A stretch of DNA of 63,780 nucleotides, filler included, from Folioceros fuciformis (lineage: Eukaryota): the NCBI GenBank assembly GCA_049999805.1. It is 17 parts of 17 records of this genome, joined end to end, with 100 filler letters (N's around TTAATTAATTAA, not from the genome) between each part and the next. Parts side by side here need not be neighbours in the genome. Positions count along the whole stretch, not along the records: positions 16,006 to 22,366 come from JBNGIO010000495.1; 16 more parts are not named here. One strand, given 5' to 3'. Made by a program: the position numbers and the translations under genes. Shown here one piece after another: positions 1 to 63,780 of the stretch; positions within the stretch are counted from its first letter, which is position 1, and each line of letters begins with the position of its first letter. The notes beneath the pieces were generated by a model. That model saw nothing but the letters and a program-made list of their open reading frames with translations. It was not told where the DNA came from and searched no databases.

Positions 1-541
1 GGGGCCTGGCACCCCACGCACGCGGCCGGGGCCTGGCACCCCGCATCCGCAGCCTGGCACCCTGCGCCCAGGGCCTAGCCGCGATCCGGCGCCCTCTTTG
101 ATACCTGTGTTGCTGCTACCGCAGCCTATGCTTGAGCATGGGGGGGCTGGAGCCTGTTGCACCCCAGGCAGCAGGTGGCCTCAAACGGCCATTGGGATTC
201 TGCCTTCACTACAGAGCCTCCTTATGGCTTGGTGCACCTCGTCCGCAGTACATGCCATCACCCTCTGCTCCATAAACCTGGCTCTGATACCACTTGAAGG
301 ATCGCTAGAGAAGCATGGTGAAGGAGAGGAGAGGAGGAAGCAAGGAGTAGAGGAGAAAGAGAGGTCACACTCTCACAAAAGGTCTCTATATGCAAGGGAG
401 CTCAAGGGGGTATTTATACCCTCTAGAAGAGCTCCCTAGGAAACTTCACAAGAAGCACATAGGAAGCTGCGCAAGAAGCTTCCTATTGCGCAGCTTCCTA
501 TAGATTAGCTTAAGCTAATCTAAACTAATGATACTTAACTA
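1..541 (-). mobile_element. Copia family A 5' end: truncated 5' LTR (295-541), tRNA-Met PBS (281-292) and GC-rich leader
   Basis: GCTCTGATACCA at 281-292 is the reverse complement of PBS TGGTATCAGAGC. 295-541 matches the complete LTR copies at 34253-34557 and 50997-51289; the leader matches 34560-34809. Confidence 0.9.
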
Positions 542-549
542 ATCAATAT

Positions 550-2420
550 TTGCTGAAACATACGAGTCCAAGGATGTTATGTCAGAAGTTGCTGCAAACT
601 ATGCATTTTCAAAATCTCCGTATGAAGGAGATTGTGGCCAAATTTCGGGCAACACGAGCCAAGTTGGCATCATGTGGTACTATCATCACTGAATCTAAAG
701 CAGCAATTCAATTGTTGGCATCTTTACCTCCTAGTCATGAACAATGGAGTATTAGCCAACAATCAGCAACAGTAATTACTCTAGGCACAGCCACACAACC
801 TACAACCTCCTCCCTTACAGTTCAGAAGCTGGTTGGTGCTCTCTTGCAAGCAAAGGCCAACAAGAAGATGATGAACAAGGGTGTTTCAAATCATGGTTCA
901 GGCAGCTCTCATAAACAGAGTGATACTACCCTCTACTGTGGACAGGGCAAAGGTAGAGACAGGGGTCGAGGACATGGAGCAGGCGGTGGACTTGGTCGTG
1001 GATACCAGTCCTACCAACAGTTCTCTAGGTGGGAAGAAGCCTGGAAAATGCAACAACTGCAACATTCCAGGACATTGGATAAAGGATTGCAGGAAAAGAA
1101 AAGCAGACGAAGCTGCTAAAGGAAAGCTTCCAGAAGGGGATGTAGCGAGAGCCTCCACACCGGGGTTGTTGGTTGCTTGCCTCAATTCTTTCAAGCGTGC
1201 ACCACATCATTGGTTTCTAGACAGTGGAGCGTCAAACCATATGTGTGCATAAAATAAGCAATTTGTGACATATCAAACTGTACCAACATGTCACAAATCA
1301 TCAGTATCATCATGAGACAATTCTTCGATCCCCATCAAAGGGTTTGGCACAGTAGAGGTGGCCTTATTTGGTGGAGGAATTTACAACTAGAGAATACCTT
1401 GCATGTACCTCAGTTGGCTAAAAACTTGGTCAGCGCGATGGCACTTGGCAAGACTAGCTTATACAGAATTACATTTGAAGGTATCACATGTGTGATATCC
1501 TTGACTCAGTCTCCTTCAACGATCATAGCAAGGGGCTTTCCTTTGTATGATCTGTACCTGCTGGATTTCCTTCCTCATGCTCCACAACCTGCAGCCCATG
1601 CAACTAGCAACAAGATGTCAGCTAGTAAGGCATTTACATGGCACTGTTGACTAGGCCATGTGAATATCCAGGCAATGAGGAGACTTCTCAAGGAAAAGGT
1701 GGTAACTGGATTTTCAAAGTCTGAGTTACCTGACTTGGATCTTTGCATGGCGTGTGCCCATGGCAAGCAGTTAAGTCCCATTTCGGCAGCGGTAGACCTT
1801 GAAAAGAGTCAGATACATTAGATCTGATTCATTCTGATATCTGTGGACCAATGTCGGTAACCTTCTAGGGAGGAGCTCGGTACTTTGTGGTGTTTGAAGA
1901 TGATGACACACATTTTACAGTCACAAAGCTCCTGCAACACAAGAGTGAAGTTTTCGACAGCTTTAAGAGATATTTTGCATATGTAGAGCGACAAAGAGGA
2001 AAATAGCTTAAGTGCATTCGCTATGACAATGTGAAGGAGTATCTATCTACTTCATTTCAGCAGTTCTGTCAGGACATAGGTATAACTAGGTAGGTCACTA
2101 TTCCTTATCATTCTGATATGAATGGAAGAGCATAGAGGAGACATCGCACCATTCAGGATGCTGCTCACTCTTTGCTATATCAAGGAAGACTGCTAGTTAG
2201 ATTTTGGGCAAAGGCTGGACACAACTTATCTGCAAAACCGAACGGCAGTGTCTTCGCTGCTTGGCGTGACTCCCTTTGAAGCCTGAGCTCGAGTCAAGCC
2301 CGACTTGAATCATCTTCGACTATTCGCTAGTATAGCATATGCTCATATTCCTAACAAATTGCGTACCAAGTTCTCATATAAGTCCAAGAGGCACATATTT
2401 ATTGGGTAGTAAGAAGAGGG
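550..2420 (+). pseudogene. Degenerate Ty1/Copia gag-protease-integrase
   Basis: QLLASLP gag motif, zinc knuckle CNNCNIPGHWIKDC, protease WFLDSGASNHMC, GAG-pre-integrase WHC*LGH, integrase DLIHSDICGPM; many stops and frameshifts. Confidence 0.92.
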
Positions 2421-2424
2421 ACAG

Positions 2425-3727
2425 AAGAAGTTTGCACACCTCATCTTCCATTCTGGGAACCTTGAAACTTGGAGGTTGCTGTATATAGATTTCTTCGACT
2501 AATTTGCCGTAAAGGAATGCAGTCATGACGTCCAAATGATGTATGTCCCAGTCTTACTTTGCCGCCACGGCAAATAATGTTTGCAAGCTGTTCATGCGAA
2601 CTACGGGGGAGAAGGTCTCCTTGTAGTCCAACCCTTTCACCTGAGTGAAACCGTGAGCCACTAATCTCGCCTTATGCCTTTCCAGAGATCCGCCAGCATT
2701 GTACTTTTTCTTGAAAGTCCACTTGCAGTCGACGGCTTTTCTCCTGGGTGGCAAGTCTACCACTGTCAAACATTGTTTTTGAGCATCGAATTATACTTAG
2801 TACGAATGGCTTCATTCTAGAACTCGCCTTTAGGTCCGTTTCGTGCTTCCTCAATTGTGGACGGAACATCATCTTCAAGGAGAGAACACCATTCTGGTCC
2901 GCTCACCATATTGAGCTGGGCATTCTCGAGGACCTTCCGCAAAGGCTGTCGGACCCTTGTCGACCGTCTTGGAATGGCTGTTCTTGGTTCGTCCACTGCG
3001 TCCTCCAATGCAAGGACTAAGTCTTCAACTTGCTGCTGCTGTTGTGCTCCTTCTGAGTTTCCTTCTTCGAGAATTCATGCAGGAGCAATAGGTGGTACGA
3101 CCTCACCTATTGGGATTTCCTCACCACCATCCTCCGGTGTGTGGTGATCCTCTTCTGCTGTCATTGGTGGATCTGGGACAAGGAAGGTGTCATGGATGAA
3201 CTCAGAGTCGAGGTCCGTGTAAACGGCCGTGCTCTCCATATGACTGCCATTGTTGTTCTCAGCGAACACGACATCGGAACTTTCATGTGTCTGCTTGCTG
3301 ACCGGATCCCACAATCTGTAAGCCTTTCGCTCATTTGCATGACCAATGAAGCTGCACTTGATGCTTCTATCATCCAACTTCTGCTGTAGTTGCTTGGGGA
3401 CATGCATGTATGCTACACAGCCAAACACTCTCAAGTGTGAGACGTTTGGTTTCTCACCAAACCAAGCTCCATGGGGTGTCAGAGCCACCTAGTGCCGTGG
3501 TAATTGACATATTCTGTACGTGTACCGCCGTTGCCAGTGCATCTGCCCAAAAATGTTTTGGCATCTTGCTTTCCGCTAGCATACTCCTAGCGCCATTGTT
3601 GATGGTGCGATTCTTCTGCTCGGCAATCCTTGCCTGTTGCGGCGTGTACCTTGTCGTCAACTGCCTCTCAATTCCGGCCGCTTTGCATTCATCCTCGTTA
3701 TAAGTTTAAGAGCCTTGTTATAGTGCT
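2425..3727 (-). pseudogene. Degenerate Ty1/Copia integrase to RT N-terminal fragment, converging on the previous element
   Basis: YTPQQARIAEQKNRTI, FWADALATA, HLRVFGCVAY, KLDDRS, YRLWDP; RT CKWTFKKK...KARLVAHGFTQVKGLDYKETFSPVV. Confidence 0.92.
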
Positions 3728-3827
3728 NNNNNNNNNNNNNNNNNNNNNNNNNNNNNNNNNNNNNNNNNNNNTTAATTAATTAANNNNNNNNNNNNNNNNN
3801 NNNNNNNNNNNNNNNNNNNNNNNNNNN
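3728..3827. other. Artificial contig-joining linker (first of 16)
   Basis: 44 N + TTAATTAATTAA (stops in all six frames) + 44 N. Identical linkers start at 3728, 6503, 9724, 12550, 14437, 15906, 22367, 26952, 28257, 31100, 34810, 45635, 49398, 54746, 59243 and 62606. Confidence 0.98.
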
Positions 3828-4587
3828 AGAGAGATGAGGGTTAGGGTACAAGAAGGGGGGCCTGCCAGTGAGAAGGGGGCGGTCTATGGTGTGAGGTCCC
3901 CGGATTTTGTGGGTAGAACTCCTGGCTTAGGGCGCTGAGCCGGTTGAGGTCGACCCAAAGTCCTTATTCCCTTGCCACTAGGGGAACGTGGGGATCCCGG
4001 GGCTGTCAAGATCCGTGTGGCCGGATCCGCAAGGGCTACATGATTCGCAGGTTGGCTGAAGTGAAGGAACAGGACCGTGAGCTGAAGGGCTATCCAGTCC
4101 TAGATCCACACTATGCTTGAAGGCTACAAGGAGTGAAGCCATTGTGCCTAATTTCCAGGGAGGAAAGCTGAAGAAAAGAGAGGAAGAGTTGGAGTGGGAT
4201 GCATAGAAGTGAAGAGTGAGCTGCTGAATAGTAGGAGTGTGTGTTGAAGTGGAGGGTGGGGACTGAAGTGAAGAGGAAGGGACTGAAGTGGGAATCTTGA
4301 AGCGCTGAGGTCAAGGAGAAAGTGGCTGAAGTGGGAAACAAGAAGGGCTGGAGGGCTGAAGAACAAGAGTGTGAGTTGGGTGAGCTGACTTAGGGGGTAG
4401 GCTAGGCTTCTAGCCCTTTTGTTTGAGTGTATGGACAGACCTATAGACCGGCTGATAGGTAGAAGTGCGATAGGTAGCGTTCCTTGGCACTAGTTCACTC
4501 CCTTGGGAGCGAACCATAGGACTACAACGACAATAGGGGAATGTGTGGCCCCTTCGGTGGTTCTTGGGTGCAAGAAATCACTCCACA
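3828..4587 (+). mobile_element. LTR terminal segment ending CAAGAAATCACTCCACA (probable U5 end of the Gypsy LTR)
   Basis: The same terminus recurs inverted at 13989 and 33256, each time interrupting unrelated coding sequence exactly at TG/CA; contains degenerate GCTGAAGTG repeats. Confidence 0.75.
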
Positions 4588-4847
4588 CTTGGGTTGCGAA
4601 AGGTACTGCAAGAAGAGGAGACAGCAGTCGAGGGAAACCAACGTGCAGGTGATTAGGTTAGCGTCGAGCTTCATCCACCTGACCTGTGTTTCAGAATGTT
4701 GCTTCTAGATTGTTCAAACTGTTGTTTTGTTGTGGTGGCTAAGCCTCCCTGTCGCCTAACGACAGGCACATAGGAACATAGAAGGAAGAGCTATACTCCA
4801 CAATACTGAGGACTCGGGCCTCACCCGTAAGTCTTGTTTGCAGTATG

Positions 4848-6231
4848 TTAAGCTGCAGGTTTGAAATAGGGCTGAAAGTTCATCAACCCAAGTGCTTGCA
4901 TGTGCTTCTGGTGCTTATCCTTTGGTAGGGCCTTTGTTAGGATGTCTGTTGTGTTATTCTCAGTAGGCACATAGAGAATTTTAACTAATCCCCTCGCAAC
5001 AGCATCTCTAACATAGTGGTGATGGACTTCAATATGTTTTGTTCGAGCGTGGAATCGGGGGTTGGCAACAAGGGCGATGGTGGATTGATTGTCACGATAG
5101 GGGTGAGTCGGGCCATCCTGTGTCTGCCCAAGGTCGTGTAAGAAAGACCGCTCCCATTCCACTTCCTTAGTAGCATCTGTAAGGGATTTGTACTCAGCTT
5201 CACTGCTTGACAGGGCGATACTGGTTTGCTTCTTGCACCTCCAGTTGATGGAAGGCTGGGCGAGGAGAAAAGCATAAGTGGATAAACTCTTACGGGAGTC
5301 ACTATTCGAGGCCCAATCAGCGTTAGTATATCCTTCAAGAGTGAGCCGAGTGGTCTGGTGTGCTCCTCGTCGATAGTAGAGTCCAATATAAGGCGAGCCT
5401 TTGAGGTAACGTAGAAAACGTTTCACGGCAATCTAGTGAGCACTACTAGGGTTATCCAAGAACTGGGACACTATACTAACTGAATGTTGGATGTCACGGG
5501 GCGTCCAATTGCTGACAAAAAGCAACCAGCCAACGGCTTGGCGATAGGGAACATCCTGCATGTCCAAGCGATGAGCATATGTGACAGGACACTCATATCT
5601 GGTAAGCTTAGCTCCTACAGAGCCTGGAGTAGAAGAGGGATGAAATTGTCCCATGTTAAATTTGTGTAATATCTCTGCAACGTATTTGTGTTGATGGATA
5701 ATGAGAAGCCCCTCAGATCTAACTCGAAGTACTTGTATCCCCAAGTAGAAAAGTAGATCGCCACTATCTGTCATTTCAAACGTCTTCCTTAACATATCCT
5801 TTACGTGTGACAGGATATTTGGATTACTGGCCGCAAGGATCACATCATCCACATAGAGAGCTAGAATGACATAGGTGGTGCCGTCTTGGAAGATGTACAC
5901 ATTAGAGTCAGCTTTGCACTATTCAAAACCCAAGGTTTTCAGGGCTGTGTCACATCTCTTATACCAGTGCTCTGCACTCTGCTTTAATCCATATAGGGAC
6001 TTGATGAGTAAGCAAACGTGGTCTGGATGTGCAGGATCAACATACCCTTCCGACTGCTCCATGTACAGCTCCTCCTCAAGAATACCATGGAGGAAAGCTG
6101 TGCAGACATCCATTTGCTGCAACTCCAGGTCGTACTCGGCAACGAGGGCTAGGATACTGCGGACGGATTGAGCAAACACCACTGGAGAAAAAGTCTCTTG
6201 GTAATCTAAACCAGCAATTTGGGTAAACCCC
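4848..6231 (-). pseudogene. Degenerate Ty1/Copia RT-RNase H
   Basis: GFTQIAGLDYQETFSP, QMDVCTAFLHG, KSLYGLKQS, LYVDD, YTNADWA, SSSEAEY, DNQS, RTKHIEV, DILTKAL. Cut at 6231 by an LTR insertion. Confidence 0.93.
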
Positions 6232-6475
6232 TGTGAACCTCCAAAGTTTGGGGTAGTAGTTTGTTTTGGTTGAAAAAGGGTTAATAGTGGTATGGTTTGG
6301 TTTTCTTTTTCTACTTATTTTCCCTAATTTTTCTTGATTTTCTGGTCATTTTTCTTATTTTTCTTTGTGCTAATTAGGTAAATTGACCAGGAAATAGTTG
6401 GTTTGGTTATAAGAGTGGGTATAGGTTTGGTCCCAGACCTGGGAAAGTTTAGGTCCGGTACCGGGCCATAGGGTT
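6232..6475 (+). mobile_element. Gypsy LTR-B 5' terminus (TGTGAACCTCCAAAG...)
   Basis: Closely similar copies at 26111 (+), 58830 (+), 23360 (-), 27306 (-) and 45807 (-); starts with TG and interrupts a Copia RT reading frame. Confidence 0.85.
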
Positions 6476-6502
6476 ATTAAAGCCCAATGTGCTTAGACTA
6501 AT
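6469..6502 (+). mobile_element. Copia family A LTR 5' fragment
   Basis: TAGGGTTATTAAAGCCCAATGTGCTTAGACTAAT matches the LTR start at 34253. Confidence 0.8.
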
Positions 6503-6602
6503 NNNNNNNNNNNNNNNNNNNNNNNNNNNNNNNNNNNNNNNNNNNNTTAATTAATTAANNNNNNNNNNNNNNNNNNNNNNNNNNNNNNNNNNNNNNNNNN
6601 NN

Positions 6603-6713
6603 TTAACTAGACACTAATCTTAGACTAAACACATTAGTCTAAGCACATTAACTAGACACTAATCTTAGACTAAACACATTAGCCTAAGCACATTGGGCTT
6701 TAATAACCCTACA
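6603..6713 (-). mobile_element. Copia family A LTR 5' terminus with an internal ~44-bp tandem duplication
   Basis: Ends ...TTTAATAACCCTACA (reverse complement of the LTR start TGTAGGGTTATTAAAG); TTAACTAGACACTAATCTTAGACTAAACACATTAG occurs twice. Confidence 0.85.
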
Positions 6714-7799
6714 GCTATGTGTTGCCTTGAGGACAGTGTGTTTGATGTATTCTGAGCTGTAGATGTAAGACGCAATGCCTGCACATGGACGCCGAATGCA
6801 ATACCCAAGTTAGCATCGTTAATCTGTTTCACATATGTAACAATTTGGACTAGATGCTTTTAGTACCCTTGTAGCCTCTTGTGCCATATACTGGTGTCTA
6901 TCTGGAATGTTGAGGCTTTGTCTTCGGACATCCTGCTCTTTGCTGGCGAGCCCACTAGCTCGAGGGCTAATACCTTCCAACACACACTGTGCTCACATTT
7001 TCCCACGTCACATTCAGTTCCCACAACTCATATCCCAACCAACTCCTCATGCAAACTTACTCTCTTAGCTGTAGCTCTTATCACTCTCGTTTGTGTGCGA
7101 GAAAGGACCTCCTCTGTTCCCAGTGGTCGATTCGTTCTCACTTCTTGCCGTGAAGATACTACACTCTGAATGTGTCTGTGGCAGGAACTTCTGACATCAA
7201 TGTTGGACCACCATTGACTCCGCCCACCACATTTTGGTTTGGTTGTGGTGAGCTCTCCACGTAGCTCAAAATGACCAAAATGTGGTGAGCGTACGCTTCT
7301 GCTAACTTCTACAAGATGTGTGCCTCTTTGTGTCACAGAGGCTTGGAGAACACATGTCCTATGTCTCAGAGGTCCTTTCACCCTAAACCACAAACCAACA
7401 TAACCCACCATATCCAGTTTCTAATCCATATCCAGCTGCATGTAGCAGCTGGATGTGGTTGGATCTTGGCCCGAGCCTTTTCACCCTAAACCACAAACCC
7501 GCCATAACCTGAGGATGAGAAGCGTAGAGTGTGGCACTGGTTGGCCATCACCATAGGTTGAACACCTTCCAAGCAAATTCTAAATACTAACAGCAACTTT
7601 GATAAAAGGGCAACTGCTAATTGGCTTCTAAAGGTTACTACCCCTCCAACTCATTCTCCATAAAGGGTTTCACGGGGGCTTTAGCTCACCAGGGTCAACG
7701 CGTCACTTCCCAACATCCCAAAATCGATCCCCCCCCGTTTCCCTCCCACAAAGGTGGATGGCGCCGACCGGCCATCGCCATCCTCTAAGTTTAGGGTAC

Positions 7800-9344
7800 A
7801 ACATTCGGCCTTTTGAATTGTACTAGGATGTTGGCTAGCCAGCGCCTTCGTGCACAACATGTTGAAAACCAATTGGACTTGGGTATCTTCACACGGCTGA
7901 AGTGTGTCCTCCATAATAAAAAAAAAAACCACTCATATGTAATCAACGTGATCCTAAATAGCTTGCATTGCCTCTTGTACTGCAGCCAAATTTTGTGCTT
8001 AATAAAAGTATCCAATAGGTTGTAAACCTCGATGTTCGGCAAATGCACGACCATGAATTGGAAAGTACTATCCATGAAAGACAAAGCATTGTCTGTTGCT
8101 GGGGATCCAATGACCGGGTTGTTCCTCACATTATCCCAAGGGGCAGACAGAAGGATAGTGGATCTTAGCTCCTCTTACCTCTTGTGGCCAATACGACACA
8201 CCCTTCGAAAGGCACGTAAATAACAACGAAAGGTTGTTAGGCCCTTCAGTTGCATCTACACCTTGAAAGGCTTACCCCTCACAGGTTTAAGAACCAATGT
8301 AGACTCTAGAAAATTCTCTTACTCTTGTCTGTCCATCTAAAGAAAGCAGTATCTCTATTCTTGAAAACATTCTTTCGTCATGCGCTACACACACATCTTA
8401 TTGCAACAGGCCCTACAAAAATCGCTAGCTATGGCACCCATGTCGCTCTTCCGTAGGGCCACATAGCTTACGTATCGCCGCTAACCATGCTCAGCCCTTC
8501 TCGCGGGTCTTGCAAATTGTCGGAGCTGGGCTTCCCTTGAAATGATGGTCGTCCCTCTTCTCCCCTAAACCCGATCTTTAGTATCATACCAAAGTCAGGA
8601 AACTACTCGCCACATGTGCTAAAGATGTGGTCTTGGGTGCACTTGTTGTCATCATTTGAGTAACTAACTCACTACATGTGTTGAAGATTACTCTTGGATG
8701 TGCACTTGCTGTCACTGTGTTAGAAACCTACTTACCACTTGTGGTGAAGGTGTGGTCTTGCATGCCCTTGCTTTCATCGTCATGTGTATACTCCCACTCA
8801 TATGGGCATGGGTACTCCCACCCTGGCATAGCCCTTAAGGAACTTAGAATAAGCCTTGCTTCTGGCCCATAGGTCTCAATGGTGAAGGAGATGAAGGTGT
8901 GCTCTTGCTGCATGGGAGAATAATTATGATCTTTCTCCACATTACAACTCTCCATTGCCTACCTTAAGTTAAACTAGAGGATTGAGGATGAACTGTAGGT
9001 TGACGAAATCTATGGTAGTGTTAATGACAACTACATTTGCAATAAAGAGCTAGTTGGCTAAAATTATAAAGGTCCCCTTTGAAGGAAACACCATTGGAGA
9101 TGGTATGGTCCTCTCCTTGGCCAAGAAGAACATGAAATTACAAACAATGTTACGTGTAGTAATTGAGATGCTCCTTATAAGGTAAGAAGCCTCCCTCTTT
9201 GGCCACCTCCCTCTTTGGCTACCTCCCTCCTTAGCTTAAAGCCCTATCTTTGGTCAAGGAGAACATGATTTTACAAACAATGTCATGCCTAGCAATACAC
9301 TACTCCCTTGTAGAGAAGTGAGCAAGATATGTAATGTTCTAGAG
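7800..9344 (-). pseudogene. Possible highly decayed Ty3/Gypsy gag-protease remnant
   Basis: Minus-strand fragments MDRQE*ENFLESTLV...KPFKV and VCPLG*CEEQPGHW resemble Gypsy aspartic protease motifs (DSG..NF; PLG.CD..LG..W). Weak and heavily interrupted. Confidence 0.35.
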
Positions 9345-9723
9345 TGTGGAGGCAAAAACCCGGGCACTGATTGCAGACGGGTTCCACCTTTAGTGGCCAC
9401 ACTTATCCCACTGTCATTGAGACATTGGGTTTCGTTCCCACGAAGGAGCGATGGGGTTTCTTGGTGTTGCGGATGGAGGGTCGGACTCAATCGACTCGAT
9501 GATGGATTCGAGGACTCCCCTCCAGCTCCGATCAGGCGTAGGACAGGCCTCGCTGTCCAGCGGTTAGCTGCACCTCCCTCGGTGCCCACAAACTTACTCC
9601 AGTCACTACAACGACCTTAACCTCTCAGATCTGCGACTTCCCTCACTCACTTCACTCACTCTCTCGCTCCAGCACCAATGTGGCGGCAAAACCCCGGGCA
9701 CTGATTGCCGACGGGTTCCACCT
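9345..9723 (-). mobile_element. LTR family D termini, two copies starting at 9345 and 9679
   Basis: TGTGG(A/C)GGCAAAA(A/C)CCCGGGCACTGATTGC at both positions; inverted copy at 31200-31372 ending GCCTCCACA. Confidence 0.8.
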
Positions 9724-10190
9724 NNNNNNNNNNNNNNNNNNNNNNNNNNNNNNNNNNNNNNNNNNNNTTAATTAATTAANNNNNNNNNNNNNNNNNNNNN
9801 NNNNNNNNNNNNNNNNNNNNNNNTGTGTTTTTGTAGCACTAGCACATGGGATGATGGGTGATACGTTAAAAATGTTGTCCATATAGCCCTTGAATTTTCT
9901 TCCTTTTTTAATGTTTGTAATTTTAAGTTTTGCAAAAAAAATATTCGTAGTTATCGAACTTATCCTCCATGGAAAGAAAAATTTGTGAGATAGGCATTTT
10001 ATTTATTTTTTAATTTTATATACTAGCGACGATGTATCTAATTGTGTCACTAATCTCTAATTGATTGTAGGGTTAGTGATGACGACTCTTTCTAGAATTT
10101 GGGGTTTGATCTACATTGTTGATCATTTGCTAGATTGCATTTTGAATTTCCTACATTATTTCTATAAAAATTTAGTGTAAAAGGTTTGGT

Positions 10191-10340
10191 TGTTGTGACA
10201 AGGTAACTAAGCAAGAAGCTAATTACTTTGTCTCTTATGTGCATTGTGAGAGGATAGCTAAGCAAGTGGCTAGCTACTTTGTCTCATATGTGGGTTGTGA
10301 GAAGGTAGCTAAGCAAGTGGCTAGCTACTTTGTTTCTTAT
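10191..10340. repeat. Degenerate ~51-bp tandem repeat, 3 copies
   Basis: TTGTGA(C/G)A.G.TA(A/G)CTAAGCAAG(A/T)(A/G)GCTA(A/G)(T/C)TACTTTGT repeated three times. Confidence 0.85.
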
Positions 10341-10520
10341 ATAGGTTGGTGACATCCTAGATGTGTATGGATCAATATAGGTTGGTGACATCCTAGATGT
10401 GTATGGATCAATATAGGTTGGTGACATCCTAGATGTGTATGGATCAATATAGGTTGGTGACATCCTAGATGTGTATGGATCAATATAGGTTGGTGACATC
10501 CTAGATGTGTATGGATCAAT
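10341..10520. repeat. Perfect 36-bp minisatellite, 5 copies
   Basis: ATAGGTTGGTGACATCCTAGATGTGTATGGATCAAT x5, head-to-tail with no spacers. Confidence 0.97.
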
Positions 10521-10762
10521 ATGTGTTGAGAATTGATATTTAATTATGGTAGTTAGATGTAATTTCAATCATAATCAATGAGGTTTACACGTTCTCTCAT
10601 ATTTATTCGTTTATGAATACGTAGCACGATGGACTATGCTAGGAATATTCTCAAACATTGTTCTTAGCTTCTTCAAAATAAGATTGTGTCCTGTGTGCTC
10701 TTTGTGATTGTAAATATTGTGTTTGTCTTATCAAGACAACTTCATAGACATTAGTGCTATTA

Positions 10763-10795
<33 letters not shown>
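10763..10795. repeat. (ATT)11 microsatellite
   Basis: Direct reading of the sequence. Confidence 0.95.
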
Positions 10796-11899
10796 TTGTT
10801 TATGATGTGAAAGGCATTATTACATGCTGGGAAGTAAGTGATGGCAGAGTAAACTTATTAATAGTATTATAAATTGCTTGTTGATTATACTTATAGTGAA
10901 ACTTTAGGTGTAGAAAGAAGTGTCAAGAAATATACATACAACAGATTGTGTATCAAATGTATTTATTTAGTTAGGAAGTAATATTTGATATTAAGGTTGT
11001 GTTATTGTGAATTGTGTTCTCAAAAGACAAAAATTCTCACTTTATACAAAAACACTTAAGATTGATTAAAATTATCCTTTAATTATGCCATAAATTGTAA
11101 CATATATAAAGTTTTTTTTTACATTGGTTGATTATTTTTTCACAATTTTTACATTGGTTGATTATTTTTTCACAAACCCGTATTCAAAGGCCTAGATCAT
11201 AATATGAGTCCTAGCATAATCATTTGCTATGTGATGTCACTATAGTAACAAAAATACATACTTTTTTTTAATTAAATTAATCAAAGATATATAAATAATT
11301 CACATGATATCTAGAAAATAAAATAATAAAAGTTCAACAAGCCACTCTTCGATAAATATTGCTCTATTGACTTGGAGATCAAAAAACGCAACATGTAACT
11401 AATACATCTATTCTTTATAATTTGAGCACTTTATTTATTTATTTATTTAATTGATCACAAGTGAATATATCTACAAATTTACCCTCTACTCTTCATCCTC
11501 CAAACAATCATATAATGCAGAGCTTAGAGCAATATGGACATTGACTCCGCATATCTAGAAGCATAGATTAACTCATAATGGTGACGACCATTATGGGTTT
11601 TTCATGTTGAAATTAGTTAGATGTAATAGAATTTTGATATTGGTGATTGAATATCTCTTGAGGATTGGTTGGAAGTTGCCATCTGCTTGGTTGTACCATG
11701 TCATCATATTAGTTCATTAAGTCTTCCAAGGTTTGATAAGTTAGTAATATTAAATTATATATATATTTTTTAAAGGTTTATAAAATAAATTTTGTACCAC
11801 AGAGAGAAAAAACGGATTATCTAAAAGTAATAAAAATCACGAGATAATGTATTGATTAAGCTTACTTTTCACCAGAATTATGACGAGAATAATTATAGA

Positions 11900-12549
11900 T
11901 TACCTAAAATGCGTCCACTAACCGGCAATCCTGAGCACTCTGACCCCTGTCGCTTCTCGGTGATGGGCCATTGGTGGCAGGTTTCGCCAGTTTCACCTCA
12001 GGGGCACAAGAGAGAGACTGATACGGTTACACTGACGCATAATGCATTCATGCGTGTACTGAAGCGGACATTATTGGGCCAGGGGCGTTCCATTCGAAGC
12101 CTGGCCGGCGAAACTTGGGTGGCGAAAGTGGGTGGGCGAAACCGGCCTGCAGAGCCGGCCTTCGGCTCTGAGTCATGGGTACAGTAGAGAGAGAGAGTGG
12201 AGGCGCGAGCGAGCGAGGGAACGAGCCAGCCAGCCAGCCAGGCAGCGAGCCGACCTTTGTCCTGGTTTGGCGAAGAAGGCAAACCCATCCTTCCGCTGGG
12301 TTCTGTTGCCTCGATTGGTGGCGATCGAGGAGGGCCGGGCATTATCGCCTCATTGCGCTGCCTGGTGCTGCATGTCCTGCGCGCGAGCGCTGGACAGGGA
12401 GTGGAATTCTTGCTGCTGGCGGCGCCGGGAGTGGGCGGGGAGGACAGGGGCCGCGCCGAGCAGCTGCGCGCGGGGGGACGCTTGAATTGCGTGGAGGCAG
12501 CGGAGGAAGGGGGTGTGTGAGGTGGTTTTGGGTTCTGTCGGTGTGGTGG
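11900..12549 (+). promoter_or_regulatory. Probable promoter and GC-rich 5' leader of a host gene
   Basis: Sharp AT-rich to GC/CpG-rich transition; TGGGCC site-II-like cores near 11964 and 12075, TGACG near 12033, GA repeat near 12186-12197. No retroelement similarity within the window; no CDS is visible before the contig ends. Confidence 0.4.
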
Positions 12550-12649
12550 NNNNNNNNNNNNNNNNNNNNNNNNNNNNNNNNNNNNNNNNNNNNTTAATTA
12601 ATTAANNNNNNNNNNNNNNNNNNNNNNNNNNNNNNNNNNNNNNNNNNNN

Positions 12650-13988
12650 TACGTCCAGGAGGTAAGTCCACCAATTCCCATGTATTGTTCTTTATTGACT
12701 ATTATGCTCTTCATTTATACTAACCTTCCAATGATCACGACCAGGGCCATTGAGAGCTTCATTGTAAGACTGAGAATCAGGCCTCACTTCTGGGACAGAT
12801 AAGTTGGCCATATATGCTGATTTTCAAAAATCAATAGATGCATATGGTAATTCTATCCATTTTGACCGTGGCCTCTGTTCTCTAATAGGATAACGTGGAG
12901 AAGGAGGGTTAGCAGGAAAATCAGCTCCTACTGAATCTGTTGGGATTGATACAACATCCTTACCACCATCAGAACTATCAGACTGTGAGCCATCTCTAGT
13001 CATAATGTTTGAGTCAAGGCCTTCATGAGGGCCAACAGGTGGATGAGAACCAGTATCCTCATCAACCTGAACATCTGAAGCTGCCTCTTCACCATCCGAA
13101 TCAGGATACTCATCTGGTAAAGGTGGTTGAACAGCAGGCAATCTAGTACCAAATGAAGCAGATACTGAAGCATCATTAGTATAGTCAATGGTTACCTCAT
13201 TATCTGAATCATCTTGTTCAACAGAGGTAATTTCTCCCTCAAGTTCTTCATGTGAAGGATTTGATCTAGGAGAGGTAAGTTCACAAAACGTGACACTTCT
13301 TGCGAGCACTACCTTATGAGTTTGAGGATTAATCAACTTATAAGCCTTACTCTCCTAAGAAAAGATAAGGAATTGCCCTGTCATCTAACTTTTTCCTTCT
13401 TTCTGCAGGAACATATACAAAGGCAGAGGATCCAAACACTCTTAAGTGATTTATATTAGGCTTACGTCCTTAGAATACTTCATAAGGGGTCCGTCCTCGA
13501 ACAGCAGTTGTAAGTAGCCTATTCAATATATATGTTGCAGTAGTAATGGCTTCATCCTAGTACGTTTTAGATAATATTGCATAAGATAGCATACTTCTAG
13601 TCATGCCCATAAGTGTCTGGTTCTTGCGTTCAGCAACATCATTTTGTTGTTGTGTGTAGGGTAGAACCAGTTGACGAATGATGCCACACCTTTTAAACAG
13701 TACATCATATTTGTAGCCAACAAACTCACCTCCATTGTCTATTCTTAGGCATTTTACTAAGCAACCGGTTCGGCGTTAAACCATGACAATCTAGGACGAA
13801 ATTTGATCAAAAGCATCGCTTTTGTGTCGCAATGGGTAAGTCCAAGTGTATCTTGAATAATCATCAGTGATTGTTAGATAGTACTCAGCACCTCCTAATG
13901 ACTTAATTTGCAATTTTCTAGCTATGTTAGCATGTACCAACTCTAACAAGGATGTTGCCCTTGTGGCATTCTTATTCTTGAAGGGTAG
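12650..13988 (-). pseudogene. Degenerate Ty1/Copia integrase to RT start
   Basis: LLELVHA, YYLTITDDYSRYTWTYPL, DNGGEF, HLRVFGS, acidic linker, RT start NNTWELVDLPPG. Interrupted at 13989 by an LTR. Confidence 0.92.
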
Positions 13989-14436
13989 TGTGGAGTGATT
14001 TCTTGCACACCCAAGAACCACCAAGGGGCCACACTTCCCCTTATTATCATTGCAGTCTTATGATTCGCTCCCAAGGGAGTGAACTAATGTCAAGGTTACC
14101 TACATCCTTCTAATCTCACCCTATCTATCAGCATATACCAAGTGCTACAGCAATAGATCCACCCCTGCTAACCGATCAACCCAGCCACCTGCCTGGCTCC
14201 AACTGCGACAAGCCGCTTGTCCAGCCTCCAACAGGCTAACTACTGCGGCCACGATTCAGCCAGGCCACCGTCTGGCCACTATTCAGCCAGTCGGCCTGGC
14301 TGACTGGATCCAACTGCCAGCCCCTTGCCTGGCCTGCCACCCACCTCAATCCAACATGTTCGCCAGCTCGCTGCATTCCAGCCCGCCTGGTCAGCTGGTC
14401 TGGATCCTGCCGCCTGCTGGGATGCGCGGCCTGGAT
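13989..14436 (-). mobile_element. LTR terminus (reverse complement of ...CACTCCACA) running directly into the GC-rich CCAGCC low-complexity domain
   Basis: Matches the 4587 and 33256 termini; the CCAG/GGCC-rich tract from ~14170 resembles 34910-36546. Confidence 0.8.
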
Positions 14437-14536
14437 NNNNNNNNNNNNNNNNNNNNNNNNNNNNNNNNNNNNNNNNNNNNTTAATTAATTAANNNNNNNN
14501 NNNNNNNNNNNNNNNNNNNNNNNNNNNNNNNNNNNN

Positions 14537-15905
14537 TCCAGTGTGTGTACTCTTGACACTGAAGTGAAGGAGGGTGCGAGCAAGCTGGTCATCTTCCTCC
14601 CACTTAGCAAGTTCATCAGGTAAAGTTGCAGCCGGCTTGGGTGTGGGGACTGGAGGTGTGCCCACACCATAGACATGTGCCCATAACTTCCTCGATTTGA
14701 GGATCTCCTCCATGCTCTTCTTCCAAACATGATAATTACTGCCATCAAATTTGTCTTCATTTGGGATGTTGATGGTAGTGGAGATGGAAGGCTGTTGAGA
14801 TTGGGCCATGATATCTTATGCTACTGCAGTTAAACCAGGCTCCAGTCAGCCCTACAAGATAGTGGCTGAACGGCCTCTTCGCATAATTGTAAGAAAATCT
14901 TCACTGTGTGCCTCTCATATGAGGAGAACTCTTGCATAATATAATATAGGAAATATGCCGCATACTGATCAAGTAGAAATGTGGGAAACTCCACAGAATT
15001 CCTGCTGAATAGGTGGCTGAGATGAAGATGCAGCCGATGATGTGAAAAAGAAATGGAGCTAGGAATATACAAGTGGAAATTTTCCTTGCTAAAGGGCAGC
15101 AACATCTTGATTAAACAAGGCCAGACACATCAATGGTGCTGAAATCGTAGCCATCTAAAGCGGGAAACCCTTGTAAGACATTAGTGGCCATAAGCTCGCA
15201 AATAATGCTAATTCTAAGCCATACTTGTTGCCAGCGGGTTGGACTGAGGGAGCACATATAAGCTTCCTCCCTCTCTTATATCCAAGCTTGCAGTGATTGT
15301 TGTCTTGCAGCTTTGTGTGCTAGTCGTTGGCGTTTCGGGAAGCCAGGCATAGTTGCTGACCTGCTTGTGGGGCTGTTGACATTTTCCAAGAGTGGGACCC
15401 TAGAAGCATCTGTAACAACAACACAACTCGGACAGCAATGCACAGATCTCAAGAAAAGGCAGGACTGGGCATCACGACTAATAAAAGAACAATGATGCCA
15501 GTAGAGAACAAGACAAAAATGCGTACTCAAAGAACCGGGCTATTGTACGCTTTTAGAAATGCAAGCGCAAACAGCAATTAACATGATGAGTAGGTCAAGA
15601 ACAAAAAAAAAAAAAAAATCATGTAAAAATTCCTGCTCTGATACCATGACACTATCAGAGAGCACACGGGAGCGCGTAGGCGTAGAATAGAGAATACATT
15701 AGTGGAAGTTACAGTCACATGTCTTATGAACGCGACGGTTGTGGCGGTTGAGTAAACTAACCTACCGACCTGTAAACCCTAACTATCTATATATCTTTTA
15801 TATAGTCTCAACTAGGGCACCTAAGAGCATTAATTAATTTAGTTCTTATGGCTTTAGGTAGTTTATTGAGTAGTTAGTTGTTACAACCACTTAGAGGTTA
15901 GAACT
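14537..15905 (-). mobile_element. Copia 5' end: LTR part (15647-15905), PBS (15635-15646), ~825-nt leader, gag start at 14809
   Basis: GCTCTGATACCA abuts TG; gag N-terminus MAQ...EDKFDGSNYHVWKKSMEEILKSRKLW. Confidence 0.88.
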
Positions 15906-16149
15906 NNNNNNNNNNNNNNNNNNNNNNNNNNNNNNNNNNNNNNNNNNNNTTAATTAATTAANNNNNNNNNNNNNNNNNNNNNNNNNNNNNNNNNNNNNNN
16001 NNNNNATAACTAGAACTAGTCTAGTATGAACCCAACTGGGATAACTAACACCACATGAGTTTAGCTCATATAGAGCTCGATAACTCAACAAATGGCTGAT
16101 TCCATGACAAAGAATTGGTGGCAGTAGTCCGACAAGTCCAACAGCAATA

Positions 16150-17435
16150 TGCTCTGAATGACCCTGCCATGGAACCCTCAACCCCGGACATCCCTAACCC
16201 TCGGCAGGGCAGAATGGCTAAACACAAGGGAGTACCTTGAGGCTAGACAAGTCCCACAGAGCCCTGGGAGCCTTGCGAAGGTAGAGTTCCTACACAAGGT
16301 GGAGCTATATGGGTTGCACCCCAGAATCCTATATTGGTGGTGTCTAGATGGAGAAGTCCATAGGTGTCTAAAGAAGGAGGATGCTGCTAGGGTCATAGGG
16401 GCCCTACACTCAAAAGAGGCTAGGGGCAGGATTTTGTTGGCCTACATTGAACCAAGATGTCAACAAGTATATCCAATAGTGTGACATGTGCCAGCGAATA
16501 GGGAAGCCAATCGTGGCAACACGAAGGATGCTGCACTATGTACTACCCCTCACACCTTTCAAAAAATGGGGGATCAACTTTATCAGTCCCATTCGCCCTC
16601 CCACTCAACACACTCACAAGCAATACATCCTGCTAGTGATGGACTATTGCACTAAGATGGTCGAAGTCAAGGCAAACCCTAGGGACGACGCGTCTATTGT
16701 AGTAAAATTTCTTTATGAGAAGATCATTATGCGCTATGGGTGCCCGTTGGAGTTGGTGAGTGATAAAGGGACACATTTCCTAAATGAGGTAGTGGAGGTG
16801 GTCACCCTGCACTTCAACATCCGCCATCGCAAGACGACTCCCTACAATCCCAAAACCAACAGACTACTCTATAAGATCCCCGTGAAAGTCACCGTATCGC
16901 ACGTTCGGGATTGGGACACCGAATTGCACTCTACTCTCTAGGCGTATTGAATGACCGAGAAGGTAATGACTAAACGCTCTCCGTTCCATCTAACCTACAG
17001 AACCACTTCTATACTCCCCAGAGTTTGAAGTCCCCACTTATCGTATCACCAACCCTGAACGGCTCTCTCTTGAGAAGAGTCAGGAGGCTCATGTTAGCTC
17101 CTTTGTTCAACATGAAGAGCAAGGGGAAAATGCACTAGAGGAAACCTAGCAGCAACAAGAAAAATGGAAGGTCCTCCATGATCGGATGCTCCAATAGCAG
17201 GATCCGTTGAGGGAAGGGTTTAGGGTTTAGGGTCCTAATGTATGACAATCGACATATGGACTTTCCAGGGAAACTACACTTCTGGTGGATGGGGCCCTAC
17301 CGAGTAACCACAACATTTAGCAATAGGTCGGTACAACTGAAAACCTTAGCTGTGGATCGCTTGCCTACGAGGGTGAATGGGTAGAAGGTGAAGAAGTATT
17401 CCTACCCGGATGTTTGCAAAGACCCAAAACTTTGA
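16150..17435 (+). pseudogene. Ty3/Gypsy (Athila/Tat-like, non-chromovirus) integrase, degenerate
   Basis: CQRIG, PFKKWGINFISPI, YILLVMDYCTK, RYGCPLELVSDKGTHF, TTPYNPKTN; C-terminal FPGKLHFWWMGPY...RVNG*KVKKY. No chromodomain is seen before the PPT. Confidence 0.92.
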
Positions 17436-17446
17436 GAAGGGGAGAA
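17434..17446 (+). other. Polypurine tract
   Basis: GAGAAGGGGAGAA directly after the integrase end and 2 nt before TGTGAACCCCTCCAA. Confidence 0.8.
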
Positions 17447-17781
17447 TATGTGAACCCCTCCAATAATCAAAGCAACGCTTTGATGGGAGACGGAGCTTCA
17501 TTTCCCCTCGAACTTTGGTCCGAGAACAGTTTTTTTTGCTGTGATTTCTGATTTAAATAACTTTTGGCCTTTCTTGGACTTCACGGCATGCTGAGTACGG
17601 TGGTCTAAGGCGAAGTAGTTGGTGGGCAGACTGACACATCCAAGCTGGTGTCGTACTTGTTCTCATGCGTGATTGCGGGTGTAACCGACTCTGGGTGGTT
17701 GTAGCATAAGTTCTTACTTCAGGTAAGAGTGGCGCTTACACCCCACGCCTTGCCTCCTCCCCCTCCCTCCTCACTTCCTTC

Positions 17782-19710
17782 ATGACGCCATTTAGATGCT
17801 TCTTCCCCTCTCCACAGCTCAATGAGGATCACATCCACACTAGGGCATACCCCAATTTCACTCCCTAGATCACGGCGGCAGGAGATTTGATGGAATAGTG
17901 GGAGATAGGATTGTTCCAGTTCCCTTGGAACGTCCAGTCTCCTACCATGGTTCGAGAATTTGCCTGGAGCCTGTGACGCTAGGCACAAGGAAAGCGGCAG
18001 TCTTCCAAATTTAGGAGTAATCCTCTCCTCCAAACGATCTAGATGGTCCGGGAAGTATATGAGCGACTGGCCTCGAAGCGGGCAAGACTCTACCTCAACT
18101 CCCAACGGAGCAAGGCGTTGGTGAAGGAGGCTGCCAAGGCCCTACTCAAGCTTGGACCCAGTAAGAGCACTCATGGCTCGCTCATCCACGGCTTCAAGGA
18201 CTTGCGCATCAGAGGGGTGGCTTGGTTAATCGTCAATTGGCTTCTGGTCAACAAGGTAGACTAGGTCGAGGATGGAGTCCTCATGCTGCTCTATGGACTA
18301 GTATAGGGGTCCCCATTGGATTGGGGCAAGGTGGTAGCCCATCAGATTCAGTTCGATGTTAGGAGGTTGCGGTTGGAGAAACCCCCACCTTTGGGTTGAC
18401 TCCTTTCTTGTTACATATATGGGGGCACCATAAAGTCCTGACGGACTTGGAGATGCGTCTTGCTCCCCTCCCCCCGACTACAACTTTGGTTTGAGCACTT
18501 AAGAAGAAACTCTTGGCGCATGTGACCCAACCAATCGCTTTGGCCTCGACCCCTATCCCACTACCCATCTCAAACATTATCGATGACAAGGGTGCCATCT
18601 CAGACAACATCAATTACATTGGGGTTTAGGTTTTAGGGTTTAGACCGGGGGTGTTGTTGCCGATGGCTTAAGTCTCGGTGCTCATTTCAACTAACAGTCC
18701 TCCTCCGACCAAGAAACCAAAGACACGTTGGGTTTGAGAGAATGAGAAGCCGACCTTTAAATGATAGAACACTCAGGTACCGGCATAGGTAGGAAAACAG
18801 GTACCCCTTTGGAGCGCTCCCCACCAACTAGTCTAGAGCCCAAAGACCTATGGGTACCTGGACCTCAAGTGGCCGCAAGTTCCAGGGAGGAGGCAGACCA
18901 CATGGAGCTAGTCCGACTCATAGCTAAATTGGACTACAATGAGAGGCACAGAATTGAACCTTTTGGAGTAAAGCGGCCCTCGTCTCCTCGGAGACAAAAG
19001 AAGGAAAGAGGCCCCTGGTCTCTTAGCCCACCTCTAGCAAGCACTATACTCTACCACCACCTGCTCCAAGGCTGAGCAAAGAAAAGTCAGCCAAGAGGAG
19101 AGGCCTTCCCTGCTCCATTGTCCAGGGAGACCTCATTGAAGGAGGTATCACTAACCCAGAGGCCATGAGGAGGGCCATCTAGACCTCCTTTCAAAAGGCG
19201 AAACTATCGCCCAACTATAGGTTAACTTCGGAACCACCTCAGAAGGAGAGGCAAGCAGCCCAAGAGATTGTGGCTTCGGACGCCAAAGGCTTGGCCTAGT
19301 CCTTCACACATGTTGCTACTCGGGAAGGGGAAAACATCACTCTTCGAAGGCAAATGACAAAATTGGCAGCTCAATTAACTGCCATTAAGGACAGGGTCGC
19401 CTGGATGACCTCAAAGCTCCGTGAGGAGGCTATGGGAGGAGCGGAATGGAGCATAAAGGAGCTGTCAAACCTCAACACCCGGAGCATGGAGCAAATGGAA
19501 GGCCTATCTGGGCAGCTTAAGGCGGTGCAATTCGAGCGGGACTAATTGCGGGAGACTTAGAGGATTGCTATGGAGGCTGCACATGCCGAAGAACGTATGG
19601 TTTGGTTTAAGCGAGAGGCAGATCACATGAGAGCTCCAAACAACACACCATCGACCAAGATCGCTACTATGGAGTCCACATGATGAAGAGAACCCCTGGA
19701 AAATGGTAGT
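17782..19710 (+). pseudogene. ORF-X: Gypsy accessory protein (ATHILA/Transposase_32-like N-terminal domain + low-complexity linker + coiled coil), divergent copy
   Basis: Read through stops: YPNF...AGDLM...PWNVQSPTMVREFA...MVREVYE...LDWGKVV...LTPFLLHIW. Colinear with the 56607 copy (WPNM...AGGLV...RWNHAAPQLVRECA...DWGKIL...ISPFLIHIY). Coiled-coil-like segment at 19354-19545. Confidence 0.7.
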
Positions 19711-19899
19711 GTTTGTTTTTTTTTTTTGGGTTTTTTTTTTGAATTTCGTAGGGAAATGATTAGGAGATTAGACTAGAGTAGAGATTAGATTAGTGGTTAG
19801 TGAATAGGGTCCAAGTAGGAAGTGTGGTAGGTAAGTCTAGGTTCCTCTGGTTAGGGTGTTTAATGTGTGTGTGGAACCCTAGATCTGTGAGTAGGAGGA

Positions 19900-22366
19900 G
19901 AGTGGGTTCCATGGAGCGGGCAGGCAGTACATGAGGATGGCTAGCCGGAACACGATGGAATGAGAAGTAGCAGGCAAGTCCGGGCACTTTGAGTTGACTC
20001 GGGCATGTCGGCTGGCCAGATCGGGGCTAGTAGGAGGGCATCTAGGCCCCTGGCAAGCGTTAGTTAGGACGGGAGGCTGCCTGGTCAGCAGGCTCCAGGA
20101 GGCTTGGCAAGATCTGGCAGGTGGCTGGGCTAGGCAGTTGGCAGCGGCTGTTGAGGGGTAGGTCGCCTGGCAGGTGGTCCAATCAGGTACTAGCCGGATC
20201 GCCAGACAACCCAGCCTGGCCAGCATCAGGAGCAAGGCGGCTGGGGAAGCCGGGTAGTGATTGGCTGCTGGAAGACGGGACTGGATCCGAGGGCTAGCAG
20301 GCGGGATGGTAGCACAGGCAAGCCAGGGGCAGCGCCGAATCCTAGTGGGCTGAGGCTGGCCGACCTTGGAGCCAACCAGCCAGGAAGGTTGGCGACTCGG
20401 CACCCAAGCAAGTTGGCGAGCTGGCCGGATTCGAACCGGTAGTGCAGGCAACCCAAGGGCGACACTGGATGCGTCACCAGGCAGGCCTCAAGCTTATCCT
20501 AGCCAGGCTGGCTACGGCTGGTCGAGGCTAGTTTGCAGGCGGTTGAGCAGGAGGCGGCCAGGCAAATAGCCCAAGGGCTGGTAGGGATCGTGGAAGCGGA
20601 TCTTGCCAGTGGCCGGGAAGGCAGGTGGCCCGTCGGGGTGGCAGACCGCACAGGCGGCCTGGCTTGTCGGTGGGCAGGTTTGTTGCAGGAGGAGGAAAGA
20701 TGGGCTGGCAGATCCAGCCGGCCAGGAGGCGAGATCGACAGAGAGGCCTAGGTGGATCAGTGGGGCGGCCTAGCGATGGATCCAAACTGGTAGACTAGGT
20801 AGGCGGATTCGGCCGGGCAGCCAGGCAGCCGCCTGGCAGAGGGGAGTGTAGGCGATCTGGGGGGTGGTCGGGCCAACAGCGGCCTAGCTGCTAGGGCTGG
20901 CCGAGGTGGATCTAGGTCGACTAGCTGGGCCCTGGCCAGTTGGCAGACTAGGCTGCTCGGATCCAGGCGGGCGGGTAGATCAGGCTGCGTGAGCCGGGGT
21001 GGATCTAAGCGAGTCCGACCCAATTGCAGGCAGCCTGCAGGCAGGCGCTTGGCCGGATGGCCAGGCAGCCAGGCTGCCACCTAATGGCTAGCGGCTGGGG
21101 GGAATTGGCCTGGCAGGGGCTAGCCAGCAGAGGCCGGCTGCTAAGTAGCAACCAGGCGACCCAGCAGCCGGCGGGCTGGCCGGGCAGAGGCAGGTGGCTT
21201 GGCTGGGTAACCTGGCTGGTCTAGGCTGGGTCCTGGCTAGTCGGTGGGCTGGCTGCAGAAGCAGACCAGCAAGGTGCAGGCAAGCAGCCGCTGCAAGCGG
21301 CAGCCCCGACCAACGAGTGAATCCAGCGGGTAGCCAAGCCGAGCAGGCTGGCTGCCGGGTTGGATCTGGAGGCTAGAGGTTGGGTAGCGGCCTCTGGCTA
21401 GTCGGCCAAGTTGTAGGCAAGGAAAGCGGGCTGGATCGCAGACAGGGGCAGGGCGCTCCGGCGGGTTGTGGTAGTGCCAAAGCCATGCAGCCAAGCGGCT
21501 GGCAAGTTGGCATCCAGGCGGGAGGGTGCCGGATCAGATTGGTAGCGATAGTGGGCCTAGCTGGCTAGCCGATCTTGTAGTAGGTAGGCCAGCTGGCTTG
21601 GGGGTGGATCTGTGCCAGGCTGGGGCCTGGAGGAGGGCCGGGCCTGTAGCGGCCCGTCTACGGAGAGCAGGGGTTGCAGAGGAGCGCTTGCAGGGGCTGG
21701 GCCAGCAGCACGGACACTTGGCTACGGGCAGGCAGCCTCGCCTGGCTGTAGGCAGGCAACCCGGCAGCAGGTGCGTGGGTGACCTAGCAGGCACGACGTC
21801 CGGATCCAGGCAGCCATGGCTGGTTGACCAGGACCGTGAGGGGGCTAGCTAGGGGCTGCAGCAATCGGCCTTGCGGGCGGGCTGCCTAGCCAGATACAGG
21901 AGAGCAGGCAGGCGCCCCAGCGGCGCGGACAGCCTGCGGCCGGATTCAGGCAGATATTGGCTGAATCGCTAGACAGCCCAGCCCGGCCAGCAGCAGGAGT
22001 GGGCCGGCCTAGCTGCAGCTAGAGTGGCCAGGCTAGACAGCCTGAGGCGGTGCTAGATCGAAGCCAGACGGGCCTTGGGCTGATCCAGGCTGTGCTGGCC
22101 AGCAAGAGAGGCTCAGGCCGGCGGCAGGTTGGCAAGGAGGCTGGCTGTCGGGGCGGCTAGTTGTCGGGGTGGCTGGCTGCAGCTACTGGGGAGCTACTAG
22201 CTTGTGGCGGGCTGCTGAAGGGCCTAGCCGGCAGGTTGGATCCAGTAGGCCGACTGGCTAGGTGGATTCCGGGAGGCGACGTGGCTGACTGGTGGACGGG
22301 TTGATGCGAATCCGGGCAACGGCCTGACCAGATCTCAGGCAGGCGGCCGGGCTGGTCGGATGGTAG
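19900..22366 (+). repeat. GC-rich low-complexity domain (GGCTGG/GCCAG/GGATC/CTAG motifs) of the Gypsy family
   Basis: Blocks are homologous, inverted, to 35650-35900, 44680-44780 and 45050-45350. Confidence 0.8.
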
Positions 22367-22466
22367 NNNNNNNNNNNNNNNNNNNNNNNNNNNNNNNNNN
22401 NNNNNNNNNNTTAATTAATTAANNNNNNNNNNNNNNNNNNNNNNNNNNNNNNNNNNNNNNNNNNNN

Positions 22467-23360
22467 GAGAATGGGAGGGGGGGGAGAAAGAAATTGGCCA
22501 GCAGCATGCTGATGCACCGCTGCGGCGGCTGGAGGATTGCTGCTCCACGGCAGCGAGGAGCGGAGCAGGAGGATAGGAGGGGAAGGGGGAGCTGGACAGC
22601 GGGAGCAAGGCAGGAAGACAGATCAACGAGCTGGAATCTGGAGCAGCGGGTATGATCCTACAGCCATCCTAGCGGCGCGGGGCTGAGGATGGGTTGGAGC
22701 TGGAAACCAGGGATGGTGAGCAGGGTTGCGGCTCCTAATCGTCCTGTAGTGGCCTTCACTCCCAACACTCGGGAATCCCTCCCCTACCTGCAAAGAGTGT
22801 GGGTCCAAAGAGGAAGCAAGACCTAGAGATGGAGGGGGAAGGGAAGAAGAGGAATCGGGTCAAGAGGAGAATGGAGGAAGAAGGAAGAAAGGGAGGGAGG
22901 AAGAGAGAAAGGGAGAAAGGGATAGGAGCGGCCGCAGCCCTTGCCCTAGCTAGGGCACGGCCTCCACAGCGGTTTAGGCTAGCCAGACATATGACCCTGA
23001 TCCCTAAATTCTCGTTTCTATGTTCAAACTATTATTTTATTATTTAGGGTTTAGGGTTTAATATTGTCTTTAATTAATAATAAACCAATCACCAAACCTA
23101 GATTCAAACTTTCCTGACCTTATGGTCCTGTACCAGACCTAAACTTTCCTAGGTCTGGGACCAAACCTATACCCACTCTAATAACCAAACCCAACTATTT
23201 CGTGGTCAATTAATCTAATTAGTGCAAAGAAAAATAGGAAAAATGACCAGAAAATAAAGGAACATTAGGGAAAATAAGTAGAAAAAGAAAACCAAACCAT
23301 ACCACTATCAAACCTTTTTCAACCAAAACAAACCACTACCCCAAACTTTGGAGGTTCACA
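22467..23360 (-). mobile_element. Gypsy LTR-B 5' part
   Basis: Inverted homolog of 26111-26951, ending GGAGGTTCACA at 23360. Confidence 0.88.
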
Positions 23361-25807
23361 ATGTCCCTCCCAGGCAACTGTACCGCCTGTGGATGTAGTC
23401 GATGTCCCTCTTCAGGCCACTGTATCACATGTAGATGAGCCATCTCCACCTCTTCTCACACAGACCAGTGATACTCAGTTAGGTGATCCCCAAGACATTT
23501 CGTCAGACTCTGCTAATACGTCAATTGACTTTGAAGTAGAGTTACCTGTAGTCCTTCCTGAACTATCCAGCCCTCGCCGATCAGCATGTGTTTATAGACC
23601 CATATCTGAATGGTCAGAAAAACCTTATGAACCAGGCGACACTCTAGTTTCCCATGACAATTTACCTCATACCAGTTTATCAGCCTTTGCAAACTATGTA
23701 GCTTCTTCAGTTCTTGATCCTCCAGATACCCCAGCCACATACAGGGAAGCATTGTCAGACCCTTACAAGTCAGAGTCGCAGAAAGCAATAGACTCTGAAT
23801 ATAATAGTCTAATCACCAACAAGACATGGGAGTTAGTCCCCGTACCAGCCAGTAGGAAAGCTATTACCTCGAAATGGGTTTTTAAGCTGAAGTTAAATCT
23901 TGATGGGACTGTTGCACGTTTTAAGGCTTGGTGGGTGGCCCGGGGCTATACTTAGGTGTATGGTCTTGACTATAATGAGACCTTCAGCCCAGTTGTCAAG
24001 CCCGTTCCTATGCATATCCTCCTCTATTTGGCAGTCAAGCACCGGCTGTTGGTCCACCAAATGGACGTGAAGTCTGCTTTCCTGAACGGACCCCTTGACG
24101 AAATTATATATATGCAACAACGCGAGGGGTATGTACAGGACCTTGGCAAGGTCTACCGTTTGTTAAAATCCCTTTATGGTTTAAAGCAATCAGCTCGAAT
24201 ATGGAACACCAGGGCAACTGCAAAGCTTAAAAAACTAGGTTTTGTATCACTTACTTCTAACACCAGTGTTTATGTCCTCAAGCGCGGCCACCAACTATGT
24301 ATCATCGCTCTATATGTAGACGATAATTTCCTTTTTGCTAGTGACGAGGATATCCTTTCTGAACTCAAACGAGATTTGTCATAAGAATGGGATATGACAA
24401 ATGTAGGCCCTTTAAAGTTTTCCCTAGGCATACAGTTCAGCTTTACTCCTGACGGGTCCTGCGTCATTATTCATCAAGCCCATTTTGTTAAACAACTGTT
24501 AGCCAACTTTAACCTCACAAATTTGCACCCTGTCACTACTCCCATTGCTACTAGTGATAAGTTGTCCCTCGAGGGCTGTCCCAAAACACCAGCTGATATA
24601 GCAGAGATGGTTGCAGTACCTTACAGGGAAGCAGTGGGTAGTCTGATGTACCTAGTAGGCTGGACGCGACCAGATATTTCTCAGGTTGTGGGTGTTGTAT
24701 CTCGGTTCCTCGCTAATCCTAGTAAGAGACATTGGCAAGCAATTAAGAGGATTCTACGTTACTTAAAGGGTACCTCAGATTATTGTCTTCAATATACAGC
24801 AGCTAGCAGCTCCACACTTACCTCGTATTCAGACCTAGATTGGGCAGGTGATTTAGATTCTCGAAAATCGGTCAAACGTAGCAAACTGCCTATTTCTTTG
24901 TGGTTTTGTGATAAGCTGGCAATCCAAGAAGCTGACAACAGCCAGTCTCTCCTCTATTGAGGCAGAGTATGGGGCTTTATCCCTACTTGCATGTGAAATT
25001 ATTTGGGTTTGACAACTCCTTGAAGGGATTCATTGGTAGCAATCATCAGCAACTCTTTTGCATTGTGACAACCAATCAGCTATAGCACTTACTGCCAATC
25101 CAATACTCCATGCACGTTCTAAGCACATTGAGATTCAGTTTCATTTTATTCGACATGCAATTCAACAAGGAGCTATATGCATGCAGTACGTGCATACATC
25201 GGAGAATGTTGCAGACTTGTTGACAAAAGGACTTCCTAAAGCCTTACATGATCAACACAAAACTGCCCTTGGTTTGAGCAGCATGACCACTTATCTTGTT
25301 GTAGGGTTAAAAAGGGGCATGTGTGAGCTCAGGTGTGAGCAGCAGTGTTTGGGAGGTAGCCTCCTCGGTGACTGCTATCTTGTGTGTGACACATGAGGCA
25401 ATCGACGGGAAGGGGGGGGGTTCTACCTGCGGCTGCACAATAGAGCGTGTGAGTCGTGGATGAAGCTCAAAGATTATTTAATCAGGCCTCACAAACCTCT
25501 GCTCACCATCAGACCAGTCACTGAAACTCGTGTTGTCATGTTGTTTCTTTTGTCTTTCGGGAAGGGAAGCTGACACGCTGCCTGGCGGACAACTAGCTTG
25601 TTTTCTCACGTCGCTTGTGTGCAAGGCTGCGAAGTTTGTTTGCAGTTTTGGCTGCCTTCTCTCCGGTGTAGAAGATCCCGGTTTCTCAAGCAGCACTCAG
25701 CCGTCTCCAGATCTGTGTTTACCCTCCAACCCTTTTGTGTTGCGCATCAGGTTTCCAGGGAGCAGGATTGGTGTGGCTGCTGGGATCGTTGAGAATGGGC
25801 TCTAACA
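23361..25807 (+). mobile_element. Copia 3' half: RT-RNase H pseudogene (~23740-25280), PPT, probable 3' LTR 25320-25807
   Basis: NKTWELVP, KWVFKLK, QMDVKSAFLNG, LYVDD, YSDLDWAGD, CDNQSA, KHIEI, ADLLTKGL; AAAAAGGGGCA followed by TGTGTG...CTAACA. Confidence 0.9.
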
Positions 25808-25914
25808 TCTACGTGACTGAGTATATGAACTTACATCATAGAAGAAGAGGCGTGGACTTTACTAGTTTTTGACAGGTGGCAGTTCTAAGTTGGATTACGT
25901 AGCCAGTTAGGTCT

Positions 25915-26096
25915 GAGGGGGAGTATAGGAGTAGTTGCTCTTAGTTCATACCTAAACTATATGTAATATACTGGTTATATGTGTTAGGTAGTAATAAGCT
26001 AATTATAGAAAATAGTATTTTAGGTTGAAGGCAGTCACACACACTTGCGTGAGTTATGAACTCTTGTTGAGCCATAATGCACTATCCGTTCTAACA
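25915..26096 (+). mobile_element. PPT plus short AT-rich 3' LTR of another element
   Basis: GAGGGGGAG followed by TATAGG...TTCTAACA; single copy, so boundaries are inferred. Confidence 0.4.
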
Positions 26097-26110
26097 AGCA
26101 CGATACTTGG

Positions 26111-26951
26111 TGTGAACCTCCAAAGCTTGGGGTAGTAGTTTGTTTTGGTTGAAAAAGGGTTAATAGTGGTATAGTTTGGTTTTCTTTTTCTACTTCTTTT
26201 CCCTAATTTTTCTTTATTTTTTGGTCATTTTTCCTATTTTTCTTTGTGCTAATTAGGTTAATTGACTAGGAAATAGTTGGTTTGGTTAATAGAGTGGGTA
26301 CAGGTCTGGTCCCAGACCTGGGAAAGTTTAGGTCCGGTACCGGGCCATAGGGTTGGGAAAGTTTGAGTACAGGTCTGGTGATTAGTTTAATATTAATTTA
26401 AGACATAATATTAAATGATTAAATAATAATATAATAATAAAATGATAAAATAATGTCTGAACATAGGAACGGGAATATGTGGGGTATGTCAGTGTCAGGG
26501 GTCAGGCTAGCTGATTGCCTGGTTGGCCTGAATGGTCATGGAGGCTGTGCCCTAGCCAGGGCTAGAGGTAGGGGTTACGGCCGCCCCCATCCCCTTCCCC
26601 TTTCTCCCTTTCTCCCTTCCTCCTTCATTTTCCTCTTGCCCCTCTTCTTCTTCTTCCCCTTCCCTGTCCATCTCTTTGTCCTACTTCTTTTGGATCCACA
26701 TTGCAGGTAGATCGGGTGATGGGACTGAGGGCAAGCACAGAAGGAGCATGAGGCGAGTTGGAGGATTCGGCTGATGTAGGGCCAGGCCTGCCTCCGTCTT
26801 CTCCCTGATTTCTTTCCCGTTCCCCTCCTACCCTGTCCCGATTTCCTCCCCAATCTACAGCCCCGCTACTAGATCTGCCTTGCTCCCGCTGTTGTCTCGC
26901 TGCTGGTGCTGCCATTTCCTCCTCCCTTTCCCCCTCTCCTGCCCATTTCCC
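26111..26951 (+). mobile_element. Gypsy LTR-B 5' part
   Basis: TGTGAACCTCCAAAGCTTGGGG...; colinear with the 6232, 58830 and inverted 23360 copies. Confidence 0.88.
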
Positions 26952-27051
26952 NNNNNNNNNNNNNNNNNNNNNNNNNNNNNNNNNNNNNNNNNNNNTTAAT
27001 TAATTAANNNNNNNNNNNNNNNNNNNNNNNNNNNNNNNNNNNNNNNNNNNN

Positions 27052-27306
27052 ACTAATCACCCAACCCTATGGCCTGGTACCGAACCTAAACCTTCCCAGG
27101 TCTGGGACCAGACCTATACCCACTCTTATAACCAAACCAACTATTTCCTGGTCAATTAACCTAATTAGCACAAAGAAAAATAGGAAAAATGACCATAAAA
27201 TAAAGGAAAATTAGGGAAAATAAGTTGAAAAAGAAAACCAAATTATACCACTATTAACCCTTTTTCAACCAAAACAAACTACTACCCCAAACTTTGGAGG
27301 TTCACA
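27052..27306 (-). mobile_element. Gypsy LTR-B 5' terminus
   Basis: Ends ...CCCCAAACTTTGGAGGTTCACA. Confidence 0.88.
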
Positions 27307-28356
27307 CCAGGCTAAGGGGATCGTGAGTTGGTTGTCCCTCGGTCCGACCAAAAAGCCAGCCTCCTTCCATCTCGCCTAAAAGTCGACGTCCGTGGGCGCA
27401 ACCCATTCTACAACCCCTACAACACTTGTTTGCACTCCTTGGGAACTTGGGTTTGTTGCTGCGCTCGGCTGAGCTGCTGGAAGATCTGAGCTTCGTTGAA
27501 TCCCATCTTGCTGAGATGATGACGAAGGCTGGAAAAAGTTGGGAGGAGGTCGAGAACGGTCGTGCTCCAAATCCTCATAGTAGAATGGGATGTGCACCAC
27601 ATGACGATTCCCTACTCCCCACCATATCCTTGCTGCCCTGCACAAGGTCTTACCACACTGACAACGCCAAGAATTGCTCGGAGAAAGTCGGCATAATTTG
27701 CTACAGGAGTGAGCCCTGCAAGAGCAACTTGCCGGCCGCTCCATTGTGACACAAAACAGGAAGTCAGACATCAAACAACGGTCACGACGGATGTGTGCAA
27801 GGTGTGGAGTATGTGGCCCTTTTGTGGACAAATAGCCATAGGAACGAATTGAGTCAAGCTTTGCAACAATTCCTGTATGCCGTCACGCACATCCATGATA
27901 GCTAGACGGACTGGTCATCCACGAGTTCCTGGGTCCGTAATGCTCTATCGTGTCCAATGGCTAGATTGAGCAGCGCCAGCACAGCTGCACTTTGCTGCAT
28001 CATCTTCTCCTGGGACTCCACCACACCACCTCCGATTCTCTAAGCTCACCCAGCTCATTCCTCGTTTAAGAATCGTGACCAATCTCAAATGTTCCGCCAC
28101 ATGTGTTGGAGACGCCGTCTCCAGCCCTCCTAGCCAGAGTCTGGAGGGTGACATTGAAGTTGGCTTCGATGAGCGTCTCAGCTTCAGGTCTAGCTGTGTT
28201 TCTTCATCTCGGACTCAAGTGCGCTGCCCAATCCGAATGGTACTTGGGGTTTGCTTNNNNNNNNNNNNNNNNNNNNNNNNNNNNNNNNNNNNNNNNNNNN
28301 TTAATTAATTAANNNNNNNNNNNNNNNNNNNNNNNNNNNNNNNNNNNNNNNNNNNN

Positions 28357-30639
28357 CTCTCTCCTCTTCTACAAGTGGAGGAACTTGTTCCTGCACATGA
28401 CGACATTCAACCTGCGCGGGACGGTCAAATCCATGTTCTTGAAAGACCACCCATCGCACCTCCATAGTTGGAGTAGGCTTCTTGTGCACCTTGGTCTCAT
28501 CGAAGAACACGTCATTGCTGCAAACCATCCGCTTGGCCTCTGGATCTCACAAACGGTATCCCATCTCACCAGATTCACCATAGCCAAGAAAAATACATTT
28601 TCTTGACTTAGGAGCCAATTTGTCCCAAAACTCCTTCAGAACATGGTAGTATGCCTCGCAGCCAAACACCCGTAGATGCTTGTATGACGGCTTCTTTCCA
28701 GACCACATCTCCTCTGGAACCTGTTCATCCATAGGCTTATTAGGAGATCTGTTAATAAGATGCACCACAGTAACCACTGCTTCTGCCCAAAATCCGTTAG
28801 GCAATCCAGAGTTTGACAACAAACTACACATCCTCTCCTGGATGGTCTTGTTCATCCGTTCAGCCACATCATTCTGGGGAGGAGTATACGGCGTAGTCAA
28901 TTCCCTCTTGATTTCCTTGGAATCACATAATGATTGGAAAGCCTTCGAGACATACTCTCCCCCATTGTCTGTCCTCAGACACTTCAGCCGGAGGCCAGAC
29001 TGATTCTCCATAAGGGTGACAAATTTCTGAAACACTGTCAGAACATCATCCTTTTCCTCAAAGGATAAACCCACACCTTGCGTGAGAAGTCATCAATGAA
29101 AGTGACAAAATAGGATGCATCGCCTAAAGATACAGTGGGCATAGGTCCACAAACGTCATTGTGAACCAATTTAAGAGGTTTACTTTTGTGTTTACCTCTT
29201 GCTCCATGTGGTGACTTCGTCTGTTTCCCATATAGACAGTGCTCACACACAGAGAAATCGGAGAAGTCAAAAGCAGGAACGTAACCAAAACGAGATAAGA
29301 TCTTCATTCCTTTTTGAGACATATGTCCTAACCGACTATGCCACAAGGAAACACTTGGCTGTTCCGTTACACAAATCGCATGATCCTTGACAGTGGTTAC
29401 TTGAAGTGAGTACAAAGTGCCACACTTCGATCCACGAGCTAACACAAGAGAACCTTTGGAGATCTTCCAAGAATGATCTCCAAACCAACAGTGCTAGCCG
29501 GCGTCATCCAACTGTCCTGCACTAATCATGCTTTTGATCAACTTCGGAACATGCCTAACATCCTTCAGTACGAATGAAGATCCATGGTCAAACTTCAGCT
29601 GCACATCACCAACGCCTGCAAACTCGCATGCGTAGTTATTTCCAAGCCGAACACATCCTTTCCTAGTAGCATCATAAGTGCTAAACCACTCCCTATGCGG
29701 AGTAACATGGAAAGATGCTCCAGAGTCAATTATCCAATTCGAGAATAAGTGACTCTCCACGGCTGTCAGTTGTGCAGAATCGAAGGAAGAAGAGGCAAGA
29801 ACATCTCCATCATCAACAAAGTTCACCTCGTCACGCTTGACACTCGGACTTTCCTTGTTGTTGCTTTGCTTCTTCTCCTTGCCTTTGTCCTTCTTGAACT
29901 TCTCGCAGTCCCTCCTGATGTGACCCTTCTTGTGACAATGGTAACACTCAACATTGTTACGACTACGAGATTTGCTACGGGACGAACTTCGTTCCTTGTA
30001 CTTCCCCTTTAAAGTGGACCTTCCTCTCACCATGAGGGCATTAGAACCTTTCGAAGGTTCCATATTCTTCCTGTTCACCTCCTCTATTAACAGGCTACCT
30101 TCTACATTTACAACGGTAAGACCAGTGGCATGAGTGGAATTACTCAAAGGTGTACAAAAGGTGTCCCAGCTCTCTGGTAATGTGACCAACAGAAACATAG
30201 CTCTCACGGAATCTAGGAACGAGATACCTTGAGATGAGAGCTGGTTGAAAATGGTATTGAACTCATTCAGATGATCGGACATCCTTGTCCCTTCCTTCAT
30301 CTTCAAGTCCACTAGCTGTTTCAACCAATACACCTGAGAAGCCGCACTTTGCTTCTCGTACAGGTCACACAACTTCTGCCATAGCTCGTAGCTTGTGGTC
30401 TTGTCGTTCACGTTGAAGTAGACCGACTTCGACAATGTTAGCATGATGGTAGATCTAGCAAGCTCATCTAGATCCTGCCACTCATCCTAAGTCATGCTAA
30501 CAGGTTTCACTTCTCGCAACTTGATGGGCTTGATCTGCTTCTTCTGTACTAGAACATTATACACTTGTTCTTTCCAGAACGGGAAGTTAGTACCATCTAA
30601 CTTCTCGATATTGAACATAATGTTTTCTGAGGACGCCAT
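28357..30639 (-). pseudogene. Copia family A (Tnt1-like) gag-protease-integrase; GC-rich leader extends to 31099
   Basis: MASSENIMFNIEKLDGTNFPFWK, CYHCHKKGHIRRDC, WIIDSGASFH, LWHSRLGHMS, CLRTDNGGEY, KLAPKSRKCIFLGYG; a few stops and frameshifts; highly similar to 52830-53784. Confidence 0.95.
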
Positions 30640-31199
30640 GTTTCAAAATTGATGCAAATCAACCAAAAGGCTAGATAGAAAACGGTCGAAATTTAATGTA
30701 GATTTTGTTACCCTCACAACTTGTGCCTTGATCGCTCACAACTGGAGTGTCTCAACCTCCGATCGAAATTTGGCAGCCTTGCGGCTGGGAACTTAGTTGG
30801 CCAGCGTCTGCGTTGCCCGCACCCACGTCTTCATCGGTGTCGTTTGTATCGGCCAAAATATCACTTCTTGGCGCCCACGCCGACTGCGGCACCTATGCCG
30901 TCTACGGCGCTTTCGCCAAACTCAGCACCCGCGGTCTAGCCGGTGCCCTGGGCCGCTTCGCAACGCTAGCGGGTTGGCCGCGCCCCGAGCCCGCGGCAAC
31001 CTCGTCCAGCTGTGCTTGCTGGTTGGATCTAGCGCCCGCTAGTCGGGCCGCGCTCGCCGGCCAGGCCTAGCGCCCAATGGCCGAGCCTAGCACCCGCCAN
31101 NNNNNNNNNNNNNNNNNNNNNNNNNNNNNNNNNNNNNNNNNNNTTAATTAATTAANNNNNNNNNNNNNNNNNNNNNNNNNNNNNNNNNNNNNNNNNNNN

Positions 31200-31372
31200 G
31201 AGCCCTCGAATCCATCATCGAGTTGATCAAGTCCGACCCTCCATCCACAGCAGCAAGGAACCCCATCGCTCCTTCGTGGGAACGAAACCCAATGTCTCAA
31301 CGACAGTGGGATAAGTGTGGCCACTAAAGGTGGAACCCGTCGGCAATCAGTGCCCGGGGTTTTGCCTCCACA
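31200..31372 (+). mobile_element. LTR family D terminus ending TTTGCCTCCACA
   Basis: Inverted homolog of 9345-9515. Confidence 0.82.
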
Positions 31373-32233
31373 CCTTTCAACAAAGACTGTGACCTTTTGC
31401 TATCTGCAGGTATCAATTGGATGGAGTGCCCAAACTTCCAAGAGTAGGCCTCAAATTTGCTTGTAAATCAGCAGAATTAAATTGATTAGAAGCAAATTGA
31501 GTGAGTGGAATTGAAAATTCATTTAATCTATTAACCCTGGCAGAAATATCTTGCAGAATTAACAGCAATAAATCCAAACGATCCACCAATGCCTCAATTC
31601 TCTCAGGTACTTGGTCAAGACAAACCAGCCTATTGAAAATGCGTTGGAGAAGATGCCTCTGAAAATCTCCAGCACCACTACAGGCATTAACTGCAGCAGT
31701 TCTGTGATTAAATTGTTGTGCAGGATCTACGCTAGGAGTTGAACGGTTGACCCTTCTAGCACAGAGAAATTGAGGCTCTGTACAGCAAGATAAAGGCAAC
31801 AGACGAGGAGATTGCTGCCCACTTACTGTTCTTTGACCTTGGAAGAGAAAATTGAACCTCCTAGAGCCATGAGAACATTGTTCTCTTCTCCTCCGCGTCA
31901 TCCTAGTCAATTACACTAGCATGATTGCATTTTTAGCACTACAAGTAGCACACTATGTTAGACTATAGAAAAACAAAGACATAATCTACAATCAGCCATA
32001 GGACTGCAAGGTAAAATGCATATGCTCTGATACCATGCTAGAAGAAAAAAAAAAAAGCTAGTGTAAAGCTATATACACAAAGTTGCATAATGATAATTAA
32101 TTCAACTCACACCAAAGAGTACAATTTATACAAAAGTGTTTTTTTTTTCATAACTACAGTTAACTAACCCTAAGGTAGGTTATAATTATAATAATCCCTT
32201 ATTATTTAATAGAGCTTATGACCACAACCTACA
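31373..32233 (-). mobile_element. 5' end of a tRNA-Met-primed element: short LTR (~32036-32233), PBS 32024-32035, then a non-gag ORF (31910-31413)
   Basis: GCTCTGATACCA abuts TG; 165-codon ORF with a heptad-like segment LDQVPERIEALVDRLDLLLLILQDISARVNRL; truncated by LTR-D. The LTR outer boundary is inferred. Confidence 0.6.
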
Positions 32234-32374
32234 ATTCCTTTTGTGGACCACCTTATACAATAGTTTAACTCACTATCGTTAGACTCTGCAACAGCTATGG
32301 CGAGCAGCACTTCGTCCACCTTCACAGGTACAGGCCCTGTCTACACCGATCATATGAAGGAAAAGGATCAATTC

Positions 32375-32910
32375 AATGGCTAGCACTTCTCGGTGTGGCG
32401 CATGAGCATGAAGTCCATCTTGATAGGTCGAGGCGTTTGGAAGATCGTTGATGGCACCCTTTCGAAGCCCGACCCTTTTGCCACTTCGCCCCCGCCAATC
32501 GCTGTCATTGAGAGATGGGAATATTTGAACGGGATCGCAATTGCTCTCCTCATTAACGGACTTCACTCAAGTCTGGTGCCTAGCATGGAGTTCCTCACGG
32601 AGGCCTCTGCAATCTGGGACCAGCTATCGAACACGTACAATATTAACAATGTTCTAACCTTGTATAATGTAAGGTAGGAATTCACCTCCTTAAGGATGAA
32701 GGAGACATATACAATCTCTGCTCATACCTCAATGTTCAGACAGTTGCGAGGGCAGCTTGCCTCCCTTGGCTCCACCATGTCAAAGACTAATGCTGCTGCA
32801 CAACTATTGATGAGCTTACCAGCCTCTTACCAAAATTGTGTTACCAGCCTGATGTTGGTATCTACCCACCGTAAGTCAAGCACGACTCCCACCTTGACCG
32901 TGGAGGACAT
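32375..32910 (+). pseudogene. Copia gag fragment
   Basis: WRMSMKSILIGRGVWKIVDG, ASAIWDQL, FRQLRGQLASLG, QLLMSLPASY. Confidence 0.85.
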
Positions 32911-33255
32911 CGGAAAAGGGAAGGTTAGAGAAATGGATGACAGGTTTCCAGATGAGGAGCTGATTGTTGTTGTACATACAGCAGAAGAGGGAGAGTTCGA
33001 TGAACAGGTTGCCAGTGAGGGAGGAGGAACCTCTACAAGGGTTGAGTGCAGCCAGAAGGTTAGCCATGCTTGGAGGAAGAGAAGCCACCGTGGCGACAGG
33101 TTGGGAAGGCCTTGTGTTAGGCAGTTGCTACTAGCTGAGGTGAGGAGATTTGTGGAGTTTGGATGCCAGCTGGATTGAGCCACAAGGGTAGGGCAATGTT
33201 CTTGCACAAGACAAGCTCATATTGTTTGAAGCAAGGGGTCTTGTACAAACTAGGC
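32911..33255 (+). pseudogene. Gypsy pol fragment (RNase H-integrase linker)
   Basis: DDRFPDEEL and RAMFLHKTSSYCLKQGVLYKLG, typical of the region preceding an Athila/Tat-type integrase zinc finger; compare 16270-16370. Confidence 0.6.
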
Positions 33256-34252
33256 TGTGGAGTGGTTTCTTGCACCCAAGAACCACCGAGGGGCCACACT
33301 TCCCCTTATTATCGCTGCAGTCTTATGGTTCGCTCCCAAGGGAGTGAACTAGTGTTAAGGTTACCTACATCTCCCTAATCTCACCCTATCTATCAGCCGA
33401 TACCTAGTGCTACAGCAATAGGTTAGAATTCCTGGTTCTGTCTTCAGCTCATACCAGAACACCAACCCCAGCCTCAACTAAATGAGAACTCCAGCATTGC
33501 CTTCGACCCTCGTTTCCAGCTCCAGATATCAATCACTTCAGTGCTGAAAGGAGACTCCAGCCCCAAGCCCGGCCTCCAACTCTTAACCCAAGTTCCAGCC
33601 CTCTCGCTGGTTGAGAGGAAGTCTTGGCCCCAACCTCGGCCTCCACTCTTAGCTCCAAGCTCCGGCCACCTCTGCAACTGAAAGGAGACTCCGGCAGCCG
33701 CTGGCCTCCAACTCTCAGCACCTAGTGCTAGCTACCTCAGCAGCTGAATGAGAACCTCGACTTCAGTTAGCTCCTCACTCCAGTTTCAACACCCTATTCC
33801 ACCACTTCAGCACTTCACTTCGGCATTTCAGTCCTTCTCTTCAGCACTTCACTTCACCCTCCAGCACCTCAATTCAGCTCAACTCCTCACTTCAACACTT
33901 CCACTCCCAAAATCTGCAACTCATCCCTTCTCTCCTAGAATTTGGAACACAACAGCCTTCCCTCCTTGCAACCTTCAAGGCAGAGGTGAGACCTAGGGTT
34001 GGATAGCCTCCTTGGCTCACAGCCCTGCAACCTCACCTCAACCAGCATGCAAGGAGGTCAGCCACTGCGGATCCGGCCACACGGATCTCGGTAGTCTAGG
34101 GATCCACCACGTCCCCCTAATGGCCAAGGGGATCCAGCCCTTAGTTAGTCTCAAACCGGCTCAACCCCTCCAATCCGGTAGCTTGCACACAAGGTCAAGG
34201 GGGAATCACACCATAAGACTACCCTCTCCTCAAGGGCAGGTCTGTCCTCTTA
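33256..34252 (-). mobile_element. LTR terminal segment (reverse complement of ...CACTCCACA)
   Basis: Inverted homolog of 3828-4587; interrupted at 34253 by Copia A. Confidence 0.8.
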
Positions 34253-34809
34253 TGTAGGGTTATTAAAGCCCAATGTGCTTATACTAATGTAATTAGTCTA
34301 AGATTAGTGTCTAATTAAGTATCATTAGTTTAGATTAGCTTAAGCTAATCTTTAGGAAGCTTCCTGCATAGCTTCCTGTGAGCTTCTTGTGAAGCTTCCT
34401 TGGGAGCTTTTCTAGAGGGTATAAATACCCTCTTGAGCTCCCTTTGCCATAGAGCAGTGAGAGACACTATGAGACCTCTCTTTCTCCTCTCCTCCTCTCT
34501 TCCTCTCCTCTCCTCTCCTCTTCTCCTTCATCATGTGGCTCCCTTTTCGATCCTTCAACTGGTATAAGAGCACAGGTTGTGGAGCTAGGACTGTGGAGCA
34601 GAGGGTGATGGCAAGTGCTGTGAACGAGGTGCACCGAGCCATGAGGAAGGCTCCGGAGTGAAGGCAGAATCCCGGTGGCCGTTTAAGGCCACCTGCTGCC
34701 CGGAGTGCAGGAGGCTCTAGCCGTGCCTTGCTTAGGCTGTGGCAGCGATAGCGGCATCGCAAGGCGCCGTGGGTGCCAGGCCGCGGGCGCAGGCGATGTG
34801 GGCGCACCG
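34253..34809 (+). mobile_element. Copia family A complete 5' LTR (34253-34557, 305 bp), PBS (34560-34571) and leader
   Basis: TGTAGGG...CCTTCA termini, TATAAATA at 34420, PBS TGGTATAAGAGC (one mismatch to the tRNA-Met consensus). Confidence 0.92.
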
Positions 34810-34909
34810 NNNNNNNNNNNNNNNNNNNNNNNNNNNNNNNNNNNNNNNNNNNNTTAATTAATTAANNNNNNNNNNNNNNNNNNNNNNNNNNNNNNNNNNN
34901 NNNNNNNNN

Positions 34910-36546
34910 CTACAGTCACACCCATCATGAGTCTTTGAGCACCAATCACCTGGCCGCCGAACTGGTCCAACCCCGAATTAGGCGCCTCACTACTGGCCAT
35001 CAACTCCACCTACTATCCTGCCACGATCCTGCCTGCCTAGATTCGATTCGATTGCACCAGCCTGATGTGCGACTACCTCTCCTCTTGGATCTAGTCACCC
35101 CCCGCCTTCATTCACCTGCTAGCTCGGCTGCTTCGGCCATGATTCAGCCAGCCCGCCGCCAGCCTGCTTGGCCTGCTTCAGACTCCGCTGCCCCGACAGG
35201 GCTACTTGCCTGGGTTTGCCTGCCAGCCTATACACCAATTAGCCAGGTCGCCTCCCCGGATCCACCTAGCCAGTCGGCCTGCTGGATCCAGCCCGCAGCC
35301 TGCCTAGGTCTGCTCCACCTCATCCGCAACCGGCTAATGGCGGCGCCTACCTGCAGCCTAGATCCCAGCCAGCTCTATGGTCGCCATCAGCCGCTAATCT
35401 GGTCACGACTGGGCCGCCCCCGCTTGCCTCCTGCCTGCCTCAGTCCCGTCCAGGCAGCCAGCTTGCTGGCCTGCCTGCTACTTGCTTGCAACAGGACCAG
35501 GCTGCCTGCCCGGCGGCTTGCCCGGAGCCAGCTGCCCGTCTGGCTGGCTGGGTCCGCCCCCGCCCTGCTGCTGCTTGGCCGCGGCCTAGCCATCCTACAA
35601 CGTCCCGATCTGCCTCTGTAGTTGGCTAGCGGCCGCCTGGCCTGAACCTCATTTGCCAGCCAGCACTGCAAGCACGACCCGGATCAGCCCGAGACCTGCT
35701 TGGCTTGGATCCAACGTCGCCCTTGGCTTGCCTGCACTACCAGTCCGAGCCTGGCCAGCCACCAGCCCCAGCCGGCTGCCCGGCCTTCGAATCCAACCCT
35801 GTCCAGCCTGCTGGGTCCTCCAGCCACTGGCCCTACCTGATCTATTGGTCGCCACCGGCTCTTAGGTCACTAGGCTGCTGCCCACAATCGGCCTTTGCAA
35901 GCCAGCCGCTGTCTGGCCGATCAGCCAGGCCGCCTACCTGGCACTAGCCGCCAGGGGGCTGCCTAACTGCTTGCTGGCGAGCTGGGTCTGTCTGCCGCCA
36001 TTCCACCAGCCAGCCCAGCTAGCCCGATCAGCCGGCCTCCCAAATCAGCCAGCCGGCCTCCAGGCTGGCTACTCCTCTGTGCTCCAGGCTGCCTGGCTCC
36101 AGCCGTGAGCAACCACAGCCAGCCCTATCCACGCCGCCAGGACTCGGCCCTGATCCACTCTCGTCAGCCCAGCTAGACGTTCAACTAGGCTTCTCGGATC
36201 CGCCATCAGCCCGCCTGCTTATCGACCAGCCAGGCCGTCTGCTCGGTCTCTGCTAATCCTTGGCTATCTGCCTCGCCGCCTCCCCGCTCAGCCGCCTGTA
36301 CATTGGCCTCGATCAGCCGCAGCCAACCCGGCTAGGATCAGCCCGAGGCCTGCCTGGCTTGGGTGTGCATGTGCTGCCAGCCTTCCTGCTAATCTCCGGA
36401 TCTAGTCCTATCTACCAGCAGGCCGGGCGGCGGCCTGGCTTCGGGATCCGCCCCCAAGCACCCTGCCGAATCACCTGCCATACAGGCTATCGGACTGCCC
36501 GCATGCAGCCTGATCGGTTGGCTGGCCGCTGATGGCCGGCTCAGCC
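34910..36546 (-). repeat. Gypsy GC-rich low-complexity domain (left flank of the nested Copia)
   Basis: C-rich strand equivalent of 19900-22366; continues at 43011 across the CAGCC TSD. Confidence 0.8.
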
Positions 36547-36821
36547 TGTTAGAAGTATAGTTTAAAATACTTAGGGCAACTCGTATTATGTTAAGTGGGG
36601 GATAATAACTGTTATTACCGTCCCTGTCATCTAACCTATATAATGCGCAAGGCGCACACTAAAATGTAACTGCTATTCGTATCCCTGCTTTCGTGTGCGC
36701 TGCATCTTTGTGCATAGAGTGATCGTTGTGATCATGTGCAATCCATAACACACATGGTAACAGAGCCATTGTTGTGATTCACATTGGATATGGTGTGGGC
36801 CGAGGTTGAGCACAAGATCTA

Positions 36822-37493
36822 ATGGATCTACCGCAATTCTTGGATCAAGAATTCGCGCTGCTGATTGCGCGGGCGATTGAAGCTATGCTGATGCGAGAAG
36901 AGGCTTTGGAATCTGCAGGTCTTTGAGTGGACTGGACGTCTCAGGATGTGGAGAGCAGCGAGAGTGCTGCTACTGTTGATGCATACCTGATGATCATGGA
37001 GCAATCGCGTTGTTGGTGGTTTGCTAAGCAACGTAAAGGGAGGAGGTTTGCACGCTCTGATCTGTGCGAATCCAGGGGACCAGAGCACTACCATCCCCGT
37101 GACCCCCCAGAGCACAAGTCTCAGTATAGCGATTTTTTCCCTTTGTCGCCTCAATCCATCAATCAGCATTGTTTCCATGCTCAACCTGTAGGCAGTCAGT
37201 ATCACCTGAATCGTCAGTGTCCTCACAAGAGTACCTTGCAGTTTCAGCATAGAGCCCTAAGGAAAGCCCAACAAGTGTCTAATTTGGCTTTATTGCATCA
37301 GGAGGTTCAGGTCCTTACCAAACTGGTCTTAGGTCAGGAAACAGCCTTGATCAGTAGATCCCGTCATGTCTTTGCGACTTTAGTCACAATAAGATCACAG
37401 TTAGAGTTCCTTTGTAAAAAAAAAAAACTTACACACAAAGATGCTCTCAATCACGATGTAATAGACTGCGCATGCCAATGCCAAGTCAACTGA
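36822..37493 (+). pseudogene. ORF0: extra ORF upstream of gag in the Copia element, function unknown
   Basis: ATG at 36822 (MDLPQFLDQEFALLIARAIEAMLMREEALESAGL*VDW...); 224 codons with one internal TGA at 36924; helical C-terminal segment. Confidence 0.5.
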
Positions 37494-37685
37494 ACCAGTG
37501 TCATCTGAACATGTTCCTCTCATTGGCATTTGTAATTGCTATCTACAGTGTCTTGAATATGTCTCCTGTCCAGTAGTTGCACCCACTTCTGCTGCAAGTC
37601 AGAACACCTTTTTGAATATGCACTTGAGTACCAAGTCCTTGTGAGTATAAGGGACTTGTTCCAAGATGGTGCTTATCAGTCCGAG

Positions 37686-40600
37686 ATGGATGACGAAGCC
37701 GAACGTGAGTTTGCTAGCACTGAATAGGAGAGGCAAGACATAGTGAGAGCGGACAGAGAAAGGGAGGAAAAGGATCAACTCCTAGCTGTAAAGGTTGATT
37801 TGAAGGAGAAAGATCGCCTTACCAGTGGTGCTAATTATGACGTCTGGGTGATGCGTATGCGTGGTTTCTTGCGGGAGGCTGGCTTGTGGGGACATGTCAC
37901 TGGAGAAGTACCGAGACCATATGATGATGTCCTTAGCGTCCGGAGAATCACATCTGCAACCCCTGAACAACGACGCTGGGATCAACTAGATGAGAGAGCA
38001 CAAGGCATTATCCGCATAGGGTTAAGTGAACAGATAGCCTTGAGCGTGATTGACGCCAAGACGTCTAAGGAAATGTGGGATCACCTGGCCATGGTCTATC
38101 ATGCTAAGGATATGATGACCAGAATGGCAGCCCAAACTAAATTTCATTCACTCAAAATGCGGGAGGGAGAACCTATTGACCAGTTTGTAACACAGTTCCG
38201 AAATGCAAGGCTTAAGCTAGAGCAGATTGGTGCACGAGTAAATGAGCAAGATGCCTGTGTAAGGTTTTTGTCAGACTTACCTCCAAGCTACTCACACTTC
38301 GTGTCCGGTCAGAATGCGGTGCTGTGTATGGCCAGACAGTTGGCCATAGTAGCACATATTGATGAAGACCAAGTGCCAGCATTGGAATTTAACGAACTTG
38401 TTGGAGCTCTACTCCAAGAGGAGATGACAAGACAGTCATCCAAGCCATCAAGAAGTCAGGCTCTTTTCACAGCCAGGCCTAAGGGTCCAAGGAGACCTGG
38501 ATAGTCACAAGGCAATAAGCTTGCTGGTCCTTAAAGGGCAAGTGGACAAACCCGAGTGGACCAGGAGAGTCATCGGGAAACAAGAAAAGAGTGGGAAACT
38601 GTAATTGGTGTGGGCTTCCGAACCATTGGGAGAGGGACTACAAGAAAAAGAAAAACAATGAACCGAGGTGTGTTCCATTACCTGAGGCACATGTAGCTGC
38701 CAAGAAGGAGAAGACATCGCCGTCGGTACTCATGGTTTATTCACCTCCGAGTCTGACCTCTGTCATGGAAGTAGCTGAGTGCAGCACTGATGAGAAGCCG
38801 ACCAAGAAGTTTCGCCATATTCATCAAGTACTAACAGCTTGGATGCCGTCAACTCATGTGAGCGAAGCTGGTATGTTGACTCTAGGGCTACTTCCCATAT
38901 TTGCTGTGATAGGTCTGTGTTTATAACCCATGTCAAGAATAGAACCCCACAAACAGTGTTGTTAGGTGATAACAGCCAGTTAGAAATACATGGAGTAGGC
39001 GAGGTTAACTTGCGTTTAAAAAATGGTGCCAAACTCACGCTTAGGAATGTGCTCCATGTCCCCACTATAGCAAAGAATCTGTTGTCAGTTCATCAGCTCA
39101 CAATAGATAATCACAGTGAAGTCATTTTTAAGAAGTCTATGTGCTTGATCAAACAGGCAGGGAAAACCATTGCAGTAGGCAATTTAGCTCATGATCTGTT
39201 TATGTTAGATGCACATAGCATACCAGTTCCGTCGGCACAAGTTGCAGGTGTCAGTCCATCTCTCACTGACACAAAGGTAACACAGCTCTGGCACATGAGG
39301 TTGGGGCATCCAAACTCCACTAAGCTAAGTGTAATGGAGAAGGCGGACGTGTACTTTGACGGTGTACCAAAGAATTTGAGCAGGCTGCCTTTCTGTGAGG
39401 CCTGCACGTTTGCAAAACATCACGTCAAAGCTTTCCCCAAAGGTGGTGGCACAAGAGCAACTGGCTTGCTGCAGTTAGTCCATGCAGACCTATGCGGTCC
39501 ACTGTCACAGGACTCATTTGGCCGGGGCCGGTATTTTCTATCATTCATAGATGACTATAGTAGGTATGTGCACATCTATGTGTTGAAACACAAAAGCGAA
39601 GCATTCGAGTGTTTCAAGCATTACCAAGCCTTGGTAGAGCGGCAGCAGAGCGTGAAAATTTGGTGCCTTTGAACTGACAACGGAGGGGAATTCGATTCAA
39701 ATGCATTCAATGATTACTGTAGCAGTCTTGGAATAGCCCGCCAGTATACTGTTCCATACAGTTCCTCACAAAATGGTGTGGCTGAGAGGTGGAACCGAAC
39801 TGCACAAGACATCACAAGAGCGTTGCTAAAGCAAGCCAAGTTACCGCTAACCTATTGGAGCGAGGCGATCACAATAGCAGCTTACCTGCACAACAGGCTG
39901 CCATCTAGTTCTGTGTAGGGTCGAACGCCATATGAGTTGTGGTGCGGCATAAAACCTTCAGTGCAACACCTGAGGGCATTTGGCTCTCCAGCCTATGCTC
40001 ATGTTCCCAAGCAGAAGAGGGAGCACACCAAGTTATCAGATCGAGCTGTGCAACGAGTTTTCATCGAATATACAGATGGCATAAAGGTGTATAAACTCTT
40101 TGATCTTGCAACTCGGCAAGTTGAGTATGCCCTAGCGTGATCTTCAATGAGGCTGCATTCTTGGAGCAGTCAGGTACTGCTGGTGTTGACCAACGTGAGC
40201 CCTCGGATCCCATGCATGAACCTACCCTTGCCCAAGAGGACAATACAGTAAACTCATTTGGTTTTGAGCATGGTACCCTAGACTCAGCATCGAATAGTAT
40301 TGAGGAAATACAGACTGCAGTCTTTGACCAGTCTGAGCATAGTACGTCTCATGATGAAGAGGACTCCTATGACTTACCTGGCGATTATTCTGTGGAGGAG
40401 CCCCTTCAAGTTCAAGAGCCGATCCCTGCAGGGGATGATGTCTCTGAAACACTGTCTACAGCTCCTCCAATACGGACATCAACCAAGACTCGCACAGCTC
40501 CTGCATTTTATCAGTCTGATCAGTGGATCAGTAGACACAACCACACAGATTTTGCTACAGGAAAGGTTGACAGTTCACGTCCAATTGGGGACTCTTATGT

Positions 40601-42324
40601 AGAAGCTAATGTGCATTCAAGTGGTGAGGAAGACACGCCTATGCTTTCGTCCCTACTGACAACTGTACAACAAGGTCACCTTGATAATGACCTTACTATA
40701 GCTCAGGTACTAGCAGTAGCTGCAGCTAGTGTGAACTCAGGTGATCCTGGCAACTATGCAAGAGGCATATAGTGGTCCAGCTGGTAAGAGTTGGACGAAG
40801 GCTGTTGAGGACGAATATGCGTCCTTGATAAAAAACGGAACTTGGACTCTGCAGGAGCTGCCAAAGAATAGAAGGGCAATCAGCAATAAATGGGTATTTA
40901 AGACTAAATATAATGCAGATGGGAGTATAGAACGATTAAAGGCAAGGCTTGTAGTGAGGGGATTTTCACAACGTGCAGGAGAGGATTACTTCGAGACCTT
41001 CGCACCTGTGGTAAAATTTCCTACCCTCAGGCTTGTCTTAGCAGTGGCAGCTCATGAAGACCTAGATCTTGAGCAGTTGGACATCCGTACAGCTTTCTTG
41101 AATGGAACCCTAGATGAGGAAATCTACATGCAGCAGCCTGAAGGGTATGTTAAAAGGGGAAGCGAACATCTGGTGTGCAAGTTGAACAAAACACTCTACG
41201 GGCTCAAGCAGAGCCCACGAGCATGGCACAACATACTGGATACCTTTTTGCTGAAGTGTGGATTCAACAGGGCCACAGCATATTGCAATTTGTACGTGCT
41301 AAGAAGGAAGTCCATGTACCTGCTGGTATTGGTGTATGTAGATGACTTGATACTAGCAGCAACACCAGGTCCGGCTAGTTTGTTGATTACAGTCAAAAAC
41401 CTGCTGAAGGCGGAGTTTGAAATGACGGATAAAGGTCCACTCAAGTGGTGCTTGGGAGTTGAGGTGATCAGAAACCGACCAAAAAGGTCTATCAAACTGT
41501 CACAGAAAAAGTATGTAAATGACATTCTTAGTAGGTTTAATTTGATGGATGCCCATGGTAGCAACACTCCATTGTCAACGGGCGTGAAGCTGACAAAAGA
41601 GCAAGCAGCTGCATCACCAGCAAAAATCCAGGAAATGAAAAAGGTCCCCTACAAAGAAGCAGTATGTACGTTAATATACCTAACATGCTTGACAAGGGCG
41701 GATATTGCATTTCCAGTGCATCTCGTCTCTCAGTTCCTGTCAAGCCATGGCAAGGATCACTGGATTCAGGTCAAGCGGATAATGAGGGACCTGAAGTATA
41801 CAGCAGATTACTGCATCACTTACCAGGCTGAGGACAGTAGAAGACTAGAGCTTGTGGGTTTCTGTGATAGTGACTGGGCAGCAGACCCGATAGCAGGAAG
41901 TCGATTGCAGCATACGTATTCATACTGGCTGGTGGACCTATCTCTTGGTCCTGCAAGAAAAACCCTAAACATATGTTTATCAAGTACTGAAGCAGAATAC
42001 AAGACGCTTACCGTGGCTGCGAAGGAAGCCATCTGGGATCGACGATGCTTGGGTGACATAGGACAGAACCAGATAGAACCTACAAAGCTACACTGTGACA
42101 ATCAAGGGGCGATTGCTCTTGCCAGCAATCCGGTCTTCCACTCACGAACGAAACACAAAGAGGTGCACCATCATTTTATTAGGGATGTAGTCGCAAGAGG
42201 CAAGTTACGGTTGGCCTACATCAGCACCTCTGAGAACCCTGCTGATATCCTAACTAAGGCATTGTCCTCAAAGCAACATCATAAGCACTGCAGGCATCTA
42301 GGAATGGTGCCTACAGAACTATAG
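37686..42324 (+). pseudogene. Copia gag-pol polyprotein (gag, PR, IN, RT, RH) with stops and frameshifts
   Basis: GANYDVWVMRM, CNWCGLPNHWERD, WYVDSRATSHIC, LWHMRLGHP, LVHADLCGP, CL*TDNGGEF, KARLVVRGF, YVDDL, FCDSDWA, SSTEAEY, ADILTKAL. Confidence 0.96.
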
Positions 42325-43010
42325 ACAAGGATGTGTAGTTAGGTAGCAATCTAGGTATGCATAGGTTGACGTCTAGATTATCAGTCCAGAATATACCTGG
42401 TCATTGTGTGTCGTCAGCTTGCAAGTCTGGAACTGTAACAACAACAGGTACAGCGTAAGGTTAGAAGATAATTGACTATGCATCGGAGCTGGTGTGGAGG
42501 CAAGAGCTCACTAGAGCAGCTGGTGACGGTGGAAGGTGGGCTGCACGAAACTGTGGTCCGCACGAATCTCAAACCTGTGCTTCTGCAGATGAAGTTTGCA
42601 GGAGCCCAATTCGCTCCAGTGTATGTGATGTAACAGCTGTGCATGTGATGACCAACAAGGTGCTGACGTCTCTGCTCAAACGTCGGAAACTGGATTTTAG
42701 AGAAGGATATGGACAAATTTCAAGGCGCGAGAGAGAGGGCTGATTAACACGAGCATAAGAGACGGCCATATGTCGATTATTGCAATACTCGTTGAGTGGG
42801 GGTGTTAGAAGTATAGTTTAAAATACTTAGGGCAACTAGTATTATGTTAAGTGGGGGATAATAACTGTTATTACCGTCCCTGTCATCTAACCTATATAGC
42901 GCACAAGGCGCACACTGAAATGTAACCGATATTCGTATACATGCTTTCGTGTGCGCTGCATCTTTGTGCATAGAGTGATCGTTGTGATCATGTGCAATCC
43001 ATAACGCACA

Positions 43011-45634
43011 CAGCCTTTGCTGCCCGGCTCAAGTCCACCCCGGCCAGCTCCTACAAGCCGGGCGGCTTGCTTGCTAGCAGCCCAACCTGGCCAGCCGCCA
43101 TGGGCCGCACACTGGCCTCCCATCTTCAAGGATCTGGCCGGGCAGGCCCCCCCTCCTAGATCCTGCTTAGCCAGCCACCACCGGCTTAGAGCCGTTGCCA
43201 GGCCACTTGTCGATACAGCCTCCTGGCTGGCTGGATCCACCAGCCCTTCCTTTCCCCAGCCTGCTTCATTGCTGCCCCGGCCTGCCATGCCCGGGGTGTC
43301 CTGCCAGCCAGGATATGGCCCGCCCTGCTCTTGAGCCTGGCCTGCCCGGCTGCCTCCAGATGCAACCAGCTGGTCAGCCCAGCTGGTCACATAGCCGCCG
43401 CCGGCCCACCGCTGACTGACCACCTCCAGCCAAGCCCCCTACTTGGCATGGCTGCTCCCCCACTTGCCGGCAGCCTGCAAGCCTGGCTGCCTAGCACCCA
43501 TGACCAGCCAGAAGACCCTCCCTGACCAAATCCGTCTACCAGCCCAACGGTACTCCGGCCTGCTACTGCTGCGGATCCAGCTCCGGTCCCGAGTCGTTCA
43601 GGCCGCCCACCTACTCGGCCTGCCTTGCCTGCCGACTGGCCACAAGTCGGCCTGGATCTCCCCCAGCCACCAGTCGACAGGCAGCAGCCTGATGCCTGCT
43701 GCTGGGCCGGCTAGCTGTTGGTTTCCTGCCTTGGTGACCCTCACACCCAGGCCCACCCCGGCTAGCCCAACTAGTTGACCAGCCCGCCTCCCGGATTGGC
43801 CAGCCGCCTGCCCACTAGATCCCGTTGGGACCTCAGCCTAGCCCCGGCCTGCTAGCGCCACGGCTTGCCCAGGCCAACTGGCCAGAGCCGTTGGCCAACC
43901 CCTCGACCCCCATATCCAGCCAGGGAGCCACCCTGCCCGACGGCCTGTGGAGCACGTCTGGCCTCTGTCGTTGCTGGGCCAGTTCGGCTGCTTGCCGGTT
44001 GCCCGTGCTACTGGGGCACCTGCCTGCCCCAGCCTCCTAGCTAGCCACTACAAGCCATCCTATCGATGCTTGACCCGGCCTCCTGGGCCTGCTAGTCAGG
44101 CGCCCTTCAGCCCCGATTAGCGAGTGCCAGAAGCCGATCACCAACCCTAGCTGCTAACCTGGCCACCTGTGCTCTCATGAGCCTTGTGTAGCCGGTGAAC
44201 TAGGAGTAAGGGCCCGTCATCCCCATCCTTACCTGAGAGCCCCGACTCACCCTTCGCACGCACAGTCCTAGGATCCTACACTCATCTAGACACCCTAGCC
44301 AAGGGGGCCTAGACCCGTGACCTACCTGCCACACTTCCCTCTAAGACCCTCTTGACTTACCGTTAATCTACCTCTAATCTAACCTAGTCTCCTAACCACT
44401 CCTCCACGAAATTCAATCAGAAACCCAAAAAAAACAAACTCTGCCATTTTCCAGGGGGTCTGTTCGCCATATGGACTCCACACATAGCAACATGGGAATC
44501 TCTAGCCCCCGCCACCTCGAGGTAGTGACTTGCAACCTGCCTGTCCCCATCAACATGAGAGTCGTCTTTTGCAATGTGAAGGCGCGAGGGCAGCATGGAC
44601 GTGTCAGGCAAGTCGCCCTTCTCCTTCTGCTTCGCCAGCCTGCTTCCGGCTAGCCCGTTGGCTGCCTGCACCCTTGGATCTGGCCAGGCAGCCAGCCCGC
44701 ACGGCTGCTTGCTGCAGCCCCTAGCCAGCCCCCTCATGATCCTAGCCAGCCAGCCATGGCTGCCTGGATCCCAACGCCCTGCTTGACCGCAGCGAGGTGT
44801 CCGTGCTGCTGGCCCAGCCACCCTCCAGGCCGCTTGCCAACGGCCGCCTGCCCAGATCCAGCGCCGCCGCCTACTTAGATCCAGCCCAGATCATGCCGAG
44901 ACCCGCATGGCCTAGATCCACTTGTAAGGCCGCTATCAGCCGGCCCGAGCTGGCCTGCCGGCTAGGCCCTTCAGCAGCCCGCCACCAACCAGCCACTCCC
45001 CAACAGCTGTGGCCAACCGCCCCGACAGCCTGAGCCTCGCTTGCTGGCCAGCACGGCCTGCCTAGCGATCCAGCTAGGCCGCCGCCGGGATCCACCCGGG
45101 CCAGCCTCTCGGCCGCCAGCAATCCTCCCCTAGCCAAGCGGCTGTCTGGCTGCCCGGCCGAATCCGCCTACCAGCCTGGCCGCACACCCCCTCCTCGCCG
45201 ATTCGCCTAGGCCGCCCTCTTGCTTGGATTTCCTCCCACGCCAGCCCGGCCATGTGCACTGAGGCCACACACCAGCCTTGCGGGTTTTCGGATCCAGCCA
45301 CGCCGTCAACCTTCCTCGCTGGCTGGATCCGCCAGCCTGGTCTGACACTAGCAGGATCCGCCTGCCTAGTCCACAGCGGTTGGGCTTGGCTTGGATTCCC
45401 CCCCTATAGCTAGCCGCATGTCTAGGTCCGATTCGCTTGCACTAGCCTGGATGCGCGACCTCCTGCTTGCCTGGATCCGGCCACGTGCCAGAGGCCGCAA
45501 GCTCGCATGCTCTCCCTCCGGATCCGGCCAGGCAGCCAACGCCTCCGGAGGCCTATCACCTGATCCATCCTGGGGGCCACCTGAGCCCGTTGGCTAGCCG
45601 TCTCAGCCACTACTGCCAGCCGCCTGGTCAGCCT
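43011..45634 (-). mobile_element. Gypsy family segment: GC-rich domains flanking the C-terminal tip of ORF-X and its 3' region
   Basis: 44270-44490 is an inverted homolog of 19660-19890 (GVHM..R.PGKW followed by a T-run). Confidence 0.75.
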
Positions 45635-45734
45635 NNNNNNNNNNNNNNNNNNNNNNNNNNNNNNNNNNNNNNNNNNNNTTAATTAATTAANNNNNNNNNN
45701 NNNNNNNNNNNNNNNNNNNNNNNNNNNNNNNNNN

Positions 45735-45807
45735 AAAACCAAACCATACCACTATTAACCCTTTTTCAACCAAAACAAACTACTACCCCAAACTTTGGAG
45801 GTTCACA
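45735..45807 (-). mobile_element. Gypsy LTR-B 5' terminus inserted in ORF-X
   Basis: ...CCCCAAACTTTGGAGGTTCACA followed directly by ORF-X coiled-coil codons. Confidence 0.88.
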
Positions 45808-46781
45808 TAGAGGCACACGAGAAGCTAACCGAGGCTGAGGCAAGTCGGCAGCAATTGGAGGAAATACGACAAACCCTGAGTGCAGCCAAGGAGCAAGCAA
45901 AGGAAGAAGCCTGCCGAGCCCGAGAGGAAATGCAGACGCTGAAGGAGCAGCAGGATTTGCTCCTGGCTCAAGTTAGAGAGGCCCATGGGACCAACTAGGA
46001 AATGTAGCAGGAATTGCTAAGGGCCCAAGAACAGGAGGTGGCTACAGTGAAGAAAGTGCAAAAGCTGGCAGACAGGTATAAGCGGGAGCGGGACGAAGCT
46101 CGGAACCAGGTGAAAGGAAAAGGCAAGACTATGCGAAGTAGCCAAATTGCGACAGAGGTAGCTGAAGAGGCTACCGGTCGAAGAGAGACCATGCCGGTAG
46201 AGGAAAGCCTGACCAAGGTAGAGGAGGCAGCAACCGTCGAGGAAACCGCAACCACCAAAGCTGGAATGGCAACTTGCACCCGGAGGACGGAACAGGGCGG
46301 AGCAGCAGCTTGGGGAATGGAGGATCTTCCAGTGCCATTGGAAAGCAAAAGGCAAGCAGTTCAGGATAGCCCACGAGAGGAGGGGGTAAGCACCTCATCC
46401 ACAACAGAAGATCAGATTGTATTGCAATATCTGGATGAGGCCACTTATGTTCCTGGTCTTTATGTCGATGGAGACCGTGTGCTAAACTTAACTGTCCATG
46501 TGCGTGTGGAACTAGGAGGGACAAGGGTCTACTGCCTGCAAATGAGGACTTGCACGGGGTCCCTCTTCCATTGTTGTCGAGTGTGGGGATTGCCTCCTTA
46601 CTATTCAGAGGTAGTCCTGGAAGAATTGATGAAGGAGGAGGCAAAGGCGTGGGTTGAGCGAGAGCCTGTGATGATTCTCAGCAACAGACGACGGGAGGAG
46701 AGAAAGAGTCCCCCTCGACGGGGCCCACCTATGCCGCCACTGGAAAGGTCAAGTAGCAGCAGCGAGGTAGAAATCCTCTAG
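45808..46781 (+). pseudogene. ORF-X C-terminal half (coiled coil + unknown C-terminal domain)
   Basis: AKEQAKEEACRAREEMQ...QKLADRYKRERDEAR..VKGKGK aligns to 57923-58300; downstream YLDEATYVPG aligns to 58800-58829. Confidence 0.7.
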
Positions 46782-47189
46782 GAGGATTTGCCTGACCAAC
46801 AGCGAGGGAGGAGGGCTCGAGGCTGGAGGGCGAGAGGAGGAGCGCGACGACCAGACAGGAGGCGGGCGCGGCGATAAGATAGGCCATAGTAATTGCATCT
46901 TAGAATAGAATATTGTAGGATCTAGAGGAGATGCTTTTCTTGGACCTGATGCCGCTCATAATTAAGAGCGCCCCTTGTTCGTGGACCAGAATTAATGGCG
47001 GTTGTGGACCCGTCATCGTGTACAAGAGGCCTGTTGGTGCCTCACTGAGTAGCGAGAGTTCAACGTTTCCAACTTGAGGAAGCTTGGCGACGGCCGCTGC
47101 CGGATAGGGAGATTTGGGCAGGTGAATGCGTGCGGTGTTCCTGGCTAGAGGTGTGCATGACTTCTCTGCTCCATGACGAGCAGCACCGG

Positions 47190-47661
47190 GGACGAATCGG
47201 CAAGGAGCGCCCACCGAGTGGAAGGAAAGCTTCCCCACTATTCCTGGTAGCCAGCGTTGTGTGTCGCAGTAGGAGCAAAGGGGGATGAATCCGCCAACTG
47301 TGGAGTGGAAGCGGGACACCTACTTCCCTTATTTCCTGGCGTTTCATCTGCTCTACAAATATCGGAATGAGAAGTGAGTCAAGGTGAAGACGGGCTGCAT
47401 GTGGTAGCTACAGGAGGGAGACGAATCCACCGATTGCGGAGTGAGGGAGAATTCATCCCACCCTTATTTCATGATTGTCAGCTACCACCTGGTCCTAGTA
47501 TTGGTGTGAGGGAGTGTTGAGTTGTGGTCGTGTGAGAAGAAGAGAAGTAAATGAGCGAGTGTGTGAATTAAGGTGAGAAGAAGAGAGATCGCGGTGTCTG
47601 CAAAGAGGGAGACAAATCTGCCAACTACGGAGTGGAAGGAGTGTCTCTCCTTCCCTTATTT
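47190..47661. repeat. Four spaced, degenerate ~55-bp modules
   Basis: Consensus G(A)CGAATC.GCC...GGAGTGGAAG-N5-11-CTTCCCTTATTTC at ~47190, ~47283, ~47418 and ~47607. Confidence 0.65.
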
Positions 47662-48297
47662 CTTGAACTGTTGAACGCAAATGAAGGTGCTGTGAATGCT
47701 GAGTGTCCGAGAGAGTGTTAAGGTTGTGACAAAGTCGTTGAGGAATTTCTGAAGGAACTTTGTGTGTTGGGAATACTGTCGAGGAATTGTGATACGAGGT
47801 ACGGTTGAGAGACTGGTTGAGGAATTGTAGTTGTTGTTGGAAATGAAGTGAGTTGCGAGGAGTGCTTGTATGTTGGAATCGGGCATGTGTTGGAAGTGTT
47901 GTGCGGTTGTGGGGCGTAAGGTGCATACGCCCATGGAATGGAGTTGTCTAAGTGTAACTATGGTTGTGTGAGCTGTTAAGTAACCCCGACCCGTGACCCT
48001 GGGAAATCGAGACAGAACCTGCGAGCGGGAGCCACAAGAGTACCTGTGACGTCAAGTGTTGGTTAGGCTTCTGGGTGAGGCCCACCATGGTAGTGGAGTC
48101 CGCTACCGGTTGTGGAGACCCCAACCGGTCATAGAGGGGCAAGTGGTCGTAGAGATCCCTACCCTGGTTGTGGAGAGTTGTAGAGTAGGGTCTGGGGTAG
48201 CTAGACTAACTAAAGGGTAGTGGCAGTTGAACTTGCAGGTAGTAGAGCTAGGGATAGGTAAGACCTGACCTAGGTGAGACAATATTAAGAAGAAACC

Positions 48298-49397
48298 TGT
48301 GTTACTTGGCACAAATCATTCCCTTGGGATCGAATCCCACGCCTACAATGACATAGAGGGTTTGTGTGGACCTCGCGGTGCCCCTGGGCACAATATTTTC
48401 CTCCACAGCGTGGGACACTCCTCGCTGTCTAGCAACCAACTGCACCTCTCTTGGTGCCCACAAATGCACTCCAGTCACTACAATGACACTAACCTCTCAG
48501 ATCTGCGACTTTCCTCACTCACTTCCTCCAGCACTAGCACCAACACTACCTTCTACACTTCCCTATTGACTCCCCCACTTGGCAAGAGTCACTAGACTAA
48601 CCCCAAAGAAGAGCATGTCACAACCCATTATCCTACCAGACACCATGCGAGCATGGTCGGCACTCACTCCAGTCCTGCAAGGAAATAAGAATGAACCAAG
48701 CAGGACAGATCACAAGAGAGGTTGTGAAGTGATGACTTGCCTCCTAGGGGCTCACTCTATCTTATAGGAGCCTCTCTCTCTCGTACCTCACCTCTGTGTA
48801 GCTTGACAATTATTATTTTAATACGACAGCCAGCCGAGCCGGCTGTCACCAGCCACTTATTTAGACTTTCCTAGCATGTCCCGACGTCAGTATTAACGAG
48901 CTAGCCCTACAACCTACTGACCCTACCACCACAAGTATCCACCACCTATTAAACTATTCTAAGACCTTGAAGGATGAATGATCTTCAAAGATCTTCTGGA
49001 TGCAACCTCTTTTTTGCTGGATGGCTGCCTGCAAAGCCTTCCCCTGCAACTGTTCCCCCTGGTGTTGGGCCTACCTCCATGGAAGGAGTATAACAGTGGG
49101 AGAAGAAAGGAAAGAGGTGAGAAAAAGTGTGATCAGCAGACGGAACCGGATCTGAAATTAGCAACTTATTCAGCAAAATCGATTTCCAGCCGAAACGGTT
49201 CCTTGGACATTGAAAACTGATCCTGGGGTCCTGGGACAATTCAAACTGTCGACCAAGTGAGGTAGGTAAGGTTCATACTTTCTAGAATTATCTCCCAGAA
49301 AAGCAAAGAAAAAAAATAAAGGAAATGGGAAAAAGGGGAGGAAGACGGGACGGCCAGCTCTGCGGGCAGAGGTCAGGCAGCACCGGCAGACACAGGC
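48298..49397. mobile_element. LTR-like segment related to family D
   Basis: Starts TGTGTT; 48412-48543 closely matches 9540-9678 (CTCCAGTCACTACAA...CTCTCAGATCTGCGACTT). Confidence 0.55.
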
Positions 49398-49497
49398 NNN
49401 NNNNNNNNNNNNNNNNNNNNNNNNNNNNNNNNNNNNNNNNNTTAATTAATTAANNNNNNNNNNNNNNNNNNNNNNNNNNNNNNNNNNNNNNNNNNNN

Positions 49498-49941
49498 ACA
49501 ACAGAATACGAGGATGTTATCGGAACAGAAGTATACATGGCTCCAGAAATTCGTTTAGAATTAAATTATAAAGGGGCTCCATGTGATATATGGTCTCTTG
49601 GAGTAACTTTATTCGAGATGCTAACTGGATGCTATCTTTTTATTCAAGACTTTAGAGAGGGTGATTTTGTGGTTAGTGAGTGCTCACTGTTAAGTGCTGA
49701 GAAACTATCCTACGAATGTGTTGACTTATTATTACACATATTTACTTACGATCCGCTAGATCGAATTGATATTCTAGGAATAAAACAACATGATTGGTTT
49801 ATTGGCAAGAAGCACCAGGATAACATAGAAAGATTAGAAAACAATATTTTTAATGTTTTCAAGATGGAAATGAGGAAGTTAAATCAGCATACAAATGTTG
49901 AGAGATACAAAATGAGGAACTCAAAATCGGATAGGTACTAA
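49498..49941 (+). CDS. Ser/Thr protein kinase, C-terminal part (subdomains VIII-XI + tail), SnRK/CAMK-group-like; 5' part missing
   Basis: Open from the contig edge: [57 protein letters not shown]; no internal stops. Confidence 0.9.
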
Positions 49942-50996
49942 ACTTAAACTATATAGTTCTTTTCCTTAAGCATGCAAATTATCCTCATTTTATGTGAGAC
50001 TTTGTTTTGTGCTGTAAACCTTCTTCTTTTCTTTTTTTGCCAAATTTTCACTTGCTCAAGTATTTCTTGAATTCTCAATAACCCTACTAGAGCATAAACT
50101 ATCCCACATCATTGAACACTTATAGATAGTCTTTTTTATTGTATATTAATAATGAATCAATTATATATTTTAATTCTATAGAGTAGAATGAGTTAAAGCT
50201 TAACCACCCTCCCTCCCTCCTTTTACCATTGAGCGTGTACACTAGAGTCCATCCACAAAGATAGGCCCTAGGAAGCACACACATCCACGGACTTCCAGCT
50301 TCTAACGTCTACACATGAAAAAGATGAGACCAAAGATCACTTGGCTTAAAGAACAATAGAAACCAATCAATCAAGCCATCATGAAACTACAATGGATTAG
50401 ATATGGGCCCTCAATATGCTTTGTACTTAAGTGATGAAGTGAGCATCACCACATCTCCACCCTTTACACAATCATCTCCACCCTTTACACAAATCATAAC
50501 CCACTAGACCATGGAGAGGACTCATTACTCCATATAATGTTATGACTTAGATAGTCTAGCAATGTCGAGCAAGTTAACCAGCCCAAGAAGATAGACGTGT
50601 TGAGAGGATAATGATGATGCATTTGATTAGAGAGGCGATCAGCAAATGAAAAGTTATCATGAAAGGGCAGTGGAAAGATAGTTATTTTGGTAGTTAACTT
50701 TGTGCATGAAAGGGCAGTGGAAAGATAGTTATTCTGGTAGTTAACTTTGTCAACGGTTTATATCGGTTGAGGGTGTTTAGTCAAGTAGTTAGCAATGGGA
50801 TGTTGCAAGTATATAAGAGCTTGGAAAGGATGAATGGGCATTATTTGATTGTTCGCTTAAAAAGCTCAAAGTGGGTAGACAATCAGCACACCTTGGCAAC
50901 ACAGTTTGATCTTGAAGCTTGTAGCGGACTGAAAACTGAATCAAAGCTTTTGTGTTACGAAGTTGCGTCTTCATGTTCCATTACACGTGAGAAGGT

Positions 50997-53784
50997 TGAA
51001 GGATTGCTAGGGGAGCCAGATGATGAAGGAGGAAGGGAGCCAGATGATGAAGGAGGAGAGGAGAAAGCAAGGTCTCTCACACTCTCACTATTGCAAGGGA
51101 GATCAAGAGGCTATTTATTATACCCTCTAAAAGAGCTCCCAAGGAAGCTTCACGAGAAGCTCACAGAAAGCTACTCAAGAAGCTTGCTAAAGATTAACTT
51201 AAGCTAATCTAAACAAAAGATACTTAACTAGACAATAATCTTAGACTAAACACATTAGTCTAAGCACATTGCGCTTTAATAACCTTACAACCTCCCTTAA
51301 AGGCCAATTTACCTTCATAAGAGAGTGGTCTACCTCATGCCCATGAGTGTCCGAGCTTGTGCGAATTGCTCCGTAGAGAGCCCCTTGGTAAAAATATCTG
51401 CAAGGTTATGACTGGTGTGAACTTTGACAAGTTGTACCCTCTTGTCTTCCAACACCTCTCGAATGAAGTGATACTTCACTTCCACATGTTTGGTCTTCGC
51501 AAAACAATGGATTCTTTGCCAATTGGATAGCACTCTGGCTATCACAATGCAACACTGGCAGCTCAACCTTGATCCCCAAGTCTCCACTAAACGAGCAAGC
51601 CACATAGCTTCCTTGCAAGCCTCAGTCGCTGCAACATACTCGGCCTCTGTGGTAGATAGCGTTATGCACGATTGCAAACGAGATCGCCATGAGACTTCCC
51701 CTCTAGTGCACATGAAGACATAACCTGATGTGGACCTCTTTTTGTCCATATCCCCTGCATAATCAGCATATGTATATCCAACAATAGATGCATCTTCACT
51801 ACCAAAACATATGCACAAAGCTTTTGTACCATTTGAATACCTCATAACTCCTTTTACTGCCTCCCACTGCTTCTTGCTAGGGTTTGACATAAACCTGCTA
51901 ACCACTCCCACTACAAAAGCGATGTCAGGACGTGTAGCAATCTTTGCATACATCAAACTCCCTACAGTTGATGAGTATGGAACGTTCTCTATTTCAGCTT
52001 CGTCCTCCGCAGAGCTTGGGCAATCCTTGCTCGAAAGTTTCACATATGGAGGCAACGGAGTACTCAATACCTTCCCCTTCTCCATGTTGAAACGTTGAAG
52101 CACCCTGTTAATGTATTCAGTCTAAGACAAGTAAAGCAAATGCTTATATCTGTCTCAACGAATACGCATGCCAAGAATATGGCTTGCCTCTCCCAAGTCT
52201 GTCATGTCAAAGCGAGCATTCAACTTTGACTTCAACGCTGAAATCTCATCACTGCTATTCCCAGCAAGTAGCATATCATCCACATAGAGGACCAAAATGA
52301 GCAAGCTTCCATCCTTAGATTGCTTTGTATAAAGGCAATGATCCTCATCCCTACGTTTGTAGCCTTGAGAAAGCATAAATGAGTGGAACTTGTAATACCA
52401 CTCTTTGGGTGCCTGTTTCAAACCATAAAGGCTCTTCTTTAACCTGCACACCAGATTCTCTCTGCCCTTCTCAATGAAACCCTCTGGTTGCTGCATGTAT
52501 ACCTCTTCTTGGAGATCACCATGCAAAAATGCCGACTTCACATCCATCTGGACAAGTTCCATGTCATTCCTCGCAACCAAAGCAAGAACACATTGCAAAG
52601 TGGTCATTTTGACAAATTCCCAAGTTTGGTTCTTACAGAGCGAATCCATCTGCGACTACATCGCCTTCTCCCACTTGTCCTTGTCAGTCATTGACATGGC
52701 CTCTTTGTAATAAGAGGGCTCCCCACAATCCGTCAACATGACATAATCAAGAGATGCAACATACTTGTCAGGAGGACGTGAAATCCTTCCTGACCTACGA
52801 AGCACAGGCGCCTCGACCAAAGCTGGTTGCACTCTCTTCTTCTACAAGTGGAGGAACGGGTTCCTGCACATCACGACATTCAACCTGCACATGACGGTCA
52901 AGTCCATCTTCTTAGAAGACCACTCATCACACCTCCACAGTTGGAGTAGGCGTCTTGTGCATTTTGTTCTCATTGAAGAACACGTCATTGATGCGAACAA
53001 CCTTCTTGGCTTCTGGATCCCATAAACGGTATCCTATCTCACCAGAGTCACCATAGCCAAGAAAAATACATTTTCTGGACTTGGGTGCCAACTTGTCCCG
53101 AAACTCATTTGGAACATGGTAGTATGCCTTGCAGCCAAACACTCGTAGATGCTTGTAAGACGACCTCTTTCCATATCACAGCTCCTCTGGAACCTGCTCA
53201 TCCACAGCCTTATTAGGAGATCTGTTAATAAGATGCACTGCAGTAGATACTGCTTCTGCCCAAAATTCGTTAGGCAATCCAGAGTTTGACAACAAACTAC
53301 ACATCCTCTCCTGGATGGTCCTGTTCATCCGTTCAGCCACACCATTCTGGGGAGGAGTATACTGCCTCGGGGTAGTCAATTCTCTCTTGATTCCCTTGGA
53401 ATCACAGAATGACTAGAAAGTCTTCGAAACGTACTCTCCACCATTGTCTGTCCTAAGACACTTTAGTCGGAGGCTAGACTGATTCTCCACAAGGGTGACG
53501 AATTTCTGAAACACTGTCAGAACATCATCCTTTTTCCTTAAAGGATAAACCCACACCTTGCGTGAGAAATCATCTATGAAAGTGAAAAAATAGGATGCAC
53601 CGCCTAATGATGCAGTGGGCATAGGTCCACAAACGTCATTGTGAACCAATTCAAGATGTTTACTTTTGTGTTTACCTCTCGCTCTATGTGGTGATTTCGT
53701 CTGTTTCCCATACAAACAGTGCTCACATACAAGGAAATCGGAGAAGTCAAAAGTAGGGACATAACCAAAACGAGATAAGATCTT
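50997..53784 (-). mobile_element. Copia family A 3' half: IN-RT-RH pseudogene, PPT (51290-51298) and 3' LTR (50997-51289)
   Basis: CLRTDNGGEY, QMDVKSAFLHG, YVDDML, STTEAEY, ADIFTKGL; AAGGGAGGT followed by the LTR TGTAAGG...CCTTCA, matching 34253-34557. Confidence 0.95.
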
Positions 53785-54845
53785 ACTTACTCTCTGACTT
53801 TGGTACGCTTGCAACTGTCCATGGCAGCTATGCCTCGCCATCTGTATGATGTCAAAGTACTTGTTCTTGATTGGACTGTCCTGACAGTCCAATGGCTGAT
53901 TCGGCGGAACAAACTCTGGCATGCTGGTTACTCTGAAGACTTGGCTCTACTGCCACTTTACCCTAGTCCATCCAATTTGGTTGGACTCTAGAAAATGACT
54001 CCGGTGTAATATCGAAGTAGAGCTCCGATATATTTTTGGGGCTGACAAGAACTTGAGTGAACACACTTAGTTGGTAGATACAGATAGTTCAAGGGGTGAA
54101 ACAAGGAGTTAGATGAGTCGGGCAAAAATCTAAAGAAGGTATGTTGACATGCTGAAAATATGTCGCAGAGAATAAGAAAAACGAAAAAAGAGTAGGATTG
54201 ATGGGTTTGTCAATGAGGTAGAAGATCATTAAGCAAGTGGATGTGGGGAGTACGACTTGAGTGGTGATCAAGAGGGGGATGCTAGTTAGAAGAAGTCAGG
54301 CAGTATTGCAAAGCTTAAGTGGGATTAAAATGGACTGGTGATAGAGTGCTTGTATTTGTTTTTTAGAGAGAGAGAGAGAGGAAACTTTAGTTGGGGAGAG
54401 TTATGGCAAGGACAAGTGTACCGGAGGGCGAGTGTAAAGGAAGAAGGTGGGAGCAATGGGCATTACTGCTAGAGGAATTTTGCAGGGAGTGGGGAGCAAT
54501 AGTGGTCGTGGCCATGGCGGGCGAGAATAGAGAGTGAGTAGGGGGAGCCTATGCTTCTAGGGCGAGACCAAAAAAGAAATTGAAAGGCAGCGCGGGGCCC
54601 AAGCTTCCATCATCCAGACTTCCCAAGGCTCAACTTAGATAGCAACTTTTGGAGCAGGCTGCTAAGTTGGAGCAGCTTAAAAAGGGTGTTAATCCCAGCT
54701 TGGAAAGGTTGAAGGAGGTAGTCACACATGTGTGTGGGCTACCTGNNNNNNNNNNNNNNNNNNNNNNNNNNNNNNNNNNNNNNNNNNNNTTAATTAATTA
54801 ANNNNNNNNNNNNNNNNNNNNNNNNNNNNNNNNNNNNNNNNNNNN

Positions 54846-55992
54846 CGGGTACCATATTTTAACCCCACACTACACCATAGCTGAGGTTAGTCCCGGCAAA
54901 TCCACCTCCTGTGACTCCACAGGGGCCATTCCCCTCTTGGTTATCTGCCTCCCCAGCAGCGCTTGCAATCTCTCCAGCTCCCTTGCCTGCAACCTGTCCA
55001 CTTGAGGAATTGTTTTAAAAACATCTTCCCATCCTGGGAAGACTTCATGTTCCGGATCGTGACCTAATTCGCTCATGACCTCAGGAGGGGCCACTTCCAT
55101 TTCTGGCACCTGCTCCTGAGGTGCTTCTGGCTCCTCCTCGTTCTATTCCTCCTCCGCTGGCTCCTGGTCTGCTGGCTCCTGGTCTATTGGCTCCTGGTCT
55201 ACTAGCTCCTGGTCTGCTGGCGCCTGGTCTGCTACCCCCTAGTCTGCTTGTTCCGGGGCTGCCTCCTGTGGCGCTGACCCGCTTCCTCTCCTGGTGATTT
55301 GCTCACTGGCCCGTATCGTCTTGGCAGGAGTCTTCTTCCCTGCCCCCGCCTTCCTCTTCTGCCTGGTGGGGGTCTCCTCCTTCGAGCTGTCCGCACCGCC
55401 TGACTCCCAGCTGTTGGAGTCGGCTCCCACTGGCTTGGTGGGCTTCCACTTCACATCCCTTGTTAGCCTCCACATATGCAGCGAGGCGAGTACCTCCATT
55501 TCAAACACAAGGTTAGCATAGCAGTAAATATGGATAAGGAAGGGGGAGATCATCAAAGGCTGAGGAGAGGGCAGGGTCAGATTCTGCCTCTCCTCATCCA
55601 TCCTGGCGTACAGGATTTTCCCCCAATCTACCTTGCTCCCTTTGACAACCTTGTACACGAACAGGAGCATCTGGTCAGACAAATAATCCTGCTTGCGAAC
55701 CTGGAGGAAGCTAAGGAACCATCTGGCCAAGCCCATCGGCTGGGGGTTGGCCACACCACAGATCAGCCATCCATTGGCTTCCTTTTTGGTGCCCAGCTTG
55801 AACAGCACCTCGGCGTCCGCTGTACTGTTGCGCTTCTTCAAGGACTCCAGCACAAGTCCTCCCTCCTCCTGCTGGTCGCGGCCATACACCCGGCTCACCA
55901 GCTCTAGGTTCTAGTCTTGGGGCTTGCCATGGACTCCCTCCTCTCGGACGAGCTCTCTCAACTTCAAAGCGCACTCCATGACCAATTGCGGC
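54846..55992 (-). pseudogene. ORF-X copy, 5' end cut by an LTR insertion
   Basis: PQLVMECALK...VYGRDQQEEGG...DWGKILYARMDEERQ...ISPFLIHIY...IPQVDRLQA; contains 15-bp (ADQEP-type) repeats at ~55155-55240. Confidence 0.75.
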
Positions 55993-56230
55993 TGTAGAGG
56001 AAAAAACCTTTCAGGACTCCCAGTTTGAGGAACAAAATGAACAAGTTGTGTTTTTTTTTTGTAAAGATGAGAATGGCTCGGCTTAGTATGGAAATAAAAC
56101 TTGGGTATTTATACCCAAAGGGCTCCTTGGCCTTGGTGATATGATAGGATGGAGTGACAAGACCAAGGGGAAGTGTGGGCGAGGGCGTTCTTGGCCCTTG
56201 GTAGTGTGGGGGCACCCAAGTGTTTATATA
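55993..56230 (-). mobile_element. LTR fragment of another family
   Basis: Starts TGTAGAGG exactly where ORF-X homology stops; minus-strand TATAAATA at 56105-56112. Confidence 0.6.
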
Positions 56231-56606
56231 TGTACCCCCCCCCTAGAAAATAAGAAGCAGGAAATGGGGTAGGGGCTTAGGTAGTTAGGGACTTGGGCGA
56301 AAAACCGGAGTGCGATGACTAGGGGACGATAGTTGATTGGGCGACCATCGGGAAAGGGAAACCGACAGTAGCCCAACCGGCAGTAGTGGAACGGGAATGG
56401 CAGCACGAAACCCTAGGGGGAAGCAGGGGAGGGCCTGGGCAGTAATCGAGGCAGAAACTTTCGCGAATTGGAACGGGAGCGGGAGTTGCCGTGAAGCACG
56501 ACGACGACGGTAGGGAAGTGGAAGCTTGGGCAGTATAGTAGAGCGGGTGGAGAGCGCTGGCGACCACAGGCGCAGGAGGGTAGAAAGGTTTGGATTACGA
56601 AGGAGG

Positions 56607-58829
56607 ATGAGGTCGCGGCTAGAGTTGCTACCAGGAGTATCGGTACCTGAGCAGGAAGAGGGAGAGTTCCCTGTACCGAGGATGGATGTGCTCCTTTGGC
56701 CCAACATGGAACACTTGAGGCTCAGAGCCGGAGGACTGGTCGGAGAATTAGGCCTCGAGTTCATGCCCCAGAGGTGGAATCATGCGGCGCCGCAGCTGGT
56801 GAGGGAGTGCGCCCTGAAAATGAGAGCCCGCCCGGGAAGAGGGAATACGCGGCAGACCTCAGGCGTGGAAATTAGAGCTGGTAAGGCAAGTGTATGGCCG
56901 TGACCAGCAGGAGGAGGGAGGACTAATGCTGGAGTCTTTAAAGAAACGAGGTGGCATGGCGGAGGCCGAAGGGCTACTCAAACCAGGCACCGAGAAGGAA
57001 GCCAACGAGTGGCTGGTCCGCGATATGGCCAACCCGCAGCTGATGGGTCTGGCCAGGTGGTTCCTATGTTTTCTGCAAGTCCGCAAGCAAGATTATTTGT
57101 CCGACCAGATGCTCCTGTTTGTGCACGAGGTGGTAAAAGGGAGCAAGCGGACTGGGGGAAAATCCTGTACGCCAGGATGGATGAAGAAAGGCAAAATCTA
57201 ACCCTATCTTCTTCCCGACCTTCAATGATTTCTCCCTTTCTAATTCATATCTATTGCTATGCTAATCTCGTGTCTGAGCTGGAGGTCCTCGCCCCACTGC
57301 ACATGTGGAGACCAATAAGAGATGTAAAGTGGAAGCCCGCCGAACCAGCAAGAGCCGACTCCAGCAGCTTGGAGGCAGGAGATGCGGACAGTTCGGAGGA
57401 GGAGACCCCGCCAGGCAGAAGAGAAAGGCAGGGTCAGGGAAAAAGGCTCCCGCCAAGAGGAGACAGGCCAGTGGTCAGGTAGTCAGAAAAGGAAGTGGGT
57501 TGGTGTCACAGGAGGTAGGCTTGGAACGAGCTGAGGAGGAGCAGGAAGCTATTCAAGAAACAACAGACCAAGGGTCGGCAGAGCAGGAACTGAACGAAGG
57601 GGAACGAGAGGCACCTCAGGAGCATATGCCAATGATGGAAGTGACCCCTCCTGAGGGAAGAAGGGAATTAGGGCACGATCCGGAGTGGGAAGCCTTTCCA
57701 GAATGGGAGGATGTTTTTAGGAAGATCCCTCAGGTGGATAGGTTGCAGGCGGAGGAGCTGGAGAAGATACGAGCGCTGATGGGGAGGCAGATAACCAAGA
57801 GGGGAATGGCCCCTGTGGAGTCGTAGGAGGTGGATCTGCCAGGACTAACCTCAGCTATGGTGCGGGTCCAAGCGGACGTGTTGGACCAGGTGGCTAGGGC
57901 ATTGACCTGGACAAGCAGGTAGGTGGAGAAGGAGGCCGAGGCCCAAAGTGGAGAGGCAGGGGCAAGAGGAAAGGAATCCGAAGCCTGGAGATGGCTGGCG
58001 GAGTCTGAAACGGCACGACGGCTTCTGGAAGAAGAGCGGCGGGTCTTGAGTGAGGGCAAGGCACAAGCAAAGGAAGAGGCGCGCCAGGCTAGGGCAAAGA
58101 TCCAGGCGCTAATGGAGCAACAGGAGTCGCTCCTAGCTCAGGTGAGGGTAGCCCATGAAACTAATTTGGAAATACAGCAGGAGTTGGCTGAGGCTTAGGA
58201 GCAGGAGATGGCTCCGATGAAACAAGCCCAGAAGTTGGCGGACAAGTACAAACGGGAGCGGAACGAGGCTAGGGAGCTAGTAAAAGGGAAGGGCAAGGCC
58301 GGGCACTATGGCCGGACAACGATGCCGGTAGCGGGAGGGGCTACTGATAGTCCAGTTTCAGAACCGGTAGCCGAAGGGGCTACCAGTAATCCAGTTTTGG
58401 ATCCGGTAGTTGGAGGGGCTACCGGTAGTCGCGTGTCAGAACCGGTAGCCCCTTCGGCTACCGGTAGTCGCGTGTCAAAACCGGTAGCCGGCGGGGCTAC
58501 TGATACTCTCGTGCCGCCTGAGGTAGTTGAAGGGGTTACCGGAAGGGGTGGTGCGACCCCGGTAGCCGAAGTCACGACCCCGGTAGCCGGAACAGCAAGA
58601 GCAAGAGCAAGGGCGCCTATGCCTAGGCGTTCTAGGAGGGCGACTCGCACCAGGCGGGTAGAGCCGGAGGAAGCAGTAGCAGCCGGGGGAATGGAGGACT
58701 CTCAGGTACCCCAAGAGAGCGGGGTCAGGCAGCCCGAAGTAGCCCAAGGGAGGAAGGGGTAAGCACCTCCCTTATGACAGAGGGTTAGGTTATGCTGTAG
58801 TATGAGGAGGAGACTTCTTATGTGCCAGG
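56607..58829 (+). pseudogene. ORF-X, most complete copy (ATHILA/Transposase_32-like domain, acidic linker, coiled coil, 13-aa repeats)
   Basis: Consecutive frameshifted ORFs 56526-56903, 56890-57201, 57009-57482, 57305-57826, 57923-58198 and 58208-58762 are colinear with the other three copies; ~375 bp downstream of a TG-starting junction at 56231. Confidence 0.75.
58325..58519 (+). repeat. In-frame 39-bp tandem repeat x5 (PVAxGATxSxVSE)
   Basis: CCGGTAG...GGCTAC units every 39 nt. Confidence 0.9.
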
Positions 58830-59242
58830 TGTGAACCTCCAAAGTTTGGGGTAGTAGTTTGTTTTGATTGAAAAAGGGTTGATAGTGGTATGGTTTGGTT
58901 TTCTTTTTCAACTTATTTTCCCTAATTTTCCTTGATTTTCTGATCATTTTTCCTATTTTTCTTTGTGTTAATTGGGTTAATTGACTAGGAAATAGTTGGT
59001 TTGGTTATAGGAGTGGGTATAGGTTTGGTCCCAGACCTGGGAAGGTTTAGGTTCGGTACCAGGCCATAGGGTTGGGAAAGTTTGAGTCTAGGTCTGGTGA
59101 TTAGTTTAATATTAATTAAAGATATATAATATTAAATGATTAAATATTAATAATAAAATAATAAAATGATAAAATAATGGTTTGAACATAGGAACGGGTA
59201 TCTGGGTATGTCAGTGTCAGGGGTCAGGGTCTGACGATAGGC
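58830..59242 (+). mobile_element. Gypsy LTR-B 5' part inserted in ORF-X
   Basis: TGTGAACCTCCAAAGTTTGGGG...; interrupts the YVPG codons. Confidence 0.88.
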
Positions 59243-59342
59243 NNNNNNNNNNNNNNNNNNNNNNNNNNNNNNNNNNNNNNNNNNNNTTAATTAATTAANN
59301 NNNNNNNNNNNNNNNNNNNNNNNNNNNNNNNNNNNNNNNNNN

Positions 59343-60490
59343 ATAATGCTGGCTGTGGCCAGAGTTTGAATTGCCATAGAGAGTTGCAGACAGATTTAAG
59401 ACTCGCAACACAAACCTGCAGCTGAGAATGAAGGGCAGTGCAAGGTTTTGATCCAGCCGTGGACCGTTGTGCATTTGGACCATGGGTGTGAAATTGGGCC
59501 ACCAGCACAGCTTTCACTTGTAGGCTTTTTCTGTTAGTAAGAGCAGGAGCGTGGATCTTTAGGTGGGGAGGGATATGGGTGGTTTGTGGACCCGTGTGAG
59601 TGCCATCCATACCCTTTTACACAAGGGGTGAATGAAGAATGTGCAAAGCGGAGCACGGAAGCCTTGTGGTTGAGGTTGATCTTTGGAAGCGACTGGGAGA
59701 TACATGGAGCTATGTCAACGACAGTGGTGGGAGTGCGTGGGGAAACCTTAGTCGACAACCTACAAGAGGGTCTTAAGGTGGAACTTGATGAGGATGATTT
59801 CAACGTGGATGCAGGCTGGGCAGGTCTGAATGAGGTTCTCAATTCCCTTGAATGGGGCATGTGGGAGCTGTTTCAGCTCACACAGGTGAGATACGCAGAA
59901 GGAAAGGAAGCAGCATGGCTATGCATTGAGTGCATGACAAAGAGCAAGGCAGCGTGACTTCTTTATAAGCGATGACGTGAATGTGCTGCAAGCTTAAGGT
60001 GTGGTATAGGTTTTACGGTGGTGAGCGTTTGTGTCTAGAAGTGTACGTCTGTCAAAGGAGAGGGTTGCGTGGTGAACGTCCGTAAGCTGAGACAGTAGGC
60101 TGTGTGAAATAATGCTGGCTGTGGTCAGACTTTGAATTGCCATAGAGAGTTGCAGCCAGATTTGAGACTCGCATCACACACCTGCAGGTAAGAACGAAGG
60201 GCAGTGCAATGGTTTGATCCAGCCGTGGACCGTTGTGCATTTGGACCATGGCTGTGAAATTCGGCCACTAGCACAGCTTTCACTCGTAGGGACTGTGTAT
60301 GAGTAGTAAAAGGAGGAGCATGGGTACTTGCGTAGGAAGGGATCAAAGAAAATGTGGTGGTTTGTGGACCCGTGTGAGTGCCATTCATACCTTTTTTCAC
60401 AATCGGTGAATGAAGAAGGTGCAGAGAGGAGCGCGAAAGCTTTGGGGTTTACGTTCATCTTTTGAAGCGACTGTGAGATATGGAATGCTG
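59343..60490. repeat. Diverged direct duplication with 766-bp offset
   Basis: 59343-~59715 matches 60109-~60490 (ATAATGCTGGCTGTGG...TTTGATCCAGCCGTGGACCGTTGTGCATTTGGACCATGG...GCGACTG.GAGATA). Confidence 0.9.
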
Positions 60491-61437
60491 CCACAGCATC
60501 TTCACGGTCCGCTTGCTTGCAGCTGGAGCTTCTAATCTCCACTACGAAGTGCCTGAAGGCAGGCTGTGTTCGTCACTTAAGAGCGCACAAGTGCAATGGC
60601 CACCATGTAACCGGCCCGCTTCTCGCGGAGCGTGGCCTACATTCTTGCTCTTGTGTCGGCCAATCGTGCTTCGGCACCCAGCAGCCTGGCTCCACGTGGA
60701 GCAGAAAGCAGTTGGTGGTGACAATGCCGCCGGTTTGAAATTGACCGGCAGTGCCCTCATTGGTTGGGTGTATCAAGTCAACAGCGGAAAATTCCAAGAT
60801 GTTTCTTGCCATTGAAGTGCGATTTGCTCGGCGCTCTCTCGGCGGTGCTGGATAGGAGACGCCGGGGAACTGCTCAATTGCAGCGCTGGCCACTGGCTAT
60901 AAACGTATGCTCATCCTTGCAGCGAGTGGGGGGAACGTTGTGAGGGATTCGGGGCGGGCAGTCCTTCAAGGATCTGCCTTTCCGCCGCCATGGAGAGTGC
61001 TGTGCTGGGAAATTTTGAATTGGGCTGGGGAGGAGTTGTTGAAGGTTGCACCTGCAATTCCTTCTCGGGCGACGAGCCCCCGGTGAGGAACTTGGAGACG
61101 ACGCTTTCCTGACCAAGTGAGTGCATTATGACTGGAGTGGGTTGTACGCGGTAGGTAAAGGCGCCGGCGGAAGCTGCGGGGTTGCCTCACCATAACGGTG
61201 TCCAAACGTCCTTTGAGCGGTGCTTTCCCGATCGGTGCAGCCGACGCAAGGACAGCTCCAGGATTTGGAATTTGACAGCCACCGGAGCTATCACAGCAAC
61301 TCGGCCAGCCTGCGTTGAGGAGAGGCAGTGCTCCACGATCTTTCACTCCGCAAGCGTACTGTTTTCCCTTAGTACAACCTCCCGTGGAGGTCTGAGCAGA
61401 CTCCCGACTCTCTGCATTGTGGTGAAGAAGACAAATA

Positions 61438-62605
61438 CAGTCAAACCCCTCTAATTCAGACCCCAATAAATGGGACGCCCGGCTTACTCCATGGAAAAGA
61501 AAACCCTCTTATTTGTAAGTAGGAATATGTCTCCCAAATAAACCCTCTAATTTGTAAGTAGAAATATGTCTCCCAAATATTCAATGCAAGTACACCTCTG
61601 TAAAAGAATATATATATATTTAAAAAATAAAAAATAAATAAAATTATTTTATTAAGATTAAATTATAAGTTATTGAAATTATGTCAAATTAAAGGCTATC
61701 GAGATTATATTATAAAACATAGATAGTCATCAAGGTAGGGCCTACATAAAACATAGATAGTCATCGAGATTGGGCCTACATATGTAGTAGTTCTATACAC
61801 TATACTTTGTGATCATAAGCATTGTTTCTATTACATAAGTTGTTTCATTGTACAAGTTGTCTTATAGCGTTGTAAGTTATCTTATGGTGTTGTAAGTTGT
61901 TGTCTTGCTGTGAGATATTTTATGTGTTCCTTACACATTCTCTTTAACGTGTAGGAACAATGCCGCCCAAGCCGCCGCGCAAGCATGCTACCCTAACAAA
62001 GCAACAAAAGAAAGAGGTTTGTGAATATTATGTCCAACACTCTTGCACACTTAAGGAGTTGACTAGATGGACAACATAAAAGTTTTCAATAGCAGCTTCT
62101 AAAAGTGCATTGTCTAGGATTGTGCATGACAAAGACAAATGGTTGGACCCTACCATTGGTCCAACAATTAATATGGCAGGAATGAGGGATAGACCAGTCG
62201 TATGCCCACAAGTTGACCACGCAGTACACGTTTGGGGTCTTGCAATCCAAGCTCAAGGTGCCACAACTTTAGATGACTTACTTCGTGAGTGCATCAAGTT
62301 GTATCGTGACTATCAAGTACTGGTTATGCTGGTAAAAGCTTGGACTTCATTTGTGAGTCTTCATATTATATGCAATTGTTGGAGGCATAGCACTTTGGAT
62401 GCGGAATTGCGTGCACAAGATGCTTGGTTTTGTGAGTCTTTGGATCTAAACAGTGCACCATATGATACAGAGCATCCATTGTCGGATCCTCAAAATCACT
62501 CTAATTCGTTGGAAACGCAGGTAGAAGAGCTACAACAGTCCGTGCAAAACTTAGCATTATTAACATTTGAGGATATGACAGGAATTGGTGATGTTAGATA
62601 TCCAA
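61438..62605 (+). mobile_element. pogo/Tigger-like Tc1/mariner DNA transposon, left part
   Basis: TA at 61436-61437 followed by CAGTCAAACCCCTCTAATT (pogo-type TIR start); downstream CENP-B-like transposase. The right TIR lies beyond the contig end. Confidence 0.85.
61960..62605 (+). pseudogene. pogo/CENP-B-like transposase with internal deletion and premature stop
   Basis: MPPKPPRKHATLTKQQKKEVCEY...LKELTRW...SKSALSRIV (first HTH), RDRPVVCPQVDHAVHVW...QGATTLDDLLRE (CENP-B HTH), then directly KAWTSFVS..IICNCWRHS (end of DDE_1). TAA at 62077. Confidence 0.85.
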
Positions 62606-62889
62606 NNNNNNNNNNNNNNNNNNNNNNNNNNNNNNNNNNNNNNNNNNNNTTAATTAATTAANNNNNNNNNNNNNNNNNNNNNNNNNNNNNNNNNNNNNNN
62701 NNNNNACCTTGATCACGCTATAAATGCATTGGCGGTTGGCTACATTGGATATTCTTTTTTGAGCTGCACAGTAACTTTTTGAATTCTATCTTGCACAAAT
62801 CCGCTACATGGGCACTTCGTCTACAACATCTTCCTTCTCCTGAAAAGACTACGTGCTTTTTGACTCTCCATATTTTTGGTTGCACAGCA

Positions 62890-63780
62890 ATGGCATCTGG
62901 TCGTCGGAGCAACAAACTACTTCTTGTGGACAGGGATGTCGAGTCGCTTCCCCGATTACAAAAGCAAAGGCAAGCCGGGAAAGCAACTCCGCGAGCGTCG
63001 TCTAGTCACTACACTGAAAGAGATGGACATCGACCTCCACCACCCGCTGGTGAAGAGGCTTCTCCCAACGCCCAGACCAGTGGAGGAAGAAAGGATAACT
63101 CAGGTGGGAGCGTGAGAGCGTCTAATTCAAAAGCAAGCGCAGGGCCCATAAACCATATTCTTGTGAATGTGAATCAAGGTGGCAGTATGGGAGGCAGTTA
63201 GAATTACAACAATCCGAATGCCTACAACTTTATGGAAAGATTGAGACTGAAGAAGTTAGAAGACACTCTGGCAAAAAGATTCAATGCTGATAAGGAATGG
63301 TTTTTGATAGCTGAAGATGAGCCTGATGACTTGAACTTGCCATGGATTCCTCTTGTTGCTTTGTGGGTGAATGGTTTTCAAGGCTTGGCGGAGGACGAAG
63401 CAGGAAGAGCAGGATGGATTCTTTGTGCGTCAGTGGATGGTGTAGACGACAAAACTCATGTGAATTTCATCCTTACCCGACACCCACCAAGCCACATTAT
63501 GGATGACTACGACTGTCACAGTTTAATCGTTGTGAACGTCGCAAGGCCATTCCTCACTAATGCGAATTGCTGTGGTTGAGAAACGTGCTAAAAGATTGTC
63601 TTATTCTAAAGGATGTAAGTGGTCTTTTCAGCTTAAAACTTTAATATTTCAATACCCGGAATGACCATAAACCCTAACTTTTGTGTTTGTATGTTCGCTA
63701 ATCAGGATGGAGAGCAGTTTTGTCGAACTATTTTGCGTTGTGTGGGAGACGTGGTGCTGAAGAACAGAGCAGTGTGGCGT
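62890..63780 (+). pseudogene. Unknown spliced gene or pseudogene
   Basis: ATG at 62890; two in-frame ORFs separated by one TAG (63199-63201); candidate intron 63615-63705 (GTAAGT...GCTAATCAG) followed by an open frame DGEQFCRTILRCVGDVVLKNRAVWR. Confidence 0.5.

Follow-up and report, generated by a model that had tools for sequence, protein, structure and literature searches.

The locus at 17449 in Folioceros fuciformis raises the question of whether a Gypsy retrotransposon can carry a protein-coding gene inside its own long terminal repeat (LTR). The window, meaning the whole 63,780-nucleotide stretch of DNA analyzed, consists of 19 contigs joined by N-spacers, and the locus (16218..22366, family A) lies within one 6361-bp contig (G000:C495) of an assembly of 87 Mb and 7240 contigs, whose repeat content is heavily nested. 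On the plus strand, the degraded 3' end of a Gypsy pol, recognized as integrase by tblastn with a relative's polyprotein and by Pfam rve, occupies 16218..17435 and ends in a TGA at 17433-17435. A polypurine tract (PPT; 17434..17446, +), read in the sequence itself, follows at once, with a TG at 17449 and the ATG of an open reading frame, ORF-X, at 17782. These positions agree with a preliminary description of the locus, which further proposed a single LTR of >4.9 kb running from TG through ORF-X and a GC-rich domain to a U5 ending in CACTCCACA. The core idea of that description, that ORF-X lies inside an LTR, holds, but the proposed anatomy does not.

We searched the assembly with positions 17900-19900, and most matches began at about 19670. 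Twenty-six other loci (among L038-L067) align from a terminus at 19668, and the flanks of the 25 that have flank sequence all differ. Two ORF-X siblings (L104 and L105) follow the window sequence as far as about 19667, beyond which they remain ORF-X coding. The repeat that starts at 19668, LTR-C, itself begins directly after integrase and PPT in four contigs (C1146, C5306, C6432, and C5566), and the end that goes with this start is CACTCCACA. It also forms solo LTRs flanked by target site duplications (TSDs), one of 1317 bp (TSD GTCCC) and a long one of 4178 bp (62% GC, 100 N, TSD GGTAT), in neither of which did the ORF-X profile find a match. By terminus alignment across loci, 19668..22366 (+) is thus a nested LTR-C of the GC-rich long form, an independent insertion outside LTR-A. 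GC-rich DNA does adjoin CACTCCACA at 13989..14436 (-), as described previously; it is an LTR-C 3' end, not part of LTR-A, since an end of this type is matched by TGTGGAC/GTCCAC starts and is followed by the primer-binding site (PBS). Because the GC-rich block is an LTR-C inserted into ORF-X, the >4.9-kb anatomy falls; the adjacency of its pieces in the window had spoken for it, but LTR-C has its own TG start, unrelated flanks elsewhere, and solos lacking ORF-X, and we give a single LTR of that kind practically no credence. The ORF-X-bearing LTRs described below measure 3.9-4.8 kb.

The sequence after the TG distinguished four families, A to D, and two minor types among 22 integrase-end loci (one mis-picked row was left out of the comparison), and at these loci, in every sister family, PPT and TG lie directly 3' of the integrase stop. 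Family B starts with TGTGAACCTCCAAAG, family C with TGTGGAC/GTCCAC, and family D with TGTAGAGG or TGTGAACG, while family A comprises the window locus and C867. In an integrase tree, family A was supported by 98/100, B and C formed separate groups, and D was an unstarred group; the tree, one row of which is a mis-picked site, cannot separate loss of ORF-X from repeated gain. The six TGTGAACCTCCAA termini reported in the window are present and belong to LTR-B. Their resemblance to the start at 17449 stands at the family level only, as no alignment extends past 8-9 nt between starts. A solo LTR-B of 1370 bp (TSD CTTAC) is likewise without ORF-X. Families B and C occur at high copy number without the gene, which is also missing from a D-type LTR of roughly 1.04 kb in C6095; ORF-X is therefore dispensable in cis.

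Family D provided complete units. We took 19 ORF-X matches on longer contigs, 6 of which had both termini within 10 kb; C2838 was a seventh, and in the remaining 13 stretches one or both ends were absent from the stretch. Five of the seven two-ended units are flanked by perfect 5-bp TSDs (GGGGC, CGTAC, AGGAG, ATTGG, and ACCTA), one by a TSD with one mismatch (GTCGT/GTCAT), and one by a TSD with two (GACTG/GGTTG). Their termini are TG...CA, with one start being TA, and their lengths range from 3855 to 4768 bp, the three N-free units measuring 4658, 4686, and 4665 bp. No internal PBS, PPT-TG junction, or terminal repeat was found inside these units. On the upstream side, the order integrase-PPT-TG-ORF-X was seen in four contigs (C2723, C6139, C5977, and C5894), in one of which, C5977, the LTR runs to its CA end and carries a 5-kb insertion. 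On the downstream side, a D-type end precedes the PBS TTTTGGCGCCGTTGC at 8 of the 9 sites with an exact match; of 20 additional PBS sites examined, 6 showed it as well. C4991 carries ORF-X, LTR end, PBS, and gag in one uninterrupted run. This PBS matches a host tRNA-Asp (7 loci fit by pattern, of which 1 was checked). In C5995, with the PBS at 47-69, an ORF at 124-6438, and the LTR at 6488, the polyprotein takes up almost all of the internal region.

Since these units start after integrase and PPT, end before PBS and gag, and occur as TSD-flanked solos, they are LTRs, and in family D ORF-X almost certainly lies within the LTR and is kept in solo LTRs, as had been proposed. The internal region of family D reads PBS(tRNA-Asp)-gag-pol-PPT, and its LTR reads TG, a leader of about 0.35-0.65 kb with a TATA-like box, ORF-X, a second TATA-like motif, about 1.4 kb, and CA. 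Nested insertions are very common in this assembly, which might favor viewing the 4.7-kb unit as a mobile element in its own right, inserted by chance beside PPTs and PBSs; however, the unit itself lacks terminal repeats and ends exactly at PPT and PBS at many loci, making such a coincidence very improbable. None of the stretches fetched (12, then 16, then C4966), all nested or truncated and drawn from a fragmented, nested assembly, contained an element whose two LTRs both carry ORF-X and share a TSD. The ORF-X search returned at least 555 candidates (150 scored), compared with at least 290 integrase matches over all families, and 7 of 148 ORF-X contigs were shared with the 99 contigs of best integrase matches compared.

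The window itself holds several pieces of family D. An LTR-D occupies 55993..58829 (+), with its TG terminus at 55993 (TGTAGAGG), a TATATA at 56225, and the broken ORF-X copy from 56607 that had been reported; an LTR-B insertion cuts it at 58830. The junction previously placed at 56231 is not the start of this repeat, lying just past the conserved TATATA. A third ORF-X piece (54870..55992, -) is situated between two LTR-D insertions, one with its end at 54846-54869 and the other starting at 55993, and a further family D ORF-X copy is represented by its C-terminal portion at 45808..46781 (+), cut by an LTR-B at 45807.

Family A consists of old, interrupted copies with 65-73% DNA identity. At the window locus, the surviving 5' part of a 3' LTR spans 17449..19667 (+), and its ORF-X (17782..19667, +), recognized by amino acid likeness to that of family D (about 27-32% identity), is broken and is truncated by the nested LTR-C. 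Ten stops in eight matched segments and several frame changes were counted in this copy. Two of 11 A-group TG starts follow integrase and PPT (the window and C867). The flanks of the other 9 are unrelated and lack both a PPT and a same-strand integrase; ORF-X follows in 8 of them. The exact window-type start without a PPT or pol recurs in L002 and L003. Neither a CA end nor a TSD or PBS was found for family A: a TSD scan of seven loci gave unrelated chance matches only, and a search with the A 3' region gave six matches, none of them traced to an end. The case for family A thus rests on the pattern of its starts and on homology to family D, from which we consider it very likely that ORF-X lies in the LTR here as well. 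Alternatively, for this family only, 17449 could mark an internal PPT, with ORF-X being an ordinary 3' accessory ORF ahead of a downstream LTR. The missing A-family 3' end and TSD leave space for this arrangement, and in the text available, Athila4 and Calypso are described as having an extra PPT upstream, in the linker (PMC2829016). Nevertheless, the PPT-less starts leading into ORF-X and the homologous gene within the LTR of family D argue against it, and we judge it improbable. The placement of ORF-X in the family A LTR is backed indirectly by the TG starts.

With regard to expression signals, TATATA occurs at +230 to +297 in seven of nine D copies, as at 56225 in the window, and the ATG falls at +359 to +669 in eight of nine. 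ORF-X comprises 837-843 codons in six D solos. About 130 bp 3' of ORF-X, the motif GTGTA(T/C)AAGAGG gave 17 matches in 16 of 23 sequences, 8 of the 17 including TATAAG, and TATA-like words occur at a comparable position in family A copies. Judged by its sequence, this motif is a candidate element promoter, and on that basis ORF-X would probably belong to U3 rather than to R/U5. Identity between D subfamilies is mostly 57-84% in the ORF and only 22-46% from +3500 to +4500. Counts of 8-mers in two D LTRs revealed no clear repeated target motif. An RNA run under the same species label gave six short partial contig matches, <90% alike, which provide no expression evidence.

ORF-X encodes an N-domain of ~240 amino acids, a basic and acidic linker, a region of ~150 amino acids made up of 70-82% EQARKL residues, whose composition suggests a coiled coil, and a small C-domain. 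Measured on stop-free stretches, which biases the figures downward, dN/dS of the N-domain was 0.04-0.19 between subfamilies (27 of 28 pairs, 1 being saturated) and 0.13-0.36 within subfamilies (8 pairs), compared with 0.15-0.57 for the middle region (10 pairs) and 0.23-0.58 for the C-domain (6 pairs). In family A, pN was 0.15-0.34 versus a pS of 0.69-0.93 (10 pairs). ORF-X is under purifying selection. Being in sense with pol and downstream in the genomic RNA, as env-like ORFs are, it might be suspected of encoding an env-like membrane protein; yet no transmembrane-grade segment was present in four pieces covering the N, middle, and C regions (maximum KD19, 1.25), and this identity is very hard to sustain.

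Pfam gave no match to ORF-X, and neither a PDB sequence search with ORF-X nor a single-sequence homolog search among longer proteins yielded any. A profile search recovered 16 homologs (E, 5e-8 to 4e-4); among the 10 looked up were 5 named liverwort proteins (Riccia and Marchantia), and P0001 is labeled a plant mobile domain (PMD) protein in UniRef. Of the 16, P0010 alone matched Transposase_32, weakly (E, 0.005). The two proteins annotated with Transposase_32 escaped detection by profiles A1 and A2. A model of the N-domain built with the homologs reached a pLDDT of 78 (38 for the first model). Against 48,161 PDB chains, its top match was VANC21 bound to DNA (9lnk_A; root mean square deviation, 3.9; 187 of 222 residues aligned; 12% identity) at a Z of 6.5, a value lower than the best Z of 7-8 that unmatched models typically obtain with this tool, and thus within the background range. 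It was the sole row above Z 5, the next having a Z of 3.7 over 81 aligned residues. Foldseek against the PDB and viral libraries found nothing at an E of <=0.001, and a second structure comparison gave a Z of 2.9 at best. In the Atlas, ORF-X was placed near a DUF1985 cluster (0.90, with a weak recognition score) and P0001 near ATHILA and Transposase_32 clusters (TM, 0.48-0.63), predicted neighbors that seem to point the same way as the VANC21 match. Fold likeness by itself shows no function.

Available portions of the literature report that VANC21 binds motifs located in the element that encodes it and strips methylation (PMC12844716), that coiled-coil pentamers have been modeled for VANC as well as for the Athila domain (PMC13547354), and that the DUF1985 of VANC resembles PMD-C (bioRxiv 10.1101/2024.09.27.615353). 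Given the modeled fold, an anti-silencing role for ORF-X stands at about even odds. ORF-X might instead, while lying in the LTR, serve another nuclear or particle role, such as RNA export, integration targeting, or transcriptional activation. A regulatory role has been proposed for Athila/Retand accessory ORFs in the accessible text of two reports (PMC7264820 and PMC11963269), and the VANC21 fold match is modest; on the other hand, the sole solved-structure match above Z 5 is a DNA-bound anti-silencing factor, and PMD relatives act on chromatin according to the excerpts available. We regard such a role as less likely than not.

Compared with known systems, these elements share with the Athila clade (OTA non-chromovirus Ty3/gypsy; ATHILA PF03078 and Transposase_32 PF20167) the gag-AP-RT-RH-INT order without a chromodomain, the absence of a chromodomain and of an extra RNase H being read from a Pfam scan of the 2105-amino-acid polyprotein of sister family B. 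A tRNA-Asp PBS is an Athila trait, and it is shared here together with the 5-bp TSD and with a sense accessory ORF downstream of pol whose predicted fold lies near the ATHILA/Transposase_32 families. In contrast to Athila, the accessory ORF is situated within the LTR, beyond the PPT; the polyprotein fills almost the entire internal region; and the Athila combination of an extra ORF and a long noncoding stretch separating pol from the 3' LTR is absent. The best named RT-RH matches were 42-51% identical and environmental ones 57-64%, figures that are identities only. MMTV sag and HIV nef are U3-encoded retroviral genes; like ORF-X, they have coding sequence inside the LTR, which is hence duplicated, but no sequence or fold relation to them was found, and ORF-X is far larger (about 2.5 kb). 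VANC21 of VANDAL21 (PDB 9LNK) appears to resemble ORF-X in predicted fold over 187 residues, in having a coiled-coil region (putative in ORF-X), and in being a transposon-encoded accessory protein, but besides the low identity, its host is a MuDR DNA transposon rather than a Gypsy LTR retrotransposon. Phygy and Selgy, as characterized in the accessible part of Neumann 2019 (PMC6317226), also have a short internal region spanned by the polyprotein; however, they are short elements, whereas LTRs here reach 4.8 kb and are protein coding, and Phygy prefers NCGN targets, unlike the varied 5-bp TSDs found here.

Taken together, we favor, with a probability of roughly 55%, the reading that ORF-X is an accessory gene located in U3, probably with an anti-silencing function, that is present twice in each element and persists in solo LTRs. 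In retroelements, DNA lying 3' of the PPT is reproduced in both LTRs, and recombination between the two leaves a single copy. In this scheme, the non-chromovirus Gypsy families A and D would carry the accessory gene in the LTR, plus-strand synthesis primed at the PPT beside the integrase stop would copy ORF-X into both LTRs, and ORF-X would remain in solo LTRs with its own promoter. The N-terminal VANC/PMD/Athila-ORF-like domain would bind DNA, the putative coiled-coil region would oligomerize, and the protein may act as a nuclear, family-specific anti-silencing factor, as VANC21 does. The arrangement could have originated when U3 incorporated an Athila-type 3' accessory ORF as priming shifted to an upstream PPT.

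We conclude that this is a real, new variant of Gypsy architecture whose proposed function is plausible. An element reduced to a solo LTR is regarded as disarmed. In the present case, the LTR carries a conserved gene of 2.5 kb that is more numerous than integrase matches, so that solo LTRs stay coding. In the text accessible to us, plant additional ORFs are placed in the internal region (PMC7264820), and no report of a plant LTR-encoded ORF was found in the literature searched, in which subscription papers are few and which included available parts of PMC11963269, PMC5418596, and bioRxiv 2024.04.02.587720 and 2024.09.27.615353. Since ORF-X has homologs in liverworts, the design may be old. The VANC21 fold link offers a testable function for Athila/Tat-type extra ORFs. 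It is conceivable, though on balance unlikely, that a VANC-like gene moved into U3, that hundreds of solo LTRs act as own-promoter genes keeping the family, and perhaps also the ORF-less families B and C, unsilenced after gag-pol deletion, and that Athila-type "env-like" ORFs are VANC/PMD-fold chromatin factors throughout. LTRs of this kind would be overlooked or misannotated as host genes.

LTR-C, from a sister Gypsy family of those that carry the accessory-protein ORF-X, exists in two forms, 1.3 kb versus 4.2 kb; the longer form owes its extra length to GC-rich degenerate repeats and contains no ORF-X. The loci representing these forms are L100 (G000:C6095), L078 (G000:C5939), and window positions 19668-22366, 34910-36546, and 43011-45634. 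GC-rich LTR-C DNA also hosts a nested, nearly complete Copia element (window 36547-43010), the 208-bp LTRs of which are 95% identical. In addition, a D-type 3' LTR of ~1.04 kb (G000:C6095, about 81370-82410) retains both termini and lacks ORF-X; it is a deletion derivative.

At locus L160 (G000:C5306), the order integrase-PPT-LTR-C-PBS identifies a tandem pair of elements with one common LTR. At L078, a 1,317-bp solo LTR-C with a TSD on both flanks is nested within a D LTR, upstream of which lies a second D LTR piece.

Since the window contigs were artificially joined and are separated by N-TTAATTAATTAA-N spacers, neighborhood across the spacers is meaningless. A fragment resembling a protein kinase, with a GTEVYMAPE motif (49498-49941, minus strand), is probably a piece of a host gene.

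The ORF-X of these Gypsy families is a recurrent insertion site for one another's LTRs (window 19668, 45807, 55993, and 58830), which may reflect targeting of LTR chromatin.
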